Origin: a virus
IMG/VR virus record: IMGVR_UViG_3300029461_000002
Length of the DNA: 54,208 nt
Reading direction: 5' to 3' (one strand)
Below the pieces are notes generated by a model, which saw only the letters and a list, made by a program, of their open reading frames with translations, ran no database searches and had not been told where the DNA came from. The position numbers and the translations under genes were made by a program. Position 1 is the first letter of the stretch, and every line of letters begins with the position of its first letter. This document shows positions 1 through 54,208 of the stretch, piece by piece.

Positions 1-208
1 CTATCTTGGCACCGTCGCCGGATGATCCTATCTGGGCATAGTTGCCGGATGATCCTATCTGGGCATAGTTGCCGGATGATCCTATCTGGGCATAGTTGCC
101 GGATGATCCTATCTGGGCACCGTTGCCGGATGATCCTATCTTGGCACCGTAGCCGGATGATCCTATCTGGGCACCGTCGCCGGATGATCCTATCTGGGCA
201 TAGTTGCC
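1..208. repeat. 27-bp tandem repeat array (7 full units at 20-208 plus a partial unit at 1-19 that continues from the window end)
   Basis: Units begin at 20, 47, 74, 101, 128, 155 and 182. Consensus is ggatgatcctatctgggcatagttgcc. Units 1-3 and 7 are identical; units 4-6 differ at 3-4 positions. The array is in frame on the minus strand (9 aa per unit). Confidence 0.95.
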
Positions 209-568
209 GGATGAATTATCCTTCATGCTCGTTTTTATTTTTTCAGGTGATGTGATCTCTTTTAGCCATTCGACTCCAAGATTGATCATGTCTGCCAATT
301 TTAACTCTGCTTTTATTTTTATTTTCGAGGAGCAAATCTTTGTCCCTCTATCCTCCTTGGATATATTTCCGTCTTGCTCTACTTCGCAAAACCTAGAGTC
401 TATCATAGTATAGTAATCAAAAACATCAAACGGGCTTTCGCAAGAGTGAAACCCTCTGCTACACACCTTGATCTCTCCATCCATCTCATATTCCTTGCCT
501 ATTTCATATTGAAAATCCCGGCATTTTAAATTTTTGTCAAATCCCTTGTAAGATTTTATAGCAGCCAT
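1..568 (-). CDS. Nonapeptide-repeat protein, 5' part of a gene that wraps the contig junction (continues 54131->53914)
   Basis: Own minus-strand translation from ATG at 568: MAAIKSYKGFDKNLKCRDFQYEIGKEYEMDGEIKVCSRGFHSCESPFDVFDYYTMIDSRF..., followed by SSG[ND][YG]A[QK]IG-type 9-aa repeats that run off position 1. After removing the 77-nt duplicate, the frame continues exactly into 54131..53914 (568+218=786 nt, 261 codons plus stop). This ORF is absent from the track because it is split by the window edge. Confidence 0.6.
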   Translation of the reverse strand, partial: MAAIKSYKGFDKNLKCRDFQYEIGKEYEMDGEIKVCSRGFHSCESPFDVFDYYTMIDSRFCEVEQDGNISKEDRGTKICSSKIKIKAELKLADMINLGVEWLKEITSPEKIKTSMKDNSSGNYAQIGSSGDGAQIGSSGYGAKIGSSGNGAQIGSSGNYAQIGSSGNYAQIGSSGNYAQIGSSGDGAKI

Positions 569-569
569 T

Positions 570-731
570 TTATTTATCGTTTATTAGTTCTACAATGTCT
601 TTTCTTATCTCTATCAATTCTTCTTTGCTAAGTGTCTTTAATTCGTCTAGGATATCGTCCTTCCTCGATCGATTCGGTCTTGATGGGGCTTGTACCACGT
701 ACAACACCCCGAAATCATTTTTCTGACTCAT
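570..731 (-). CDS. Hypothetical small protein (53 aa)
   Basis: Own translation (ORF not in track): MSQKNDFGVLYVVQAPSRPNRSRKDDILDELKTLSKEELIEIRKDIVELINDK*. The stop lies 1 nt before the ATG of the repeat-protein gene. Overlaps 715..945 by 17 nt. Confidence 0.3.
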   Translation of the reverse strand: MSQKNDFGVLYVVQAPSRPNRSRKDDILDELKTLSKEELIEIRKDIVELINDK

Positions 732-945
732 AAGTCATTATTACGATTTGATTTATCACAACAAATACTGATACTATGCCAAATATCAGTAAATGGATAT
801 GAGAAGGTTTTTCATTCCATTCGAAGATTGCGACTATTGAGGCCAGTCCCAATATTGTAGCTAAGACCATCCTAAAAGTAAAGATGATAATGCTCTTTAT
901 GGCCCGGAATATCTTCCAGAACCATGCTTGGTTTCTCTTTATCAT
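715..945 (-). CDS. Small membrane protein (two hydrophobic helices)
   Basis: 76-aa ORF with hydrophobic stretches IIIFTFRMVLATILGLASIVAIF and LLIFGIVSVFVVINQIVIM. Confidence 0.45.
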   Translation of the reverse strand: MIKRNQAWFWKIFRAIKSIIIFTFRMVLATILGLASIVAIFEWNEKPSHIHLLIFGIVSVFVVINQIVIMTYESEK

Positions 946-1060
946 ATATATTGTTGTTTTTTAAATTCGGAAGAAAGGCCTCATATCCTCACGGACGGAG
1001 ACTTGCTTTGTAAATTGTGACTGATTTTCTGATTGAATAAGCACCCATAGGGGTGAAACG

Positions 1061-1135
1061 TGCTCCCTGCCGGGCTTGAACCGGCGACCTCTCGCTTATG
1101 AGGCGAATGCTCTCGACCAACTGAGCTAAGGGAGC
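1061..1135 (-). tRNA. tRNA with anticodon CAT (Met; possibly Ile2 if lysidine-modified)
   Basis: Manual cloverleaf on the minus strand. Acceptor GCTCCCT/AGGGAGC (7/7 bp), D-stem GCTC/GAGC, anticodon stem TTCGC/GCGAG, loop CTCATAA, variable AGGTC, T-arm GCCGG-TTCAAGC-CCGGC, discriminator A. Length 75 nt, no encoded CCA. Confidence 0.85.
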
Positions 1136-1140
1136 GTTTG

Positions 1141-1161
1141 CCGGGGTGGGATTCCCCGGCA
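1141..1161 (-). other. GC hairpin immediately 5' of the tRNA (gccgggg-tgggatt-ccccggc)
   Basis: 7-bp perfect stem with a 7-nt loop. The loop motif gaatcccac (minus sense) recurs at about 1410-1418, next to another hairpin. Confidence 0.6.
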
Positions 1162-1258
1162 CAGTTTAATAATAACTAATATCTAATTGCCTGCCTCACG
1201 GCAGTATATTAAGGTCTTGGTTGAGAAGTGTATAATAATTAGCAATGTGATTTAAGCG

Positions 1259-1390
1259 TGGTAGCCGGGGGAACTCGAACCCCCTGTAACCCTAGATAAA
1301 TAATAAACAAGATAACCAATCTAACATTGGACGCACGCCTTGATCGTGCGGCTAAACGAATAATATTAAAACTGATCATGGTTTGCTACC
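1259..1390 (-). ncRNA. tRNA-like element, non-canonical (132 nt)
   Basis: On the minus strand the 3' end reads GGGGG-TTCGAGT(T)-CCCCC-GGCTACC-A, a T-arm plus acceptor. A candidate 5' acceptor GGTAGCA at 1390-1384 pairs 6/7. I could not build D or anticodon arms by eye. The body is AT-rich and far too long for a tRNA. Confidence 0.3.
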
Positions 1391-1457
1391 TGCCCTAGCC
1401 ATTTCCTAGGGTGGGATTCTTCTTTCTTTCATGTGATTAACTTGGTTATTAATAGGT

Positions 1458-1772
1458 CTATCGGTCTTTTTCGTCAACATCTTCAACCTCGCTCTCGAGA
1501 TCCTTCTTGATCTCATTGATAGCTTGGATGGTGTTGTCCGCGTTGATAATCGTCTCCTTGTACTCGATCAATTGATTGATCTTGCTCTTGTAATTTACCC
1601 CGTCGTCACCTAGGTTGTTTATCTCCTCGTGATATCGGATGTCGGCTAATACCTTTTGCTCCTCTACGTTGTTTAACGCCGAGTCAAGCGCTCTCATGAT
1701 CTCTTGACTCCTTAACTCTGACAGTCGATCTGTCTGTTTTTTACCCCTAAGGATAGAAAGGATCTTTTTCAT
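1458..1772 (-). CDS. Hypothetical coiled-coil protein
   Basis: 104-aa ORF, charged and heptad-like (NNVEEQKVLADIRYHEEINNL...). Its start overlaps the stop of 1769..1978 by 4 nt. Confidence 0.5.
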   Translation of the reverse strand: MKKILSILRGKKQTDRLSELRSQEIMRALDSALNNVEEQKVLADIRYHEEINNLGDDGVNYKSKINQLIEYKETIINADNTIQAINEIKKDLESEVEDVDEKDR

Positions 1773-1978
1773 ACTCTCAATAATTTTGTCGTTTTTATTA
1801 AATGGATTTTATCGCTAGTGATCGTTGTACATAATGAGGCAAAGGCCATTGAAAATCTATCGCATCTTTCTTTAACGAAAAAACCGTCTAAGCTGCTTAC
1901 ATTGGGATTTCGAGAGATCTCGAATCCATTGCCGGTAAATCCTGTGCCAAGGATATTCCCTTGTAATTCATTTTCCAT
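1769..1978 (-). CDS. Hypothetical protein
   Basis: 69-aa ORF, translationally coupled to 1458..1772. Confidence 0.4.
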   Translation of the reverse strand: MENELQGNILGTGFTGNGFEISRNPNVSSLDGFFVKERCDRFSMAFASLCTTITSDKIHLIKTTKLLRV

Positions 1979-2001
1979 ATTATTTATATATTTAATGTTT
2001 G

Positions 2002-2054
2002 CTCCCCCACAACCTCCAACGGTTTCGAACCCGAATCATAGACGGGTGGGGGAG
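2002..2054 (-). other. GC-clamped three-way hairpin / tRNA-like minihelix
   Basis: The outer 8-bp stem is ctccccca/tgggggag. Inside are cccg-9 nt-cggg, which carries a CAT/ATG triplet, and a GGGTTCGAAACC T-loop-like segment. No full cloverleaf. Confidence 0.25.
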
Positions 2055-2257
2055 TATATCGTACATCCTCCATGATGGTTAACCAATGCCGCCGCCGGCA
2101 TAACACCAAAAGGATACACGGAAGATGTTATCGTAAGCTATATCCCATCGTGGGTCACGGCGCATATATCGCTATCACGTTACCTTGATATAGCCGGGAA
2201 CCTCACGACGTTGAAGGCGTCGCTGCGTTCCGGATCACAATACGTCAAAGATCTTAA

Positions 2258-2365
2258 TGGTGGGCATCCGGGAATCGAACCCGGAGCGGGAGTGAAAGAT
2301 TAACTAAAACCTATATACCTTAAAATGATCCGCTTCCGGCCGTGACGCTTCACTAGCCATGCCCT
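2258..2365 (-). ncRNA. tRNA-like element with perfect T-arm and an ACCA-ending 3' terminus, non-canonical (108 nt)
   Basis: Minus strand 3' end: CCGGG-TTCGATT-CCCGG-ATGCCCA-CCA. A candidate 5' acceptor AGGGCAT at 2365-2359 pairs 6/7 with an A1/A72 mismatch. The interior offers alternative pairings (GTGA-AGCG-TCAC; CCGGAAGCGG with CCCGCTCCGG) but no canonical D or anticodon arms. Confidence 0.3.
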
Positions 2366-2370
2366 TTGTG

Positions 2371-2580
2371 TTAAACGACCTTGTTCCTCTCAAGGAATCG
2401 GTCGATGCTTCTAAGCTCGTACCATATCATGGAGCCGAACTTGGAGAATGATAGCTCCGCTTTTTCCCGCAAGGATCTCAAAAAATCCTCTGAGCATCCG
2501 AGATACGCTCTCGCCTCCGTTTTCGAGAGCCATATCTTTTGGATAGGTTCTACTTTTCCTGTCTTTCTCTCTCGTGCCAT
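2371..2580 (-). CDS. Excisionase / AlpA-like helix-turn-helix DNA-binding protein
   Basis: 69 aa. WLSKTEARAYLGCSEDFLRSLREKAELSFSKFGSMIWYELRSIDRFL matches the MerR-type excisionase-family HTH pattern (from memory). Sits in the lysogeny module. Confidence 0.5.
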   Translation of the reverse strand: MARERKTGKVEPIQKIWLSKTEARAYLGCSEDFLRSLREKAELSFSKFGSMIWYELRSIDRFLERNKVV

Positions 2581-2586
2581 GATCCA

Positions 2587-2760
2587 TTATTTTATTTCAA
2601 CACCTTCGTAAAACTTTAATGCCCTGTCTCTTATCAACCTTGAATTCTCCGTGTTCGTCACCCCGTTTAACGCATCACGAACACATATATCAGAGAATCC
2701 GGTGTCTTTTGCTATTTTTTTTCTTGCCCCATATGGAACTAAAATCTTGTTTCTTTTCAT
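2587..2760 (-). CDS. Cro-like small DNA-binding protein (57 aa)
   Basis: Own translation (below the track cutoff): MKRNKILVPYGARKKIAKDTGFSDICVRDALNGVTNTENSRLIRDRALKFYEGVEIK*. Divergent from the S24 repressor gene and 6 nt upstream of the excisionase-like gene. Confidence 0.4.
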   Translation of the reverse strand: MKRNKILVPYGARKKIAKDTGFSDICVRDALNGVTNTENSRLIRDRALKFYEGVEIK

Positions 2761-2910
2761 GACTATAATTATTTTCCTATATTTGCGTATTAAACTTATA
2801 AGTATCGGTTTCTTATATGAATCCGATGCAAATATATAGACTATATTCTAATAATTCTCATATTAACGAGAATATATACTCAGTATTAACATTAATTATA
2901 CAATACGCTT
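2761..2910. promoter_or_regulatory. Divergent lysis/lysogeny switch region (candidate operators and promoters)
   Basis: 150-bp AT-rich intergenic region between the Cro-like (-) and CI-like (+) genes. Inverted repeats tatttgc...gcaaata enclose atcgg/ccgat, and attctc-atattaac-gagaat is also present. TAtaTTTG (Bacteroides -7-type TAnnTTTG) occurs on both strands. Confidence 0.4.
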
Positions 2911-3612
2911 ATGGATGCAAAAGATAGGATTTCAAAATATATTGATTTTAAAGGTATTAGCGTTTATAAGCTGGAAGTGGATGCAGGATTTTCCAATGGG
3001 TATTGGAGAAAGACAAGAAGCATTTCTGCTAACGCTGTTGAGAATATACTTAGAGTATATTCCGATTTAGATCCCGTATGGGTTATTACAGGGGTAGGCG
3101 ACATGCTAAAGCAACCGTCAACCCAAGAAGCATCCGGAGACATAATCCCTTTGTCCCATCCTAAGACTCCGGACAAGATATATCCGATGTCCGAGTTTAA
3201 CTTATACGATATAGATGTATCTGCTGGGTTAAGTCGTCTATTCTCGGAGGATGGGGATCGGAACAAGGCTTACCTAGGGAAAATATCAATACCGAATATG
3301 CCTAAATGCGACGGTGCAGTAAAGGTGATAGGTGATTCCATGTACCCGTTGCTTAAATCCGGTGATATAATAGCGTACAAAGAGGTGCATAGCATAGAAT
3401 CCGTGCAATACGGTGAGATATACATATTGCAGATCGAGAATGATTCCGACGTGTCCGTCGTGGTTAAATACGTGAAGAAGTCAAGCGAGGGTAACGACTA
3501 CTTGAATCTAGTGTCATATAATAAGGAGCATGACCCGAAGGACGTGAGGAAGGAGAGTATAACGGCGTTGGCGAGAGTTATTTTGTGTATAAGACAGTTT
3601 AGTATAATGTGA
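2911..3612 (+). CDS. CI/LexA-type phage repressor (N-terminal HTH plus C-terminal S24 peptidase)
   Basis: 233 aa. The N-terminal region is HTH-like. The C-terminal region has GDSMYPLLKSGDIIAY (S24 catalytic Ser motif) and a downstream VVKYVKK lysine. Confidence 0.8.
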   Translation: MDAKDRISKYIDFKGISVYKLEVDAGFSNGYWRKTRSISANAVENILRVYSDLDPVWVITGVGDMLKQPSTQEASGDIIPLSHPKTPDKIYPMSEFNLYDIDVSAGLSRLFSEDGDRNKAYLGKISIPNMPKCDGAVKVIGDSMYPLLKSGDIIAYKEVHSIESVQYGEIYILQIENDSDVSVVVKYVKKSSEGNDYLNLVSYNKEHDPKDVRKESITALARVILCIRQFSIM

Positions 3613-3618
3613 TATAAA

Positions 3619-4548
3619 ATGTATTCATTAAATATAAAATGCTTTTTTTTCATTTGTGCTTTTCTTGTATTGTGCGAAGATACGGTATTGCCTCAATCAA
3701 GGAATAGCATATTTGTTGTTCCTAATGGCGGGAATAGTGGAATATCGTTGTTTGAAAACAACCGTTATAAAATATCTTCCGGACAGACACTTATGAGTGT
3801 GAAAAATATGTCAAAATATGATGAGGCTGAAATGATAGGCATCATACAAGACTATGGCATAGTAATTTATAAAAAAGATACATTTTTGGTTAAAATAAAA
3901 GATGTTAAATCTAAAGACGGTTTGAGCATTAATGAATTTATACAAAAGATACGTAATGATGATAGAAAAGCATTATTAGAATGCAAGATTAAGGAGTTGC
4001 ATAGTATGGTTACTCCAGTAAATGGAGACGTTTATGCTAAAGCTAATGAATTATTTGTGTCAAATTCTTTTATTGATGATGATTCTAGGATAATAAACAA
4101 AGGTGATGATTTGTTGCTTTTAGGGTATAATAACGATACTATATATTTTAACAAGGATTTTGGTATTTATTTTACGGTAGCAAAAAATCTCAATTCAGAG
4201 TTGACAAATAATATCCAAGCACAGATAGATAAGATAAAAGAAGATGAATATAGAAAAGAACAATTAAAATTGCAAGAAATTCAAAGAGAAAAAGAAAAAA
4301 AGTTGGAAAAATTGAAACAAGAGCTTTTCCAAAAAAGCAAGGAGCTATATGGAGAGAAATGTGCTAAGGCTATTATTGAAGAGAAAATTTATATAGGAAT
4401 GCCTTCTGGTGCTGTTAAATTATCTTGGGGTAAACCTATAGATATAAATAGGACTATCAGTAAATACGGAACTCGCGAACAGTGGGTATATGGCAATGGG
4501 TGTTATCTTTATTTTGATGATGGGATATTAGAGACAATTCAGGATTAA
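3619..4548 (+). CDS. Secreted/exported hypothetical protein (AT-rich accessory gene)
   Basis: 309 aa with an N-terminal hydrophobic signal-like segment (KCFFFICAFLVLCEDT) and a lysine-rich coiled-coil segment. Visibly lower GC than the flanks. Confidence 0.5.
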   Translation: MYSLNIKCFFFICAFLVLCEDTVLPQSRNSIFVVPNGGNSGISLFENNRYKISSGQTLMSVKNMSKYDEAEMIGIIQDYGIVIYKKDTFLVKIKDVKSKDGLSINEFIQKIRNDDRKALLECKIKELHSMVTPVNGDVYAKANELFVSNSFIDDDSRIINKGDDLLLLGYNNDTIYFNKDFGIYFTVAKNLNSELTNNIQAQIDKIKEDEYRKEQLKLQEIQREKEKKLEKLKQELFQKSKELYGEKCAKAIIEEKIYIGMPSGAVKLSWGKPIDINRTISKYGTREQWVYGNGCYLYFDDGILETIQD

Positions 4549-4629
4549 ATGTATATTCCCAACATTAATGATGGTGCCTGCAAGGGTGATATTGTGCATA
4601 CGGAAGTTTAATATAATGTAAAATGCAAT

Positions 4630-4989
4630 TTGAATATATATATGTATAAGTATTTTTTATTATTCGTTATGTTTGTTTTTATGACATCTTTTAAAGATGG
4701 CATATCAATAGAAGACAGGTTGGTTTCTTTAGAATCAAAAGTAAGTTCTCTTGAAAAAGAAAATAAAGATTTAAAAGATAGGGTATTGTCCTTAGAGAAA
4801 TATATAAATATCAATGATAAAAATGAAGTTGATGTCGAAAACAAAACAAATATAAAAAATGACAATAAAACAAATGTTTACAGATCGACATATTCAGATA
4901 ACAGATGCCAAGCTACAACTAAAAAAGGAGAGCGATGCAAGAGAAATGCTGAGCCCGGAAGTAAATATTGTTGGCAACATAATAAATGA
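4630..4989 (+). CDS. Membrane-anchored coiled-coil protein with C-terminal Cys-rich motif
   Basis: 119 aa. N-terminal TM (YFLLFVMFVFMTSF), a heptad region, and C-terminal CQATTKKGERCKRNAEPGSKYCWQH. Confidence 0.45.
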   Translation: MNIYMYKYFLLFVMFVFMTSFKDGISIEDRLVSLESKVSSLEKENKDLKDRVLSLEKYININDKNEVDVENKTNIKNDNKTNVYRSTYSDNRCQATTKKGERCKRNAEPGSKYCWQHNK

Positions 4990-5034
4990 TCTTATGTATA
5001 AGCATTTAAGATTATTGATATTGGATAAAACAAC

Positions 5035-5277
5035 ATGGGAAACTGGGAGAAAAAGCAGGATGAGAAACGGGACATCCGTGAGCGAGAAAGGGTTTCAAAA
5101 GAAACACTCGGTAAGTTCTTTTATGACCTTTCCAAATTGTCTTTTGCGGCATTAGTGATAGGGAGCGTTGCGTCGGTTGTTATAAATAAGAATAACATTG
5201 ATTCTTATATTATCATGTCAATTGGGGCATTTGTGACTTACATATTTGCTTATATTGGGTATAAAATAATAAAGTAA
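5035..5277 (+). CDS. Small membrane protein
   Basis: 80 aa with two hydrophobic helices (LSFAALVIGSVASVVI; IIMSIGAFVTYIFAYIGY). Confidence 0.45.
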   Translation: MGNWEKKQDEKRDIRERERVSKETLGKFFYDLSKLSFAALVIGSVASVVINKNNIDSYIIMSIGAFVTYIFAYIGYKIIK

Positions 5278-5284
5278 AATAGAT

Positions 5285-5389
5285 ATGGGAGCATTAATAG
5301 GATTATTCTGCATAATGGCAGTTGTAGGATCAGCCATAGCGATTTGGCTTAATACTAAGTCTGGTAAAAAGTGGTTGGAAAGCCTTTAA
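5285..5389 (+). CDS. Tiny single-TM peptide (34 aa)
   Basis: Own translation: MGALIGLFCIMAVVGSAIAIWLNTKSGKKWLESL*. Short and unverified. Confidence 0.25.
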   Translation: MGALIGLFCIMAVVGSAIAIWLNTKSGKKWLESL

Positions 5390-5400
5390 TTGATATTCTC

Positions 5401-5431
5401 GTGGGTCTCATTATATAATATAGAGACCCAC
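5401..5431. terminator. Hairpin between convergent genes (gtgggtctc - 13 nt - gagacccac)
   Basis: 9-bp perfect stem between the plus-strand accessory island and minus-strand ORF 5442..5681. No clear T-run on either strand. Confidence 0.4.
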
Positions 5432-5441
5432 ATTGAAAGAA

Positions 5442-5681
5442 TCAAGCCTCGCTATATCTGTACTCGACAAGATATCTGGTCAAGTCCATGAGATCGGACA
5501 TGCAATAACGGGCTTTTTCCGCAATATCCGATTCCGATATTAGCATCTCCTTGGATATGAACAATAGGCTCAATACAAGTGAATTTGAGATACTTGATAT
5601 AGACTTGCCAAGCTGCGCTAGATCGCATACTTGATTCTCTGTGAGGTCGGGGAACCTCTTTTTAAATTCGCACGATTCCAT
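5442..5681 (-). CDS. Hypothetical protein
   Basis: 79-aa ORF convergent with the accessory island. Confidence 0.4.
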   Translation of the reverse strand: MESCEFKKRFPDLTENQVCDLAQLGKSISSISNSLVLSLLFISKEMLISESDIAEKARYCMSDLMDLTRYLVEYRYSEA

Positions 5682-6037
5682 GTGTTATAGATTTAATGCC
5701 GGACGTGATTGACCGTACTTTTATAAAACATCTGGTAGGCGAATAAGTTCAACGGGTGATGGGTATTTATCGGGTATTTCCATTAATAAATAGTTAGCCT
5801 GTGACAATATACCCAAGGAGGTATGATTCAAGGCGAATAATGTTGTGTCGTAATCTTGTTGCAAATATATTTTATTTGCATCTTAAATATATGAATATTA
5901 ATCTTTTATGTGTTTGTAATAAATGTTTACGAAACATATATGTATAACTTCTTGCTTGTTTTGTTATTGTATTGATAATTAGTGTTTTGTGCTTTGTTTG
6001 TTATAAAAAGAAGAATACGTTTTACTTAATTAACTGC

Positions 6038-6105
6038 GGTTATCTATGGTTATCTATGGTTATATTGTAGCTTTGTGTCGCAAATTTGTCGCAAATTTGC
6101 GACAC
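6038..6105. promoter_or_regulatory. Direct repeats and palindrome immediately upstream of int (candidate arm-type/operator sites or attP-proximal sites)
   Basis: ggttatctat occurs twice and is followed by ggttatattg (6038-6067). gtcgcaaattt occurs twice (6078-6099). A perfect 18-bp palindrome tgtcgcaaa|tttgcgaca lies at 6087-6104. Confidence 0.5.
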
Positions 6106-6119
6106 AAAAAACAAACATC

Positions 6120-7310
6120 ATGGGAAGTATAGCGTATTATCTCGACATCAGGAGAGCTAAAAAGGACGGGACATATCCCGTCAAGTTGTACGTGAGTCAT
6201 CACAAGAAGTTTTATGTCAAGACATCCTTCACGTCCAAGATAGATGAGTGGGATTCGTGCCAATACTCCAAGAAAGCTCCGAACTATAAGTCTAGGAACA
6301 TGGCATTAAGAGCAGCTATAAACAAGGCTGAGGAAGTTATGTATAGACTAGAGATGGACGGAAGGTTGGCGGGTATATCGGACACGGCTTTGAAGGCTAT
6401 AATAGAGGAGGCTATATCGGGCAAGCCTAGGAAAGAGATAACGATAGTGGATTGTTTTGACAGGTTTATTGTTACGAAAAGCAGGAAGAATACTATTATA
6501 ACCTATGAGGCCACTAAGAGGAAGATAGTGTCGCTAGGGTTCGATATGCCTATAGGGGATATAGATAAAGCTTGGTTAATCGGGATAGACAAGCGAATGG
6601 AAGAGAGGGGGCTTAGCATAAACTCACGAGCGGTACATCTTAGAAATATAAGAGCTGTAATAAATTATGCCATAGATGAAGAGCTTATCAGTAATTACCC
6701 ATTTAGAAAATTCTCGATTAGAACTGAACAAACGAGAAAGAGATCCCTTACTGTAGATGAATTGATAGCACTTAGGGATTACAAATTAGAAGGAATAGCG
6801 GTTAAATATAGAGATATCTTTATGCTTATGTTTTATCTTATCGGTATAAATGGTGTGGACCTATTTGGTGATTGCCAAATTGTAAACGGACGGCTGGAAT
6901 ATCGGAGATCTAAGACAGGGAAGTTATATTCCATCAAGATAGAACCGGAGGCTATGGAAATAATAAAAAGGTACGAAGGAGATGGCAAGGTAGTTGCCGT
7001 ACCAGAGGAAAATGGAGATTATGGTTATTTTATGATAAGAATGGCTACAAGGTTAAAGAAGATAGGAAAGGAAAAAGGAGGAGACTCATTGTTTCCCGGC
7101 CTATCCTCGTACTGGGCGCGTCACACGTGGGCCACTATAGCCGCCTCGCTCGATATACCGAAGGAGACGATATCCGCCGCTTTAGGTCATGAGATAGGAT
7201 CGCCAATAACATCTATTTATATAAGGCTGGATCAAAAAAAGGTTGATGAGGCCAATCGCATGGTTATAGATTACGTCAATGGCTACAGGAAAAGCAGGGA
7301 TGAGAGGTGA
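6120..7310 (+). CDS. int: Tyrosine recombinase / phage integrase
   Basis: The C-terminal segment WARHTWATIAA...ALGHEIGSPITSIYIR fits the R..HxxR..H..Y catalytic pattern. The N-terminal IAYYLDIRRAKKDGTYPVKLYV resembles the Bacteroidota integrase arm-binding domain. I prefer ATG 6120 over the track's GTG 6075, which lies inside the palindrome. Confidence 0.85.
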   Translation: MGSIAYYLDIRRAKKDGTYPVKLYVSHHKKFYVKTSFTSKIDEWDSCQYSKKAPNYKSRNMALRAAINKAEEVMYRLEMDGRLAGISDTALKAIIEEAISGKPRKEITIVDCFDRFIVTKSRKNTIITYEATKRKIVSLGFDMPIGDIDKAWLIGIDKRMEERGLSINSRAVHLRNIRAVINYAIDEELISNYPFRKFSIRTEQTRKRSLTVDELIALRDYKLEGIAVKYRDIFMLMFYLIGINGVDLFGDCQIVNGRLEYRRSKTGKLYSIKIEPEAMEIIKRYEGDGKVVAVPEENGDYGYFMIRMATRLKKIGKEKGGDSLFPGLSSYWARHTWATIAASLDIPKETISAALGHEIGSPITSIYIRLDQKKVDEANRMVIDYVNGYRKSRDER

Positions 7311-7326
7311 AATAGAACAATAAAAC

Positions 7327-7364
7327 ACGCCCGTGTCAGAAAAAACACGGGCGTTATACTTTTT
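7327..7364 (+). terminator. Rho-independent terminator after int
   Basis: 10-bp stem acgcccgtgt/acacgggcgt with an 8-nt loop, followed by tatacTTTTT. Confidence 0.6.
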
Positions 7365-7381
7365 GGATGCGACAAATAGAA

Positions 7382-7594
7382 CTATTTTGTCCTTTCGACC
7401 AAAATCTTTGAAATTCGAACTTGCAGTTGCTGCAACTCGATATTATTCAGTTCTTCCAAATCAATGTTCGCTATTTTTACTTTCCGATTTTCGTCAAAGG
7501 AATTTTTCTTCTCCTCATGAATAGCGGTTACTAACTCGTCTATTTGACCCTTGATCTTTTGAGCCTTTAGCTCATAATTGATAGTTCTTGCCAT
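7382..7594 (-). CDS. Hypothetical coiled-coil protein
   Basis: 70-aa ORF, last gene of a four-gene minus-strand operon. Confidence 0.4.
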   Translation of the reverse strand: MARTINYELKAQKIKGQIDELVTAIHEEKKNSFDENRKVKIANIDLEELNNIELQQLQVRISKILVERTK

Positions 7595-7611
7595 AATATA
7601 GTTTTTTAATG

Positions 7612-7815
7612 TTATTTATTTGTGAAATCAAGCTTATAGCCTAGTGCATCACCTATCTTGGATAATAGGTCAACGCCTGTACTGTACTTGCCTAGTTCTA
7701 TTCGGGCGATATTACCCGGGGCTATACCGGTCAATTCGGATAGCCGATATTGTGATATCCCGGCCTCCATGCGGAGCTGGGCTATCCGCTTGCCTATTCG
7801 CTCCCGGTCATTCAT
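7612..7815 (-). CDS. XRE-family helix-turn-helix transcriptional regulator
   Basis: IGKRIAQLRMEAGISQYRLSELTGIAPGNIARIELGKYSTGVDLLSKIGDALG is a classic HTH_3 (Cro/C1) pattern. Confidence 0.7.
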   Translation of the reverse strand: MNDRERIGKRIAQLRMEAGISQYRLSELTGIAPGNIARIELGKYSTGVDLLSKIGDALGYKLDFTNK

Positions 7816-8146
7816 CTTGGGGGCCCTCCCAATCGCAGTAATTGCAGTACCATACTGCGCATTTTTTCATTATCCCTAATAACATTTCCCGGTCTTCCAC
7901 AGGATCAAGAGTACAGCTATGATGCAAGGCCATCAACAGCCTCTCGGTTCTTGATCCTTCGTTCCTGAATTTAAATGTCAATACATTCGGATTAAGCCCT
8001 ATTGCGTCAAAGTCCCTGTCAAACACCTCGAAAACGGAAGCCGAGCGTACATGCTCGATGATTGTCCGATCTCCCAATAAGTTCCCTTCATGAGAGTGGG
8101 CATCCCAAAATACCCACTCCGGTAGATTAAGTTCTATTTGTTTCAT
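7808..8146 (-). CDS. Hypothetical protein coupled to the HTH gene
   Basis: Track ORF 7808..8182. I prefer ATG 8146 (MKQIELNLPEW...) because it gives an ATGA overlap with the upstream gene. The 3' end overlaps the HTH start by 8 nt (atgaatga). Confidence 0.4.
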   Translation of the reverse strand: MKQIELNLPEWVFWDAHSHEGNLLGDRTIIEHVRSASVFEVFDRDFDAIGLNPNVLTFKFRNEGSRTERLLMALHHSCTLDPVEDREMLLGIMKKCAVWYCNYCDWEGPQDE

Positions 8147-8358
8147 AAATTGTTGTAGGCCTCTACTATTTTTAAATAACAATGCCGACGGGCATCATTA
8201 TGTTTTTCTTCGTTTGAATCGTCATTGATCCAATCCCAAGCCTCTGAATCCGTGGTACGAACCTTTATGTTTTGCCCCCTGTAACGTGCCTCAATCACAT
8301 ATTGACCATAACCGTTACCTCTTCTCATCTCAAAATTAACTTTTCTGAAAGTTGCCAT
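8143..8358 (-). CDS. Hypothetical small protein
   Basis: 71-aa ORF (MATFRKVNFEMRRGNGYGQYVIEARYRG...), first gene of the minus-strand operon. Confidence 0.4.
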   Translation of the reverse strand: MATFRKVNFEMRRGNGYGQYVIEARYRGQNIKVRTTDSEAWDWINDDSNEEKHNDARRHCYLKIVEAYNNL

Positions 8359-8467
8359 GTCTTTTCGCCGCTTATAGGTTGCCGCCCTTTCTATTGTTAT
8401 TTCTGTATTGCAAATATACTATCAAATTTGATAGCATGCAAGTTTTTCAATGATTATTTTTTATGCT

Positions 8468-8698
8468 CTATGGCATATTTTCTTTCTCTTTTTCTTCCAG
8501 CACTTTTTTAAGCTGATATAGGCTCAAAATATCATACTCAAATGTCGGATTGTCCCAATTTTTTCGGACAGAGTTCGTTTGGATAGAGATAAATTTTCGT
8601 AGGTCAAAGATATATTGGCACGGGCTTAACCGGATCTTGTTAAATGTGATTTGATAGTTATCAAACCACTCCAAAAGTTGTTTTAGTTCCTCGTTCAT
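8468..8698 (-). CDS. Hypothetical protein
   Basis: 76-aa ORF. Confidence 0.35.
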   Translation of the reverse strand: MNEELKQLLEWFDNYQITFNKIRLSPCQYIFDLRKFISIQTNSVRKNWDNPTFEYDILSLYQLKKVLEEKEKENMP

Positions 8699-8704
8699 AA
8701 AATA

Positions 8705-9226
8705 TTAGTCTAAGAAAATCAAATCTTCACAATAGACAGATCCTTCTTTAAAATATATAGTGCAAGAAAAGTGCTTCCTAATAAACACTCCAAAACTATT
8801 GGGACCTTCAACCCAAGAGTTTATTTTATAAGTCTGATCTCCTATATATTCAATGTGCCCATCTTTTTCCATTGTTCCGGGAAACCGTGCGGAAGATGGT
8901 GATTTCAACTTGTCTTTAACAAAATTCTTGGCATGATTATAAGCTTCTATTCGATCAGCGTCATCATTCCCATATGTCTTAGGCACATTGTAGTTGCTTG
9001 TTTTCCCTGTTATCCATATAATGGCGATTAAGGTAAATAGTCCTAATACTAAATAAAATAAGCATCCATTGCTATTTTTCTTTTTTTTCAATTCATACCC
9101 CTCGGGTATATAGACATTGGCTTGTGGACCATACATTTGACTCTCTTGTTCTTTTTTGTTCTTTTCTTTCCACCCCCAAAAAACTAAAATGGCTATAACA
9201 ATGGCAAATAGAAATAAGTATTCCAT
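8705..9226 (-). CDS. Membrane-anchored protein (two TM helices plus extracytoplasmic domain)
   Basis: 173 aa. TM segments FLFAIVIAILVFWGW and LFYLVLGLFTLIAIIWI. C-terminal domain VKDKLKSPSSARFPG...NSFGVFIRKHFSC. Confidence 0.5.
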   Translation of the reverse strand: MEYLFLFAIVIAILVFWGWKEKNKKEQESQMYGPQANVYIPEGYELKKKKNSNGCLFYLVLGLFTLIAIIWITGKTSNYNVPKTYGNDDADRIEAYNHAKNFVKDKLKSPSSARFPGTMEKDGHIEYIGDQTYKINSWVEGPNSFGVFIRKHFSCTIYFKEGSVYCEDLIFLD

Positions 9227-9383
9227 AGCGATGTGTGTTAATTAATGTTTGTATTTTATATAACTTAAAAATCTGTTTAAATTTATAACAAAAATAACAC
9301 ATAAACTTTTCTTGTATTATGATTGATGAAAAATGTTATGCTGTTTTTGCGTAATATATTAAAAATAAGTGTTATATAATTTG

Positions 9384-9406
9384 TTATTTAGAATGATTCT
9401 AAATAA
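9384..9406. promoter_or_regulatory. Perfect 23-bp palindrome (ttatttagaat g attctaaataa), candidate operator upstream of the plus-strand operon
   Basis: 11-bp arms around one central base, in the AT-rich divergent intergenic region 9227-9503. Confidence 0.5.
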
Positions 9407-9503
9407 CTTTGCCTCTGTGGTGGAAATATAAAGTGATACACTTTATTTTTTAACTTATATTTTATTTTCCGCTTTAATTGTTTAATACAGATATATTTAT
9501 GAT

Positions 9504-9902
9504 ATGGGTATTCCGCATTTGAACAATAAAAATGACATGATATCATTGCGTGTATCGCCTGATGTAAGGATGAGGTTGTGCGAGGTGGCCGAGGCTACTG
9601 GCGTTAATGTCTCTGCGGTCGTAAAAGCGGGACTCTCAAAGATATTGGATGAGGTATATGATGCCGATGGCAACTTGTGTAATATCGGGGATCTTGCGAC
9701 AAAGAGAAAGATCCCGGTATCTCATGGGTACTATCGTATATCAGACATATCCAAGGCGAATGGAATCAGTGAGAGGAGCATAAGAAATATGGTAGAAAAA
9801 GGCAAGGCGTCGTATATAAAGAGAGATGGCAAGATATATGTATTATTAAAAGACGTGGAGGGTGTCAATGGCCGCAAGGATAAACACGATAAGAAAAGGT
9901 GA
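9504..9902 (+). CDS. DNA-binding regulator (RHH-like N-terminus, HTH-like C-terminus)
   Basis: 132 aa. ISLRVSPDVRMRLCEVAEATGVNVSAVVKAGL looks like a CopG/RHH segment. YRISDISKANGISERSIRNMVEKG looks HTH-like. Confidence 0.45.
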   Translation: MGIPHLNNKNDMISLRVSPDVRMRLCEVAEATGVNVSAVVKAGLSKILDEVYDADGNLCNIGDLATKRKIPVSHGYYRISDISKANGISERSIRNMVEKGKASYIKRDGKIYVLLKDVEGVNGRKDKHDKKR

Positions 9903-10212
9903 TTGTGGCGTTCGGACGAGAGAGCTGATCGCCAGATATTACTTGACATTGATGGGTGAGTTCCGTAACGATGATGGACGGTTGTATTTATCCATGGATA
10001 AAGGGGACATGTTTCATAACGCTATCACCTTGATACTTCAAGACTCTAAATTCAACACCTTAAAAACGGATTCCGATATAATGGACCGTATAAGGAAAAG
10101 GATTAGAAATGTTATGAGTGAGATAAAACAAGATCACAATCTATATAAGAATAAAGCATATGCCAACGATATACAAACCGAAGAGGCGGGATCAGACGAG
10201 CCAGAGGCGTAA
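9862..10212 (+). CDS. Hypothetical protein
   Basis: 116-aa ORF overlapping both neighbours. Confidence 0.35.
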   Translation: MSMAARINTIRKGDCGVRTRELIARYYLTLMGEFRNDDGRLYLSMDKGDMFHNAITLILQDSKFNTLKTDSDIMDRIRKRIRNVMSEIKQDHNLYKNKAYANDIQTEEAGSDEPEA

Positions 10213-10465
10213 AGAAAGGATGGCTATCTATAATACGGCTCGATGGAGGAGGATGAGGGAGGCCAAGCTTCGTGACAATCCTCTGTGTGAGATATGCGAG
10301 AGGAATGGCATTACGAGAATGGCAGACGATGTACATCATATCCAATCATTCATGTCCACTGATAATCCGGAGTCTAGGAAAGTGCTGGCATTTGATTATG
10401 ACAACTTGATGAGCGTGTGTGATGAATGTCACTCGGCTATACACAATAAAAACAAAATGATATGA
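10160..10465 (+). CDS. HNH endonuclease (terminase-associated type)
   Basis: MPTIYKPKRR...YNTARWRRMREAKLRDNPLCEICERNGI...DVHHI...NLMSVCDECHSAIHNK carries the HNH motif. Positioned upstream of terS/terL, as in HK97-like cos phages. Confidence 0.75.
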   Translation: MPTIYKPKRRDQTSQRRKERMAIYNTARWRRMREAKLRDNPLCEICERNGITRMADDVHHIQSFMSTDNPESRKVLAFDYDNLMSVCDECHSAIHNKNKMI

Positions 10466-10722
10466 CAAGGACAGAAAGAGAGAATGCCGTGATATTGATA
10501 CATAGACATTGCGTGCCAAGCCGAACGGGAGAAAGATATGAAAGTCATTATCTAAAGACTTATTTTGGGGATGCGCTTGGCTGCTATATAAGCAACGATG
10601 AGTTTAAGGGAATAATGGTTGAGGCGGGGATTATGCCTCTTGCTTCATCACTTAATAAAACGAGTCATTGTTATAAGTTGAAGAGGATCATACCGGATGC
10701 ATGGAACGGGAGGATGGCATAG
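10462..10722 (+). CDS. Hypothetical protein
   Basis: 86-aa ORF with a 4-nt overlap with the HNH gene. Confidence 0.4.
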   Translation: MTRTERENAVILIHRHCVPSRTGERYESHYLKTYFGDALGCYISNDEFKGIMVEAGIMPLASSLNKTSHCYKLKRIIPDAWNGRMA

Positions 10723-10731
10723 CCCCCCCCC
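10723..10731. repeat. Poly-C homopolymer (9 C) in the HNH-terS intergenic region
   Basis: Counted directly: c10723-c10731, immediately after the TAG stop at 10720-10722. Confidence 0.9.
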
Positions 10732-10822
10732 TTATGATTTTTTAGAGGCGGGAAGTGTTGAAACCACGTCCCAATTCGCTTCACACGCACGGCGTTTTTT
10801 GAAATTCGCCAAATAGTTAAAT

Positions 10823-11239
10823 ATGTTAAACATGGGTACTAGATATACGATAATAAGTAAATCCAAGGATATTTCCTTCCAGTTGCCAAAGACTATCAAG
10901 CACAAGGCGACTCGAAAGGTCATATGCGATATTGTGAGAGAACTTTGTGATCGTGGAGAATTGACAGTGGGGGATATTCCGCAGCTCCATAGAATGGCTA
11001 CCGCCTATGACTGTTATCTCGAATGTGTGGATGTCGTGTCTGAGCAAGGATTGACAATGAAGAATTTAAAGGGTGAAATTGTCAAGAGACCAGAGGCTAA
11101 CATTATGCGTGAGAGTTGGACTCAATATCTAGATATCGCTAAGGAATATGGATTTACCCCTCGTAGCAAGAAAATGACTCGTGGCAATGTAGATAGCAAG
11201 GAGGATACGCCTGCGGATGATTTCTTCAGCAACAAATAA
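10823..11239 (+). CDS. terS: Terminase small subunit (P27-family-like)
   Basis: ELTVGDIPQLHRMATAYDCYLECVDVVSEQGLTMKNLKGEIVKRPEANIMRESWTQYLDIAKEYGFTPRSK resembles P27-type TerS (from memory). Lies directly upstream of terL. Confidence 0.6.
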   Translation: MLNMGTRYTIISKSKDISFQLPKTIKHKATRKVICDIVRELCDRGELTVGDIPQLHRMATAYDCYLECVDVVSEQGLTMKNLKGEIVKRPEANIMRESWTQYLDIAKEYGFTPRSKKMTRGNVDSKEDTPADDFFSNK

Positions 11240-12854
11240 GGCATATATTCAATACCCGGTAGACGTGATATCAGGGAATGTGATAGCTGGTAAGCATATA
11301 AAAAAAGCTTGCGAGCGTTTTTTTTCCTTGATGGACGATGATCGGTACATGTTTTTGGAAGAAAAGGTGGATAAAGTGATACGATTATACCACCACCTTC
11401 GACACTTTAAAGGCCGGCATTCCGGCAAACCTTTCGTACTGGAGCCTTGGCAAGAATGGATTATCGCAAGTATCTACGGGTTTTACAATAAGAGTGACGG
11501 AAGTAGGCTCACCCAGACTGTTTATATAGAGGTGGCCAGAAAGAACGGGAAAACGGCGTTAGCGGCGGGGATAGGTCTAAACGCCCTTATAAATGATGAT
11601 GAGGATGGGGCTGAGGTTTATTTCGCCGCCAACTCGAAGGATCAGGTAAAGATATCCGCATGGCCATTATGCTCTAATTTTGCGAAGGCTTTTGATCCTA
11701 AAGAAAAATACTTGAAAGTTTATCGTGATACTATTAATTTTGACAAGACAATCTCTTGGTTGAAGGTTTTAGCGGCTGATTCCACGAAATTGGATGGACC
11801 AAATCCCTCCACCTTCATACTAGACGAATATCATGCGGCAAAAAGCAATAGCCTGAAAGCCGTGCTGGAGTCTGGACAAGGGACACGGGACAATCCTTTA
11901 GAAATAATCATAACAACAGCCGGATTTGATAAGTTAGGGCCTTGTTATGAGTTGAGGACTACCGCAACGGAAATATTGAACGGTTTAAAAGAGGATGATT
12001 CTTTTTTCATGGCCATATATTCGCTTGACGAGAATGATGATTGGAAAGATGAGGCGAATTGGATAAAAAGCAACCCAAATATGGACGTGACAGTCAAGTC
12101 ATCTTACCTAAGAAAAGAGGTAAGGAAGGCTATGAATACACCATCGGATGAGGTCAACGTAAAGACTAAAAATCTCAACATGTGGTGCGATAGTTCGGAC
12201 GTATGGATTCCGGATGATTATATACTGGCATGCTCAAGGAAGGTGGATCTGGATGATTTTACCACGAAGGATGACTGTTTTGCCGGTATAGACCTCTCAT
12301 CCACATCGGACTTGACTTGCGTATCGTTCATGATACCAAAGGATGGCAAGTTTTATTTCAAGACGTTATATTATCTTCCAGAAGAAGCTTTGGAGACAAA
12401 AAAGAACAAGGAGCAATACAGTGAGTGGGTGAGGCTTGGTTTTTTGAAACTTACCCCCGGTAACGTTGTTGATTACGATTATATACTGGACGATATTCTA
12501 TCGGTAGACAAGAGGTTGTATATAGTAAAAGTAGGATATGACTCTTGGAACGCCACGCAGTTCGTGATAAACGCTACGGATAAAGGGCTTCCAATGGAGC
12601 CGGTAAGCCAGTCCATAGGAAATTTCAACCGTCCAACAAAAGAGATGGAGCGTGTAATATTGTCCGGCAATGTGGTAATTGACAATAATCCGATAACTCG
12701 CTTCTGTTTTAGGAATGTTGTTATGAAATTGGATCATAACGGGAATACGAAACCCTCTAAGGAATATAGGGATAAGAAGATAGACGGGGTTATCTCCATG
12801 ATTGAGGCTATGGGGGTTTGCTTAATGACACCTCAATACTCGAATAGTATATAG
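11217..12854 (+). CDS. terL: Terminase large subunit
   Basis: 545 aa. ARKNGKTALAAG is Walker-A-like and FILDEYH is Walker-B-like. A C-terminal nuclease-like region is present, and the synteny is HNH-terS-terL-portal. Confidence 0.85.
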   Translation: MISSATNKAYIQYPVDVISGNVIAGKHIKKACERFFSLMDDDRYMFLEEKVDKVIRLYHHLRHFKGRHSGKPFVLEPWQEWIIASIYGFYNKSDGSRLTQTVYIEVARKNGKTALAAGIGLNALINDDEDGAEVYFAANSKDQVKISAWPLCSNFAKAFDPKEKYLKVYRDTINFDKTISWLKVLAADSTKLDGPNPSTFILDEYHAAKSNSLKAVLESGQGTRDNPLEIIITTAGFDKLGPCYELRTTATEILNGLKEDDSFFMAIYSLDENDDWKDEANWIKSNPNMDVTVKSSYLRKEVRKAMNTPSDEVNVKTKNLNMWCDSSDVWIPDDYILACSRKVDLDDFTTKDDCFAGIDLSSTSDLTCVSFMIPKDGKFYFKTLYYLPEEALETKKNKEQYSEWVRLGFLKLTPGNVVDYDYILDDILSVDKRLYIVKVGYDSWNATQFVINATDKGLPMEPVSQSIGNFNRPTKEMERVILSGNVVIDNNPITRFCFRNVVMKLDHNGNTKPSKEYRDKKIDGVISMIEAMGVCLMTPQYSNSI

Positions 12855-12904
12855 ACTCTCTCTGATGTATTACACGATTTCGGTTTAAGGTAAAGACATC
12901 GTGT

Positions 12905-14107
12905 ATGAGATTTTTGGGTTTGGATATAAATATAAGGCGCTCACAGAAAAAGGAACCCGTTGAATCCTTCGTTAACGTGCAACGCTTTGGCGGTGGGTCA
13001 AGCAGGAAACCGGCTATGACACTTGCCGCCGTATATAGATGCGTCAATGTCATTAGCGAGAGTGTGGCGCAACTTCCTTTAGACACTTTCAAAAAAGATA
13101 ATGAGGGATATAAAAGCCCCTATGTTAGGCATCCCGCTTACGACCTTCTCCGGGAGTTCCCTAACCCGGATATGACAAGATTCACGTTCCTTAAAACGTT
13201 GGTAAGCTCCGTGTTGCTTAATGGCAACGGATACGCCTACGTTGACAGGGATGATTATGGTAATGCGTTATCCCTTCAATATATACCTTCCGGGCTGGTT
13301 AGCGTAGTCTATATTACGGTTGATGGTATCCCTAGGATGAGATACCAAGTGACGGGATTCAAGTCTCTTGTTGAGCCTTCTGATATGATCCATGTCTTGA
13401 ATTTTAGTTATGACGGTATAACCGGCGTATCCACATTAACGCACGCACGCAATACGCTTGGCATATCGAGCAGTGCGGAGGATTACGCTAAACAATTCTT
13501 TAGCGAGGGTGGTGGAGTTATGGGAATATTGTCCTTTGATACTAAGCTCCGTGATGGACAGAAGGATGAGATAAAGAAAGCTTGGAGCGATATGGTCTCC
13601 AATGGGGGGATTGGCGTATTAGAGGCGAATAGTCATTATCAGTCAGTATCAATAAATCCATCCGATGCCCAGATGTTAGAGACAAGGCAATTCAACGTGA
13701 TAGACATATGCCGTTTCTTCGGGGTTTCCCCTGTCAAGGCGTTCGACCTATCTAAATCCAGCTATAGCACGGTGGAGGCTACGCAATTGGCATTCCTTAC
13801 GGATACGCTGGCCCCACTCTTGGAGAATATAGAGCTTGAGATGAAACGAAAGGTATTCCGTCCATCTGAGAGATCCTATGTTGAGGTAAAATTTGATACA
13901 AGCAACCTGTTGAGAGCCGACAAAGCGGCGCAAGCGACGTTTATGAAAACAATGTATGAGATGGGAGGTATGACACCTAATGAGGCTCGCCGTATGATGG
14001 ACATGCCCAAAGTAAAGAACGGGGATCAACCGCTAGTTAATAACGCTATGGTTCCATTGGAGTTTGTGGCTAACAAGAAGTTTGATGCAGGGAAAGAGCA
14101 GTCTTGA
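12905..14107 (+). CDS. Portal protein (HK97 family)
   Basis: 400 aa. AAVYRCVNVISESVAQLPL is typical of the HK97-type portal N-terminus. Follows terL. Confidence 0.8.
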   Translation: MRFLGLDINIRRSQKKEPVESFVNVQRFGGGSSRKPAMTLAAVYRCVNVISESVAQLPLDTFKKDNEGYKSPYVRHPAYDLLREFPNPDMTRFTFLKTLVSSVLLNGNGYAYVDRDDYGNALSLQYIPSGLVSVVYITVDGIPRMRYQVTGFKSLVEPSDMIHVLNFSYDGITGVSTLTHARNTLGISSSAEDYAKQFFSEGGGVMGILSFDTKLRDGQKDEIKKAWSDMVSNGGIGVLEANSHYQSVSINPSDAQMLETRQFNVIDICRFFGVSPVKAFDLSKSSYSTVEATQLAFLTDTLAPLLENIELEMKRKVFRPSERSYVEVKFDTSNLLRADKAAQATFMKTMYEMGGMTPNEARRMMDMPKVKNGDQPLVNNAMVPLEFVANKKFDAGKEQS

Positions 14108-14146
14108 TCGCTGTATTACATCGTTTCGGTATATAATAAAATATCT

Positions 14147-14785
14147 ATGAGCATGACAAATAATAAGGAAATAAGAGGAATATCATACCGGGCTTCCATA
14201 GAAGAGGAATCCAGACATGTGGAGGGATACGCTTTGCTTTTTAATACGGATAGTCAACCTATGTGGGGTGGGGATCTCATAGAACGGATAGCTCCTACGG
14301 CCTTGGACGGCGTATTGGAGAGGAGCGATGTCTTGTGCTTGATGAACCATGACGAGAGAAGGGGTGTATTGGCTCGCTGGAGAATGGGTGAGGGATCATT
14401 GAAGTTGGAGGTTGATGCCAAAGGACTTAAATATTCTTTTGAAGCTCCGGATACGGCCTTGGGTGATGAGCTGGTAGAGGCTCTGAAGAGAGGGGATATC
14501 GCTGAGTCATCTTTCGCCTTCACGGTATCTAAGGATAATTGGGAGAAAGGCGAAAACGGTAAGTATATCCGCACGATCGTCCAGATAGACAAGCTGTATG
14601 ATGTGAGCCCGGTGTATTATCCGGCTTATGAGGATACCGAGGTTGCCTTACGGTCTATCGAAAGCATTCGTGATAAGGAGCGTAAGGATTTAGAGGATAG
14701 GCAAAACAAGGAAAAAGAGGAACGGGAAAAGAGGGAAAAGGAGGATTTAGAAATTTATTATAACAATCTTAAAAACAGATTTTAA
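14147..14785 (+). CDS. Prohead protease (HK97 / S78 family)
   Basis: VEGYALLFNTDSQ...LCLMNHD pattern, a charged C-terminal tail, and a position between portal and capsid. Confidence 0.75.
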   Translation: MSMTNNKEIRGISYRASIEEESRHVEGYALLFNTDSQPMWGGDLIERIAPTALDGVLERSDVLCLMNHDERRGVLARWRMGEGSLKLEVDAKGLKYSFEAPDTALGDELVEALKRGDIAESSFAFTVSKDNWEKGENGKYIRTIVQIDKLYDVSPVYYPAYEDTEVALRSIESIRDKERKDLEDRQNKEKEEREKREKEDLEIYYNNLKNRF

Positions 14786-14786
14786 T

Positions 14787-16016
14787 ATGTCAAAGAAACA
14801 ACTTACTATCGTGGAGCTTCGAGACAAGATCGGATTGCTCAACACTGAAAAACAAGGCATTTTCGATAAGATGAAGGCCGAGGGCCGGAAGGCAGATGAG
14901 AATGAGGAAAAAAGATTGGCCGAGATCGTTACGGATATCGCCGATTGCGAGTTTGAGATCAAATTGGCCGAGGCTAGGAATAAACAACGTCCGGTGGCTA
15001 ACACCCAACATTCTAGGGGAGGATTGTTGGCTAAGGCTATCCGCTCAAAGATCACTGGCGAGACTTGTGACGAGGTGGAGGGGTTGATCGATGCCGGACG
15101 TAGGGCTATGACCGAGGCTAGCTTACCGGTGGATCAAGGAAGCTTGTTGATTCCGATGGAATATAGGGGCAATTTTATTTCCGCTCAAGTCACAGGTGAT
15201 GGCAAGGAACTTATATCAGAGGATTTGCTTGGCATCTTGCAGCCGATCCGTGATAGTTTGGTCATGGTAAAGGCTGGGGCTACTTTTTTAACGGGACTGA
15301 AAGGTAATATAGGTATTCCTGCGTATTCTGGCTCATCCGTTAATTGGGCTAATGAGACAGGGGCGGCTCAGAACGGGAAGGGCACGTTCACAAAGGTAGA
15401 GCTGGCTCCTAAGCGCTTAACAGCCTATATTGATATCTCTAAGCAGTTCCTTGCGCAAGATACGCTATCTACTGACACTATGCTTAGTAATGACTTGGCA
15501 CGCGCGGTGGCTATCAAGTTGCAGAAAACGATCCTTGGTGCCGAGGCTACTAACGCAAATAAGCCTGATGGCTTCTTTACTGGCACGCCAACTTATACGG
15601 TGACAGGAGAGGCTTCTTTCGCTAATATGATCGCTATGGAAACTGCGGTTCCCGTTGATGAGGCGTTAGTGAATAATCTTGCTTATATCACGTCAGTCAA
15701 AGGCGCGGGTATCTTGAAGGGTACTCTTAGAGCCGCAAGTGTAGCGGAGGGATTCATCTTGCAGAATGGCATGGCTAATGGTTACAACGTATATGCTACG
15801 TCAGGCATGGCATCCGGATTGCAAGAGAGCACGGATGAGGAAGGTATCATTTTCGGCAACTGGGCGGATTTCGTTATCGGTCAATGGGGTGCGTTGGATA
15901 TCACGGTTGATCCTTACACGAAGGCCGCTGATGGCGAGGTCCGATTAGTTATCAACGCCTTCTTTGATGCCAAGCCTCGTAGAAAAGAATCATTCGCTGT
16001 TGGATCTATTAAATAA
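14787..16016 (+). CDS. Major capsid protein (HK97 fold family)
   Basis: 409 aa with an N-terminal coiled delta-domain-like region. C-terminal GNWADFVIGQWGALDITVDPYT is typical of HK97-family capsid proteins. Confidence 0.8.
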   Translation: MSKKQLTIVELRDKIGLLNTEKQGIFDKMKAEGRKADENEEKRLAEIVTDIADCEFEIKLAEARNKQRPVANTQHSRGGLLAKAIRSKITGETCDEVEGLIDAGRRAMTEASLPVDQGSLLIPMEYRGNFISAQVTGDGKELISEDLLGILQPIRDSLVMVKAGATFLTGLKGNIGIPAYSGSSVNWANETGAAQNGKGTFTKVELAPKRLTAYIDISKQFLAQDTLSTDTMLSNDLARAVAIKLQKTILGAEATNANKPDGFFTGTPTYTVTGEASFANMIAMETAVPVDEALVNNLAYITSVKGAGILKGTLRAASVAEGFILQNGMANGYNVYATSGMASGLQESTDEEGIIFGNWADFVIGQWGALDITVDPYTKAADGEVRLVINAFFDAKPRRKESFAVGSIK

Positions 16017-16024
16017 CTAGGCTC

Positions 16025-16360
16025 ATGATACTTACGCTAGAGGAGGCAAAGAGGCATTTAAGAGTGGATTTGGATTACACCGATGATGATATGTATATCG
16101 AGGAATTGATAGGCATGTCAGAGATCGACATCGCTAATCGTTTAAAATTCGACTCATTGACGGATGTTTTTCCGGATGGTATTATACCTCTTCCGGTCAA
16201 ACATGCCGCCAAGCTTGTCGTGGCTCACTATTACGAGAATAGGGAGCCAATAGCTTTCGTTTCCTCTAGCAAGGTTCCCATGATGGTAGATAGCTTATTG
16301 TTTCCTTATGTAAGGTATTATAATCCAAAGGATCATGAGAGCGGGATTGATGAGAGATAA
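16025..16360 (+). CDS. Head-tail connector (gp6-like)
   Basis: LTLEEAKRHLRVDLDYTDDDMYIEELI is the typical gp6-like start. Confidence 0.55.
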   Translation: MILTLEEAKRHLRVDLDYTDDDMYIEELIGMSEIDIANRLKFDSLTDVFPDGIIPLPVKHAAKLVVAHYYENREPIAFVSSSKVPMMVDSLLFPYVRYYNPKDHESGIDER

Positions 16361-16652
16361 GATCACATTCCAATTACCTGTAAAGTCCGAGACTGAGTAT
16401 TCTGCCTCTGAGGTAATTTATGAGGATTGTTTCTCTACCTATGCCCGTGTTTCCCACATTAGAGGCAACAGGGCGATAGAGGCCAATGAGATCGTCAATA
16501 CCTATACGGTAAGGATCGAGATACGCCTGTATCATAAGGTCGATTATGACATGGTTATTGTCCATGATGAGATAAGGTACAGGATACTCGATATCAATCC
16601 GGAGAGATCCAAGAATTGTATAACCATCACGGGGGAGAGGATCAATGAGTAA
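16335..16652 (+). CDS. Head closure / head-tail adaptor protein
   Basis: 105 aa. The MRDKITFQ-type start is typical of head-closure proteins. Supported by synteny. Confidence 0.5.
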   Translation: MRAGLMRDKITFQLPVKSETEYSASEVIYEDCFSTYARVSHIRGNRAIEANEIVNTYTVRIEIRLYHKVDYDMVIVHDEIRYRILDINPERSKNCITITGERINE

Positions 16653-17154
16653 GGTCAAGGTTGATATATCGGAATATAACCGGATGGTGGACAGGCTTAC
16701 CGGGAAGGAAATGGATAAGGCTATGATTTCCGCCGTTCGATCCGGCGGGCAGATCATAAGGAGAAGGACTATCCAGAACTTTGGTTCCGGAACCGCTTTC
16801 AAGGCTTTCAATGTCTATAAAGACCGTAACGGATCAACTAAGAGATTACCATTGGTAAGGCTTAACGTTAATAAGAAAACCAAAGATGCCGTTGTTGATA
16901 TACTAGGGGATTTTAGAGCCAAGTTTTTTGAGCTTGGTACCAAACGGAGATTTACCAAGGGGCATCGGGTCACCGGCGTTAAAAGAAAAGGCGCTAGGCG
17001 ATATTTGATTAGATTGGGGAAACCCGCGAATCGTGGCATTATCACGGGACGAAGGTATTTCAGGAAAGCGCAAGACTCGGAAGAATCAAAGGTGCTTGAC
17101 GATATGGAGAAAAGAGTGATGAGGGCTGTAATAAGGATAGGAAGAAAGAAATGA
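16645..17154 (+). CDS. Neck/tail component (HK97 gp10-like)
   Basis: 169-aa basic protein; assigned by position in the connector block. Confidence 0.4.
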   Translation: MSKVKVDISEYNRMVDRLTGKEMDKAMISAVRSGGQIIRRRTIQNFGSGTAFKAFNVYKDRNGSTKRLPLVRLNVNKKTKDAVVDILGDFRAKFFELGTKRRFTKGHRVTGVKRKGARRYLIRLGKPANRGIITGRRYFRKAQDSEESKVLDDMEKRVMRAVIRIGRKK

Positions 17155-17540
17155 GAGCGTTAGAGATAGGAGCTTTGATTAAAAGACTGTTAGCTGATAT
17201 GAGTATCAATGACAGGTTGAAAGGCCGTATATATCCGGTCGTTGCCGAGCAGAAAACGCCTTTTCCTTTTGTTACGTACAAAAGAAGTGGGGTAGTCTTG
17301 GAATCGGACAAGGATGTGTCTTATCGTTATGGAATGATCAGCGTGGATATTATTATCGTCGGTTCTAGCTACTCTCAATCGCTGGACATTGCTTCCGCTA
17401 TAGTGGATGAGATGCCAGACTATCCAATGAACTTGGATGGTTTTGATATCTCCGATATAAAGCTTGCCAACGCCGTTGAGGATTTTCAAGACGAGGCGTA
17501 TATACAGGCTCTTACGTTTAATATTGTAATTGATAATTAA
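17151..17540 (+). CDS. Tail completion protein (DUF3168-like)
   Basis: LKGRIYPVVAEQKTPFPFVTYKRSG pattern, plus synteny. Confidence 0.4.
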   Translation: MRALEIGALIKRLLADMSINDRLKGRIYPVVAEQKTPFPFVTYKRSGVVLESDKDVSYRYGMISVDIIIVGSSYSQSLDIASAIVDEMPDYPMNLDGFDISDIKLANAVEDFQDEAYIQALTFNIVIDN

Positions 17541-17988
17541 CATGGAAAATAAAGTAGTAAGAGGAAGGGATTTGATGCTCTTCAAAAAGGTTTCAGAGAA
17601 TTATGTGGCACTTGGCGCTGCCACTACGCATACAATGAACTTATCAAGGGAGGAGCTTGATATCTCCAACAAGGATACTGGAGAATATGGTGATACTGAG
17701 CTTGGGCAAATCAGCTGGGATATTCAAGCTGACTCGATGATGATAGAGGCAGACTATGATAGTCTGGTTGACGCTTTTTTATCGGGAGAAGTACTTCATG
17801 TGGCATTCGCTGTCACGGCCGAGGCAGGATCTAAGACGGGCAAACCTTCCGCAGGATGGACTATTGGGTCTGGAGGATATGAGGGAGACGTATGTATCAC
17901 CTCTATCACGGCCAATGCCGCCCATAACGACAAGGCCACTTATTCCGCTACATTTAAGGGCAAAGGCCCGTTGCTCAAGAGATCTTGA
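17530..17988 (+). CDS. Major tail protein
   Basis: 152 aa, directly upstream of the chaperone pair and tape measure gene. Confidence 0.55.
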   Translation: MIINMENKVVRGRDLMLFKKVSENYVALGAATTHTMNLSREELDISNKDTGEYGDTELGQISWDIQADSMMIEADYDSLVDAFLSGEVLHVAFAVTAEAGSKTGKPSAGWTIGSGGYEGDVCITSITANAAHNDKATYSATFKGKGPLLKRS

Positions 17989-18311
17989 TCATGATGGAAG
18001 ATAAGATCACTATAAAAGATAAGGAGTATCGCCTTGGATATAATCTTCGCGTCCGAATGATTTACGAGAAGATCATGGGAAAGAATATCGGCGATGACAT
18101 GTTGACGTTTGAGAATATCGTGTTCTTTTATTCTGTATTGTTAGCGTACAATAAGGGTTTCACTATGGACTTGGAGGCTTTTACCGACATATTGTGCGAT
18201 GACGAGTCTATATATCTTGATTTTTTGAAATGGTCCGTAGAGTACAACAAGAGGAAGGAGATATTGGAAAATACGGATAACGCTGATAATGACGATAAAA
18301 AAAAAGAATAA
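17985..18311 (+). CDS. Tail assembly chaperone (gpG-like)
   Basis: 108 aa with an acidic C-terminus ending in a 9-A run. Lies upstream of the tape measure gene. Confidence 0.6.
   Translation: MIMMEDKITIKDKEYRLGYNLRVRMIYEKIMGKNIGDDMLTFENIVFFYSVLLAYNKGFTMDLEAFTDILCDDESIYLDFLKWSVEYNKRKEILENTDNADNDDKKKE
18299..18305 (+). promoter_or_regulatory. Candidate -1 programmed frameshift slippery heptamer A AAA AAA
   Basis: Zero-frame codons are gat aaa aaa aaa gaa taa. The heptamer a18299-a18305 fits X XXY YYZ, and slipping gives ...DDKKK|RISGKDIFQALVFVGG... Confidence 0.55.
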
Positions 18312-18655
18312 GCGGTAAGGATATATTCCAAGCCTTGGTTTTTGTTGGCGGGCTTGATCCGGCCTATGTGCTTGATGATATGGAACCATATGAGATTGAC
18401 GCTTGTATGGAAGGTATCCATAAGAAGTACATAGAGAGTTGGAATCAAACCCGTCAATTGGTTTATACGATAGCCCAAGTAAATAGCAGCAAACGTATAG
18501 ATATAAAGGATATGATGCCCTTCCCTTGGGATGAGAATGACAGCATGGAGATGCCAGAGGAAGAGCGTGAGAGATTGAGCTATATGTTAAATGAATTTGT
18601 AAAATTGAAGAATAATGGCGGCGGATCTATTCGTAAGAATCCTGTTCAAGAATAA
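18299..18655 (+). CDS. Frameshift extension of the tail assembly chaperone (gpT-like; expressed as a G-T fusion)
   Basis: The -1 frame is open from 18299, just after a TAA at 18296-18298 in that frame, and runs to 18655. The track gives it a TTG start at 18335. It has no good independent start. Confidence 0.5.
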   Translation, partial: KKRISGKDIFQALVFVGGLDPAYVLDDMEPYEIDACMEGIHKKYIESWNQTRQLVYTIAQVNSSKRIDIKDMMPFPWDENDSMEMPEEERERLSYMLNEFVKLKNNGGGSIRKNPVQE

Positions 18656-21071
18656 TGAGTTTGACAGGTCTATAAATAAGACAAGGAAACAGGTCTCTGA
18701 TTTCAAGAAGGTGACAGAGTCCGTTGGAGGGTCAATCGTTAGCATGACAAAAGGTTTTGCCACTCTTGGCGGCATCTCATTTGCGCTTATGGACGTTACC
18801 AAGAAAAGCATGGAGTTCGAGAAATCATTGTCAGGTCTTAGATCTTTAACCGGACTTGGGGCTAAGGATATGGAGTATTTCAAGAAAGCTGCTATTGATT
18901 TAGGATCTACATCTACACAAACAGCATCGCAAGTAGTTGAGGCTTACAAATTGATAGGTTCACAACAGCCTGAATTATTGAAAAATAGAGAGGCGCTTAA
19001 CGAGGTCACGAAACAAGCCATTATCTTAGCCGAAGCTGCGGGTATGGATGTCCCATCTGCGGCAAAAGCTTTATCTGGATCTATAAACCAAATGGGTGAG
19101 AGTGCTAATGTGGCAGGTGAATATATTAATATATTGGCGGCCGCATCGCAAGCGGGATCGGCTGATATACAATATTTATCCAAGGCTATAGAGAAATCCG
19201 GAGGTGCCGCTAATTCCGTAGGTGTTAAATACAATGAGCTTGTAGCCGCTATTGAGACTATCGCCCCTAAGATAACGGAAGCTAGTGAGGCTGGGACGAA
19301 TTTGCGTAATATATTCTTGATATTGGAAGGAAGCTCTGATAATAATCTTAGACCTTCTGTGGTTGGTTTATCCAAAGCTTTAGATAATCTGGCAAGCAAA
19401 AATCTAGATGCTACCCAAATGACTAAAATGTTCGGAAGAGAGAGCGTTACGGCGGCTTTAGCTCTGGTTAACGCAAAAGATCAATACAAAGGGTATATCG
19501 ATGCCATAACTGGGACAAACACGGCTTTAGAGCAACAACGGATTAATAACGCAAATTTGGAGGGATCTTTAAATGCGGTATCATCCGCATGGGAAGGGTT
19601 TATTCTAACCATGAACAAATCAAATGGTTTTTTGTCTACCGCCGCCCAAGGAGTAGCCTCATTGATACAGAATCTTACTGATTTAGCGAAAACACAAGAT
19701 GAGATACAAGAAAAGGTCATTGGTGATAAGGCAAATAAAATAATTGATAAAATAAAAGGAGCTTATGATGCAAACATAAGCGGGGGGCTATCAAAGCAAC
19801 GTTCTATAGAATTAACCGCTATAGAATATGATGAGACAGAAGCCTATAAGATAGATGTTCTCAAAAGCGATTTGTCATCCTTAACTATGTCCTTGGGAGA
19901 TCTAGAGAAGAGACGAAAGGAGTTGGCAGGAATGCCCGGTTATTATAACCGAAAAGAGAGAGGAGATATTCTCCAATCCATCCATGATACCAAGGAGAGG
20001 ATAAAATATATACAAGAGGAATTGAGTGTAAGAGAAAAAGCAGATGCGAAAATAAAAGAATTTTTGAATAATACGACTCTAAAATATAAAACTGATAAAG
20101 GGAAACCTATTGCCGTGTCAGATGTAGCCGCTAAAGGCTCAATAGATTATATCGAGACCCAGATATCAGATTTATCAAAGAAATTAAAATCCGCAACGGA
20201 CGAGGCCACGAGGCAAGGAATCCGTATTGCCATAGAAAAGTTGAAGGATGAGAAATTAAAGATAGAGATGGAACCCTTACCCGAAGGCTCCATAGATTAT
20301 CTTAACGCCCAGATATCAAGCCTAACGAAAAAACTTAACACGGAAACGGACGAGGCTGTAAGGCAAGGAATCCGCACGGCTATAGAGAAGATCAATAAAG
20401 AAAAATATAACATAGAGCTGGAAGCTACGCTTGGACGGTTGAAACCGATGGAGGGAGATAAATTCGGCGTGTCGGCAAAAGGCCGTAATGCAACGAAGGA
20501 TATTAAGTCTGGCTATATATCGGTTAAAGGCGTATCCGGTGACGCTATCAAGTCAAATTATGAATACGCTGATTCATTAGAAGCTATCGGTAATATGATG
20601 TCTTCTGTTTCTCGGTTAACAAACGAAGGTGCGGCTTCTTGGCTAGATTACTCTTTGAATGTTATGCAAGCGGTAGGCCAAGCTTTGCCGGCTTTGAACG
20701 CGCTTTTCAATAAGAATGTTGCGGCGGCAGGATCGTCAGCCGTATTGGGTGCCGCATCTTCCGGCCCATTTGGATGGCTTACGGCGGGGGCCGCTGTGGC
20801 CTCAATCGTGGCGGCTATAGCGGCAATTCCTAAATTCGCTAATGGCGGTATAGTCCCCGGTAGTATGTATTCGGGGGATCGTGTGCCGGCAATGGTAAAT
20901 TCAGGAGAAATGATATTAAACAGGTCTCAGCAAGGTAATCTGTTCCAAATATTGAATCAAGGAGGGATTAAGGGGAAAGATGTACGTGTAACAGGCGAAG
21001 TGGTAGTGTCGGGTGAGCAAATGAGGATATTATTAGCGAATACTGATAGAAAAAGGAGGAGAGGTAGATGA
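18615..21071 (+). CDS. Tail tape measure protein
   Basis: 818 aa, alpha-helical, with a TP901-type core (AKDMEYFKKAAIDLGSTSTQTASQVVEAYKLIGSQ). Has a Gly/Ala-rich hydrophobic segment near the C-terminus and an internal 50-aa duplication. Confidence 0.8.
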   Translation: MAADLFVRILFKNNEFDRSINKTRKQVSDFKKVTESVGGSIVSMTKGFATLGGISFALMDVTKKSMEFEKSLSGLRSLTGLGAKDMEYFKKAAIDLGSTSTQTASQVVEAYKLIGSQQPELLKNREALNEVTKQAIILAEAAGMDVPSAAKALSGSINQMGESANVAGEYINILAAASQAGSADIQYLSKAIEKSGGAANSVGVKYNELVAAIETIAPKITEASEAGTNLRNIFLILEGSSDNNLRPSVVGLSKALDNLASKNLDATQMTKMFGRESVTAALALVNAKDQYKGYIDAITGTNTALEQQRINNANLEGSLNAVSSAWEGFILTMNKSNGFLSTAAQGVASLIQNLTDLAKTQDEIQEKVIGDKANKIIDKIKGAYDANISGGLSKQRSIELTAIEYDETEAYKIDVLKSDLSSLTMSLGDLEKRRKELAGMPGYYNRKERGDILQSIHDTKERIKYIQEELSVREKADAKIKEFLNNTTLKYKTDKGKPIAVSDVAAKGSIDYIETQISDLSKKLKSATDEATRQGIRIAIEKLKDEKLKIEMEPLPEGSIDYLNAQISSLTKKLNTETDEAVRQGIRTAIEKINKEKYNIELEATLGRLKPMEGDKFGVSAKGRNATKDIKSGYISVKGVSGDAIKSNYEYADSLEAIGNMMSSVSRLTNEGAASWLDYSLNVMQAVGQALPALNALFNKNVAAAGSSAVLGAASSGPFGWLTAGAAVASIVAAIAAIPKFANGGIVPGSMYSGDRVPAMVNSGEMILNRSQQGNLFQILNQGGIKGKDVRVTGEVVVSGEQMRILLANTDRKRRRGR
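20136..20435 (+). repeat. 150-bp tandem duplication inside the tape measure gene
   Basis: GSIDYIETQISDLSKKLKSATDEATRQGIRIAIEKLKDEKLKIEMEPLPE is followed by GSIDYLNAQISSLTKKLNTETDEAVRQGIRTAIEKINKEKYNIELEATLG. The units start at 20136 and 20286. Confidence 0.8.
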
Positions 21072-23152
21072 ACAGGGTTTATTATAATGAGTTTAAGGGA
21101 TTAGATGGAATCCTTAATCGAGTTGAGATTCTTTCAGAAGTTTCAGGTATTGAAGAGTATGTGAAAACCGGAAAATCTCCTTTTGTATTAAGATATGCCG
21201 ATGTTATGAAGCTTGATCCTGTTCATACGGCTCAAGCAACGATACATCTTATCAGTCAATATGATTTTCAGTTTATTTCACTTCATACTGATGATATGCA
21301 AGGATATAGAGTTGATTTTTATAGGGGAGGAATTTTGTTTTGGACAGGATGGCTGGATTCAGAATTATACAACGAGGTATTATCTAAATCCTCACCTTAT
21401 GAAGTAGAATTCTCCGCTTCTGATTTCAATATAACAGAGAGACTGAAATATATTAATGACTCAGACGCAAAATATAGCGATATCGTCCCTGTGATGACGC
21501 ATATAAAAAGGTGTTTGGATAAGTTGAAATTGCCATTTGGAAAGATATATATAGGTTGCACGACTACAATAGGAGGTATATCTTTAAACTCATCCGAGAC
21601 TGCTCTTCATAAATCGTATGTTACCTCTTCTAATTTTTATGACGAGGATGGCAAGCCTATGTCTTGTAGAGAGGTCTTGGACAATTGTTTGAGACCTTTT
21701 GCTTTAATGATGGTACAGAAAGATGGGAATGTATATGTATATGATTATAACACCATTAAGAAAGGTTTACCAATGAAAAGGTTTGATTTCTCATCCATGA
21801 CATACGAGGATGAGGAATTTGTTGACTTTTATTATGGAAACGCCTTGGATATCGGTACTATGTCATCAGAGGGGGATTATGGGTTTGAGGAGATGTTTAA
21901 CAACGTGACTATTACAAGCTCATTATACGCTGACAAAGATGGGGTGTTTTCATATGATGTAGAGGAAGATAATCTGGAAAATCTTATATCCACATCTGAT
22001 AATGCCGGCTATGTCTTGAAAAAGTATGGATTATGCCCTCCTTGGAAAGAGGGCCGTTTCCTGTATTACGAGAATAAGAGAAATACCGGAGCCGATGCCC
22101 TGATAGGTGCGGAGATGATATATACGGGTGATAGCTCAGCGATCAATCGATGGTCTTTTGATGGCAAAAACGTATTTATTATAGGAAATACAGACTCTAA
22201 GAACTATCTTAGGATCAAGGCACAAGCGTATGTTAATACTAGGGATGACCCTTTTGATACGGACATCATAGAGGATGATGAGCGAACTGGTGTTATGGGG
22301 ATATATGGTGACTTGGTTCTGTATGATAGTATGGGTACCCCTATTATGTATTATGATAATAGTTATAGGTTTGATGAGGGATGGAAGAATGTAACGGGAG
22401 CCAGTGTTCCACAGGGCAAATTCATTTTAACTTATGTGTCATTATCAGAAACGGCCAGCGCTTCTACCTCGAGAATTGCGAATCAATGGTTGACAAATGG
22501 ACAAAATATGTCTTTAGGCGAATCTCTTAGCTCGTCAAGGGATCAAGCGGGTAATCGGTTGATCGCACCGCCGGTAAGCGGATATTTGGTGATGCGCATG
22601 AGATATAGCGTAATAAAACGGCTGGTTTTGGATAAGGAGGAGATATTTCCTGCGGATAGGGTTAAAAATATACTTATAGACCATGTCAGTATGGATTTCG
22701 AGAATGATAAGGGAGACAGCTTGAATACTGATGATTACGAGTTTAAAAGTTATATCAATAAGAAGGTCGCTTCGGATTTTGAGGAGATAACATTGAAATG
22801 TATATCGGCTAATGAAGATAATGTCCCAACAAGTAAAGCAAGTATACTAAAAAAGGATGGAAATAACTATAAGTTTCAATTATCATTCACTAGATCAAAC
22901 CAGACGGATATATTGGAAAGGCTGTTGATGTGTACCGTGCACTCTAATTTTAGTCAAAAGAATGAGCGTTTTTCTGTAGACGTTAAGCTTATTGGTAATC
23001 CTGCATTATCTTACCTCAGATACTCTCCTGTATTATCTGGAGAGTATCTTGTGACTGGATGTGATCTTGACTTTAGGTTATCTATCGCAAAACTCTCTGC
23101 TGTAGGATATTCCGATGACACCGCCAAGTTAAGCGATATACCATACGACTGA
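21068..23152 (+). CDS. Distal tail / baseplate protein (by position)
   Basis: 694 aa, 4-nt overlap with the tape measure gene. Function inferred from synteny only. Confidence 0.45.
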   Translation: MNRVYYNEFKGLDGILNRVEILSEVSGIEEYVKTGKSPFVLRYADVMKLDPVHTAQATIHLISQYDFQFISLHTDDMQGYRVDFYRGGILFWTGWLDSELYNEVLSKSSPYEVEFSASDFNITERLKYINDSDAKYSDIVPVMTHIKRCLDKLKLPFGKIYIGCTTTIGGISLNSSETALHKSYVTSSNFYDEDGKPMSCREVLDNCLRPFALMMVQKDGNVYVYDYNTIKKGLPMKRFDFSSMTYEDEEFVDFYYGNALDIGTMSSEGDYGFEEMFNNVTITSSLYADKDGVFSYDVEEDNLENLISTSDNAGYVLKKYGLCPPWKEGRFLYYENKRNTGADALIGAEMIYTGDSSAINRWSFDGKNVFIIGNTDSKNYLRIKAQAYVNTRDDPFDTDIIEDDERTGVMGIYGDLVLYDSMGTPIMYYDNSYRFDEGWKNVTGASVPQGKFILTYVSLSETASASTSRIANQWLTNGQNMSLGESLSSSRDQAGNRLIAPPVSGYLVMRMRYSVIKRLVLDKEEIFPADRVKNILIDHVSMDFENDKGDSLNTDDYEFKSYINKKVASDFEEITLKCISANEDNVPTSKASILKKDGNNYKFQLSFTRSNQTDILERLLMCTVHSNFSQKNERFSVDVKLIGNPALSYLRYSPVLSGEYLVTGCDLDFRLSIAKLSAVGYSDDTAKLSDIPYD

Positions 23153-23183
23153 TGTATTACACCATATCGGTACATATATAGAT

Positions 23184-26159
23184 ATGGTAATGAATGTACG
23201 TCATAGTAAGATAAGAAAGACAGCCCTTCCACGTACTGGAAGGGCGTTAGACGCTATTGGAGGCGGATCTATAACGAGCTATCGAATAGAATCCGGAGAA
23301 GGCGGTGGGGGGGCTTCGCTTATTGAGATTCAAGAAGGGAAGGGTATATCTATTACCAAGAATGATCATATATATGAGATATCTCATAAGGACACGTCTA
23401 CCGCAAATTCAATTATCAAAGAAAAGAAAAAAGCCTTAGCGGGAATAGGTCTTGATGACTTCGGCCATGTCACGGGCTTGGATACCTGTGACATACTCGA
23501 TCTTGAGGACTTGGATAAGAGGTATCTTCGCAAGGATATCAATGACGAGGCGGCGGGAGAGATCATCTTCGACAAGAAGATAGGCTCCTCCATCTTTCTT
23601 GACGGCATGGACGGTAAGGGCTGGGAGATCAAGGCCGACGGTTCCGGTATCATGGAGGCGTTGAAGGTGCGTTCCGACATATACGCTGGCAACAAGATCG
23701 GCTCCATATCGTTCGCCCCCGGCTTCACCGGCTGGGGCACGGAGATAGACATCCCCACGGCCACGGGAACCTTTGACAACATATTCGTTAGGAAGACCTT
23801 CACGGCCTACGAGATAGTGTATTCACAGATATACGGGTTGGGCGGCAACCAGATCGTCTCCGATATCAACAAGATAGGGAGGGTCGAGAGGCTGTCCGAT
23901 CGCTGGAGATGCTACATGGACGACATGGACGGCCTTATGCTGATGAACCTCAGGGAAGGTGACGGCGTGAGGATACAGAGACGGAACGGTATCACGTCCA
24001 CTAAATATATCTTCGGTCGCTGTATCGGTATCTCATCCGACTATTTCGACGTGGCCTATCCGCTGATAGAGGGTACCGGCGAGCCAGAGGCTGGGGATTT
24101 CGCCATGCGTTGGGGTAACGACAGGGATACCACTAGGCAGGGCCTTATCTACCTGACATCGGCGGATCAAGGAGCGCCGTTCATTGCCGTATATGACGGT
24201 ATCACGGGCGTTTCCACGCAAGACACGCTGAAGGCCCAGCTAGGCAACCTCTCCATGATCCGTACCAAGAACGGGACCCAGCTGAAGGGTTACGGGGCTT
24301 ACCTGAACGGGATCTATATAGAGAACTCGTCCATATACCTCGATAACGGCATGACCGTGGAGCAGCAGTTCTACGTGATGAACGGGGAGCTGAGGAGCGA
24401 GATTGAGGGGGTGAGGAACGACATGTCTCTGGAATCCGGGAATATACTTGTCAATTCCACGTTCGGGAAGGACACGAATTATTGGGCGGAGGCCAACGAC
24501 ATCCATTTCATCAACGTGAGCGGCAATCTCCTGTGGGTGGGCGGTTCTTTTTACTCGGACAAGAGGAAGGTTTCCGATATCTATAGGGATGGCAACAGGA
24601 ACGTGCTTCGCATCAAGGACACGTATATATTCCAGCGTAACGACGTGATGAAAGTTCCTGAGTTGGAAGAGAGCGATGAGGGTCATACGTTCTCCTTCTC
24701 CTTGTTTTACAAGGTCATGAGACGAGGTGTTTTGACGGTGGGTTTCGCCGGGCAGGAGTTGTACGACTCCTTGACCCTCGATCCGTCCGACGAGTACGTG
24801 AAACTGTCCAAGGTCGGCAAATGGGACGGTACCGGGGATTTCCGGATCGGATTCACCGGCGAGATATTGATCTACGGCGTGTCGTTGTTCAATGACAGGC
24901 TGGCCGATGCCGTGATAAAGCTTGAGACGCGGATCTTGCAGACGGAGGAATATATAAAGTTACTGGCCACTAAGGATTACGTGGACTCGGAGACCGGGGC
25001 GATATATACCAAGTATGACGCTGAGTTGTCGGTCATGGCCGATAAGATTGAGCAACGTGTAACCAAGACGGATTTCGATACGGAGACAGGAGCGATTAAA
25101 TCGGAGCTAGAAGGAAAGATTACCGTAGAGGCTGGAAGGATAACGAGCTTGTCGACATCATTAGATAACACAAACAATTCGCTTACGCAAGTAGGCACGG
25201 AATTGGATGCTGTAAAAGGTAATCTGGAGCTATATGTCAAGAAAGATGGTGTGATAAGTTCAATCAATCTTTCAGATGAAGGCATATTGATACAGGCTAA
25301 CAGGATCAATCTTGTAGGGGCGGTGACATTCAATATGTTCAATACGGATGTCAAAAATACGATCAATAACGCTAGCAGTAATGCCAGTTCGGCTCTATCG
25401 AAAGCTAACGAAGCCTTGTCTGACGCTTCTAGCGCATGGAGTAAGGCTTCGTCTGCCGAATCAACTGCTAGTACAGCATATTCAAACGCTTCCAAGGCTA
25501 TTCAAGACGCAGCTACGGCCATATCAAATGCCGCTAAAGCCGTAACTACAGCCGGTTCAGCGCAAGAAGCTGTTAACAATCTTCCTGCATGGAGTAAGGA
25601 GGCTAGTATAATAAAGGCCTTAACTTCTGCCACTGTGATAGTTAATGGATATATAAAGACATCCATGATCGACGTAGATAATCTGTACGCAACCAGTTTG
25701 GCGGCAGTAAGGGGTACGATAGGAGGATTTACTATAGGGAGCAATAAACTATCCTCTAATACAGCAAATGGAGGAACATTCTCCATTAATCCATCAGGCA
25801 ATATCACTTTTGAGGAATCTACAAGAAAGGCGGTATTTGGAACTAATGGTCATACTTCAGAATCAGAAGGTGTCCCTTTTGTATCATTGATAGATGACAG
25901 CTCTTCTCTGTCAACGGGGATTAGAGTCTTAACAAGGGCTTCTAGGTCTTATGCGTTATATGCATCTTATAATAAAGATGAGAATGTCGGTAGAAGAGAC
26001 ATAGAACTAGGATTTAGGGCATTTAGAGGGGATGAATCATGGTTTAAAAGAGGGTTCATGAGAATTACTCAAATGCCTCATGCCAGTAACATAGGTAGTA
26101 TTAATGAATCATATAATGTCAGATGGGATGCCGAATCTGGTTACTTTTATCTGGAATAA
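23184..26159 (+). CDS. Tail fibre / tail-associated receptor-binding protein
   Basis: 991 aa. Has a long Ser/Ala-rich coiled-coil segment (SSALSKANEALSDASSAWSKASSAESTASTAYSNASKAIQDAATAISNAAKAV). Position after the distal tail gene. GC composition is mosaic. Confidence 0.55.
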   Translation: MVMNVRHSKIRKTALPRTGRALDAIGGGSITSYRIESGEGGGGASLIEIQEGKGISITKNDHIYEISHKDTSTANSIIKEKKKALAGIGLDDFGHVTGLDTCDILDLEDLDKRYLRKDINDEAAGEIIFDKKIGSSIFLDGMDGKGWEIKADGSGIMEALKVRSDIYAGNKIGSISFAPGFTGWGTEIDIPTATGTFDNIFVRKTFTAYEIVYSQIYGLGGNQIVSDINKIGRVERLSDRWRCYMDDMDGLMLMNLREGDGVRIQRRNGITSTKYIFGRCIGISSDYFDVAYPLIEGTGEPEAGDFAMRWGNDRDTTRQGLIYLTSADQGAPFIAVYDGITGVSTQDTLKAQLGNLSMIRTKNGTQLKGYGAYLNGIYIENSSIYLDNGMTVEQQFYVMNGELRSEIEGVRNDMSLESGNILVNSTFGKDTNYWAEANDIHFINVSGNLLWVGGSFYSDKRKVSDIYRDGNRNVLRIKDTYIFQRNDVMKVPELEESDEGHTFSFSLFYKVMRRGVLTVGFAGQELYDSLTLDPSDEYVKLSKVGKWDGTGDFRIGFTGEILIYGVSLFNDRLADAVIKLETRILQTEEYIKLLATKDYVDSETGAIYTKYDAELSVMADKIEQRVTKTDFDTETGAIKSELEGKITVEAGRITSLSTSLDNTNNSLTQVGTELDAVKGNLELYVKKDGVISSINLSDEGILIQANRINLVGAVTFNMFNTDVKNTINNASSNASSALSKANEALSDASSAWSKASSAESTASTAYSNASKAIQDAATAISNAAKAVTTAGSAQEAVNNLPAWSKEASIIKALTSATVIVNGYIKTSMIDVDNLYATSLAAVRGTIGGFTIGSNKLSSNTANGGTFSINPSGNITFEESTRKAVFGTNGHTSESEGVPFVSLIDDSSSLSTGIRVLTRASRSYALYASYNKDENVGRRDIELGFRAFRGDESWFKRGFMRITQMPHASNIGSINESYNVRWDAESGYFYLE

Positions 26160-26185
26160 TATTAACAACTAAAATACAGTAAATC

Positions 26186-26476
26186 ATGAAAGTAAATTTC
26201 AACAAGCCCCTAAAGACCTTCAGGGGGGAAGACATGAAGGACGAGTTCGGAAAAGTTCAGATCATCAAGGATATAGTATGCGCTAGGCTTTACTCGTCCG
26301 GCGATGACATGAATCAAGACGAGAAGTTCGAGGCTTACAACCTCATGACACGGATCAACGCCGCCGAGGGTGAATTAGATATCAGCGACAAGGAATCAGT
26401 ATTGATAAAGAAATGTTGCGACAAGACGTTGACCGCAGGGGCCTTCGGTCAGATCTTTAACATTTTAAACGTATGA
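26186..26476 (+). CDS. Hypothetical protein
   Basis: 96-aa ORF in the tail-fibre region. Confidence 0.4.
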   Translation: MKVNFNKPLKTFRGEDMKDEFGKVQIIKDIVCARLYSSGDDMNQDEKFEAYNLMTRINAAEGELDISDKESVLIKKCCDKTLTAGAFGQIFNILNV

Positions 26477-26480
26477 GACC

Positions 26481-26768
26481 ATGGAGATAACGAGCGATAC
26501 TAGGACAATAAACGGCTACTCGGAAGTAGCCGGTATCAAGATACAGTATTCCGCCTCGGTCAAGACCGATGAGCGGATAGACCGGATAACAGGCTCTTTT
26601 ATCAAGGACGGGGTACGTGTGGGATCTCTGGCCTACGAGCGTAACGGGCAATTCTTCATGTCGGTGGACAAGCCCGGCGTGATAACGAGCAAGGAGGATG
26701 CGGTGGCCATCGCCACTCAATTCTTTAACGACACTTACGAGATGTTGAACAGTCAAGCGGTGGAGTAA
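26481..26768 (+). CDS. Hypothetical protein
   Basis: 95-aa ORF in the tail-fibre region. Confidence 0.4.
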   Translation: MEITSDTRTINGYSEVAGIKIQYSASVKTDERIDRITGSFIKDGVRVGSLAYERNGQFFMSVDKPGVITSKEDAVAIATQFFNDTYEMLNSQAVE

Positions 26769-26769
26769 T

Positions 26770-28110
26770 ATGGAAAGCATCATCCTATCATCGGGCACCG
26801 AGGTAACCCCCGAGGACATCCAGAAGATAGCGTCGGCGGTCAACGACCTCTTGCTGACCACGTCGAAAGACCCGGGGCAGTACGAGGAGGCCAAGAGCCT
26901 GCAAGGTATATCGTCCTTGCCGGTGTTCAGGCAATCCGGCTCGGCCTACGATCTCGTGCGTGTGGCCATATCCTTGTTGAGGGGCGTTGACGGGAAACAG
27001 ATCGTCTTGCAGGTCACCGCCGATTACATACAGTGGCGTTACGAGGACGGGATGTGGCAGAACCTCATACCGCTCGCCGACTTGAAGAGGCCGGCCACGG
27101 AAGCCGCCGCCGATGTGCGTGAGAGGATGGACGCTATCGTGAGCGAGGTGAACGCCTTGAAGACCCAGTTCGAGAACGACGTGAGGCACGCCTTGGAGAG
27201 GGCGGACGCGGCAACCGAGAAAGCGAACACGGCGGCTGAGAACGCCAAGTCGGTGTCTGACCACCCGGGCTATATCGGCGATGACTTCCATGTCTACACG
27301 TGGGATTACGCTACCGGGGCCTATATCAAGACGGACAGGATACTGAAACCGGAGGCGTTCACGATCTACAAGGTCTATAAGTCCGTCTCGGCTATGGAGG
27401 CGGACAAGTCTAACGTCCCGGAGGGGAAGTTCGTCATCATCAACACGGGCAGCGTGGAGGAGGAGGATACCGGCAAGCTATATCTCAGGACATCCACGGG
27501 CTACGACTATATCGTGGACGTTTCCGGCATGAGAGGCTTCACCGGGAAGACCCCGCAATTCTCCATAGGCACCATAACGGCGGGCACGTATCCTTCCGTA
27601 TCGTTGTCCGACGGGGGCACGGACACATCCGGCAACCCCGTATACAGGATGAACTTCGTGTTGCAGAGAGGCCCTAGGGGATTCTCTCCCAAGATATCGA
27701 TCGGGAAGGTAACGACCGGTCTCCCGGGCACGGCGGCCCAAGCCACGATAACGGAGAAGGGAGAGACCGAGGAAGGGGTACCATTGGCGGAATTAGACCT
27801 TACCATCCCGCAAGGACAGGACGGGGCGGTGGTCGGCGTATACAAGACAAGGGAGATCGACCATGTCCCGGGGGCTAACGACGTGACCTACGAGGAGGGC
27901 GGCGAGACCAAGAGCTACCCTATAGGCGGTGAGGTCTACCTAAGGGAATCTCCCGGTGACGTTACGTTCTACAAGCTCCACGACATAGTGGAGGGTAAGG
28001 CCATATGGGAGGAGTCTTCCGGAGCCGCCTTGCCGGGGAACGTCTACTTGACCGGGGCGAATTACTACAATGAATCAGTAACAATTATCGATAAAGGGAT
28101 ATTATCATGA
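26770..28110 (+). CDS. Tail-fibre-like structural protein
   Basis: 446 aa, GC-rich, with a coiled-coil segment and a beta-rich C-terminus. 4-nt overlap with the DGR target gene. Confidence 0.5.
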   Translation: MESIILSSGTEVTPEDIQKIASAVNDLLLTTSKDPGQYEEAKSLQGISSLPVFRQSGSAYDLVRVAISLLRGVDGKQIVLQVTADYIQWRYEDGMWQNLIPLADLKRPATEAAADVRERMDAIVSEVNALKTQFENDVRHALERADAATEKANTAAENAKSVSDHPGYIGDDFHVYTWDYATGAYIKTDRILKPEAFTIYKVYKSVSAMEADKSNVPEGKFVIINTGSVEEEDTGKLYLRTSTGYDYIVDVSGMRGFTGKTPQFSIGTITAGTYPSVSLSDGGTDTSGNPVYRMNFVLQRGPRGFSPKISIGKVTTGLPGTAAQATITEKGETEEGVPLAELDLTIPQGQDGAVVGVYKTREIDHVPGANDVTYEEGGETKSYPIGGEVYLRESPGDVTFYKLHDIVEGKAIWEESSGAALPGNVYLTGANYYNESVTIIDKGILS

Positions 28111-30254
28111 GCAAGAGAGGAGCTTACGTATACCAACAGATAGAGCAGTCCACCGCCGAGTGGACGGCTGACAGCACCATATACCCGCCGTCGCTATGGC
28201 TTTTCGAGCGGTTATCGAACGGCAATTTAAACATGAAGTTCTCGGACGGTGTCCATTCCTACTCCGAGCTTCCATTGATGATGCAAGACATCAAGGTGAG
28301 GATAAAGACTAACACGGACACGGAATACGTCTTGGAGATAACCTCCGCTGAGGGAACCATAACCACGCCTAACTTGCGTGACCATTACGACGATACGGAT
28401 ATCCGGAATCTGGTCACCGGTCTAAGGACGGACGTTGATAAGTTAAAGCCCGTTGTCACATCCACCCCGTCTAACGGACAGATAACCATAACGCCAACCA
28501 AGGCGAAAGAGGACGATCCGGACGTGTCGATAACGCTGGAGACCAAGGGGGACAAGGATAAGTCTCTGATGGCCGACGGTAAGTACCGCAAGCTGCCCGT
28601 GTACGGCAGGAACCTGTTGCTGGGATCTGGGAAGAAGGTGAGTAACTCGAATTATCCTACAGCATCTTATTGGTTAACTGAATCTATCCAAAAAAATGCG
28701 GAAGTGACTTGTACTATATGGGGAGATTTAGGTGAAGGTCTTGATTATTTTATGTTATTTAACTCAGGTGATAGAGGAGATCAATTTGTCAGATATACAC
28801 CTGAAGATTTTGTTAAAGGAAAGGCTAGCAAAACATTTAAATGGAGAAGTCAAACAACAGATGGTGATGAGACATCTAATACTTTCTTGAGAGTTTATGC
28901 TTTTCCCAGATCAAGTACTACTAGTACCATCCACAAGATCAAGCTTGAATATGGTGATATTTCTACTGAATGGTCTCCAGCTTGGGAGGATACCCCGGAT
29001 ATAGAGGAGCGATACGCCTACGGTGTCGAGTGGGACATGGCATCGTCAAGCCCGGACGGGAAACGTGTTGGAAATATGCAACTGCATAGGGATTTGCCGG
29101 TGCAGAGTAAGATGCGAAGGTGCATGATTGATAACAATGGAGGTATACTAAGTTACGTTACAGGGTCGGATGAAACGATAAACGAGTCCTATCTAAAAGC
29201 CTCGTTAATGACTGAAATTCCAGATCATTGGACTAAGATTTACATTAATGGCACTAAGTTTAGAATAATGTTATCCGCTATTCCATTACCGGGATACAAA
29301 CACGTGGATAAATTCTACATATCAACAGTAGAGGCTAGGATTAGCAGAAGTACGTCCATGTTGATATCTATGAGTAGTGCTACCTCGTTATCGGAAGATT
29401 TCCGTGGCGGCGACAACACCGCTGAATGGGACGGCACCTATCGTTCCTTGCTAGGCCGTCCCGTCACCAACCTCACCCGAGACCAATTCCGGCAAGCCGC
29501 AAGGAAAAGAGGCAGCGGATGGGAAATGTATACCTACAACGCCCACAAGATCCTGTTCTGGCTATTCGCCGTCGAGTACGCCACGCTGGACAGCCAGAAG
29601 CCTTTCAACGCCCAGAAGGACGCTAACGGTTTCGCCCAAGGAGGCTTAGGTCCGGGACCTACTCAAATGACGGATTGGACTAATTTCAACAACGCCAATC
29701 CACTTATCCCATGCGGCTATACCAACGAGTTCGGGAACGGCTCGGGAGAGAAGGCGTATGTCGTGAAGAACGCTTCCGGCGGTACTCACGCCACGTTGAT
29801 GGCTAACAGGTATCGTGGCATAGAGAATCCGTTCGGTCACATCTGGAAATACACTGACGGGGCTAATATACAGGTCACCACGGGCGATGCCGGATTGTCT
29901 ATTCTATGGACTACCGATGACCCGTCGAATTTCAGCGACACCTCTTACACCGGTTATGACAAGAAAGGCAATATCTGCCGTACAAACGGTTATGCCAAGA
30001 AGATGTTGCTTGGGGAAGATGGCGATATAGTGGCCACGGAGGTCGGAGGTAGCTCCTCTACCTACTGGTGCGACTACTACTACACCTACACATCGGCTAA
30101 CCGCATGCAGGTGGTGCTGGTTGGCGGTGCTGCGGGCAGCGGGTCGGGTGCGGGCCTCGCTAACGTGCATACGCATCATGCGCCTTCCGATGCGGATCGT
30201 CGCCTCGGTTCGCGCCTTTGCTTTTTCCCCGAATTTCGTAAAACGTCGGCGTAG
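28107..30254 (+). CDS. DGR target protein: tail-fibre/receptor-binding-like with C-terminal C-type-lectin-type variable region
   Basis: 715 aa. The N-terminal segment ...STAEWTADSTIYPPSLWLFERLSNGNLNMKFSDGVHSYSELP looks like a phage-fibre N-domain pattern. The C-terminal 40 aa are encoded by the VR that matches the TR. Confidence 0.85.
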   Translation: MSKRGAYVYQQIEQSTAEWTADSTIYPPSLWLFERLSNGNLNMKFSDGVHSYSELPLMMQDIKVRIKTNTDTEYVLEITSAEGTITTPNLRDHYDDTDIRNLVTGLRTDVDKLKPVVTSTPSNGQITITPTKAKEDDPDVSITLETKGDKDKSLMADGKYRKLPVYGRNLLLGSGKKVSNSNYPTASYWLTESIQKNAEVTCTIWGDLGEGLDYFMLFNSGDRGDQFVRYTPEDFVKGKASKTFKWRSQTTDGDETSNTFLRVYAFPRSSTTSTIHKIKLEYGDISTEWSPAWEDTPDIEERYAYGVEWDMASSSPDGKRVGNMQLHRDLPVQSKMRRCMIDNNGGILSYVTGSDETINESYLKASLMTEIPDHWTKIYINGTKFRIMLSAIPLPGYKHVDKFYISTVEARISRSTSMLISMSSATSLSEDFRGGDNTAEWDGTYRSLLGRPVTNLTRDQFRQAARKRGSGWEMYTYNAHKILFWLFAVEYATLDSQKPFNAQKDANGFAQGGLGPGPTQMTDWTNFNNANPLIPCGYTNEFGNGSGEKAYVVKNASGGTHATLMANRYRGIENPFGHIWKYTDGANIQVTTGDAGLSILWTTDDPSNFSDTSYTGYDKKGNICRTNGYAKKMLLGEDGDIVATEVGGSSSTYWCDYYYTYTSANRMQVVLVGGAAGSGSGAGLANVHTHHAPSDADRRLGSRLCFFPEFRKTSA
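30109..30226 (+). repeat. DGR variable repeat (VR)
   Basis: 118-nt gap-free alignment to TR 30671-30788. All mismatches fall at TR adenines. Confidence 0.9.
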
Positions 30255-30281
30255 CCGCACGTCTCACGTCGGGATTTTTTT
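30243..30281 (+). terminator. Two mutually exclusive hairpins plus a T7 run directly 3' of the VR (hairpin A spans the target stop codon; hairpin B is a terminator)
   Basis: Hairpin A spans 30243-30262 (acgtcggc-gta-gccgcacgt, 8 bp with one bulge). Hairpin B spans 30255-30272 (ccgcacgt-ctc-acgtcgg, 7 bp with one bulge) and is followed by gaTTTTTTT. The direct repeat acgtcgg occurs at 30243 and 30266. Confidence 0.5.
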
Positions 30282-30293
30282 GTATAACGTTTA

Positions 30294-30647
30294 ATGAAGA
30301 TAAAAATGGAAGAAGAAAAGAATAAAGATGACGGCAGCTTGTCGTTCTTGAATATCCCAAGGGATAAGAACTCAAGGCATTTTAATTGTCCGGAGATCAC
30401 CCAACAGAAGTTGACGAATCTCACGTTCTGGGTAATCGATTACATGGATGGCGTGTCCACCAAGTTCGGGAAAGACAGGGCGCTTGTCATGATCAAGGAG
30501 AATCTAGAGGATAAGGATAGTGATGCCAAGAAATTCTTTACGAACTCCCAAGAGATCAAGTACGTTCTTGGTAAGATAAAGGAGATGGACAAGTTCCCGA
30601 GGAAAGTGACGATGCGAGCCTCCGGGAACAGGTATTATCTCGAATGA
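30294..30647 (+). CDS. Small ORF in the Avd position of the DGR (not obviously Avd-like)
   Basis: 117 aa lying between VR and TR. The sequence (LTFWVIDYMDGVSTKFGKDRALVMIKE...KVTMRASGNRYYLE) looks beta-rich with an acidic centre, unlike the basic four-helix-bundle Avd. Confidence 0.5.
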   Translation: MKIKMEEEKNKDDGSLSFLNIPRDKNSRHFNCPEITQQKLTNLTFWVIDYMDGVSTKFGKDRALVMIKENLEDKDSDAKKFFTNSQEIKYVLGKIKEMDKFPRKVTMRASGNRYYLE

Positions 30648-30670
30648 CGGAATGAGGGTCGATCATCCCT

Positions 30671-30788
30671 AGGTGGTGCTGGTTGGCGGTAATGCGGACA
30701 ACAGGTCGAATGCAGGCCTCGCTAACGTGAATACGAATAATGCGCCTTCCGATGCGAATCGTAACATCGGTTCACGCCTATACTTTTA
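30671..30788 (+). repeat. DGR template repeat (TR)
   Basis: Non-coding copy of the VR. In the VR frame it reads VVLVGGNADNRSNAGLANVNTNNAPSDANRNIGSRLYF*, rich in AAY codons. It lies 23 nt after the accessory ORF and about 135 nt before the RT start. Confidence 0.9.
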
Positions 30789-30924
30789 GAGAGGGGAAAA
30801 GATATTTAGATAACAAACAGGGATGGTGGCCTCGCCTCTTGGCGAAAAAAGTCTCCCCATATAAAGGGTGTTGGTAGGGAAACCGAAGACTCCCTATGAT
30901 AAAAAGCAAATTAATGACAATAAA

Positions 30925-31962
30925 ATGAAGAGAATAGGGAATTTATTTGATAAGATAGCGAATATGGACAACTTGATACTTGCGGACATGAAAGCCCGAA
31001 GGGGAAAGAAGGATTCATACGGCATAAGGTTGTTTGACAAGGACAAAGAGGGTAATCTAAGCCGTTTGCTAAAGTCTCTGCTGGATGGCACATTCAAGAC
31101 TTCCAAGTACCGGACTGATACCATCTATGAGCCAAAAGAAAGGATCATCTTCAAGCTCCCTTATTATCCGGACAGGATATTGCATCATGCCATAATGAAC
31201 GTCATGGAACCTATATGGGTTTCCGTGTTCACGGCTGATACGACATCATGTATCAAGGGAAGAGGAATAACGGAGGCGTATAAGAGGACAAGACGGGCTT
31301 TGTCCGATCGTGAATCCGTCTATTGCCTCAAGGTTGATATCCGCAAATTCTATCCGTCAATAGACCATGAGGTGTTGAAAGGCATCGCTCGGAAGAAGAT
31401 CAAGGACGATCGCTTGCTTATGTTGTTGGATGAGATCATTGATTCCGCTCCCGGCGTTCCGATCGGGAACTATCTTAGCCAATATCTTGCGAATCTTTAT
31501 CTCGCCTATCTGGATCACGAGATAAAGGAGATTATAGATATAAGGCATTATATCAGATACGCGGATGACATGACTTTTTTCCATCATGATAAGTGTTTCT
31601 TGAGAAACGTATTACTTCCGTGGCTTATCGATAGATTGGCCGTGTTGAAGTTGGAGCTGAAAGGGAATTACCAGATATTTAAGATCGCTGAGAGAAGATC
31701 GGATAAAAGCGGCCGTGGTATAGATTTCGTGGGGTTCGTTTTCTATAAGGAGCATATACGGATAAGGAAGAGGACTAAGCAAAATCTATGTCGTGCGGCG
31801 GCTAGATTGAATAAAGTCCCGAATATATCCTTAACGGAATACAAGGCAGGTCTAGCCGGTTGGCTGGGCTGGATATATGATAGCGATAGCAAGCATTTAG
31901 CTAAGAAAATTTTAAAACCAGAGTTTTATGAAGCGATCATGGAGCGACACAATGCCGCCTAG
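30925..31962 (+). CDS. DGR reverse transcriptase
   Basis: Has the IGNYLSQYLANLYL motif (DGR-type I/LGxxxSQ) and the IRYADDMTFF YxDD box. I prefer ATG 30925 (MKRIGNLFDKI...); the track ORF starts at 30868. Confidence 0.9.
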   Translation: MKRIGNLFDKIANMDNLILADMKARRGKKDSYGIRLFDKDKEGNLSRLLKSLLDGTFKTSKYRTDTIYEPKERIIFKLPYYPDRILHHAIMNVMEPIWVSVFTADTTSCIKGRGITEAYKRTRRALSDRESVYCLKVDIRKFYPSIDHEVLKGIARKKIKDDRLLMLLDEIIDSAPGVPIGNYLSQYLANLYLAYLDHEIKEIIDIRHYIRYADDMTFFHHDKCFLRNVLLPWLIDRLAVLKLELKGNYQIFKIAERRSDKSGRGIDFVGFVFYKEHIRIRKRTKQNLCRAAARLNKVPNISLTEYKAGLAGWLGWIYDSDSKHLAKKILKPEFYEAIMERHNAA

Positions 31963-32320
31963 AATAGAGCGGGACGGTGACGGTTCCTACCTGTACCGGT
32001 GGGACGTTAGAGAGGAGACAAGGGAGATGGGTGACGATATGGCCCCCGTGATCTCCTATAGTTACAACGAGGTCAGGGTATGGCCCACGTTGACTGCCAA
32101 CAAGATATTGGAGGCCTGTATCAACGCCCTATGGGACAAGGACGTGGAGCAAAAGAAGCTGAACGACTACAACGCCGCCCAGCTAGGCATACTGGACTTG
32201 TCATACGTGGAGTCTTATAAGACGTTCCTTAACGAGAGGAAGGCGTTGAAAGACCGTGTGGATAGCGATTTCGCCGAGTGGGAGGCGGCGAGAGAGGAGG
32301 AGAGCGTAGTGGTTTTATAA
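31952..32320 (+). CDS. Hypothetical protein downstream of the RT
   Basis: GC-rich ORF (track 31928..32320). The ATG at 31952 overlaps the RT 3' end by 11 nt. Confidence 0.4.
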   Translation: MPPRIERDGDGSYLYRWDVREETREMGDDMAPVISYSYNEVRVWPTLTANKILEACINALWDKDVEQKKLNDYNAAQLGILDLSYVESYKTFLNERKALKDRVDSDFAEWEAAREEESVVVL

Positions 32321-32343
32321 CTAAATAAAAAAGGATCGGAAGA

Positions 32344-32820
32344 ATGGAGTTTTTTAAGATGATTTGCAGCATGAGGGAGCTACTGACTGTAGTCGTGTTT
32401 GAGATGTTCATCGTTATGGTGGCGATGGGCTGGGATTTCGCCTCGGGTTATTACAAGGCTAAATTGAGGGGCGAGGAGCGTAATTCGTATGGCATGCGTA
32501 GGACGGTCAGTAAGTTCATACTTTACGCTGGTAGCGTATGTATAGCGTGCGGGATAGACTCGGTTTGCTACGTGTGCCGGTTCTGGGAATTTATCCATCT
32601 GCCTTTCTTGACCAATGTCCCGGTCGTATCCTCGATAGTGACCGTATTTATCTTGATAACGGAGGTTAGGTCTATCTGGGAGAAGGCAGACGCTAAACAA
32701 AGGAGGCAGGCGATTAAGACAGCCGACATGATCGGTAAGGTTGTAACGCAAAAGGTTTTGGAGGACGCTTTGACAAACGCTTTATCCAATGCCATGAATA
32801 AAAATAAGAAAGGAGAGTAA
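32344..32820 (+). CDS. Holin-like membrane protein
   Basis: 158 aa with 3-4 hydrophobic helices and a charged C-terminus. ITEVRSIWEKAD resembles the holin family 4-type motif. Lies directly upstream of the lysin-like gene. Confidence 0.55.
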   Translation: MEFFKMICSMRELLTVVVFEMFIVMVAMGWDFASGYYKAKLRGEERNSYGMRRTVSKFILYAGSVCIACGIDSVCYVCRFWEFIHLPFLTNVPVVSSIVTVFILITEVRSIWEKADAKQRRQAIKTADMIGKVVTQKVLEDALTNALSNAMNKNKKGE

Positions 32821-32823
32821 AAT

Positions 32824-33234
32824 ATGGGGAAAGACAATTTGCCTCGTGGGTATAGAAACGCAAACCCGGGAAACATCCGGATCAACGGAGACTTGTTCCA
32901 AGGTGAGGTACGTCCGAGCAGGGACAAGTCGTTTAAGCAGTTCGAGACGATGGCGTATGGCTACCGTGCCATATTCCGGATCTTGCGTAACTACTATAAC
33001 AACTATAAGCTGGACACGATCCGCAAGATGATAGGAAGATGGGCGCCGGAAAACGAGAATGATACGGACGCTTACATTAAGGCCGTATCCGATTACGCCG
33101 GTATCCCGGCTGATGATCCTATCAACATCAACGATCGTGAACAGATGATCCGGATCGTGTGCGGGATGAGCAAGGTGGAGAATGGAAGAGAGGCTGAAAT
33201 GTCGGACGTTATAGCTGGATGGAATTTACTTTAA
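32824..33234 (+). CDS. Putative endolysin / P5-like peptidoglycan hydrolase
   Basis: The RNANPGNIRINGDLFQGE motif (RNNNPGNI-type) is seen in P5-like lytic enzymes (from memory). Position after the holin. Confidence 0.5.
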   Translation: MGKDNLPRGYRNANPGNIRINGDLFQGEVRPSRDKSFKQFETMAYGYRAIFRILRNYYNNYKLDTIRKMIGRWAPENENDTDAYIKAVSDYAGIPADDPININDREQMIRIVCGMSKVENGREAEMSDVIAGWNLL

Positions 33235-33275
33235 TAATATAAGACCTAACGCTGTAAAGGTAAGCGTAAAATAAG

Positions 33276-33674
33276 ATGAAAAAATATATTGGAACAAAAC
33301 AGATTGAAGCAGAACCTATGACAATGGGCGAAGCGTTTGAGAAAGGATTGCTTAAAGCGGGAAGAGTACATAACGAAAGCGAGAAGTTAAATGCTGGATA
33401 TCATGTGAAGTATCAAGACGGTTACGAGTCATGGAGTCTAGCAGGGCCATTCGAGAAGGCTTATAAGGTCTGTGAGACGTTTACGGATCGTCTCCAAATA
33501 GAATTGTCCGAATTATCCGATAAACAAGAAAAGCTAGGTAAGTTTTTTGGTACGGATATGTTCAAGGGATTGTCAACGCAAAAGCAAGTATTGCTACGTG
33601 CACAATTCGGAGCGATGGAAGCTTATAGGCAAATCCTTATTGAGCGCATCCGTATTGAGGGAATCGCAAAATGA
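33276..33674 (+). CDS. Hypothetical protein (lysis cassette)
   Basis: 132-aa ORF overlapping the next gene by 4 nt. Confidence 0.4.
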   Translation: MKKYIGTKQIEAEPMTMGEAFEKGLLKAGRVHNESEKLNAGYHVKYQDGYESWSLAGPFEKAYKVCETFTDRLQIELSELSDKQEKLGKFFGTDMFKGLSTQKQVLLRAQFGAMEAYRQILIERIRIEGIAK

Positions 33675-34138
33675 AACCGTGGCAAGCAATATTAATACTA
33701 GTGTGCTTGGTAGCCAGTTTCACGGCTGGCTACCATATCCGGGGGGATGTGACTGATAAAGTCGTGTCTAAATCCGATACCGTATTAATAACCGACACGA
33801 TCCATGACAGTATCCCGTATCCTGTTTATGAGACACTGGTACAAACAATACCTGAGCCGTTCCCTGTTTATATCACGTTGGACGGTGACACGGTAAAGGA
33901 ACCTGTATATGTTCCTTTACCGATAACTCAAAAGGAGTACAAGACGGATGATTACCGGCTGTCAATATCCGGCTATAAGCCTAATCTTGATTACATCGAG
34001 GTTTATAGAAGGACTGAGTATATAACCAAGACGATCACCCCCCGTAGATGGGGAATAGGTGTTATTGCCGGTTATGGGATCGGGAAACATGGACTATCAC
34101 CTTACGTTGGATTGGGTGGATTCTGCAGGATTTGGTGA
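33671..34138 (+). CDS. Membrane-anchored protein, spanin-like by position
   Basis: N-terminal TM WQAILILVCLVASFTAGY. Last gene before a strong terminator. Confidence 0.4.
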   Translation: MKPWQAILILVCLVASFTAGYHIRGDVTDKVVSKSDTVLITDTIHDSIPYPVYETLVQTIPEPFPVYITLDGDTVKEPVYVPLPITQKEYKTDDYRLSISGYKPNLDYIEVYRRTEYITKTITPRRWGIGVIAGYGIGKHGLSPYVGLGGFCRIW

Positions 34139-34347
34139 GGCCTCCATGACTCACGTCCGGGAAGCCCCTATTAACTAGTAATAATAATTCGTCATATGAA
34201 TAACAAGGGTTGACGTTTTTTTGTTCATGGTTAATTTAATATTAGTTTGATGGTGACTTCGTGAGAACGAACCGGAAAGGGAAGATGAAGAAAAAAGAAT
34301 CTTCCCTAAATAATCGGATCGGAAGTTTGATTATTTTTTCATGCCAC

Positions 34348-34395
34348 GCACGACGGGAAGATTCTTATAAGTCTTTCTGCCGTGCATTTTTTTTT
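34348..34395 (+). terminator. Strong rho-independent terminator ending the late/lysis operon
   Basis: 14-position stem (34348-34361 pairs with 34372-34385; 1 mismatch, 2 G-U pairs), a 10-nt loop, then a followed by T9 (34387-34395). Confidence 0.65.
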
Positions 34396-34436
34396 GCCCG
34401 GCTTGATAGTAAAACAAACCACGAAATAAAAAGTTT

Positions 34437-34733
34437 ATGAATAAGGTGGAAATTTTTTACAAAAAAGTGATAGAGGCAGTCTGCAAGGAGTGCGGGACCG
34501 ATCCGGTAATGATGTTTAGCAACAACAAGGAGAGGAACGTTGACGCTAGGGGAGTGGCTATAACCATACTGGCCGATCGCAAGTTGAGCGACAATATCAT
34601 ATCCGATCTGACTGGAATGACGAGGCAAGCCGTGAACCGGATGCGTAACTTGTACCCGGACAGGATAAGGAGGAGTTACTACCTGAGGAGGACGGTGGAG
34701 AGCGTCAAAGAGGAGCTATCCGGTACGGTCTGA
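34437..34733 (+). CDS. Small HTH protein (DnaA C-terminal-domain-like)
   Basis: 98 aa. SNNKERNVDARGVAITILADRKLSDNIISDLTGMTRQAVNRM resembles the DnaA domain-IV type HTH. Confidence 0.45.
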   Translation: MNKVEIFYKKVIEAVCKECGTDPVMMFSNNKERNVDARGVAITILADRKLSDNIISDLTGMTRQAVNRMRNLYPDRIRRSYYLRRTVESVKEELSGTV

Positions 34734-34886
34734 GGGTGCGTTATGTTGTAAGGCATGTGATTTGTCTATGAAAAAATTTTCATATAACAAAATTTTGTGC
34801 GACCTTTGCGGCGTAAAAGGTGATTTTGTAGCCTCGTCAAGTAACCAGCCTTGGCAGAGGCTTTGTTGTATACGAAAAGTTTCATT

Positions 34887-35786
34887 ATGGAAATATATAT
34901 GCCACATGCGGTAAATGATATTAGGATAGGAGAAGCCTTCAATCATCTATTCAGGATAATCCTGAAAATGGAGAATTCCGATGATGATGATTTCATATGG
35001 AACTTCCAATATACGGCATTTGTGACTCCATTTTTCTTATTGCCTCTTATGCTTTATAGAGATAAGTGCGGTAAGAATGTGGTTTGCAAGAATATATCGG
35101 ACAGTGTTAAAAGCTATCTGGACTCTATTCATTTTGAAGGAGGTGTAGTAGCTGACAGTGTTAGTGATTTTCATAATTATATGGAATATTTTTCTATGAA
35201 AAAATATATTCCTATAATAAAGTTCCCGGGATGTAAAAGCAAGGATAGCATAAAAAACGATATACTGTCTGTAGCAGAGAATATAATGATAAGGCAATTA
35301 AATATTGAAGGAGAGTTGAGAAAGGCTTTATCTTATATGCTGACTGAGACGATTGACAATATATCTGAACATTCAGAGAGTGAATTTGGTTATATATTTG
35401 CTCAGTATTATCCGTCAAAGAGTTATATAGACATTTGCATAGCGGATAATGGTATAAGTATACTGGGTAGTTATGTTAAGTCTGGCAAGGGAGGTATAAC
35501 TAACGATGTGGAGGCTTTAAAAAGCGCTGGAAAGGGTATATCGACTAAAAATTTACCAGATACCGAGAATCGTGGTTATGGTATAAGTACTTGCAAGAGA
35601 ATGTTGTCTAAGGGACTTGGAGGAACATATTTTTTGCTGTCAGGGCAAGCATTTCATCTTATGTCAGAGGAAGAGACATCATATATAGGACTTCCTGATT
35701 ATATAAAATGGGATGGAACTATAGTGGCATTAAGGATACCATATAAAGAGGAAAGGATGTTTAATTTTTATGAATATTTAGAATGA
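34887..35786 (+). CDS. GHKL-type ATPase / anti-sigma-factor-like serine kinase homologue
   Basis: N-box LTETIDNISEHSE, G1 box CIADNGISILG, G2-like NRGYGISTCKRML...GGTYFLLSG. The N-terminal roughly 150 aa are of unknown function. The track ORF starts at TTG 34851; I prefer ATG 34887. Confidence 0.6.
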   Translation: MEIYMPHAVNDIRIGEAFNHLFRIILKMENSDDDDFIWNFQYTAFVTPFFLLPLMLYRDKCGKNVVCKNISDSVKSYLDSIHFEGGVVADSVSDFHNYMEYFSMKKYIPIIKFPGCKSKDSIKNDILSVAENIMIRQLNIEGELRKALSYMLTETIDNISEHSESEFGYIFAQYYPSKSYIDICIADNGISILGSYVKSGKGGITNDVEALKSAGKGISTKNLPDTENRGYGISTCKRMLSKGLGGTYFLLSGQAFHLMSEEETSYIGLPDYIKWDGTIVALRIPYKEERMFNFYEYLE

Positions 35787-36142
35787 AGATCATGGAAAAG
35801 ACAATTGTGATATCAGAATTGATAAGGGGAGAGCTTCGTTCTAGGACAGAAGCTAAAAAAATCTATATGAGGGCTAAGGATTTGAATAGCCCATGTGTAC
35901 GTATAGATTTTAAGGATGTATACTTTATGTCTCGATCATTTGCGGATGAGTTATGCAATACAATAGAGGCTTTGGCCTTGGATAAAGTGAGGGTCTCTAT
36001 GGAGAATGAGAACGACTCTATAGATCTGATGATGAAAATAGTAAAAGGTAATAGAAATAAACCGAGGAATATGCATGAGGACAGTGAGGTTAAAGAATTT
36101 TCGGACATGGATTCATTGTCAGAGTTCCTGTCTACCATATAA
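35783..36142 (+). CDS. STAS-like (DUF4325-type) small protein, partner of the GHKL ATPase
   Basis: 119 aa with a 4-nt overlap with the ATPase gene. VRIDFKDVYFMSRSFADELCN resembles the STAS-like DUF4325 pattern (from memory). Confidence 0.45.
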   Translation: MKIMEKTIVISELIRGELRSRTEAKKIYMRAKDLNSPCVRIDFKDVYFMSRSFADELCNTIEALALDKVRVSMENENDSIDLMMKIVKGNRNKPRNMHEDSEVKEFSDMDSLSEFLSTI

Positions 36143-36173
36143 AATTATTTCATGCTATATAAAAGAGAATGAT

Positions 36174-36335
36174 ATGAAAAATCCAAAAATAGCTAAGGAG
36201 TATAATGAATTCCTAGAAAGGAATAGTTTTGATAAATACTCAGATAGAAAAAAATATATATCTAGTCCAACCACGCTACAATGCATGTATTGGAAACAGG
36301 TGGAACCGGTAGAAATAAAAAGTAACCAACCATAA
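36174..36335 (+). CDS. Hypothetical small protein
   Basis: MKNPKIAKEYNEFLERNSFDKYSDRKKYISSPTTLQCMYWKQVEPVEIKSNQP is the internal-ATG version of track ORF 36075..36335. Confidence 0.3.
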   Translation: MKNPKIAKEYNEFLERNSFDKYSDRKKYISSPTTLQCMYWKQVEPVEIKSNQP

Positions 36336-36388
36336 AAATTAAGCGTTGTATATGCCTTTGGTTTGAAAGGTTTAAACAACAACAATAA

Positions 36389-36421
36389 GCGTCGTCAACA
36401 CAAATTGGCGGCGCTTTTTTT
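36389..36421 (+). terminator. Rho-independent terminator closing the AT-rich accessory unit
   Basis: Stem gcgtcgtc/ggcggcgc (8 bp including 2 G-U), a 10-nt loop, then T7 (36415-36421). Confidence 0.6.
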
Positions 36422-36556
36422 GTCTTATCCCCTTCCGCAAAGAACTAGCAACAACCTCGCAACAAGCTAGCAAGGAGATATTTATTTAGCAAGGCACTTC
36501 TCTGGATTTTTGTGGTGTCCGGGATAACCCGGATATGACCATAAAAAACTTCACAT

Positions 36557-37279
36557 ATGGAAGCAGAGAAAATCATTAAAGAGAAAGAGATCGTCCATGA
36601 GGATGAGCACAGGGATTACGCGAGCAAGGGCGTGGGTAACGCCGGCTTGACATTGGGTATCATTGGTACGGCTCTTGGAGCTTGGGCGGTGTCACGTAAC
36701 CGTGGCGGCTTGTTCGGCGGTGGCTGGGGAGCCGGTATGCCAGAGAACGTTAACATCAACACGACCACAGGAGGCGGTGGTGGTTCCGGGGTAGGCGCTC
36801 CGACTGCGTTCATGGCTTGGGAAAAGGGCTGTGAGGAGGCGTTATCGCTTACAAACGCAATGTGGGGATTGAAAGTCTCAGGTATGCAAGCCGATTACGA
36901 TCACCGCCAGACGGATATCGCCGAGAAATTCGCCTTGTGGAAGTCACAGGTAGACGCTGATTTCGGATTGTACAAGTCACAGGTAGACGCTGATTTTGGT
37001 CTATACAAGAACCAAAGAGACCAGTTCGATGTATTGAAGGCTCAGATCGATGAATTGAGGTGTCAGGTAGCTGTAGGTTCGGCTATTCGTCCTTACCAAG
37101 ACAAGTTGCTTCAATGCGAGATCGAGAAGGCGTTCACGGCTAGTGTCAATTACACCGATCGTAGAACCAGCCGTATGATCACGGGAGAATTGGTATTGCC
37201 AAATACCCCTACGGTAACAGGCTATCCTAGCTACAATCCGTGCTCATGCCCGGCATCCGCTCCGGCACCTACGGCTTAA
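36557..37279 (+). CDS. Gly-rich membrane-associated protein with internal 11-aa duplication
   Basis: 240 aa. TM-like GNAGLTLGIIGTALGAWAV, a poly-Gly tract, and the duplicated KSQVDADFGLY. Confidence 0.5.
   Translation: MEAEKIIKEKEIVHEDEHRDYASKGVGNAGLTLGIIGTALGAWAVSRNRGGLFGGGWGAGMPENVNINTTTGGGGGSGVGAPTAFMAWEKGCEEALSLTNAMWGLKVSGMQADYDHRQTDIAEKFALWKSQVDADFGLYKSQVDADFGLYKNQRDQFDVLKAQIDELRCQVAVGSAIRPYQDKLLQCEIEKAFTASVNYTDRRTSRMITGELVLPNTPTVTGYPSYNPCSCPASAPAPTA
36941..37006 (+). repeat. 33-bp tandem duplication (2 copies)
   Basis: aagtcacaggtagacgctgatttcggattgtac is followed by aagtcacaggtagacgctgattttggtctatac. Confidence 0.9.
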
Positions 37280-37352
37280 GGTAAAGTTAGTGGCTTGTGC
37301 TCCCTAGGGGGCGCTTGCCGCTTTCCTTTTTTTAACCACTAACAGTATTATC

Positions 37353-37868
37353 ATGCAGACAAATGTTTTTTTAGGGGGGAGTGACCCTGTATTAGGTAGC
37401 AACCCTTATAATCCGAATATAAGCGAGATAGAAGCAAACATTCAGCGTCTCCAGCAAGCGCAGCAACAGATGGAGATTCAGAAGCAACGTATGCTTAACC
37501 CTTCTGCGCAACAGGCCCAAAGCCGTAATCCGGTGTGGGACGAGATAGATAAGCTCGTTAGCGAGATGTCGGATAGCGAGTTCGAAATGGTCAATAACAA
37601 TCCGGAGTATCAACAGTCCTACCAGAAGGTAATGGCTATCCTTAACCGTGAATACATGCGCGTCATGCGTCCGTTGGTGGAGGAGAGCAAGGATGGCAAG
37701 GCCGCCTTGGAGGAATTGTTGGGAATGGCCAAGAAGATAAAGAAATCGGCCTCAGAGAATGTTAACAAGAACATGGCGTTGTTCGCTGAGTACACGGCCA
37801 AATACGCCGATATGCCATACGCCGACTTCCTTAAATTGAAGAATAGCGGAAAAGGAGATAAAAAATGA
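37353..37868 (+). CDS. Hypothetical protein
   Basis: 171-aa ORF, Gln-rich N-terminus. Confidence 0.45.
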   Translation: MQTNVFLGGSDPVLGSNPYNPNISEIEANIQRLQQAQQQMEIQKQRMLNPSAQQAQSRNPVWDEIDKLVSEMSDSEFEMVNNNPEYQQSYQKVMAILNREYMRVMRPLVEESKDGKAALEELLGMAKKIKKSASENVNKNMALFAEYTAKYADMPYADFLKLKNSGKGDKK

Positions 37869-37973
37869 CACGTGAGGAAGGTATGCTTATCGAATTGATC
37901 GATAAGGTCAAGAGACAAGGGTATGCTATCAATACCTTGAGAGAGGAAGTGGAACAATTAAAGAAAGAGTCAT

Positions 37974-38417
37974 ATGGAACTAAAGCAACAAGCTCTAGAG
38001 CTAAAAAGCAGGCTAATTAACTCGGTGGAGATATGGGCGGAGGAAAGGGTTGACTCTTTCGTCTCCGGTAACACGGCTTTCAAGCCCCTTGGCAAGTATC
38101 TGAAAAGAGGTGTCCACAACATCCTCGTGCAAAAGGACAAGGAGATCACCGAGAAGGTGGAGGGTTTCATGATGTTCGTAGCAGATGAGAATGGCAATTA
38201 TGACAAGGAAGAGCTATTCGATGACGCTATGAACGTATTCAAGAGCATGAAGCCGTATAAGTTCGAGCAAGGATTCTTGAAGGGTACGATCGGTGAAGGC
38301 TCCATCTTGATAGAGCTTCCAGATAACGGACTCATGAATTTTATCCTTGGTGACACTAACGCTATCCGTATAACGGAAGCGGATTTTTTGGAGTTGAAAT
38401 CAATATTTACCGAATAA
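37974..38417 (+). CDS. Hypothetical protein
   Basis: 147-aa ORF. Confidence 0.45.
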   Translation: MELKQQALELKSRLINSVEIWAEERVDSFVSGNTAFKPLGKYLKRGVHNILVQKDKEITEKVEGFMMFVADENGNYDKEELFDDAMNVFKSMKPYKFEQGFLKGTIGEGSILIELPDNGLMNFILGDTNAIRITEADFLELKSIFTE

Positions 38418-38428
38418 TAATATGAGAT

Positions 38429-38920
38429 ATGAGATACAAGGAACAGATAAGGGAGTACCAAGCCAAGGGACTAGGCTCCGAGAAGAAGATGTGGGCCTCC
38501 ATAGACGTGATGGAGGAGGCTATGGAAAAGTTAAGGGAGAAAGACCCGGAAGCGTATGACGAGGCTATGCGTGATTTACATGAGGTGTTTTGTGGGCCTC
38601 ATTATAATGAGTGCTTTGGCAAGATGGACGTGGCGGCAATGCGTCATAAAGGCAAGGCGGGAGAACATAAAGGTGAGCACTGGAATATGGAGCAGGTGGC
38701 TACCGCTATAAAAGGTATGAGCATCCCGGGAAATACCAACATATGGGACGTGTACGTTGCTCTTAACGCAAACTGGCACGACAAGGAAGTAAAGTTTACG
38801 GAATGGTTCGGTCCAGATGCTGAGAAAAAGATCATCGAGGATGCTGTCAATTTCTACTTCATGGATGATGACGCTCCTGAAGGCAAGGTCTGGATTTACA
38901 TGTGCGCTATGGATGATTAG
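38429..38920 (+). CDS. Hypothetical protein
   Basis: 163-aa ORF, last plus-strand gene before the convergent minus-strand block. Confidence 0.45.
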   Translation: MRYKEQIREYQAKGLGSEKKMWASIDVMEEAMEKLREKDPEAYDEAMRDLHEVFCGPHYNECFGKMDVAAMRHKGKAGEHKGEHWNMEQVATAIKGMSIPGNTNIWDVYVALNANWHDKEVKFTEWFGPDAEKKIIEDAVNFYFMDDDAPEGKVWIYMCAMDD

Positions 38921-39030
38921 GACACGATCACATAACAAGAAAAGAAACGATTCTGTAAGACGGGAGATAGACCGCCTTATAGAATCGTTGTCGTTTGAGC
39001 CTATAAACTTTCATGAGGTTATGGCCCGGA

Positions 39031-39504
39031 TTAGGCACTTGATGTGCCTGTTATGATATCTCTGAAATTAGGCAACTGCAAATAGAACGAGAATCGGCTT
39101 AACGGTCTCCATCGTTCAAGCAATGATTGGTTGCACTCATTCCATCCATCTTTCCCGAAGCGGATATCCAAGGCATTAGTTATCTTACGCACGATAGACT
39201 GGATGTATGGTACATTTGCCCTGTTCCCAATGGAAGGGGTATAAATACATATTTTGTATATTCCTCCATTATTACAATCCCAGTTTCCCCTGTAAAAAGT
39301 GATATGGGCTTTGTCTAGTATCGCCTCGTCTGACAAGCTTATAAATCCGTTGTAACATCCGACGTACCTAGCTTCGAATACTTTTAATCCAGTGGACGAG
39401 CGAAGAAGCTTTTTTAATTCTCGCTCGTCCCGGACAATTTGGCTTATTCCCATGAATATATCATTTAATCTATGTCGGCCTTTTATTTTTTTTGATTGAC
39501 TCAT
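39031..39504 (-). CDS. Hypothetical protein
   Basis: 157-aa ORF, last gene of the minus-strand block. Confidence 0.45.
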   Translation of the reverse strand: MSQSKKIKGRHRLNDIFMGISQIVRDERELKKLLRSSTGLKVFEARYVGCYNGFISLSDEAILDKAHITFYRGNWDCNNGGIYKICIYTPSIGNRANVPYIQSIVRKITNALDIRFGKDGWNECNQSLLERWRPLSRFSFYLQLPNFRDIITGTSSA

Positions 39505-39697
39505 TAAGTATCTTGATCGCCAATAGCGGATCTTTATCCGTTAAAGTGTTCCATACTTTTATTTCGGGTTTCACCCTAGAATAATGATGTAGTACTATAT
39601 TGTTGGCTTTGTCGACTCTTCCGGTTCCATATATCCATAACATCCCGGGATATAACTGGAAGTTTTTCATTATCTTCTTGGCTTGTCTTAATCTCAT
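39470..39697 (-). CDS. Hypothetical protein
   Basis: 75-aa ORF. Confidence 0.35.
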   Translation of the reverse strand: MRLRQAKKIMKNFQLYPGMLWIYGTGRVDKANNIVLHHYSRVKPEIKVWNTLTDKDPLLAIKILNESIKKNKRPT

Positions 39698-39713
39698 GAT
39701 TTCAATTTATTTA

Positions 39714-39935
39714 TTATTTAATGATTATATAGTCCCCGCAATCTTCAATATACTTTATTCCGGCACTATCAAGAGTATTCTCTATGTCCACTTGGCACAG
39801 GCAAGATTCCGGTATGATATTGTCATACCCTTCCGCTGGGATCATTTTCGTGATTTTCGGGAAATGATCCTCTAGTTGTTTAGGGGATTGTATTTCTACA
39901 TCCCCGTCGTAAATAAGTACGCACATAACTGTCAT
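39714..39935 (-). CDS. Hypothetical protein
   Basis: 73-aa ORF with a 4-nt overlap with the upstream gene. Confidence 0.4.
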   Translation of the reverse strand: MTVMCVLIYDGDVEIQSPKQLEDHFPKITKMIPAEGYDNIIPESCLCQVDIENTLDSAGIKYIEDCGDYIIIK

Positions 39936-40180
39936 CCAAATATGTAATATTTTCCGGCCTCATAAACCATTTTTGTAGAAGGATCATCCAGATCGCCATC
40001 CTCCAAATCACTTTTTGGAATACACTCATCCCATAAGATGTTATAGAACATATCTTCTGAATTTTTTTCTAATGCGCATTGCTTGCGTAAACAAAAATCA
40101 TCTCCCCAAATGGCGACATCTTGCTGTTGCTCTTCCTGTGTCATACTGGAGATCTTATCACTTAATTCTTTCCAAGTCAT
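39932..40180 (-). CDS. Hypothetical acidic protein
   Basis: 82-aa ORF, rich in D/E. Confidence 0.4.
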   Translation of the reverse strand: MTWKELSDKISSMTQEEQQQDVAIWGDDFCLRKQCALEKNSEDMFYNILWDECIPKSDLEDGDLDDPSTKMVYEAGKYYIFG

Positions 40181-40185
40181 ATCTT

Positions 40186-40545
40186 TTAAATTATGGGCCT
40201 TCCCATGAAGGCTCGGTTAATACTATTCCTCAGATCGAGTATAGGCATCCAATGGGTAACACAAATTTTATCACCATTAGTATCATACCATTCATTACAT
40301 TCTCTGCAATACCAACCCTGTTGTAAGTATTTAAAATAATCAGTACACCAGCAGCCAGTTATTACCAGATCTTCATCATCAGGTAACTTATCTTTTGTGC
40401 TTATCCACGGGAATTGCTTTGCCTGCCATTCGGCACCTGCAATAAATCCCTGATAATACGCAGGGAATGCACTACCGCTACTCCTGCTTTCAGCGAATAA
40501 ATGAGCCGCTTCTTCTACAGTCTGCCCCGTATCAATCTTGCTCAT
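40186..40545 (-). CDS. DUF551-like protein
   Basis: WISTKDKLPDDEDLVITG...ICVTHWMPI resembles the phage DUF551 pattern (from memory). Confidence 0.45.
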   Translation of the reverse strand: MSKIDTGQTVEEAAHLFAESRSSGSAFPAYYQGFIAGAEWQAKQFPWISTKDKLPDDEDLVITGCWCTDYFKYLQQGWYCRECNEWYDTNGDKICVTHWMPILDLRNSINRAFMGRPII

Positions 40546-40834
40546 TGTCTTTTCCTCTTTTTATAACTTCAATATCTTCAATCTGTATATACGCTATAAC
40601 ATAGCAATATTCATCATTTTCATTATCTTCCACCAAAAGATTAAATCGATTCCCCGACAAATCATATATCGGCATAAATACATCTTCGATATATGCTTCA
40701 ATATACTTGCCTTTGTTGTTTACCCGAACGAAATCCCCCTTTTTGAATGGTAGAGAATTTACGTATTCAAGTTTTAGTTTCTCAATCTGATTATTCAGAT
40801 CTTGAAATCGTTGTTGGTATTCTTGTTTTGTCAT
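40532..40834 (-). CDS. Hypothetical protein
   Basis: 100-aa ORF. Confidence 0.4.
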   Translation of the reverse strand: MTKQEYQQRFQDLNNQIEKLKLEYVNSLPFKKGDFVRVNNKGKYIEAYIEDVFMPIYDLSGNRFNLLVEDNENDEYCYVIAYIQIEDIEVIKRGKDNEQD

Positions 40835-40880
40835 AACTTATATATATTTTCCATGTCAATATCTCTTTCCATTGAAATAC

Positions 40881-41279
40881 TTATTGTTTAAATTCCCAAA
40901 AAGAAAGCTTACCTTTCACGCCTGTTATCGGCTTGTCAAACATTACAGGGTTTGCAAGTACCCAATTCCAAACATCCTTTTCAGCCCATGGCGATGGGGG
41001 GTTCTGGACACAATCCACAATCTCAACGCTACCAATGATTGCGCTAAAAGTATAATTGCTCCAATCTGTACCACTTTTTGAAATTTCTCTAAGAAACTCA
41101 TCTACCTTATTACATATGGTCATAGATGCAGACCAATGATTATCAGCTTTCATTCCAGCGTGTATTAGGACACGCCCTCGGTAGCTTGTTTTCCAATTCC
41201 TATTTTCTATGTCTTTCAGTCCATAAACGATAAGGCTTGCCCAAGGCTGTTTAATAGTTATTGCTTTCATTTTTTTCAC
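40881..41279 (-). CDS. ASCH domain protein
   Basis: MKAITIKQPWASLIVYGLKDIENRNWKTSYRGRVLIHAG is the typical ASCH N-terminal pattern. Confidence 0.6.
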   Translation of the reverse strand: MKKMKAITIKQPWASLIVYGLKDIENRNWKTSYRGRVLIHAGMKADNHWSASMTICNKVDEFLREISKSGTDWSNYTFSAIIGSVEIVDCVQNPPSPWAEKDVWNWVLANPVMFDKPITGVKGKLSFWEFKQ

Positions 41280-41715
41280 CTCCTTTCAGCAGTTCGGGAT
41301 TGTCATAAACATTACCTATTACTTTAATTTCTCTTTTATAATCAGTCCACCAGCAAGGACTAACTTGATGCCAATAACGAGTTTTAAGATCACAGTCCAA
41401 ATCTGTAAGATTAGCCAAGCAATAACTCGCCCATTCATCTATGTACCTAATCAATTTAGGATATTTGCCATTCACGTTGATAATGTCCCCCTCGTAAATC
41501 TCCTTTCCGCTCTTGTCTTTTAGGCCTGTGTACTGGCCTACGGTAGTTTCATCAACATAAGGTGTTTTATCATAGTTTTCATTAAAATGATAACCGTCAT
41601 CAATGAATTGTCCATGAACACCAATAGCTGTTTCTCCATCATTCCATTGCAATAAATCTCCATACACCCACTCTTTAGTATTAAGATTCTTCCCTCTGAA
41701 TTTAATCTCACGCAT
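41251..41715 (-). CDS. YopX-family protein
   Basis: MREIKFRGKNLNTKEWVYGDL at the N-terminus and VIGNVYDNPELLK at the C-terminus are typical of YopX. Confidence 0.6.
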   Translation of the reverse strand: MREIKFRGKNLNTKEWVYGDLLQWNDGETAIGVHGQFIDDGYHFNENYDKTPYVDETTVGQYTGLKDKSGKEIYEGDIINVNGKYPKLIRYIDEWASYCLANLTDLDCDLKTRYWHQVSPCWWTDYKREIKVIGNVYDNPELLKGGEKNESNNY

Positions 41716-42235
41716 TTGATCCTCCTTTCTCTAAAATATCCTTACAAGCCTTGCTATCGCACCTTACCGGTTTTTGATGGAAAGCGCACCAAGCGCCCCC
41801 GTTTGCGTCTTCATCCTCGATAAGTCGGCAATCACCGCATTTATCTGTTAGGTATTTCTTGTCAAGGTATCCTTCCTTGATAAGCCATTCAATCATATTC
41901 ACAACAGCATCTAAGACATTCTTTTTCATAACCTCATGCTTGCAGTCGTATCCCAGTTCTGTGTATTGGATGAACCAATACACGCTATCTTTTGTGATTT
42001 CCAAACTTAAATCGGGTCGGTTGCGTTGTGAAATCGTGGCAGGAAGCATATCTATCAATTTAGATAGAGACCAAGCCGGGAATGCCATATCTTGATCCAC
42101 ATGCTTTTCAACCCTGCCATATTCAAATGCGACCGGCAATTCAAACTCATCCAAATACATGTCCGCAGTCTCCGGTCTTATCCCGGCCTCTAATAGCCGG
42201 GATGATTGTTTTTTATTCGTGCAAATTTGATTCAT
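41708..42235 (-). CDS. Hypothetical protein
   Basis: 175-aa ORF with a Cys cluster near the C-terminus. Confidence 0.45.
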   Translation of the reverse strand: MNQICTNKKQSSRLLEAGIRPETADMYLDEFELPVAFEYGRVEKHVDQDMAFPAWSLSKLIDMLPATISQRNRPDLSLEITKDSVYWFIQYTELGYDCKHEVMKKNVLDAVVNMIEWLIKEGYLDKKYLTDKCGDCRLIEDEDANGGAWCAFHQKPVRCDSKACKDILEKGGSNA

Positions 42236-42241
42236 GATTGT

Positions 42242-42904
42242 TTATTTAATTAATTCAAACTCATAAGCTAAAACCCAAGGATTGGATTCCCACGTATATT
42301 TACCACAGACGCAATCTATCAATGAGGAAAAAGCCTCTAATGGGGTATCATATTCCTTGTACTGCCCATTAGGACAATTAGAGCGTGTAATTCCATGATG
42401 CCAATAATACCTTCCCCATTCACCGTCGGCGGATTTGTGCATAGTCATCGTTACTCCCTCATTCAAACAGTCCTCGTATGATATATCCTGTAATCTCTCA
42501 ACTTTGATATTAGTAATACGGATGTGGTGCGGCATGAGGTCTGCACGAGTAAACATCTTATTGAAATATCCGCTTCTTTTAGTCATTACGGGATAACCGT
42601 CTTCATCGAGTTCATAATCTGGAAAATTGCCGCATTGACTGTAACTTTGCGCTATGGCTACCTTTTCACCGATCTTGTATTTAGGTTTTAAAATGTAACA
42701 GTCAAAATCATCATCAATTCTCAACACGTCATCATCGTAATCATAAGACAACGCTCCTTCATGTTTCATGTAGTACTCATCACCCAGCAAGTCCAAGAAC
42801 ACTTTGTTTCTCGAGTAGTCTATTATTCTTCTCGTAAAGGTCTTACGACCGTCAAGTACGGCCTGTGTCAGACCGTACTTATCATTGAACATTATTTTCT
42901 TCAT
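42242..42904 (-). CDS. Hypothetical protein with ASCH/PUA-like N-terminus
   Basis: IMFNDKYGLTQAVLDGRKTFTRRI is an ASCH-like start. 220 aa. Confidence 0.4.
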   Translation of the reverse strand: MKKIMFNDKYGLTQAVLDGRKTFTRRIIDYSRNKVFLDLLGDEYYMKHEGALSYDYDDDVLRIDDDFDCYILKPKYKIGEKVAIAQSYSQCGNFPDYELDEDGYPVMTKRSGYFNKMFTRADLMPHHIRITNIKVERLQDISYEDCLNEGVTMTMHKSADGEWGRYYWHHGITRSNCPNGQYKEYDTPLEAFSSLIDCVCGKYTWESNPWVLAYEFELIK

Positions 42905-42907
42905 GCT

Positions 42908-43054
42908 TTATCCCTCATGAATAACTACGCACTCAATTTGTTCCTCAAACGTAACGTCCACTATATCGTAGGTATAGTCATCGGATGTTTTTATAATTAC
43001 CTCCGCTTCCGGGTCTTGCTCTTGGAGAAGAGCTATTAGTTCTTTATTTCTCAT
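42908..43054 (-). CDS. Hypothetical small acidic protein (48 aa)
   Basis: Own translation: MRNKELIALLQEQDPEAEVIIKTSDDYTYDIVDVTFEEQIECVVIHEG*. ATGA overlap with the upstream gene. Confidence 0.3.
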   Translation of the reverse strand: MRNKELIALLQEQDPEAEVIIKTSDDYTYDIVDVTFEEQIECVVIHEG

Positions 43055-43416
43055 GATTCACCTCCTTCCTTCAATTTAGCTATGAGTCCATCGGCAAAAG
43101 CTACGGCATATTCTGCTTGTGTTTTAAAAGAGCCTTCATAGACTTCTCTGCTTGAATTACTAAGAAACGCTGCCATCATTTCTTTTGCAATCTCATATCT
43201 GCGTTGTTCCCAATCAACGGCTTTATCCTCCGTCTTATCTATAACCTCTAGATCCTCTAGAGCGTTGAGTTCCTGTATGAGATCAAGCCCCTCGGAATCC
43301 ACATAGCGCACCCAATCCTTTTCAGGACAGGCTTCGGAAGATTTGAAGGCGATAACATCAACGATCTCCCCAGTCTTTCTTATTTTCGCTTTCATATCAA
43401 AACAATGTTTTCTCAA
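43051..43416 (-). CDS. Hypothetical protein
   Basis: 121-aa ORF. Confidence 0.4.
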   Translation of the reverse strand: MRKHCFDMKAKIRKTGEIVDVIAFKSSEACPEKDWVRYVDSEGLDLIQELNALEDLEVIDKTEDKAVDWEQRRYEIAKEMMAAFLSNSSREVYEGSFKTQAEYAVAFADGLIAKLKEGGES

Positions 43417-44206
43417 TCTCGTAATTGTAAACCAAAACCTCCGTACTCTCCCTTATCCGAGAGTGAACGGCCGTATGAGTGGTGACTTTTACTTCCTTAT
43501 GGTTCCATTTGTTTTCATTGACAAAGGAGCGTAAGGTGTCAGTCCAGTAATTGCTGAGAATGAATTTGCCATTGATCCTAGACAAAAGATCTAGCAGATC
43601 CGCAAGGTCATTCTCCCCATAACCATAATAATGACCTTGAACCGCCCCGGGATAAGGAGGATCAAGGTAAAATAACGTATCAACGCTATCCCTGTTCTTG
43701 ATAACTTTCAACGCGTCCCTACAGGAAATCTGCACCTCTGATAGGCGATCGTACAATTTATCGTTGAACTCCTCACGCTTATTCCTGAAAACCTTCCCGA
43801 AGTGTGTCCCGGCGGTACCGTTACAGAATTTCCATCCTCCATACAAGCTACCAGAATGGCACTCATTTGCCATGATCCATACGGCCCAAGCCTTGTCTAC
43901 ATCCGAGACCTCAGATCGTCCTCGATAAATGTTCCTAGCCCTAATGTAGTCAGACTCGGAGTGTAGCGATAACCGGATTCTCTCACGTAACTCCTTAAAT
44001 TTGGATGCGGACTGGCAGACCTTGAAAAAGTTTATCAACAAGTCGTTCTTGTCATTGATCACTTCTATGCCTGCTTTAGGCTTCGCAAAAAATACCGCTC
44101 CTCCTCCAAAGAATGGCTCGCAATATATCTTATGCCTAGGCATCATTGATACAATGCGTTCGGACAAGTTTTGCTTGCCTCCATAATATGTGATTGGTGT
44201 TCTCAT
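43397..44206 (-). CDS. dam: DNA adenine methyltransferase (Dam / D12 class)
   Basis: YYGGKQ, EPFFGGGAVFF (SAM-binding FxGxG) and DPPYPG (catalytic DPPY) motifs. Confidence 0.8.
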   Translation of the reverse strand: MRTPITYYGGKQNLSERIVSMMPRHKIYCEPFFGGGAVFFAKPKAGIEVINDKNDLLINFFKVCQSASKFKELRERIRLSLHSESDYIRARNIYRGRSEVSDVDKAWAVWIMANECHSGSLYGGWKFCNGTAGTHFGKVFRNKREEFNDKLYDRLSEVQISCRDALKVIKNRDSVDTLFYLDPPYPGAVQGHYYGYGENDLADLLDLLSRINGKFILSNYWTDTLRSFVNENKWNHKEVKVTTHTAVHSRIRESTEVLVYNYEIEKTLF

Positions 44207-44270
44207 GTAATTTTATATTCTTTCTTTGCTCTCATCATAGATGAATGCAGTTTTCAACTATGATGAATGA

Positions 44271-44507
44271 TTAAACCTTATTTGTTTTAGCGAACACCAC
44301 CGACTCGTGATCCGGCCTCAGATGGGCCATGCAAGCCTTGCTGTACTCGCAAAATCTCGCTCCATCGTCCCGGAAGACGCATCCCCTGCACGGGATCTTG
44401 TTCTGCCCGTTGTAATACGGGCTGTACTTTTCCACGATAATTTTCATGTCTCCTACCAACACGATCAAACCGGTAGGGGTGTTCTTCAGTCTGTTGATTA
44501 TTTCCAT
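44271..44507 (-). CDS. Hypothetical Cys-rich small protein
   Basis: 78-aa ORF containing CRGCVF...CEYSKAC. Confidence 0.4.
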   Translation of the reverse strand: MEIINRLKNTPTGLIVLVGDMKIIVEKYSPYYNGQNKIPCRGCVFRDDGARFCEYSKACMAHLRPDHESVVFAKTNKV

Positions 44508-44517
44508 GATTTGTTTT

Positions 44518-45873
44518 TTAAAATGGTTCTTCTTGTGATACTTCTTGGCTTATAGTGAACCCGCTATCATCATATTCCATAAAGTGAGTGGTCTTTGCTT
44601 CAAATTTCACGATAAACTTGGCTAATCCGATATTTCTTCCTTTCGCTATATCTATCATGGCTGTTCCTCCCACGGGATAATTCTGGAAAGGCTCAGGATA
44701 ATATTTTCCATAAAGCTCAGGCCTATAGATCAGCATGACAACATCGGCGGCCTCCGCTATTTGTCCGCTGGCTCTTAATCTTGCCAATGAGGGGGCCGGA
44801 TTCATTTGGTCCCTGTTTAGCTGGGACAAGGCGATGATCCATATGTCTAGTTCCTTGGCCAGATTCTTCAACCTACGAGCGGCCTCACCCATTTGTTGCT
44901 CGGTATTGCTACCTCTCATATTCACGGACAATATTTGCAGGTAATCCACTACCGCCCCAGATATGCCGTATTTGAGTTTCATCGTACGGATGGATGAAAG
45001 TATCGTGTCTATGTTAGAAGTGCTCCTGTCGTCAAAATAAACAGGCTTATCGTAGATCTTTCCTATTCCCATGTCGATACGGTTGAATTGCTCGGGCAAG
45101 AGTCTTGAATACATGATCTCGTTGGCGGGTATCCCAGACTCCATGGATATCATCCTAGCCGCTATCTGCTCTTTTTTCATTTCCATAGAGTAGAACGCTA
45201 TCCCATCACCATTCTTGGCGGCGGATAACGATAAGGCTACCGCTAGGGATGTTTTTCCAGAAGACGTATCTGCCGCTATGATTATGAGATCTGATCTCTG
45301 TAATCCCCCGCTACGCTTGTCTATTTCATGGAATCCGGTAGGCGTTCCTGTTAGCTGTTTGTCATCGGATGCGTTAAGCGCCATTTGCCTTGATACCTCC
45401 TTGATCGCTTCCCTAAGGGTAAATACGCTGTCTTTCGATGTCTGGAAAAGCCCCTTGAGCTTGTCCTCTGTATCCGATAACGTGTCAACGATATCGTCCG
45501 ACTCGGAGTAAGCCCTTGATATCAACTCCTCTCCGATATCAATAAATCTCCTTCTCTTCTCCTTGTCATGCAGTAGGGCGGCATGCTGGTAGATGTCGAA
45601 TGTCATGCATGTGGATACTTGGCTTAACCTTAGCATGTCCGTGGAAGGGTCTATTTTCATCATCTCGTTGGCTACGGCTATCATGTCCGGTCTATCTCCT
45701 CTGCCGTCTATGTTGGATATAGCCTCGAACATGGCCCTATGGAAAGGATCATAGAAACAAGAAGGGGATAATATATCCCTTACCTCATTCAATGCGTTTC
45801 TTTCCGTCATTATCGTCCCCAGCACGACTTTCTCGGCCTCCGTATCGTGGGGGACTACCCTGTTAATTTCCAT
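44518..45873 (-). CDS. dnaB: Replicative DNA helicase (DnaB family)
   Basis: N-terminal PHDTEAEKVVLGTIM, Walker A IIIAADTSSGKTSLAV, VDYLQIL, and IIALSQLNR are typical DnaB motifs. Confidence 0.85.
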   Translation of the reverse strand: MEINRVVPHDTEAEKVVLGTIMTERNALNEVRDILSPSCFYDPFHRAMFEAISNIDGRGDRPDMIAVANEMMKIDPSTDMLRLSQVSTCMTFDIYQHAALLHDKEKRRRFIDIGEELISRAYSESDDIVDTLSDTEDKLKGLFQTSKDSVFTLREAIKEVSRQMALNASDDKQLTGTPTGFHEIDKRSGGLQRSDLIIIAADTSSGKTSLAVALSLSAAKNGDGIAFYSMEMKKEQIAARMISMESGIPANEIMYSRLLPEQFNRIDMGIGKIYDKPVYFDDRSTSNIDTILSSIRTMKLKYGISGAVVDYLQILSVNMRGSNTEQQMGEAARRLKNLAKELDIWIIALSQLNRDQMNPAPSLARLRASGQIAEAADVVMLIYRPELYGKYYPEPFQNYPVGGTAMIDIAKGRNIGLAKFIVKFEAKTTHFMEYDDSGFTISQEVSQEEPF

Positions 45874-46909
45874 AATCTTTTTTCTTTACCTCCATTATCG
45901 TCTCAAAAATGCTATTCTTGAACTTTATGAGGCGATCGTCGTTGTTAATTTTCTTGACTATTTCCGTTAATTGCTTTCTGTTCATACGGTTTAGGATCTC
46001 TATCTCCTCGTCTGAAGGGAATATGGGCATCTCTAGTATCAGAGGAGCCTCCTTTTCCAGATATGAGTATAGATTAGTTTGCTTTATTGATGTTAGGGAT
46101 TTGAGATCCACTTTACCTCTAGCTTTTTTTACTTGGTTAGAAGGAAGATCCAAGGCGTTTATGAACGTCCTTTTCCAGTCTATATTAGAGCTTTTCGAGC
46201 TTTTTTTCTTCTTCCATCCTAATTCGGTGCTCCAGTAGTCTAAATACGCTTTCTTTAGCGACAATCGGATGTCTATGCCCGGATGCAGACTTTGGCGTTG
46301 AGCTATGAACTCGTCATCGTTAGATAAGGATTCATAGGCTTCTCTCAACCGATCGCAGTACACATCGAAGCTTTCTCTCCAATTATCCGTATTTTCATCT
46401 TCCTCTTCCTCTTCTCCTTCTTTTTCCCCCATACCCCCTATATTATCCTTAACTCTATTACTATCTATATTACCTATACCTATACCATAGGGGCTATCAA
46501 GCCCCTTTGAAGGGGCTACTAAGGGGCTACCAAGGGGCTTTTTAAAGAAATCTTCAATTGATTGGAAACCAAACAATTGCTTCATTTCCTCTAATCTTCT
46601 TATTATACCTCTATGCGCAGCGTTCTTAGAATTCAAGGGAAGGTTCTTTTGGTGCTTGATGAAATTACGTATATAAATATACTTACCGTCCACCGAATAA
46701 AGTAATCGTCCTTCAAGCTCCCTTAGGCCTCTTTCAACTTCTTGCTTACCTAGTACTAGATCAAAGCTGATCTTCTTCTCGTTTATTTCCATGAAGCCAG
46801 CTAGGTCGCAAAGGTCGCACAAGTACAAGAACAGAAGCTTGCTAGTCGCTTTCAGGTCGCAGAACCAGTTATCTGTCCATTTGTTCGTATCTGTATATCT
46901 ATATGCCAT
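45863..46909 (-). CDS. Putative replication initiator / helicase-loading protein
   Basis: 348 aa, overlaps the dnaB start by 11 nt. Winged-helix-like N-terminus and an acidic central linker. Inferred from position. Confidence 0.4.
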   Translation of the reverse strand: MAYRYTDTNKWTDNWFCDLKATSKLLFLYLCDLCDLAGFMEINEKKISFDLVLGKQEVERGLRELEGRLLYSVDGKYIYIRNFIKHQKNLPLNSKNAAHRGIIRRLEEMKQLFGFQSIEDFFKKPLGSPLVAPSKGLDSPYGIGIGNIDSNRVKDNIGGMGEKEGEEEEEDENTDNWRESFDVYCDRLREAYESLSNDDEFIAQRQSLHPGIDIRLSLKKAYLDYWSTELGWKKKKSSKSSNIDWKRTFINALDLPSNQVKKARGKVDLKSLTSIKQTNLYSYLEKEAPLILEMPIFPSDEEIEILNRMNRKQLTEIVKKINNDDRLIKFKNSIFETIMEVKKKDYGN

Positions 46910-46923
46910 GTTCTAGTGTTTTA

Positions 46924-47418
46924 TTAAAAAGGAATATCTTTGTCCTTTTCTCTAAAGTCTTTTCGTTTTCTTTCGTTTTCTTTATATAGTTTTTCTTTAG
47001 CTTTAATCCTTCTTTGGGTTAAGGCTAATATTTCGTTTTCTCTATGGAAATAGCTTCCGTCATTGCCCGTCACTTTTAATATTGCATCATCGTGCTCAAG
47101 ATATATCGATATATTTATATCCCATAGTAAAGAGGATATTTCAAATAAGGTTATTCCCATCTTCTGTAAGGATCTTATTGTTTCAAGTATATCGTTAAGC
47201 GCATTCTTATGTTCATCTTCATGACATTTTTCGCAAAGTGAAATCAATTGCCAGTCATCGTATTTCCATATTTTTTTATTTTGTTCGTATGCTAGATGAT
47301 GTACATGAAGCGTATTATCTGTATCTCCGCATATTTGGCAAGCGAAATTATCTCTGCTCAATATTTCTAACCTTCTTCTTTGCCATCTAGGGTCTTTTAT
47401 TTGTTCCTTATAATCCAT
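46924..47418 (-). CDS. HNH endonuclease-like protein
   Basis: CQICGDTDNTLHVHHLAYEQN...LCEKCHEDEH. Confidence 0.55.
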   Translation of the reverse strand: MDYKEQIKDPRWQRRRLEILSRDNFACQICGDTDNTLHVHHLAYEQNKKIWKYDDWQLISLCEKCHEDEHKNALNDILETIRSLQKMGITLFEISSLLWDINISIYLEHDDAILKVTGNDGSYFHRENEILALTQRRIKAKEKLYKENERKRKDFREKDKDIPF

Positions 47419-47429
47419 CGTGCCTTCCT

Positions 47430-47594
47430 TTAATATATTATCCCCCTGTTATACAACTCCTGCCTATATTGCTCCAACGCCTGAAGGCATCGTTCCTTGT
47501 CCATGTATCCCATTGGCATTATCCCGGCCAACCTTGCGTTGCATCGGTCTATGCCATATTTGAGATCCCTGTTTGACATTTTCTTTATATCCAT
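47430..47594 (-). CDS. Hypothetical small protein (54 aa)
   Basis: Own translation: MDIKKMSNRDLKYGIDRCNARLAGIMPMGYMDKERCLQALEQYRQELYNRGIIY*. Confidence 0.3.
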   Translation of the reverse strand: MDIKKMSNRDLKYGIDRCNARLAGIMPMGYMDKERCLQALEQYRQELYNRGIIY

Positions 47595-47676
47595 GATTAC
47601 TTAAATTTAAAGTGTACGATATACTCCCCGGTCGAAACCGGGGCTTTTAAAATCTTAATACGTGAGTAGGGTAGGG

Positions 47677-47934
47677 CTATTTTATAGTCCTCTTGATCTC
47701 GTCCATCAACCTCTCTGTTATCCTCTTGTCGTGCCACTCGTGCCATTCGGTGAATAGCCCCTTGGCGGCGATGAAGAAGAAACATGAGTTCTTTAGTTCC
47801 GTCTCTTGCGAGGACGTGATACGTGACCATCTGAGCTGTTCTTTCACGTGCTCCAATTCCTTGGAAAGCTGGTCGTTCTCCTTGGATAGGCGGTTGATCT
47901 TGATAGTTTGTTGACGTGCTGTTGGAGTGCTCAT
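47677..47934 (-). CDS. Hypothetical coiled-coil protein
   Basis: 85-aa ORF. Preferred over the overlapping frame 47597..47941 because it leaves the GC hairpin at about 47626-47643 intergenic. Confidence 0.35.
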   Translation of the reverse strand: MSTPTARQQTIKINRLSKENDQLSKELEHVKEQLRWSRITSSQETELKNSCFFFIAAKGLFTEWHEWHDKRITERLMDEIKRTIK

Positions 47935-48215
47935 AACGCACCTCCTTCCATCCCGGCTAAAATGAATGCGGACATCAATAAGATTAGTACCTTGACATAG
48001 CCGATAACGTCGTTCTTGTTATCGCACTCGAGCAAGCCGAATGACATGAAGGTTAATAGCTTGGCGATGGATCGCCATGATAGGAAGCTCGTTTCGTGAG
48101 CGGACGTGGTTGTGCAATTACTGTTGTTCGTTACACTCGCAATTTCATGTTCCTTGGTCATTTTGATGAAATTTGAGTTATATAAAGAAAGCCGCTGGCT
48201 CCCAACTCCGACCAA
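47931..48215 (-). CDS. Hypothetical membrane protein
   Basis: 94-aa ORF with C-terminal hydrophobic segments. Confidence 0.35.
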   Translation of the reverse strand: MVGVGSQRLSLYNSNFIKMTKEHEIASVTNNSNCTTTSAHETSFLSWRSIAKLLTFMSFGLLECDNKNDVIGYVKVLILLMSAFILAGMEGGAL

Positions 48216-48401
48216 GGAACACTACATTAGATAAACTGATGCAGCCAACAGGGAAACCAACGGCTTATATCTTTGCAGGTATAGCTGTAGTAACGACATA
48301 AAAAATGCCGCATACAAGTTTACTATGTAGTGATTCCTTGGTCTTGAATCACTGCAAAGATACAACTCAAATTCAAAATGCCAAACATATTGAAGTTTTT
48401 T

Positions 48402-48590
48402 TTAGAACCACGGGATATATCCCGGTGGCGTGTTGTCCTTGTCCTTGAATCTTTTTAGATGCTCTTCCACGTTCAATCCCTCCCTTACGAGGATGATCGT
48501 GTTCTTGTCAACCCTTACGGGTATCCTCTTGAATTTAGGCTCCGGGAGTATATCCCCGTTTGCCTTCGTGTTCGCTTTGATCGTTCTCAT
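48402..48590 (-). CDS. Hypothetical protein
   Basis: 62-aa ORF. Confidence 0.35.
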   Translation of the reverse strand: MRTIKANTKANGDILPEPKFKRIPVRVDKNTIILVREGLNVEEHLKRFKDKDNTPPGYIPWF

Positions 48591-48595
48591 ATAAG

Positions 48596-48748
48596 TTATC
48601 GTTTATAGTTGTCGCAATACCGGAGGGCGTTCGCTACCCTCCCGGTGTTCAATATCTCGCACCATACGGCCAGACCCTTGTGAGGCTTGCCGTGCACGCA
48701 ATCGGCGCATCTGATACGCTCGGGTTGCTTGGTAGGTTTCTTAGCCAT
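48596..48748 (-). CDS. Hypothetical small Cys-rich protein (50 aa)
   Basis: Own translation: MAKKPTKQPERIRCADCVHGKPHKGLAVWCEILNTGRVANALRYCDNYKR*. Overlaps the VRR-NUC stop by 8 nt. Confidence 0.3.
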   Translation of the reverse strand: MAKKPTKQPERIRCADCVHGKPHKGLAVWCEILNTGRVANALRYCDNYKR

Positions 48749-49091
48749 TCAAGTAGTCTTTTATAAGCACGATGAAATCGTCCAGCGATCGGCATATCTC
48801 ATATCTGTACCCTTGAGCCTCTACCGCCTTCTGGAATGCCTTCTGGCTGTCCTGTTGCCGGCCTTTTCTTGTCTTCATCTCGACGTACAGGCCATGATGG
48901 ACGTTATTCGGGACTGACAGGAACAGGTCTGCGACCCCGGCCAATGCCCCTTCCGCTTTAAGTATAGCCCCGGTTACCGTGTCCCTCCGTCCTCCGTTCG
49001 GGACGCTAAAGAAGCATCCGGCGTATCTCGGGTATTGGAGACGGAAGTATCTGACGCAAGCTTGCTGGGTCCGTGATTCGATGTTCCTCAT
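48741..49091 (-). CDS. VRR-NUC domain nuclease
   Basis: GVADLFLSVPNNVHHGLYVEMKTRKGRQQDSQKAFQKAVEAQGY fits the VRR-NUC D...E-x-K core. Confidence 0.65.
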   Translation of the reverse strand: MRNIESRTQQACVRYFRLQYPRYAGCFFSVPNGGRRDTVTGAILKAEGALAGVADLFLSVPNNVHHGLYVEMKTRKGRQQDSQKAFQKAVEAQGYRYEICRSLDDFIVLIKDYLNG

Positions 49092-49293
49092 TTGTATTTG
49101 TCGTCTATCAAGATTAATACAATAAAAATTATCGCTAGGATAGCGAATATGAACGTTATCACCCCGAAGGATAATAACAGGCTTTGAAAAATGTCACTCA
49201 TAATCGTAATTGTCAAAATCGTCCGGATCGTAATCCGGAATGTCGTTACCGAAATCCATGATTGTTATTTGTTGTTGGTGGTGGCAGCGGGAA

Positions 49294-49665
49294 TTATAAC
49301 ATTTTCCAAGTTCTTCCTTCCCATATATCAGAAATACAACTCCTGCTTACGTTAAATTTTTCTGCAAGGCGATAACATGAAATTTTACCTTTTGATTTCT
49401 TTATTTCTTTTGCTTCTTCTAATGTTATCTTCCTTAGTTTTGCAAGCGATTCTTCTTTTATGTGTGTACCAATCATGTGATTCCTTGAATGTTGACTTCT
49501 GCTTTGAACTTCTAAGTTCTCTATTCTATTATCATATTTATCTCCGTTTATATGGTGTACAACTTCATTTCTTGACAATTTACAACCAAGATGCTGTTCC
49601 ATTAAATACCTATGTAAATCATGCTTTTTGCCATTCACCTTTATAGCTTTGTATTTATAACTCAT
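49294..49665 (-). CDS. HNH homing-endonuclease-like protein
   Basis: VHHINGDKYDNRIENLEVQSRSQHSRNH (HNH_3 type) with a C-terminal HTH-like segment. Confidence 0.65.
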   Translation of the reverse strand: MSYKYKAIKVNGKKHDLHRYLMEQHLGCKLSRNEVVHHINGDKYDNRIENLEVQSRSQHSRNHMIGTHIKEESLAKLRKITLEEAKEIKKSKGKISCYRLAEKFNVSRSCISDIWEGRTWKML

Positions 49666-49693
49666 AATAAGAATATATTAAAAAGTTGAATTA

Positions 49694-49776
49694 GAGGCGA
49701 TAATCGGACTCGAACCGACATCAAGGGAAACCAATGAAGGGTGTGACAGCCGTTCTCGCATTATACCACTTACCGC
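49694..49776 (-). ncRNA. tRNA-like element / possible degenerate tRNA (83 nt, GTC-containing loop)
   Basis: On the minus strand: acceptor GGCGGTA/TATCGCC (7 bp, 1 G-U), T-arm GTCGG-TTCGAGT-CCGAT, and a CTGTCAC(A) loop resembling a tRNA-Asp anticodon loop. The anticodon stem needs an 8-nt loop or a C/C mismatch. I could not form a D-stem, and the variable region is 16 nt. Confidence 0.4.
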
Positions 49777-49860
49777 CCGAAATCCCCGCATATCCTCACG
49801 GGCGGCGGGGATAATCATTAACTAACCTAAATCAAATACTATGGAAAACTCACTCTAATA

Positions 49861-50442
49861 TTAATTAGCTTCTTGATTTAACGCCTCATTGTATAAAGGC
49901 ATGATTAATCCGATACTGCTTACGTCTTCTACCATGCTGTCAAAAATGATGGCATCGTTAACGCCCTTGAAAGTAGCCGTGCATCGATCGCATTCATATA
50001 AAGCTTTCCTCATTATGTCGAATAAGCCCATGTTAAAGGATATTTGAGGAAGCGGAACGCTGGGTTTTGCCAGATGATTTTGTATCACTTTCTCTGCGTC
50101 TGGATATTTTAAGTTCTCATCCGCGAAATAGAAGAACGCCTTGTCATTCTTCTTATGGCACTCTATTCCGTCATCAGAGATAAGGATGTCATCATATTTC
50201 AACATGTCCTTAAAAAATAGACTATGCAGCAATTTGCCGTCTAACGCCTGTATCATGGCTTCGTCAAGGTTTGAGCATTCGGATATCCTGTTTTTAACGA
50301 TAATATGTCCGTCACTGGCGTAGGCCCAATCTCCCTTGAAATACACGCATTCCATAGCGGGGCGGTTATCGTCCTTTGCGCAAGCCAAAAACATTTGTAC
50401 GTTCTTGTCAAAGTTGTAAGAACCTTCTTTTCTCTTTCCCAT
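49861..50442 (-). CDS. Hypothetical protein, possibly sliding-clamp-like
   Basis: DNRPAMECVYFKGDWAYASDGHIIV loosely resembles the DnaN TRYYLNGV...ATDGHRLA region. Weak. I prefer ATG 50442 over the track start 50517. Confidence 0.35.
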   Translation of the reverse strand: MGKRKEGSYNFDKNVQMFLACAKDDNRPAMECVYFKGDWAYASDGHIIVKNRISECSNLDEAMIQALDGKLLHSLFFKDMLKYDDILISDDGIECHKKNDKAFFYFADENLKYPDAEKVIQNHLAKPSVPLPQISFNMGLFDIMRKALYECDRCTATFKGVNDAIIFDSMVEDVSSIGLIMPLYNEALNQEAN

Positions 50443-50446
50443 ATCA

Positions 50447-50647
50447 TTAATATTTAATATTATATTTATTTCTTTCGTATTGTGGGATATACCCTTTGCA
50501 AGGAGTATTCCCGTCAAGTAAGGCCGATTCCGGCCTCACAGTTTCCCCTTCTTTTTTAGACGGGTCTGTCCAATGCCTCTGCCGTTGATGGCAAAGGCAA
50601 TGTCTTTTAGAACATGCCTCATTGAGGCAGAATATCAGTTCTTTCAT
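50447..50647 (-). CDS. Hypothetical Cys/His-rich small protein
   Basis: 66-aa ORF that ends 4 nt before the preferred start of the next gene. Confidence 0.3.
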   Translation of the reverse strand: MKELIFCLNEACSKRHCLCHQRQRHWTDPSKKEGETVRPESALLDGNTPCKGYIPQYERNKYNIKY

Positions 50648-50807
50648 CTTGGATTATTTTCTCGAGTTTCTTTAGATCCTTTTTGGCTAATCTTACGGTA
50701 TCAGCCATCCTTGGTCTTCCCTTGGAATCCACGTGTTCTAGGATAACTGATAGATGGCGGGACAGTGTTTTAATGAAAGACTCGGATAGCTGGTACCTTT
50801 TAACCAT
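50619..50807 (-). CDS. Hypothetical protein
   Basis: 62-aa ORF. Confidence 0.35.
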   Translation of the reverse strand: MVKRYQLSESFIKTLSRHLSVILEHVDSKGRPRMADTVRLAKKDLKKLEKIIQDERTDILPQ

Positions 50808-50812
50808 GGCCG

Positions 50813-52906
50813 TTATTTTTTATAAAAACCTTGGAACCTCACGATACCTAGATACTCGGGAGATTTCATTAGTCCGTCCCCCATGCCGCCCAACGTCTCG
50901 GCTCCCGGCTCGTCAAGGACAACCTTGGAGTCAATCTCCTTGGGTACACGGAAGCAAATCTGTACGGGGAAATTCACCTTAGCGTCTCCCGTGATCACGT
51001 TAACCGACGCTCTTTGCGTAGCCGCCATGATCCGGAACCCAAGCGATCGTCCCTTTTGTAGCAACATCTTCAGATTCTCCTCCAATGACTTTTCACGACC
51101 GACCGTGCGTAGCTCCATTTTAGGCTCGAGGAACCCGAAGGCGTTCTTTCGCTGGCCAACCTCGACCATTTCCTTTATGTCAAGTTCCGTTCCCGATCGG
51201 GAGGACGCTACCGCGTCGGCGAACTCATCGAACACCACCAGCGTTTTCCATGATGCCCTCGATTTAGCCCTTTCCTGCATATCCTGTACGAGCTCTTTCA
51301 TCTTGGCCTCTATTTCTTCTATATCATTATAGACCTTTATGTATTTCTCGGAGGAATAATTACAGAACTCGTATTTCGGATCGAAAATTACGATGTCCCG
51401 GATACCGGCTAAGCGGGCGTATTCTATCGTGGATATGATACACACGGATTTACCGCTACCGGTAGCTCCGCAAATCAAGGCGTGAGGCGTGGAGTTGTTA
51501 TCGAGATCCCACACCACGAGCCTTCCGAAGTTATCCGTTCCTATGGGAATCCTCATGCCGTCGATATACTTCTTGTCCCAGTACAAGGACTTGGTTCTTT
51601 TCTTCGGTGATTCTATGGAGAGGTAGGATTTTCCCTCATACACCATAAGCTCGTTACCCATCCTTATGGATGGCACGTCCAGCGCGTTCGCTATGTCTAG
51701 CTTGTATTTCATCACTGTCGTGATCTTTGTCCCAGCGGATACCTCTAGCAGATACGTGTCTGACGAGTATCCGTTAATCTCCTTGGACACGTTCACGATC
51801 ACCCCGAATGTCCGTAGGATATGCTCTATTTTCTCGCTGTTTGTCATATTACTATTGGATAAATCGTATTGAATGAATGAGGAAGCGTTCCTCTTGAACT
51901 CGGATATTACCTTGGGGTTTACCGATCCAAGGGAAGCGTCCCGTATTTTTTTCTGTCTCTTCGATATCAATTCCTTCTTTGACTCGGGCACGTTGAAATC
52001 ATCGACCTCCGCTATCAGCGTCTTGGCCCAGAAATTATAAAGCTCGGCCCTGTCCACGAAGTTGTCGCTATCGTTGATCATGTACACGTAATCCGGATCG
52101 GACACGGCCTCTATCATCCTTTTTAGCGGCTCGTACAATATGGCCTCGTAAAGCTTCCTCGTGTCGTTATCGAGATTGATCACGAATTTCTTCAACTGGG
52201 AGGAGCCGTCCTTGTTTTTCGAGATCTTGTTCTCCACGAACCATACCTCGTCAACATTCTCCCCGAAGCGGGACTCATAGCACTTGACGTAGGTCATTGC
52301 CTGTTTCCCGCAGATAAACGTTAGCTCCTCGTCATCGGTGAACTTGGCCCTTGACTTATGGTCTATGATGACCGTCCGACCGCTTTCCGTCCTTATCGCC
52401 AAGTCTAGCCTAGCGTGGCAGGGTAGGGGGATGTCCACCCCGTTTATCGTTACCCATTCCTCGCACCTTGATTCCACGGCGATTATCTCCTTGATACCGG
52501 AAAGATAGATATCCTTCTCCCCGTAGAAGTTATTGATAAGCCTCGTGGCGTTCTTGGTGGCCTCGATCTTGCATTCCTCTACGGTAGGTGTCGTTTTCTG
52601 TATCTTCCAATCATTCGGGTGTACCTCCTCTATGTATGAGAACGCTACCCTCTCCATTTCCGTGATCGGTATTATCTGCCCCTTGCGCTGTAGCTCCATG
52701 AAGAAATACTCCAAGGCCGAATGATAGGCGTTACCCGCCACCGTGCTGGAGGATGATCTGGATCTTTCCCGGTAAATCTCCCGTTTCTCGAACTCCTTCT
52801 CGTTCCGGGAGAAAGAGGCTACCTTGCTGTAACTCCAAGAGTCGATAAGGTAGTTTGATAAATGCTCCTCCAGCTCGGCGTTGGTATAGGATGAGTACTT
52901 GTTCAT
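50813..52906 (-). CDS. Fusion protein: N-terminal PD-(D/E)XK (RecB/Cas4-like) nuclease plus C-terminal FtsK/SpoIIIE-type P-loop ATPase
   Basis: N-terminal half: HARLDLAIRTESGRTVIIDHKS (D...D-x-K). C-terminal half: PHALICGATGSGKSV (Walker A), LVVFDEFADAV (Walker B), and IMAATQRASVNVITGDAKVNFPVQICFRV...GAETLGGMGDGL, as in FtsK_SpoIIIE. Confidence 0.65.
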   Translation of the reverse strand: MNKYSSYTNAELEEHLSNYLIDSWSYSKVASFSRNEKEFEKREIYRERSRSSSSTVAGNAYHSALEYFFMELQRKGQIIPITEMERVAFSYIEEVHPNDWKIQKTTPTVEECKIEATKNATRLINNFYGEKDIYLSGIKEIIAVESRCEEWVTINGVDIPLPCHARLDLAIRTESGRTVIIDHKSRAKFTDDEELTFICGKQAMTYVKCYESRFGENVDEVWFVENKISKNKDGSSQLKKFVINLDNDTRKLYEAILYEPLKRMIEAVSDPDYVYMINDSDNFVDRAELYNFWAKTLIAEVDDFNVPESKKELISKRQKKIRDASLGSVNPKVISEFKRNASSFIQYDLSNSNMTNSEKIEHILRTFGVIVNVSKEINGYSSDTYLLEVSAGTKITTVMKYKLDIANALDVPSIRMGNELMVYEGKSYLSIESPKKRTKSLYWDKKYIDGMRIPIGTDNFGRLVVWDLDNNSTPHALICGATGSGKSVCIISTIEYARLAGIRDIVIFDPKYEFCNYSSEKYIKVYNDIEEIEAKMKELVQDMQERAKSRASWKTLVVFDEFADAVASSRSGTELDIKEMVEVGQRKNAFGFLEPKMELRTVGREKSLEENLKMLLQKGRSLGFRIMAATQRASVNVITGDAKVNFPVQICFRVPKEIDSKVVLDEPGAETLGGMGDGLMKSPEYLGIVRFQGFYKK

Positions 52907-53739
52907 GGCATGTCCTCTTTGTTTTTGCCCTTAGACTGTCTCATCGCCTCCTTTTTTTGATCGACATCTTTCTTTGTCTCACGAATTGGAAGGATTAGAT
53001 CGTTTACCGTGGTATCCCCGTCCTTTAACGCTTGTATGATCCCGATCAGCATGGCGATCTCGTCGGGGCCTATCTGATTGCTGGTCTGTTTGCCGCATAG
53101 CTTAATGACCTCCTCTTCCGTTATGGCGTATTCGTTCTTGAACTTGTTGATGATATTAGTTCTCGTTTTTAATATCTTGTCAGCGTCGGATAGATCCCCC
53201 GTGATGAATTTTTGGGCGGCTTGATAGACCCTGTCCACTATGGCCTTGGGGATAACGGCGAATACGGAATTGCGATAAGCTATGGAGTTGGCGGCGTTTC
53301 CCGTTACGGTAATCATGTCGTCTGAGTAACGTTTCCCCTTGCTATCCACTATGCTCCTGCGAACCTCGAACGCGGACGCTACATTTGTCTCCAGATCCCA
53401 GCATGTACCCCTGCTGATGATCTGCTTGTCCGTTATCTGGATAACCTTGGCCTCAGTCCTGATATTACCCCAATTGGATACGATTATCTTGGCGAGGTGT
53501 ACGGATGGCCCAGTAATAGGTTTCCCTCCTCTTGGCAAGGCATAACTGCATGACCTTGCCGTGTCTTGATTCATCGTGGCCATTACCACGGAATTATCAA
53601 TACTCCTTCTGATATCCCTAGGATATCTTTTCGCGGTCGCAACTTGTGAGTCCACGTTTGCTCTCTCAACCGCATCTACCTGTAAAATTTGTACTTCATG
53701 GCTTTCTGCTGGAAGTACCTCGTAACTGCTTGATTCCAT
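52903..53739 (-). CDS. Putative ssDNA-annealing recombinase (RecT/Red-beta-like)
   Basis: 278 aa. GNAANSIAYRNSVFAVIP resembles the RecT AKKTAIRRLFKYLP helix. 4-nt overlap with the nuclease-ATPase gene. Confidence 0.45.
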   Translation of the reverse strand: MESSSYEVLPAESHEVQILQVDAVERANVDSQVATAKRYPRDIRRSIDNSVVMATMNQDTARSCSYALPRGGKPITGPSVHLAKIIVSNWGNIRTEAKVIQITDKQIISRGTCWDLETNVASAFEVRRSIVDSKGKRYSDDMITVTGNAANSIAYRNSVFAVIPKAIVDRVYQAAQKFITGDLSDADKILKTRTNIINKFKNEYAITEEEVIKLCGKQTSNQIGPDEIAMLIGIIQALKDGDTTVNDLILPIRETKKDVDQKKEAMRQSKGKNKEDMP

Positions 53740-53913
53740 GATTATTTATTTTGAATGATTTCCTTTACCAATATAAAGTGCTGGTTTCCCAATCTCGTTG
53801 ATACCGATCGTCCTCGGATTCTGTTTCTTCCTCCCCGTCGTACTCCGGTTCGCCGTCGGGGTCTTTGATGTAGATGTCTCTCATGCGATCCTCCGATAAG
53901 CAATGCCTTGGGG

Positions 53914-54131
53914 CTATTGTATTTCTTTAAATACCCCTCCATCTAATTTGTAATATGTATCCGCCTTTATCTTCTCCCCGTCAACAAATTCCGTTTTTAC
54001 GCAAACGGGGATATATCTTTGCTTTTTATCCGAATAAGACCATTCGGATAGTGTTATCCATGATCCTTTTGAGGCTTTTGCTACTGAGTTAATACCTGCG
54101 CACATGATGACACAGTCTTCGCCTGTGCTGT
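53914..54131 (-). CDS. Nonapeptide-repeat protein, 3' part (same gene as 1..568)
   Basis: The reading frame stays open upstream of the track ORF 53914..54105 and joins the repeat array: ...GDGAKIDSTGEDCVIMCAGINSVAKASKGSWITLSEWSYSDKKQRYIPVCVKTEFVDGEKIKADTYYKLDGGVFKEIQ*. Confidence 0.6.
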
Positions 54132-54208
54132 CTATCTTGGCACCGTCGCCGGATGATCCTATCTGGGCATAGTTGCCGGATGATCCTATCTGGGCATAGT
54201 TGCCGGAT
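54132..54208. repeat. 77-nt terminal direct repeat, identical to positions 1-77 (circularisation overlap)
   Basis: Base-by-base comparison of the first and last 77 nt shows them to be identical. Confidence 0.95.

Follow-up and report, generated by a model that had tools for sequence, protein, structure and literature searches.

The DNA analyzed here (IMG/VR record IMGVR_UViG_3300029461_000002; 54,208 nucleotides, referred to below as the window) is, with high probability, the circularly assembled, complete genome of a temperate siphophage of Bacteroides type that carries a functional diversity-generating retroelement (DGR). All components are encoded on the plus strand, in the order target gene with its variable repeat (VR; 28107..30254), the gene w117 (30294..30647), template repeat (TR; 30671..30788) and reverse transcriptase (RT; 30925..31962), and the window contains a single VR. 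The element is a DGR of known kind in a variant with a non-Avd accessory protein. As DGRs acting on tail proteins of gut phages are well documented, the element itself is no surprise. The cassette of this gut Bacteroides-type phage is evidently active within its lineage; for the phage of the window itself, the VRs of its relatives point to activity. The core reading of the initial annotation, a complete DGR that introduces mutations at template adenines into the C-terminal end of a tail protein, is upheld by the TR/VR pattern together with the RT.

Template and variable repeats

The VR (30109..30226, plus strand) comprises the last 118 nt of homology with the TR (30671..30788, plus strand) and ends 28 nt from the stop codon of the 715-aa target ORF. 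The two repeats align over 118 nt without gaps at an offset of 562, which reproduces the alignment described in the initial annotation. That annotation had counted 18–19 mismatches, all at TR adenines, of which it estimated about 29; our alignment gave 19 mismatches (A>G 11, A>C 6, A>T 2), every one of them at one of exactly 29 TR adenines (hypergeometric P = 4.9e-15), and zero at other TR bases. The translations that it quoted for TR and VR were exact, and mismatches do fall mostly in AAY codons (11/19). Information transfer into the VR spans positions 30129 to 30212, where 23 TR adenines are variable, and affects 13 variable codons, namely nine AAY codons together with GAC, ACG, GAT, and ATC, so that the tip of the C-terminus could take approximately 1e13 peptide forms. 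TR adenines within 5'-CAG-3' (TR positions 33 and 44) showed a near-deterministic change to G, the synonymous site included. This bias may reflect a step that depends on sequence context, at the level of the polymerase, of editing or of mismatch repair, and that has not been described for DGRs.

The 14 nucleotides at the 3' end of the VR (30213..30226, plus strand; VR GCCTTTGCTTTTT opposite TR GCCTATACTTTTA) are IMH-like and appear never to be rewritten: they contain three TR/VR differences that every VR shares, also in distant lineages. Positions 110, 112, and 118 of the repeat were invariant in 33/33 VRs, the difference at position 110 being synonymous, and the CTATAC/CTTTGC contrast recurred in distant cassettes. 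Judged from the fixed differences, transfer would end somewhere between positions 104 and 110. Directly 3' of the VR, and overlapping the stop codon of the target gene, lies a terminator-like stem-loop followed by a T-run (30228..30281, plus strand). The hairpin (30228–30273) had a minimum free energy (MFE) of −19.1 kcal/mol with a weak z-score of −1.87, which is not better than that of shuffles, and the sequence of the stem-loop was conserved whether or not a locus carried the cassette.

Target tail protein

The target gene (28107..30254, plus strand) encodes a tail protein of 715 aa, as assigned by its match to phrog_5302 ('tail protein', E 9e-104). Its C-terminal 423 aa constitute a module common to the ~440-aa targets of related DGRs, and relatives of the target were found on 567 viral contigs and among 3881 database proteins. 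The 715-aa protein had no Pfam match. The C-type-lectin-type scaffold proposed in the initial annotation remained unconfirmed: neither the single target sequence nor a profile of 18 diverse targets had a match in Pfam or the PDB, the AlphaFold2 (AF2) model was of low confidence (pLDDT 63 overall and ~27 in the VR), and a Foldseek comparison of this low-confidence model with the PDB gave nothing below E 0.26. Variation in the VR presumably changes host-receptor binding, as suggested by the position of the gene and its PHROG label.

Reverse transcriptase

The RT gene (30925..31962, plus strand) encodes a protein of 345 aa with an RVT_1 domain and a match to phrog_1423 (E 9e-105). The ORF contains ...PIGNYLSQYLANLYL... 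and ...IRYADDMTFF, so that the YADD box and the DGR-type motif (IGNYLSQ) noted in the initial annotation are both present. The ORF list placed its start at a GTG at 30868. Homologues support the ATG at 30925 instead: in tblastn, the distant ones align from residue 1 of this shorter version, and the stretch 30828–30913 is taken up by an Rfam RNA motif.

The closest solved structure was the Bordetella DGR RT (bRT; 8ub7_A, E 4e-33), compared to E 2.7e-14 for group II intron RTs, and the motif IGNYLSQ aligned with IGSLTSQ of bRT. Pfam returned the generic RVT_1 domain only. All NCBIfam matches to group II, retron, and DRT models were 3- to 10-fold under their cut-offs, with 97.6 of 300 bits for TIGR04416, 69 of 200 bits for Drt3a, and 63 of 235 bits for Retron St85. 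Its sequence places the RT with that of the Bordetella DGR and apart from the RTs of group II introns, retrons, and defence systems; the clustering with group II or retron RTs that the initial annotation had named as contrary evidence was not found. Rfam matches in the whole window were limited to one tRNA and the RT-17 RNA discussed below, with neither intron RNA nor retron msr/msd among them. The generic Pfam assignment and the weak group II, Drt3a, and retron matches are what could be cited for an RT derived from a group II intron, retron or defence element beside an ordinary diverged duplication. Such an origin is extremely improbable, given the confinement of 19/19 mismatches to A, NCBIfam scores far below the cut-offs, a DGR RT as best solved relative, and a window devoid of intron RNA and msr/msd.

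Variation among related phages

Related cassettes were collected from 32 viral contigs, in which the TR was at least 98% and the RT at least 97% identical to that of the window. The 33 VRs of these contigs and the window were all distinct, and the mismatches in the 32 related cassettes comprised 576 at TR adenines and 9 at non-A positions. VR heterogeneity at TR-adenine sites, which the initial annotation had suggested looking for in reads, was thereby observed by proxy in related assemblies. Among genomes with at least 99% identity over the 900 nt upstream of the VR, 17/17 cassette-bearing pairs differed at 10–20 VR sites, vs. 0–1 site in 31/33 cassette-less pairs; the other two cassette-less pairs had identical flanks and differed at 18 and 27 VR sites. 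Distinct VRs beside near-identical cassettes, and frozen VRs where the cassette is absent, indicate that the lineage is actively diversifying. Variation of the VR in this phage population is confined to TR-adenine sites and coupled to the cassette in cis.

The TR was missing in 47/80 related loci, and two further kinds of decay were seen, a deletion by VR/TR recombination (L063) and a degenerate locus (L125). The unit that is present or absent consists of the 117-aa gene, the TR, and the RT. Loss and decay of this order would be expected if the DGR of the window were itself a recently inactivated relic, with a TR/VR pattern left by past activity only. We consider this improbable, since an intact RT ORF still encodes the catalytic YADD, the TR and the RNA elements described below (long-range helix, P1, and RT-17) are intact and conserved, and near-identical cassettes accompany differing VRs even where the flanks are at least 99% identical.

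A second question concerns the cassette-less sisters, whose VRs differ from the TR of the window almost only at A (18 A and 0 other sites in L022, 16 and 0 in L077). Together with the 18 and 27 differences in the two pairs with identical flanks, this could be read as diversification in trans, the source being either a distant DGR on the same genome (beyond 5 kb) or a co-resident phage with the same TR. This, too, is rather unlikely: an exact 57-nt scan, which diverged TRs would escape, detected the TR on 0/47 TR-less contigs, and the identical or nearly identical VRs in 31/33 close cassette-less pairs fit a loss of the cassette after diversification. The comparison of cassette-bearing phages, in which the VR always differs, with cassette-less phages, in which it is frozen, provides clean comparative evidence for activity in cis, and the same contrast among sister phages shows how often cassettes are lost.

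Directly downstream, w130 (31928..32320, plus strand; phrog_11557) encodes an acidic protein of 130 aa (pI 4.6) and begins before the RT gene has ended. Its homologues follow the RT in all distant cassettes (25–43% identity) and lie directly after the target in the 47 cassette-less loci and in the crAss-like phage cr50_1. Because loci that lack the cassette retain w130, its link is probably with the tail protein and not with the RT. It does not correspond by description to CH1, an acidic protein of 160–169 aa.

Structured RNA around the template repeat

A conserved structured RNA surrounds the TR. The 5' arm of a long-range helix (30657..30669, plus strand) lies immediately upstream of the TR and pairs with a 3' arm in the TR–RT spacer (30820..30831, plus strand). 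In 20 diverse cassettes, the same sequences from which this 12-bp TR-bracketing helix was derived, 96.3% of cells were paired and 9/12 pairs had compensatory changes. The helix is supported by a position-specific test: its covariation score was reached by 0/500 shuffles, and slid controls were 38–66% paired. Cognate and non-cognate arms could not be told apart by a generic search for the longest helix.

The helix is followed by a stem-loop, P1 (CGCC-UCUU-GGCG), and a run of AAAAAA (30833..30850, plus strand). P1 shows covariation, with compensatory changes in three of its four pairs and zero broken pairs in 28 sequences. Both P1 and a second stem, P2, are included in a match to the Rfam RT-17 RNA (RF03020; 30828..30913, plus strand), which scored 43.4 bits vs. 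a gathering score of 40.4; RT-18 scored just under its gathering score. The RT-17 motif was also present in L087, L063, and L008. In P2, positions 30865–30871 pair with 30889–30895, enclosing UGGUAG...CGAA, with a recurrent internal mismatch. This stem was recovered by anchor-based extraction, while RNAalifold on a MAFFT alignment of the whole spacer gave P1 only. The single-sequence MFE of the TR–spacer RNA was not better than that of shuffles. The RNA is defined as TR-bracketing helix, stem-loop, A-run, and RT-17, and can be reconstituted in vitro.

A candidate non-Avd accessory protein

Between VR and TR, w117 (30294..30647, plus strand; phrog_19665) encodes a basic protein of 117 aa (pI 9.1; family mean 8.8) that is a candidate non-Avd accessory protein of the DGR. 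It has 405 homologues at ~70% identity. In loci gathered by the w117 profile alone, w117 was located between the VR and TR–RT in every uncut locus except the degenerate L125, and the TR/VR mismatches were A-specific. The gene was absent from 47/47 cassette-less loci. Across distant cassettes, w117 retained 56–74% identity, compared to 41–66% for the RT.

The AF2 model of w117 (pLDDT 84) has the order b-b-b-helix-b-b (E44-56, E59-68, E79-83, H86-97, E103-110, E113-116). The predicted structure is beta-rich and appears OB-like, in that the order of its elements fits an OB fold, with weak structural matches. Foldseek against the PDB gave a non-significant best match (E 0.23). Against BFVD, weak matches to 'ssDNA binding protein' were obtained (E 5e-3 to 8e-3), and the best matches were viral RT proteins (E 1e-6, TM 0.6). 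Six representative proteins consist of RVT_1 followed by a C-terminal w117-like domain with 29–40% identity (E down to 5e-14). Three of the six fusions contain a GLRSSQ motif (P0476, P0486, and P0504), and in two an Asn-rich TR lies inside the called ORF (P0477 and P0504). The w117 protein resembles a free-standing counterpart of the C-terminal extension that other DGR RTs carry.

Known accessory proteins did not account for w117. It is not Avd, as it has no PF05635 match and its model has five strands and one helix vs. the helical bundle of Avd; no Pfam match to HRDC or MutS_I was found that would make it an HRDC or MutS-like accessory protein; and it differs by description from CH1, which is acidic and 160–169 aa long. 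When the 64 small ORFs of the window were scanned, Avd, HRDC, and MutS_I were not among the best 25 of 42 Pfam families, outside of which were 17 weaker ones (E above 3.7e-4). Sequence comparison of w117 with the PDB yielded weak MatP matches only, and that with Pfam and NCBIfam a below-cut-off match to a Treponema lipoprotein. The product of gp043 of phage cr50_1 was considered as a distant w117 homologue and rejected (hhalign probability 0.3%).

Synteny, conservation, and domain fusion indicate that w117 is probably an RT-associated nucleic-acid-binding subunit. Its family could quite plausibly constitute an unrecognized class of DGR accessory proteins, OB-like, basic, and RT-associated, which replaces Avd in a very large lineage of gut phages and is free-standing here and fused to the RT in sister lineages. 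A search of the available literature for an OB-fold accessory protein of DGRs found no paper, and two large DGR surveys do not discuss accessory genes; w117 may be one of the 'PAG1-4' candidate accessory genes of Wu et al.

Alternatively, the DGR would function without an accessory protein ('Architecture A' of Wu et al.) and w117 would be a passenger phage gene that happens to lie between VR and TR. This reading deserves consideration, as 29% of catalogued DGRs have no recognized accessory gene and lineage 3 has no avd (PMC5758913), crAssphage LMMB was described without an accessory gene (PMC7290462), and w117 has no recognizable domain. A passenger is nevertheless the less likely explanation: w117 is gained and lost with TR–RT as one unit, keeps its position while RT identity drops to 41%, is better conserved than the RT, and has a homologous domain that is covalently fused to DGR-type RTs. 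If w117 is indeed an accessory protein, it would explain the 'Avd-independent' retrohoming postulated by Wu et al., and it represents a concrete and abundant candidate in the search for the mechanism of Avd-less DGRs, which make up roughly one quarter of the total.

Proposed mechanism

By analogy with Bordetella phage BPP-1, a transcript of approximately 30657–30913 would fold such that the 12-bp helix closes the TR into a loop, followed by the stem-loop and A-run in a cPRT-Stop-like arrangement and then by the RT-17 element. The RT, aided by w117 in place of Avd, would self-prime on this folded RNA and copy the TR, misincorporating opposite adenines. The resulting cDNA would replace the VR from about 30129 to 30212, and transfer would stop ahead of the IMH-like 3' end (30213–30226) and the downstream hairpin.

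Comparison with known systems

The gene order matches that of BPP-1 (mtd-avd-TR-brt), in which a target with its VR is likewise followed by a small gene, the TR, a structured spacer of ~140 nt, and the RT. Both systems have adenine-specific substitutions, and in both the VR closes the coding sequence of a tail protein. A fixed 3' end that appears not to be transferred lies ahead of a weakly predicted hairpin here, as in BPP-1, which has a GC-rich inverted repeat at the place that corresponds to the post-VR stem-loop. They differ in the small gene, which is Avd in BPP-1 and here w117, without PF05635 and with a beta-rich OB-like model; in the RNA, which is RT-10 there and RT-17 in the spacer here; and in the target, in which no Mtd or CLec signature was detected here. 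Avd is essential in BPP-1, and with no Avd detected here the BPP-1 mechanism is not transferable step by step. At the RNA level, both show a duplex between sequences on either side of the TR, with a stem-loop and adenosines after it, so that the present RNA resembles the "cPRT Stop" layout; a bioRxiv study (10.1101/2023.10.23.563531) reported this arrangement for BPP-1 and predicted it in 207 DGRs.

The Avd-less 'lineage 3' DGRs (Wu et al. 2018), with crAssphage LMMB, correspond by description in their gut Bacteroidota phage hosts, the absence of avd, the target-TR-RT order, and the tail-protein target, and there too many sister genomes have a VR without a TR. In contrast to the conserved 117-aa gene found here, they were described without a gene between VR and TR, the order in LMMB being TG-VR-TR-RT.

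A relative of the target is found in the crAss-like phage cr50_1 (NC_055868; tail protein gp044, RT gp042), whose C-terminal target module shares 81% of its amino acids and 91% of its nucleotides with that of the window, and in which the target is also followed by a w130 homologue (60% identity). The cr50_1 VR differs from the TR of the window at 16 A sites and 2 others. Its RT, however, is 46% identical and located upstream of the target, and there is no w117 homologue, gp043 being unrelated; a TR was not found in the flanks, at the record start or in the whole record.

Approximately 20% of DGR RTs carry an uncharacterized C-terminal extension (Wu et al. 2018), and in the six representatives this extension is homologous to w117; the domain is fused to the RT there, whereas here it is encoded by a separate gene upstream of the TR. 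Finally, RT-17 and RT-18 were published as motifs 'near RT genes', with RT-10 alone assigned to DGRs (Weinberg et al. 2017). In the window, RT-17 occupies the spacer between the TR and a DGR RT; the TR-bracketing helix before it is not part of the Rfam model.

Repeats and reverse transcriptase

The target open reading frame (28107–30254) encodes a tail protein of 715 aa, and its variable repeat (VR; 30109–30226) aligned without gaps over 118 nt to a template repeat (TR; 30671–30788) containing 29 adenines. All 19 mismatches (A>G 11, A>C 6, A>T 2) were located at TR adenines, for which the hypergeometric probability was 4.9e-15, and 11 of them fell inside AAY codons. These results fully confirmed the repeat pair, the adenine-only mismatches and their occurrence mostly in AAY codons as described in the initial annotation, and its translations of both repeats were exact. 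A second VR was not found on either strand of the window. The initial reading as a diversity-generating retroelement (DGR) was real as a finding and correct as an interpretation, the element being a DGR by every sequence-level criterion.

The reverse transcriptase (RT; 345 aa, ATG at 30925) contained an RVT_1 domain and matched phrog_1423. Its closest solved structure was 8ub7_A (E 4e-33), which was taken to be the Bordetella RT (bRT) because its D215/D216 numbering agrees with that in the cryo-EM paper on bRT-Avd:RNA, and its IGNYLSQ motif aligned to IGSLTSQ of bRT. Group II intron RTs, in contrast, reached only 2.7e-14, retron and Drt RTs scored lower still, and the NCBIfam group II, retron, Drt and Abi RT models were all far under cut-off. 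A group II or retron origin of the RT, named initially as the outcome that would speak against a DGR, was thereby excluded.

Diversification across related phages

Relatives of the C-terminal 423 aa of the target were present on 567 viral contigs, of which 80 were fetched and compared. The same cassette, consisting of w117 (a 117-aa gene between VR and TR), TR and RT, occurred in 32 of the 80 loci, with TRs at least 98% and RTs at least 97% identical to those of the window. The 33 VRs (32 loci and the window) were all distinct, and of the mismatches against each locus's own TR, 576 were at A sites and 9 at other positions. The TR was absent from 47 loci, 46 of which also lacked an RT within 5 kb, and there the target was followed directly by w130, the 130-aa gene otherwise next after the RT. 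These loci join the target straight to w130, and an exact 57-nt scan found no TR anywhere on their contigs; the cassette (~30290–31927) is therefore a clean presence/absence unit. The cassette-less junction (L003–L082 set) was itself clean, with w130 coming directly after the target terminator. Although always next in the gene order, w130 is retained where the cassette is absent, and a homologue follows the target in the crAss-like phage cr50_1; w130 was therefore assigned to the tail module.

The frozen VRs of cassette-less loci still differed from the window TR almost only at A sites. As a proxy for the read mapping proposed in the initial annotation, genome pairs with at least 99% identity over the 900 nt upstream of the VR were compared. 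All 17 cassette-bearing pairs differed at 10–20 VR positions, whereas 31 of 33 cassette-less pairs differed at 0–1 position, and VR turnover is therefore coupled to the cassette in cis.

Two loci showed rearranged repeats. In L063 (6136–7424), a hybrid repeat with a VR-like 5′ part (7 A-site changes) and a 3′ part equal to the TR continued into the spacer and RT, while w117 was deleted together with the end of the target gene; this looks like a VR × TR recombination deletion, after which the TR's in-frame TAG would terminate the target. In L086 (5001–5907), the w117 homologue was present in two tandem copies separated by a partial TR-like segment (5381–5445), with the complete TR at 5930–6035, after both copies.

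Site profile and 3′ boundary of the variable repeat

Variation involved 23 adenines at TR positions 21–104 (window 30129–30212), falling in 13 codons (nine AAY, plus GAC, ACG, GAT and ATC), from which a peptide repertoire of ~15^9 × 4^4, roughly 1e13, was calculated. Positions 110, 112 and 118 were T, G and T in every VR, the first being synonymous, and the contrast between CTATAC in the TR and CTTTGC in the VR was also kept in distant lineages; this puts the 3′ limit of information transfer between positions 104 and 110. The last 14 nt of the repeat would thus behave like IMH/IMH*. A conserved stem-loop with a T-run (30228–30281), thermodynamically not significant, follows the VR.

TR adenines in 5′-CAG-3′ were almost always read as G, both in the window (30703, 30714 and 30774; TR positions 33, 44 and 104) and in L084–L127. 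All 33 VRs had G at position 33; at position 44, 32/33 had G and none had C or T. In distant cassettes, G was found at CAGC in 49/49, CAGG in 16/18 and CAGT in 4/4 cases, with GAAT sites mixed (T/G/C). Because the change at position 44 (GCA>GCG) is synonymous, protein selection cannot account for the bias there; polymerase context, editing or T:G repair at CpG are possible causes.

Target protein and genome setting

The target was labeled a tail protein by phrog_5302, and its C-terminal module is very abundant (3881 database proteins) and shared with cr50_1 at 81% amino-acid identity. The C-type-lectin scaffold initially proposed could not be confirmed: no Pfam or PDB match was obtained even with a profile, the AF2 model had a pLDDT of 63 overall and ~27 in the VR, and a Foldseek search with this model gave nothing significant. 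Uncharacterized VR domains of this kind are considered probable new CLec variants (Roux et al.). In cr50_1 (NC_055868.1, 94566–98270), a DGR-type RT (46% identity) adjoins the tail protein, whose VR looks templated by the window TR (16 A-site and 2 other differences). The 98.8-kb record, unannotated over its first 4 kb, yielded no TR at any position.

Because its two ends share an exact 77-nt overlap, the window is a circularly assembled genome of ~54.1 kb. It encodes an S24 repressor and tyrosine integrase; small and large terminase subunits, portal, S78 prohead protease and HK97-type capsid; and connectors, tail tube, tape-measure protein, several large tail proteins and lysis genes, with the DGR at the end of the tail module directly ahead of the lysis genes. 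The replication and lysogeny half was 95.6% identical to Bacteroides fragilis phage BF1-TP2 (PQ571263), with 88–96% identity over 1–10000 and 32800–54208. The structural module of BF1-TP2 is different, that of the window having, together with the DGR, no counterpart there, and no RT is annotated within 20000–68350 of that record. The genome is a mosaic.

A 27-nt unit, CTATCTGGGCAYAGTTGCCGGATGATC, was present in ~8 tandem copies across the circular junction (1–214 and 54132–54208), adjoining a minus-strand block of early genes that ends at 54105 and is shared with BF1-TP2. The array looks like an iteron array and is possibly an origin. The sole tRNA of the window, tRNA-Met (CAT; 1060–1135, minus strand), precedes the repressor gene by ~1.8 kb on its upstream side, and its distance to the integrase gene is ~5 kb.

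The gene in the avd position

The w117 gene (30294–30647) occupies the position of avd, which encodes the usual DGR accessory protein. Searches of Pfam, NCBIfam and PDB assigned it nothing above noise, and Avd, HRDC and MutS_I were not among the Pfam families listed for the small ORFs of the window. Its 405 database homologues (~70% identity) were all "hypothetical". Loci retrieved by w117 only (through three look-ups of gene context and a scan covering 185,579 species genomes) were labeled Alistipes, Rikenellaceae, Tannerellaceae, Prevotellaceae, Muribaculaceae, Barnesiella, Christensenella, other Clostridia and Acholeplasma, although labels on metagenome-assembled genomes possibly stem from binned phages. 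With the exception of L125, which is degenerate, all uncut loci had the order target, w117, TR, RT, w130-like gene, and VR/TR mismatches were at A only (e.g., 18/18, 21/21 and 22/22). Identities across loci were 56–74% for w117, 41–66% for RT, 38–47% for the target and 25–43% for w130.

The w117 family is basic (mean pI 8.8). Its confident AF2 model (pLDDT 84), ordered b1-b2-b3-helix-b4-b5, predicts the element order of an OB fold rather than a helical bundle; Foldseek found nothing significant in PDB, the weak top matches being OB folds. Among viral predicted structures, the top three matches were "reverse transcriptase domain-containing" (E 1e-6 to 6e-5, TM ~0.6, 21–23% identity). Among 1.84 billion representative proteins, a profile search identified six of 433–583 aa with RVT_1 followed by a C-terminal w117-like domain, their RTs being 27–32% identical to that of the window and their C-terminal domains 29–40% identical to w117 (E down to 5e-14). 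A GLRSSQ motif was present in three of the six (P0476, P0486 and P0504). The called RT ORFs of P0477 and P0504 extended upstream through the TR, giving Asn-rich N-termini such as SNNNANANGGVSYANANN, which places both in DGRs; such translated TRs are a convenient marker when protein databases are searched for TR-RT units. Wu et al. noted an unexplained C-terminal extension on about 20% of DGR RTs; some of these extensions, at least, appear to have their free-standing form in w117. Given its co-inheritance, its conservation above that of the RT and its fusion to RTs in sister elements, we infer that w117 is the best candidate accessory subunit of this DGR lineage.

RNA structure and comparison with known DGRs

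Rfam RT-17 matched above its gathering score at 30828–30913 and also in related loci L087, L063 and L008, while RT-18 scored just under its own gathering score in the window. Weinberg et al. located RT-10 between the TR and RT of BPP-1 and speculated about a similar role of other RT motifs in other DGRs; in the window, RT-17 is indeed placed between the TR and a DGR RT. Stem P1 (30833–30844) showed compensatory changes at 3/4 pairs and none broken, and a second stem (30865–30871 with 30889–30895), which brackets the conserved UGGUAG...CGAA, was mostly maintained. Outside the Rfam model, a 12-bp long-range helix joins the 13 nt just 5′ of the TR (30657–30669) to 30820–30831, just before P1. Over 20 diverse cassettes, 96.3% of cells were paired (slid controls, 38–66%), 9 pairs had compensatory changes and the covariation score was reached by 0/500 shuffles, the helix having been derived from the same sequences used to score it. 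A duplex of TR-flanking sequences followed by a stem-loop and adenosines constitutes the "cPRT Stop", an architecture solved in BPP-1 and also predicted for 207 DGRs (bioRxiv 10.1101/2023.10.23.563531). The window likewise has a TR-bracketing duplex, then a stem-loop and adenosines, and the RNA logic appears to be conserved despite a different protein partner.

No publication connecting w117 with DGRs turned up in a literature search outside the gene lists in the Wu et al. supplement, and w117 differs from the four described accessory classes Avd, HRDC, MSL and CH1 (the last compared by description). Among described elements, the Avd-less "lineage 3" DGRs of Bacteroides and crAss-like phages are the closest relatives. 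The element is of a known kind, with a well-defined RNA and a non-Avd variant, w117, as candidate accessory protein.

Follow-up and report, generated by a model that had tools for sequence, protein, structure and literature searches.

ORF117, a 117-aa protein encoded between the target gene and the TR of a DGR in the viral record IMGVR_UViG_3300029461_000002, is likely to be a dedicated DGR accessory subunit of an undescribed family, one that probably docks on the reverse transcriptase (RT) and binds DGR RNA or cDNA, either in trans or as a domain fused to the RT itself. Its association with DGR RTs is well supported: the protein is genetically tied to them, and it is a free-standing copy of the beta-rich domain that is fused at the end of the Hankyphage RT. 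Judged by its modelled fold, ORF117 is not an Avd, and we regard the ORF117 module as a strong candidate for the cofactor so far missing in Avd-less DGRs. We infer that the protein binds the RT physically, binds nucleic acid and is needed for mutagenic retrohoming.

Four DGR accessory classes have been distinguished, namely Avd, HRDC, MSL and CH1 (Wu et al. 2018, PMC5758913), and no accessory gene can be recognised in roughly a quarter to a third of DGRs (PMC5758913, PMC7290462). In addition, approximately 20% of DGR RTs carry motif-less, unexplained C-terminal extensions, and one RT lineage is without avd (PMC5758913). A full-text search of the literature found no description of the ORF117 domain. 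The ORF117 family is thus undescribed, though it has already been catalogued, both as an unannotated PHROG and, unrecognised, inside the annotation of the Hankyphage RT.

The DGR cassette and the conservation of ORF117

The window, by which we mean the whole stretch of 54,208 nt that was analysed, contains a complete DGR in the order target gene with VR, ORF117, TR, RT-17 RNA motif and RT (Table 1). The two copies of the 117-nt repeat were identified as the VR and TR of a DGR because all 18 of the differences between them lie at adenines of the downstream copy. The cassette therefore has the features by which a DGR is recognised, that is, a VR/TR pair that differs only at TR adenines and adjoins an RT, and the RT itself is described by its NCBIfam profile as a group II intron-like RT. 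The initial annotation had placed a 117-aa ORF where Avd usually lies, after the target gene and before the TR, and these coordinates were confirmed. Its spacing of 23 nt between the end of ORF117 and the TR was likewise correct, whereas its distance of 40 nt from a terminator was not: ORF117 starts 39 nt past the stop codon of the target gene (30254), and the hairpin and T-run in this interval end approximately 12 nt before the ATG. This hairpin folds no better than shuffled sequences and was not flagged by the terminator scan; it could represent either a terminator or the hairpin of a DGR target site (low confidence). ORF117 has a second in-frame ATG at 30306. Elsewhere in the window, upstream of the prophage-like region, a 27-nt unit is repeated in tandem at 1-214 (7.9 copies, 93% matches).

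Table 1. Features of the DGR cassette and of the ORF that follows it, in window coordinates
Feature	Coordinates	Strand	Details
DGR target gene, tail protein of 715 aa with VR at its 3' end	28107..30254	+	phrog_5302, E 9e-104
VR	30109..30225	+	117-nt direct repeat with TR, 85% identity
Hairpin followed by T-run in the target gene/ORF117 interval	30228..30282 (about)	+	MFE -19.1 kcal/mol, z -0.97
ORF117, predicted beta-rich and OB-fold-like; likely non-Avd DGR accessory protein	30294..30647	+	ATG start, 117 aa
TR	30671..30787	+	117-nt repeat pairing with VR
RT-17 RNA motif (Rfam RF03020)	30828..30913	+	43.4 bits, gathering score 40.4, E 1.9e-6
DGR reverse transcriptase, 345 aa from ATG 30925 (listed ORF: GTG 30868)	30925..31962	+	RVT_1, E 7e-13; phrog_1423, E 2e-103
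Acidic 130-aa ORF overlapping the RT stop codon, non-Avd	31928..32320	+	pI 4.6; conserved neighbour

ORF117 is a real gene, conserved far more strongly than chance could account for. A protein homologue search yielded 405 clusters of homologues at 90% identity (E<=1e-3), and the best 120 of these 405, which are 66-98% identical and nearly all 107-117 aa in length, carry no Pfam domain and no informative name; an exhaustive HMMER search returned 194 clusters at 50% identity. In a 39-sequence alignment of the family, 29 residues are invariant and the C-terminus is fixed (...G.RYY.E). The protein also matches PHROG 19665 (E 6.4e-32), with residues 13-116 aligned to positions 2-104 of the 105 in the profile, and this PHROG is annotated with no known function. 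Across cassettes, the mean identity of ORF117 is 68%, compared with 55% for the RT, and both the target (approximately 44-52%) and the downstream ORF (25-44%) are less conserved than ORF117; the identities of ORF117 and the RT are weakly correlated (r = 0.29). The whole protein is mildly basic, with a pI of 9.1 (family mean, 8.9).

The RNA encoded between the TR and the RT also recurs. RT-17 was found at the same place in six other loci with a stand-alone ORF117, and in the Hankyphage-type loci its place is taken by RT-3 (RF03068; 100.9-146.6 bits), whereas no such match was found in the crAss-like phage cr50_1 or in the loci in which the homologue lies downstream of the RT. The position of RT-17 corresponds to that of 'Sp', the structured RNA that follows the TR of the Bordetella phage DGR; in that DGR, Avd is bound by a stem-loop immediately after the TR, and RNA elements wrap the RT thumb (bioRxiv 10.1101/2023.10.23.563531).

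Linkage of the ORF117 module to reverse transcriptases

In the stand-alone loci with enough flanking DNA, the RT starts approximately 230-300 nt downstream of the ORF117 homologue in 116 of 117 cases. On viral contigs, an RT start was found approximately 250-285 nt downstream in 78 of 80 related loci, and the other two are cut by contig ends. The loci from bacterial genomes (n = 80) consist of 40 stand-alone loci (56-73% identity to ORF117) and 40 Hankyphage-type loci (36-41%). In the stand-alone group, the RT follows at approximately 230-300 nt in 38 of the 40, the exceptions being one contig end and one decayed cassette, and the synteny holds down to an RT identity of 41%. In every locus of the Hankyphage-type group (40/40), the RT match ends right where the domain begins, just as in the annotated fused RT. 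The initial annotation had allowed for either a DGR accessory protein or an unrelated inserted gene; wherever enough sequence is available, the relatives adjoin, overlap or are joined to DGR-type RTs in essentially all loci, which argues for the former, and the survey of homologues revealed co-occurrence with RTs rather than a distribution mostly outside DGR contexts. The decayed cassette (L121, 4860-6430, from a Bacteroidales MAG) encodes a C-terminally truncated homologue; its TR-RT has given way to other ORFs, one of 89 aa and an HNH-like one of 185 aa, and the downstream acidic ORF is retained.

When phage genomes were searched with ORF117 by tblastn, matches were obtained in Hankyphage-like phages only, inside the gene annotated as 'reverse transcriptase'. 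ORF117 is 37% identical (E 5e-14) to the C-terminal ~100 residues of the 434-aa Hankyphage RT. The domain begins only three to four residues past the conserved end of the thumb (...HTLFKKL-TGKDMRSFKDLNV...), and for this reason the fused form can be read as an RT to which the small protein has been added in full. The same architecture, RVT_1 followed by an ORF117-type domain at the C-terminus, was seen in six representative proteins of 433-583 aa. In two other lineages (L165 and L166-168), a 105-aa homologue is a separate ORF that overlaps the RT stop codon. The module thus occurs in three layouts: encoded on its own ahead of the TR, in a gene of its own that overlaps the RT stop codon, and as a domain fused after the RT thumb; the fusion is what would be expected from the loss of the stop codon between overlapping genes.

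The broad family alignment comprises two subfamilies, characterized by 'DDGSL...RYY.E' and 'MK.FS.L.[IV]...Y.FT'; members of the first lie upstream of the TR, as in the window, and those of the second lie downstream of the RT or are fused to it. The RTs of the window and of Hankyphage are approximately 29% identical and belong to different clades, and the presence of the module on two clades so distant points to mobility of the domain or to its repeated loss. We also observed two proteins, P0226 (296 aa) and P0264 (176 aa), that have a Hankyphage-type domain at the C-terminus and an N-terminal part that is not an RT, this part being a BPD_transp_2 permease fragment in one of them and an unrelated segment in the other; they may be assembly chimeras or insertions of the transposable phage into host genes.

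The module is absent from some related DGRs. In the phage collection, the RTs closest to that of the window are crAss-like (45-55% identity), and tblastn with ORF117 gave no match in these crAss-like records. The RT of cr50_1 is 46% identical to the window RT and stands in a VR-TR-RT layout, and the interval between its VR and TR (273 nt, start to start) contains no coding-strand ORF of at least 40 aa. If ORF117-TR-RT is removed from the window, the tail-protein/acidic-ORF order of cr50_1 is obtained, which argues that ORF117 travels with the TR-RT. Judged from these sequences, only some Avd-less DGRs have the module as an accessory, and it is dispensable in related DGRs.

A comparison of the 28000-33000 stretch of the window with cr50_1 (NC_055868.1) revealed 91% nucleotide identity between window positions 29412-30229, which span the 3' third of the target gene together with its VR, and positions 94597-95411 of cr50_1; the rest of this stretch had no match. 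This suggests that a receptor-binding module was recently exchanged between phages of unrelated types. The tail-protein gene of cr50_1 that matches the window target is a different one from the gene paired with the detected TR of cr50_1.

The acidic ORF that overlaps the RT stop codon was considered as an Avd candidate and rejected: it is acidic, its AlphaFold model (pLDDT 89.5) is predicted to consist of a beta-hairpin and three helices, and it has no match in the PDB. This ORF is 60% identical to cr50_1 gp045, and because gp045 comes after a tail protein and not after an RT, the window ORF probably belongs to the tail module and not to the DGR. In cr50_1 (L169), two copies of the acidic ORF (1572-1916 and 4264-4650) flank the tail protein. 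An acidic 161-aa DUF4376 ORF, labelled 'Avd' in PV107404, is found right after the Hankyphage RT and, by its size and acidity, would resemble the CH1 of Wu et al. 2018. An N-terminal 'RWD[IV].E' motif is common to the acidic small ORFs of the window (31928-32320), Hankyphage (L001, 4333-4818) and cr50_1 (L169), and the likeness between the window ORF and the DUF4376 ORF is limited to this short motif (hhalign probability 12%). The acidic ORFs with the RWD motif may be associated with tails rather than parts of the DGR. No canonical Avd was detected elsewhere in the window among the Pfam matches listed for 36 small ORFs across it, the other 7 of the 32 matched families being weaker than E 0.0049.

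Predicted fold and tests of family membership

ORF117 shares several traits with Avd, in that it is small, basic and encoded between the target gene and the TR-RT. Its AlphaFold model, which was built on the family alignment (pLDDT 83, pTM 0.69), is of a different kind: residues 1-30 are of low confidence, and the remainder is predicted to form five strands and one 12-residue helix (E44-56, E59-68, E79-83, H86-97, E103-110 and E113-116) instead of a four-helix bundle. The strand-like hydrophobic runs pointed out in the initial annotation correspond to the modelled strands 44-56, 59-68, 103-110 and 113-116, and the acidic centre that it described falls in the loop 69-78, the whole protein still being basic. 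The predicted order of the elements, b1-b2-b3-helix-b4-b5, is that of the OB fold, and the model is assigned to this fold by the order together with non-significant PDB matches.

Foldseek comparison of the model with the PDB yielded no significant match (best E 0.33, TM <= 0.38), and neither Avd nor HRDC nor MutS was returned. OB folds recur among these weak matches, which include AB5 toxin B subunits, Teb1 OB-A, hSSB1, MCM10, PriB and telomere-end proteins. In BFVD, the top three matches are phage RTs (E 1.4e-6 to 1.6e-4, TM ~0.6), and phage 'ssDNA binding proteins' appear among the weaker ones (E 0.007-0.016, TM 0.44-0.49).

Sequence searches gave a similar picture. Neither ORF117 nor any of 38 diverse relatives matched Avd (PF05635-type / 23S rRNA-IVS), HRDC or MutS_I in Pfam at E<=1. 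For ORF117 itself, Pfam and NCBIfam returned nothing meaningful, the PADLOC defence-system library gave no match, and solved structures, Avd included, were not matched by sequence or by family profile. The initial view that this ORF is not a canonical Avd is thereby upheld by the profile searches, by the beta-rich model and by Foldseek, and the Foldseek and Pfam checks together produced no confident match to the Avd four-helix bundle.

Several other assignments were examined and set aside. A likeness to the ribbon-helix-helix protein MatP (4d8j), with an E of 0.0045 in a single-sequence search, weakened to 0.47 with the family profile and disappeared with a broader profile, and we attribute it to chance; this assignment is also at odds with the confident beta-hairpin in the model. 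Sub-threshold matches of residues 37-104 to Trep_dent_lipo (TIGR01781, E 2.6e-5; PF09710, E 8e-4), seen in 2 of 39 family members, are probably due to chance as well. Assignment as an HRDC accessory protein was rejected on the lack of an HRDC profile match and on the beta-rich model, and assignment as MSL was rejected on the lack of a MutS_I match, the lack of MutS in the Foldseek results and the lack of a detected avd in the window. CH1, at 160-169 aa and acidic, is set apart by its description from ORF117, which has 117 aa and a pI of 9.1.

Role of ORF117 and comparison with known systems

As a dedicated accessory subunit, ORF117 would be composed of a conserved, unstructured N-terminal segment of approximately 30 residues and an 80-residue beta-rich domain with the strand order of the OB fold. 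Since the fused copy is joined to the RT directly after the thumb, we predict that ORF117 docks close to this part of the RT. The N-terminal segment, common to the free and fused forms, may become ordered upon binding and, together with the KFFTNS, FP and C-terminal aromatic motifs, would be a likely contact or binding surface. The putative barrel would offer F45, K57, R62, K68, K80-F81-F82, R103, R113 and Y114/Y115 to single-stranded RNA or DNA, and in this manner the surface of ORF117 could hold either the DGR RNA (TR and RT-17 element) or the cDNA as it is being synthesised. ORF117 would then fill, with a different fold, the role that Avd has in the Bordetella phage DGR. A role on the RNA side is slightly favoured over one in the handling of cDNA or target, since ORF117 adjoins the TR and RT-17. 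A more far-reaching proposal is that ORF117 and the C-terminal domain of the Hankyphage RT together represent a fifth DGR accessory class, consisting of OB-fold-like nucleic-acid binders that dock on the RT, stand in for Avd in many Avd-less gut DGRs and have moved between free-standing forms, upstream or downstream of the RT, and RT-fused forms; for us, the chances of this proposal are evenly balanced.

The rival to be taken most seriously is that ORF117 is indeed a DGR subunit but acts after cDNA synthesis, holding the cDNA or recognising target DNA when it is integrated at the VR, rather than in RNA recognition or priming. In group II intron RTs, a DNA-binding (D) domain follows the thumb. 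These RTs are the closest relatives of DGR RTs (PMC5758913), and the fused form of the module, directly after the RT thumb, occupies the D-domain position. The predicted OB-like fold and the weak matches to ssDNA-binding proteins would fit such a role, and the related RTs that stand in a VR-TR-RT layout without the module suggest that cDNA synthesis itself may not need ORF117. However, the D domain showed no sequence or structural match to ORF117 by Foldseek against the PDB, in Pfam or by profile against the PDB; the placement beside the TR and the RT-17 RNA fits a role on the RNA side equally well, and nothing in the sequence or the model tells predicted RNA binding apart from predicted DNA binding. 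We therefore consider a function confined to the steps after cDNA synthesis possible but rather doubtful. It appears improbable to us that ORF117 instead works for the variable tail protein, for instance in its folding, assembly or regulation, and is only a companion of the DGR. The gene does directly follow the tail-protein gene in the tail module, and the target gene is conserved upstream in related loci, but the module is fused to or overlaps the RT in lineages with quite different targets (approximately 2,200 aa in Hankyphage), cr50_1 possesses the 3' region of the tail protein at 91% nucleotide identity without ORF117, and the comparison of gene order indicates that ORF117 travels with the TR-RT.

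The remaining explanations carry very little weight. A highly diverged Avd, HRDC or MutS-like (MSL) protein would account for the Avd position between target and TR and for a small size and basic character like those of Avd, and weak MutS_I similarity has been noted in three RT C-terminal extensions (Wu et al., PMC5758913). Such a descent is very unlikely, given that ORF117 and its 38 relatives yielded neither an Avd, HRDC or MutS_I match at E<=1 nor a profile match in the PDB, and that the confidently modelled core is beta-rich and recovers none of the three by Foldseek; in the case of MSL, moreover, the genes co-occur with avd (PMC5758913), which was not detected in the window cassette. An unrelated inserted gene (moron) or a spurious ORF is effectively refuted, there being nothing in favour of it beyond the lack of annotation of PHROG 19665. 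Against it stand hundreds of conserved homologues, uniform in length and in their C-terminus, a synteny with the RT that is constant even at 41% RT identity, repeated fusions to RTs and the fact that the only cassette to have lost its TR-RT (L121) has a truncated ORF117.

A dedicated accessory subunit is accordingly the reading that we prefer, and it has several implications. ORF117 is a conserved orphan protein that the gene-fusion ('Rosetta-stone') argument ties to DGR RTs, and its homology explains the unannotated C-terminal RT extension of the globally common Hankyphage. The module provides an added marker for the annotation of DGR cassettes. If our reading is correct, 'Avd-independent' mutagenic retrohoming can be tested with a two-protein or a single-protein system. 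A compact non-Avd cofactor, or a single-chain RT that includes it, could also aid engineered DGR mutagenesis, which now relies on bRT and Avd.

Among known systems, ORF117 resembles HRDC, MSL and CH1 (Wu et al. 2018) in being a small non-Avd protein found in a subset of DGR cassettes, and it differs from CH1 (160-169 aa, pI 4.7; PMC5758913) in both length and charge. Compared with the four named classes, the PAG1-4 candidates of Wu et al. being outside this comparison, ORF117 lacks the defining features of Avd, HRDC, MSL and CH1 and would constitute an additional accessory class. It shares with OB-fold domains, such as those of SSB, PriB and telomere-end proteins, the predicted strand order and conserved aromatic and basic residues; unlike proven OB-fold domains, it has no significant structural match (best E in the PDB, 0.33) or sequence match.

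The parallel with the Bordetella phage DGR lies in the arrangement of the cassette. Like Avd, ORF117 is small, basic, linked to a DGR RT and placed between the target gene and the TR, and in both cassettes a structured RNA lies downstream of the TR. By analogy, its likely role would be similar to that of Avd, namely as a partner of the RT that helps to handle the DGR RNA. Unlike Avd, which is a four-helix bundle that forms a pentameric barrel, ORF117 is predicted to be beta-rich and OB-like, and the two have no sequence relationship. Furthermore, the ORF117 module can be fused at the C-terminus of the RT and is absent from closely related RT lineages, whereas we know of no Avd-RT fusion.

The closest counterpart is the RT extension of Hankyphage (Bacteroides phage p00). 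Unlike the extension, ORF117 is a polypeptide in its own right, with its gene ahead of the TR, and its cassette carries RT-17 where Hankyphage carries RT-3. The two nevertheless share a DGR context and homology over essentially the whole of ORF117, including the N-terminal 'SF..LN[IV]', KFFTNS, FP and C-terminal aromatic motifs.

Follow-up and report, generated by a model that had tools for sequence, protein, structure and literature searches.

CapKS and VapKSC, kinase–STAS switches that sense DNA damage, were described only in 2026 (PMC13373217). VapKSC is a toxin–antitoxin defence system composed of the kinase VapK, the STAS antitoxin VapS and the PIN toxin VapC (Chambers et al., EMBO J 2026; PMC13373217). 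VapS inhibits VapC by means of its STAS domain and C-terminal helix, and the complete system shields E. coli from a phage (PMC13373217). CapKS is a transcriptional controller of immune operons and is located upstream of the immune operon. Both CapK and VapK respond to DNA damage (CapK being activated by ssDNA), and both systems need an output, either a repressed operon or a PIN toxin (PMC13373217).

Here we describe a pair of adjacent genes, referred to as K and S, in a temperate Bacteroides phage (IMG/VR record IMGVR_UViG_3300029461_000002; the whole stretch of 54,208 nucleotides that was analysed is called the window). The closest described relatives of the two proteins are VapK/VapS and CapK/CapS, the sequence similarity being remote. 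A sequence-only reading of the window had pointed to a GHKL ATPase with a STAS-like partner in a terminator-flanked cassette, and knew of no described function for such a cassette in a phage; a described relative does exist in CapKS/VapKSC (PMC13373217). Overall, that interpretation is partly supported by the analysis given below.

Layout of the locus

The K-S module is situated directly 3' of the holin/endolysin genes. Four genes on the plus strand (an HTH-like ORF, K, S and a small ORF) are found between two strong terminator hairpins, with the following features.

34348..34395, plus strand: terminator 1, a hairpin of 15 pairs (34348-34385) that includes an internal mismatch, then T9
34437-34733, plus strand: HTH-like ORF of 98 aa, equal to BF1-TP2 gp44, annotated 'Bac_DnaA_C domain'
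34734..34864, plus strand: shared leader from the HTH gene to the cargo, with a small hairpin at 34847-34862
34865..36156, plus strand: K+S cargo, the minimal swappable interval according to junction mapping, GC 0.346
34887..35786, plus strand: K gene, 299 aa, ATG start at 34887
35783..36142, plus strand: S gene, 119 aa, its start overlapping the K stop by ATGA
36174..36335, plus strand: small ORF of 53 aa, equal to BF1-TP2 gp41, part of the slot frame
36387..36423, plus strand: terminator 2, a 12-bp stem (36387-36416), then T7, which closes the slot

Both terminators bracket the locus as had been read from the letters: the fold energies are -19.6 kcal/mol for 34348-34385 (z -4.5, with 0 of 200 shuffles reaching an equal value) and -18.6 kcal/mol for 36387-36416 (z -6.3 against shuffles). 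A simple terminator scan listed terminator 2 and not terminator 1; the latter is the end of the late/lysis operon and at the same time part of the slot frame. The AT-richness noted earlier for the ATPase and STAS genes is confirmed: K has a GC of 0.341 and S one of 0.367, compared with 0.451 in the lysis genes and 0.495 in the HTH gene, and just 5% of windows of the same size reach this AT content. The mechanical ORF of K begins at TTG 34851, and an identical 299-aa protein is present in public data.

The neighbours within the terminators are less well defined by family searches. The 98-aa ORF taken for a small HTH protein is indeed present, although its HTH identity is weak (Pfam yields weak matches only, HTH_26 at E=0.009 and Bac_DnaA_C at E=0.02). 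The ORF at the 3' side, put at 54 aa in the sequence-only reading, counts 53 aa and has no significant family match in Pfam, NCBIfam or PADLOC (best PHROG E 0.07). Neither a sigma-70-like site nor the Bacteroides -7 motif TAnnTTTG was found in front of the HTH gene, in front of K or in the leader at 34734-34864, and the count of TAnnTTTG across the window is at chance level. The phage carries its own Peptidase_S24 (CI/LexA-like) repressor and integrase genes.

The K and S proteins

The AF2 model of K (pLDDT 87.9) and a fold search divide the protein into a degenerate STAS-like domain (residues ~1-115) and a SpoIIAB-like GHKL kinase domain (~117-299). In the PDB, K is matched best by SpoIIAB (TM on target 0.67-0.75) and, for the N-terminal part, by RsbS; among solved structures the GHKL domain comes closest to SpoIIAB bound to sigma-F or to SpoIIAA. 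The earlier assignment was correct for the GHKL domain but had missed the N-terminal STAS-like domain, which resembles the S family itself (E 7e-5). All GHKL boxes are present as quoted, with LTETIDNISEHSE at residues 152-164, DNGISILG at 187-194 and GYGIS at 230-234, and the key residues (E154/N158/H162 in the N box, D187-x-G189 in G1 and R229-G-Y-G232 in G2) are invariant in 80/80 family members. K matches phrog_3364 with an E of 3.5e-36, and JGI gives its homologues the product name 'anti-sigma regulatory factor'.

For S, the AF2 model (pLDDT 86.8) comprises a STAS/DUF4325 domain (residues ~6-90) that is joined by a disordered linker to a C-terminal helix (109-117), with RsbS, prestin STAS, the stressosome and RsbV as structural matches in the PDB. 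The C-terminal helix is amphipathic and conserved. The protein carries the motif F-x-[S/T]50-R-S52-F-x-D-E, in which position 50 is occupied by T in 46 sequences and by S in 31 (a hydroxylated residue in 77/77) and residues R51, S52, F53, D55 and E56 are invariant (77/77).

Pfam scores of the two proteins themselves remain below the cut-offs: K reaches 12 bits (E=0.21) against HATPase_c_2 (PF13581; gathering cut-off 27.4 bits) and S 16.8 bits (E=0.0058) against DUF4325 (PF14213; 23 bits). Their families do match, with 10 of 25 K relatives at E<=0.01 for HATPase_c_2 (best 2.1e-5) and 9 of 15 S relatives at E<=0.01 for DUF4325, whose cut-off is passed by the partners of the K-like genes in a Streptococcus prophage (41.8 bits) and in psiM100 (29.4 bits). 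The domain assignments rest on family-level matches and predicted structures; together with the ATGA overlap these bear out the proposed SpoIIAB/RsbW-type GHKL protein and its coupled 119-aa STAS-like DUF4325 partner. No HTH family of Pfam was matched by K or S.

PADLOC-DB v2.0.0, which had been put forward as a check, gave no system-level match. None of its system-specific models was found for K or S, and S had no match at all. K matches one DrmA model within the GHKL segment of that profile (positions 102-249 of 1750, E 2.7e-8), and a marginal match to a Type II methyltransferase (E 0.0023) is not system-specific. An NCBIfam search returned no match for either protein, and a search of all PDB chains with the K and S sequence profiles returned nothing usable.

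Comparison with described switches

When compared by hhalign with single sequences, K and VapK are colinear over 259 columns (probability 66%, E 5.5e-5), and S matches VapS with a probability of 49% (E 1.7e-4), S50 being aligned with VapS S48. Architectures agree as well: K and VapK both combine a STAS-like and a GHKL domain without an HTH (299 vs 302 aa), in S and VapS (119 vs 116 aa) a STAS domain is followed by a short helix at the C-terminus, and the kinase gene precedes the STAS gene. A conserved Ser/Thr is found at the N-terminus of STAS helix 2 in each case (S/T50 of S aligning with S48 of VapS), and both systems occur near defence genes and on mobile DNA. Nonetheless, K-S has neither VapC/PIN nor any conserved third gene, its similarity to VapKSC is at profile level only, and its family is mostly found in Bacteroidales and largely prophage-borne.

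With CapKS the pair has the kinase–STAS substrate logic and the STAS+GHKL core in common, and an N-x3-HSES box and a basic hairpin are common to K/VapK and CapK. Unlike CapK, which has an N-terminal HTH, and CapS, which has a C-terminal wHTH, K begins directly with its STAS-like domain and S ends in a single helix. Moreover, S is followed only by the 53-aa slot-frame ORF and the terminator at 36387-36423, not by an immune operon, and the genes downstream of K-S vary between loci. The K residues that align with the aromatic proposed to stack on ssDNA, F18 and F45, vary among F, L and I across the family, and the position of K178 is basic in most members; CapK W68 aligns by sequence with VapK F27, whereas the published work names F54 (PMC13373217).

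The extra N-terminal STAS-like domain groups K with CapK/VapK and not with classical anti-sigma factors. Partner-switching loci of the SpoIIAB/RsbW type contain a cognate sigma factor gene and usually one for a PP2C phosphatase. K-S resembles SpoIIAB/SpoIIAA and RsbW/RsbV in its best structural matches (SpoIIAB for the GHKL domain of K, RsbS/RsbV for S) and, by analogy, may also follow their principle, in which a STAS protein is phosphorylated on Ser. It differs from these pairs in having no linked sigma factor or PP2C phosphatase, in the additional domain of K and in being mobile and phage-borne, with a further occurrence in an archaeal provirus.

An exchangeable cargo slot

Slot boundaries were obtained by blastn junction mapping against sibling phages. 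At the left side, homology to phages with other cargo reaches 34836 or 34864 (34864 in the L226 type); at the right side it restarts at 36157 in the L256/L232 type and exactly at 36384-36387 in 14 cargo-variant phages. A cassette boundary at ~36290, suggested by the ends of megablast HSPs, was rejected as it reflects alignment breaks.

Different phages fill this one slot either with K-S as a whole or with known toxin–antitoxin and defence pairs. In sibling phages the interval 34865-36156 is swapped for HicAB, a Panacea-type, a RosmerTA-like or an uncharacterised pair: two different SocA_Panacea pairs occupy the slot, the RosmerTA-like cargo is recognised by RmrA (PADLOC E 5.5e-60), and one uncharacterised cargo consists of a 422-aa and a 71-aa protein. 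In about two-thirds of the sibling phages K-S is absent or swapped for toxin–antitoxin pairs. The HTH gene is kept in ~25 sibling phages without K-S, the 53-aa ORF is also found 3' of the Panacea pair in L256/L232, and terminator 1 together with IG1 is conserved irrespective of cargo. The slot frame, as distinct from K-S, includes the terminators, the HTH gene and the 53-aa ORF. Since these elements persist with other cargo and no neighbour of the pair is conserved over the 76 species-level loci, the functional unit consists of the two genes K+S (34865-36156). The cassette proposed earlier therefore stands as an AT-rich accessory module, but not as a self-contained unit of four genes running from terminator to terminator, which was rejected given the persistence of the HTH gene and the 53-aa ORF.

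Like prophage type II toxin–antitoxin modules and RosmerTA, K-S is a two-gene, translationally coupled, AT-rich cargo, and it is exchanged one for one with HicAB, Panacea-type and RosmerTA-like pairs. It departs from these modules in that K and S are both unlike any known toxin and in that its control would proceed via phosphorylation, not antitoxin degradation. A slot common to K-S and toxin–antitoxin modules is an association, not proof.

Pairing, gene context and distribution

By searching for S in the plus-strand reading frames beside K, we found S to be the next gene after K in all 76 species-level loci that could be tested, the flanks being otherwise unrelated. The neighbourhoods of homologues, suggested earlier as a source of evidence, show no conserved neighbour within 4 kb of the pair (the top cluster occurs in 5 of the 76 species-level loci). 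The pair is seen at prophage ends, next to an integrase, to lysis genes or to HicAB; in integrase+WYL islands that carry type I R-M; in an island that carries HipAB; and, in one occurrence, in a chromosomal island without a prophage look.

An identical K protein is present on >60 gut viral contigs; a relative is found in 157 species-level genomes, and 1,440 clusters match at E<=1e-10. The same effector-less pair lies 3' of the holin–lysin genes in a Streptococcus agalactiae prophage and also within the inserted fragment IFa of the Methanothermobacter archaeal provirus psiM100. Francisella phage KIRK has a size-matched pair with a DUF4325 call between CI and the integrase, and P0258 joins a K-type domain in one protein with a helicase of the defence type (alt-Cas3/DpdF/PsyrT-like).

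Genes for possible partners were sought in these contexts. No PIN family member occurs among the genes adjoining K-S in seven contexts, and no PIN protein is annotated in the inspected 42-kb stretch of BF1-TP2; three-gene vapKSC operons are found in some Bacteroidota. Neither a sigma factor nor a PP2C gene adjoins K-S in any inspected context. As a separate observation, an ECF-type sigma gene is located ~6 kb from the pair in L011-L013 and is absent from the other contexts.

Discussion

The reading we favour, at about an even chance, is that K-S is a mobile phospho-switch of the CapK/VapK–CapS/VapS kind that consists of two genes and works autonomously, carried as exchangeable cargo by a temperate Bacteroides phage and acting in the lysogen as a toxin–antitoxin-like exclusion or abortive-infection module. 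The remote relation to VapK/VapS, the lack of an adjoining toxin gene and the toxin–antitoxin slot make K-S probably a new self-contained variant of the VapK/VapS defence switch. The defence or exclusion role that had been suggested earlier gains support from the VapK/VapS homology and from the HicAB, Panacea-type and RosmerTA-like modules at the same site.

The nearest competing explanation is that K-S forms the sensor and switch half of a VapKSC-like system, in which S would release an effector encoded at another site of the host or phage genome (for example an unlinked PIN/VapC-like nuclease) once phosphorylated. VapS inhibits VapC via its STAS domain and C-terminal helix, S keeps such a helix, and complete vapKSC operons do exist in some Bacteroidota. 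However, the pair moves among unrelated phages, islands, phyla and archaea without a linked partner, so that dependence on one specific protein encoded in trans is hard to reconcile with its distribution; the BF1-TP2 stretch, where no PIN protein is annotated, also argues against it, and we consider this explanation unlikely. Even less probable is a role in the phage life cycle, with K-S passing on DNA damage to prophage induction or lysis timing instead of defending the host. The damage response of CapK/VapK and the position in a temperate phage directly behind the holin/endolysin genes would fit, but the phage has its own Peptidase_S24 repressor and integrase and about two-thirds of its siblings lack K-S or carry toxin–antitoxin pairs instead, for which reasons the induction-sensor reading is downgraded; the occurrence in a chromosomal island without a prophage look points in the same direction.

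Control of host sigma factors, also raised in the sequence-only reading, is poorly supported. Here K would be an anti-sigma factor sequestering a host sigma factor and S its antagonist, a classical partner switch providing lysogenic conversion, in line with the SpoIIAB complexes (with sigma-F or SpoIIAA) as best GHKL matches and with the JGI product name. Yet neither a sigma factor gene nor one for a PP2C phosphatase is conserved in the vicinity, and the pair also occurs in the archaeal provirus psiM100 (to our knowledge, archaea have no sigma factors), which downgrades this reading; given as well the extra N-terminal STAS-like domain, a hallmark of CapK/VapK, we regard it as very unlikely. 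Immune components are often captured by phages, and a phage-borne pair homologous to an immune sensor pair might be used for counter-defence, the phage copy mimicking host CapKS/VapKSC parts (as decoy substrate or hijacking kinase) to blunt immunity. We deem this highly improbable: pairs of the same architecture reside in chromosomal islands beside HipAB, R-M and WYL genes, the slot is otherwise filled by toxin–antitoxin and defence pairs, and both partners are always together with intact catalytic motifs.

For the autonomous phospho-switch, homology to CapKS/VapKSC suggests that K would bind S and phosphorylate S/T50, upon which phosphorylated S would let go of its bound partner. An infection or DNA-damage cue would activate K; ssDNA held between the STAS-like and GHKL domains is a possible candidate. 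The weakest step, reached by elimination, is that a growth-arresting activity would reside in the pair itself, as there is no linked effector gene. In its simplest form K, freed from the decoy substrate S, would bind or phosphorylate an essential cell component; alternatively, the target may be encoded away from the pair. It is conceivable, though doubtful, that K-S is a complete two-protein toxin–antitoxin or abortive-infection system of a hitherto undescribed type, the effector being the GHKL kinase itself, held by the STAS decoy and freed by a cue such as ssDNA, with a target general enough to let the module function in Bacteroidota, Firmicutes, Proteobacteria and archaeal proviruses.

Conclusions

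The K-S family keeps a sensor and a switch without a linked output, yet it is abundant and, as cargo of phages, spreads across phyla and into archaea. The mapped slot (HTH gene, cargo, terminator) offers a ready natural catalogue of exchangeable two-gene modules. Finding the target of K-S would show whether a kinase and its STAS partner can serve as effector in their own right, and would provide a function for PHROG 3364, PHROG 20761 and a large part of DUF4325. Moreover, it would add a prophage exclusion system to the poorly charted interplay of Bacteroides phages and their hosts in the human gut.

Gene content and cargo exchange

The region 34348-36421 is bracketed by two terminators, as the sequence-only reading had proposed: both consist of a hairpin followed by a T-run, and upon folding both hairpins are by far more stable than shuffled controls. 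Four ORFs, all on the plus strand, lie between them.

Features of the region
34348-34385: terminator 1 hairpin, then T9 (fold -19.6 kcal/mol, z -4.5)
34437-34733, + strand: HTH-like protein, 98 aa
34887 (ATG) to 35786, + strand: K, GHKL protein, 299 aa
35783-36142, + strand: S, 119 aa, its ATG overlapping the K stop codon (ATGA)
36174-36335, + strand: 53-aa ORF
36387-36416: terminator 2 hairpin, then T7 (fold -18.6 kcal/mol, z -6.3)

The AT-richness noticed earlier for K and S is real (GC 0.341 and 0.367; lysis genes 0.451, HTH gene 0.495), a level that just 5% of windows of equal size reach.

To place the region among its relatives, 78 sibling phages were gathered via the upstream DUF6808 protein. 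These keep one frame (DUF6808, terminator 1, HTH gene, cargo, terminator 2) and differ in cargo.

Cargo of the slot in sibling phages (ORF content checked in only one representative per size class)
K–S: 26 loci
HicA (PF07927, E 5.9e-18) with HicB-like protein: about 13 loci
SocA_Panacea antitoxin pairs of two kinds (E 1.3e-9 and 3.6e-23): 3 + 3 loci
197-aa protein with RmrA (RosmerTA antitoxin model, PADLOC E 5.5e-60): 2 loci
422-aa and 71-aa pair, no family match: 4 loci
Neither HTH gene nor any listed cargo (~450-490 bp from DUF6808 to the next gene): 3 loci

Junction mapping narrows the cargo, at its tightest, to the interval between 34864 and 36157, precisely K plus S. The HTH gene, the 53-aa ORF (found beside a Panacea pair as well) and the terminator are parts of the slot, so the module is the gene pair and not the whole terminator-bracketed stretch; the proposed 'self-contained unit' holds for the slot only. 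K–S is autonomous mobile cargo, swappable with toxin–antitoxin and defence pairs.

Phages with different cargo share the leader between HTH gene and cargo (34734-34864), the homology reaching 34836 or 34864. A small ORF begins in it (MSMKKFSYNKILCDLCG...), and a hairpin (34847-34862) lies directly on the recombination junction; this leader could be a shared promoter or 5' UTR, or a recombination hotspot. The 422-aa and 71-aa pair (L226:7245-8734, also at loci L227, L228 and L241; GC 0.32) gave nothing in Pfam or PADLOC and may be an as yet uncharacterised toxin–antitoxin or defence pair.

The phage

The window is a temperate phage related to Bacteroides phage BF1-TP2 (host B. fragilis BL19), whose gp44-gp41 are 98.8% identical to the four-ORF stretch. 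Its lysis region holds two more genes besides holin and endolysin.

Phage genes in the window
2911-3612: Peptidase_S24 repressor
6075-7310: integrase
32344-32820: holin
32824-33234: endolysin

Three further observations concern the remainder of the window. A tRNA-Met gene (1060-1135, minus strand) near the left end, ~5 kb from the integrase gene, may mark the prophage attachment site. Directly downstream of the repressor gene, 3619-4989 is the most AT-rich stretch (GC 0.29 at 4001-5000) and is possibly another accessory or moron slot; its 309-aa and 119-aa proteins gave nothing above Pfam cut-offs and nothing in PADLOC, the latter protein having just two marginal sub-threshold Pfam matches. 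Finally, the early/replication arm encodes (50813-52906, minus strand) a 697-aa protein with a PD-(D/E)XK nuclease domain and an FtsK/HerA-type ATPase, matching the PADLOC models mad8 (E 2e-21) and SspH C-terminus.

Domains and conservation of K and S

On their own, the window proteins stay below Pfam cut-offs (HATPase_c_2 E 0.21 for K, DUF4325 E 0.0058 for S), whereas 10/25 K homologues match HATPase_c_2 and 9/15 S homologues match DUF4325. Together with the predicted folds, these matches bear out the earlier GHKL and STAS/DUF4325 calls, and at the level of family sequences the domain picture appears clear. Both proteins fall into PHROG families of unknown function (K in phrog_3364, E 3.5e-36; S in phrog_20761).

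AlphaFold2 models K as a two-domain protein (pLDDT 87.9, pTM 0.88): in a predicted-structure search the C-terminal one best matches SpoIIAB (TM on target 0.67-0.75) and the N-terminal one the STAS protein RsbS. In a profile comparison this N-terminal domain resembles the S family (E 7e-5) but lacks the hydroxyl residue. S is modelled (pLDDT 86.8) as a STAS fold that a disordered linker joins to a C-terminal helix; its structural matches are RsbS, prestin STAS, the stressosome and RsbV.

Conservation was assessed over 79 loci plus the window for K and 76 loci plus the window for S. Invariant in K are E154, N158, H162, D187, G189, S219, K221, E227-N-R-G230-x-G232, G243, G246, S252-G253 and G277-T278. 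This invariance of motif residues marks K as a predicted nucleotide-binding enzyme under selection: a conserved GHKL protein, catalytically intact by its motifs, with a degenerate STAS-like putative sensor domain. The S motif F-x-[S/T]50-R51-S52-F53-x-D55-E56 is likewise invariant; position 50 (T in 46 sequences, S in 31), hydroxylated throughout with swaps between S and T, looks like a phospho-acceptor.

Relation to VapKSC and CapKS

In VapKSC, the STAS-GHKL protein VapK phosphorylates VapS, a STAS protein with a C-terminal helix, at S48; this releases the PIN toxin VapC, and the system protected E. coli against one phage (Chambers et al., EMBO J 2026, PMC13373217). The AlphaFold files of that paper supplied the sequences of VapS and VapK, and of CapK in part. 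The alignment of the K profile with VapK is colinear and spans 259 columns (probability 66%, E 5.5e-5); S aligns with VapS (probability 49%, E 1.7e-4), S50 falling on S48. Given these alignments and the matching lengths (K 299 against VapK 302 aa, S 119 against VapS 116 aa), K–S is most probably a remote homologue of VapK–VapS with the same architecture. An N-x3-H-S-x-S box is common to CapK, VapK and K, and the CapK K237/K239 hairpin corresponds to K178 in K, a mostly basic position across the family. The HTH domains of CapKS are absent from K–S and, in contrast to VapKSC, a PIN gene occurs in none of the K–S contexts inspected. Chambers et al. list a few three-gene vapKSC operons from Bacteroidota and make no mention of two-gene or phage-borne forms (PMC13373217).

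Pairing and spread

S comes directly after K in every context inspected. When one genome per species was scanned, 157 genomes had a relative, almost all of them Bacteroidales; 80 loci were kept, and S lies directly downstream at 76/76 with sequence available. S is strictly paired with K and, judged by gene arrangement, co-translated with it; by alignment, its conserved hydroxyl falls on the VapS phospho-site. No neighbour within 4 kb is conserved: a given protein cluster recurs at no more than 5 of the 76 loci, and the commonest one resembles an integrase. The contexts are accessory and mobile.

Contexts of K–S
Prophage ends, beside integrases
After amidase/holin genes
HicA toxin genes on the flanks
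Integrase and WYL islands near type I R-M genes
Variable island with HipAB and a methyltransferase

The window-identical K protein occurs on more than 60 IMG/VR contigs, among 120 viral contigs with a relative, and the family counts 4,241 50%-identity clusters at E<=1e-3 (1,440 at E<=1e-10). Two relatives are longer: P0239 (527 aa) is extended at the N-terminus, and in the metagenomic protein P0258 (1266 aa; E 1.9e-56 against the K profile) an alt-Cas3/DpdF/PsyrT-like DEAD/ResIII helicase is fused to a C-terminal K-type STAS+GHKL module. This fusion suggests a connection between the K module and defence proteins that handle nucleic acids, and explains the lone PADLOC match, to one DrmA model.

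Other temperate phages carry K-like genes too, as a tblastn search of GenBank phages showed. The S. agalactiae prophage phiGBSVK-E1 has holin, lysin, K (HATPase_c_2 E 2e-5) and an overlapping 99-aa DUF4325 protein (41.8 bits, over the cut-off), so placement after the lysis genes is the same as in the window; a CsbD-like general-stress gene (L264:3365-3565, E 4.6e-12) sits between K–S and the prophage end. Between CI and integrase, Francisella phage KIRK encodes a 293-aa protein and then a DUF4325 protein of 112 aa. In the Methanothermobacter provirus psiM100 (L263:2183-4804), ORFB is a K-like GHKL gene and ORFC a DUF4325 gene (29.4 bits), followed by the 492-aa ORFD without clear family. Both ORFB and ORFC belong to 'inserted fragment IFa', long known to set psiM100 apart from psiM2.

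Proposed mechanism and significance

Overall, the chances that K–S works as an autonomous toxin–antitoxin-like exclusion switch seem to us evenly balanced. By homology, K would be switched on by infection or DNA damage, ssDNA being a possible signal; K would phosphorylate S at S/T50 (S52 being the alternative acceptor), and phosphorylated S would let go of its partner. By elimination, the output would lie within the pair, most simply as K freed from S, or would target something universal. Within the exclusion-switch reading, phosphorylation of S by K is probable, ssDNA as the trigger is doubtful, and K itself as the effector is slightly less likely again.

Among the alternatives we rank highest an effector encoded in trans; second is that the pair helps to control induction or lysis of the phage carrying it. 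Anti-sigma partner switching comes third: the sequence-only reading had considered control of host sigma factors, but the pair also occurs in an archaeal virus (psiM100), which argues against a sigma factor as general target. Counter-defence ranks fourth. The earlier observation is confirmed and its interpretation partly supported, in the domain calls though not in treating the four genes as one module.

Among the CapKS/VapKSC kinase–STAS switches, K–S is probably a new variant, effector-less and mostly carried by phages. Its absent effector and its spread across domains of life make it intriguing, and the mapped cargo slot offers a clean genetic handle for experiments on the pair.
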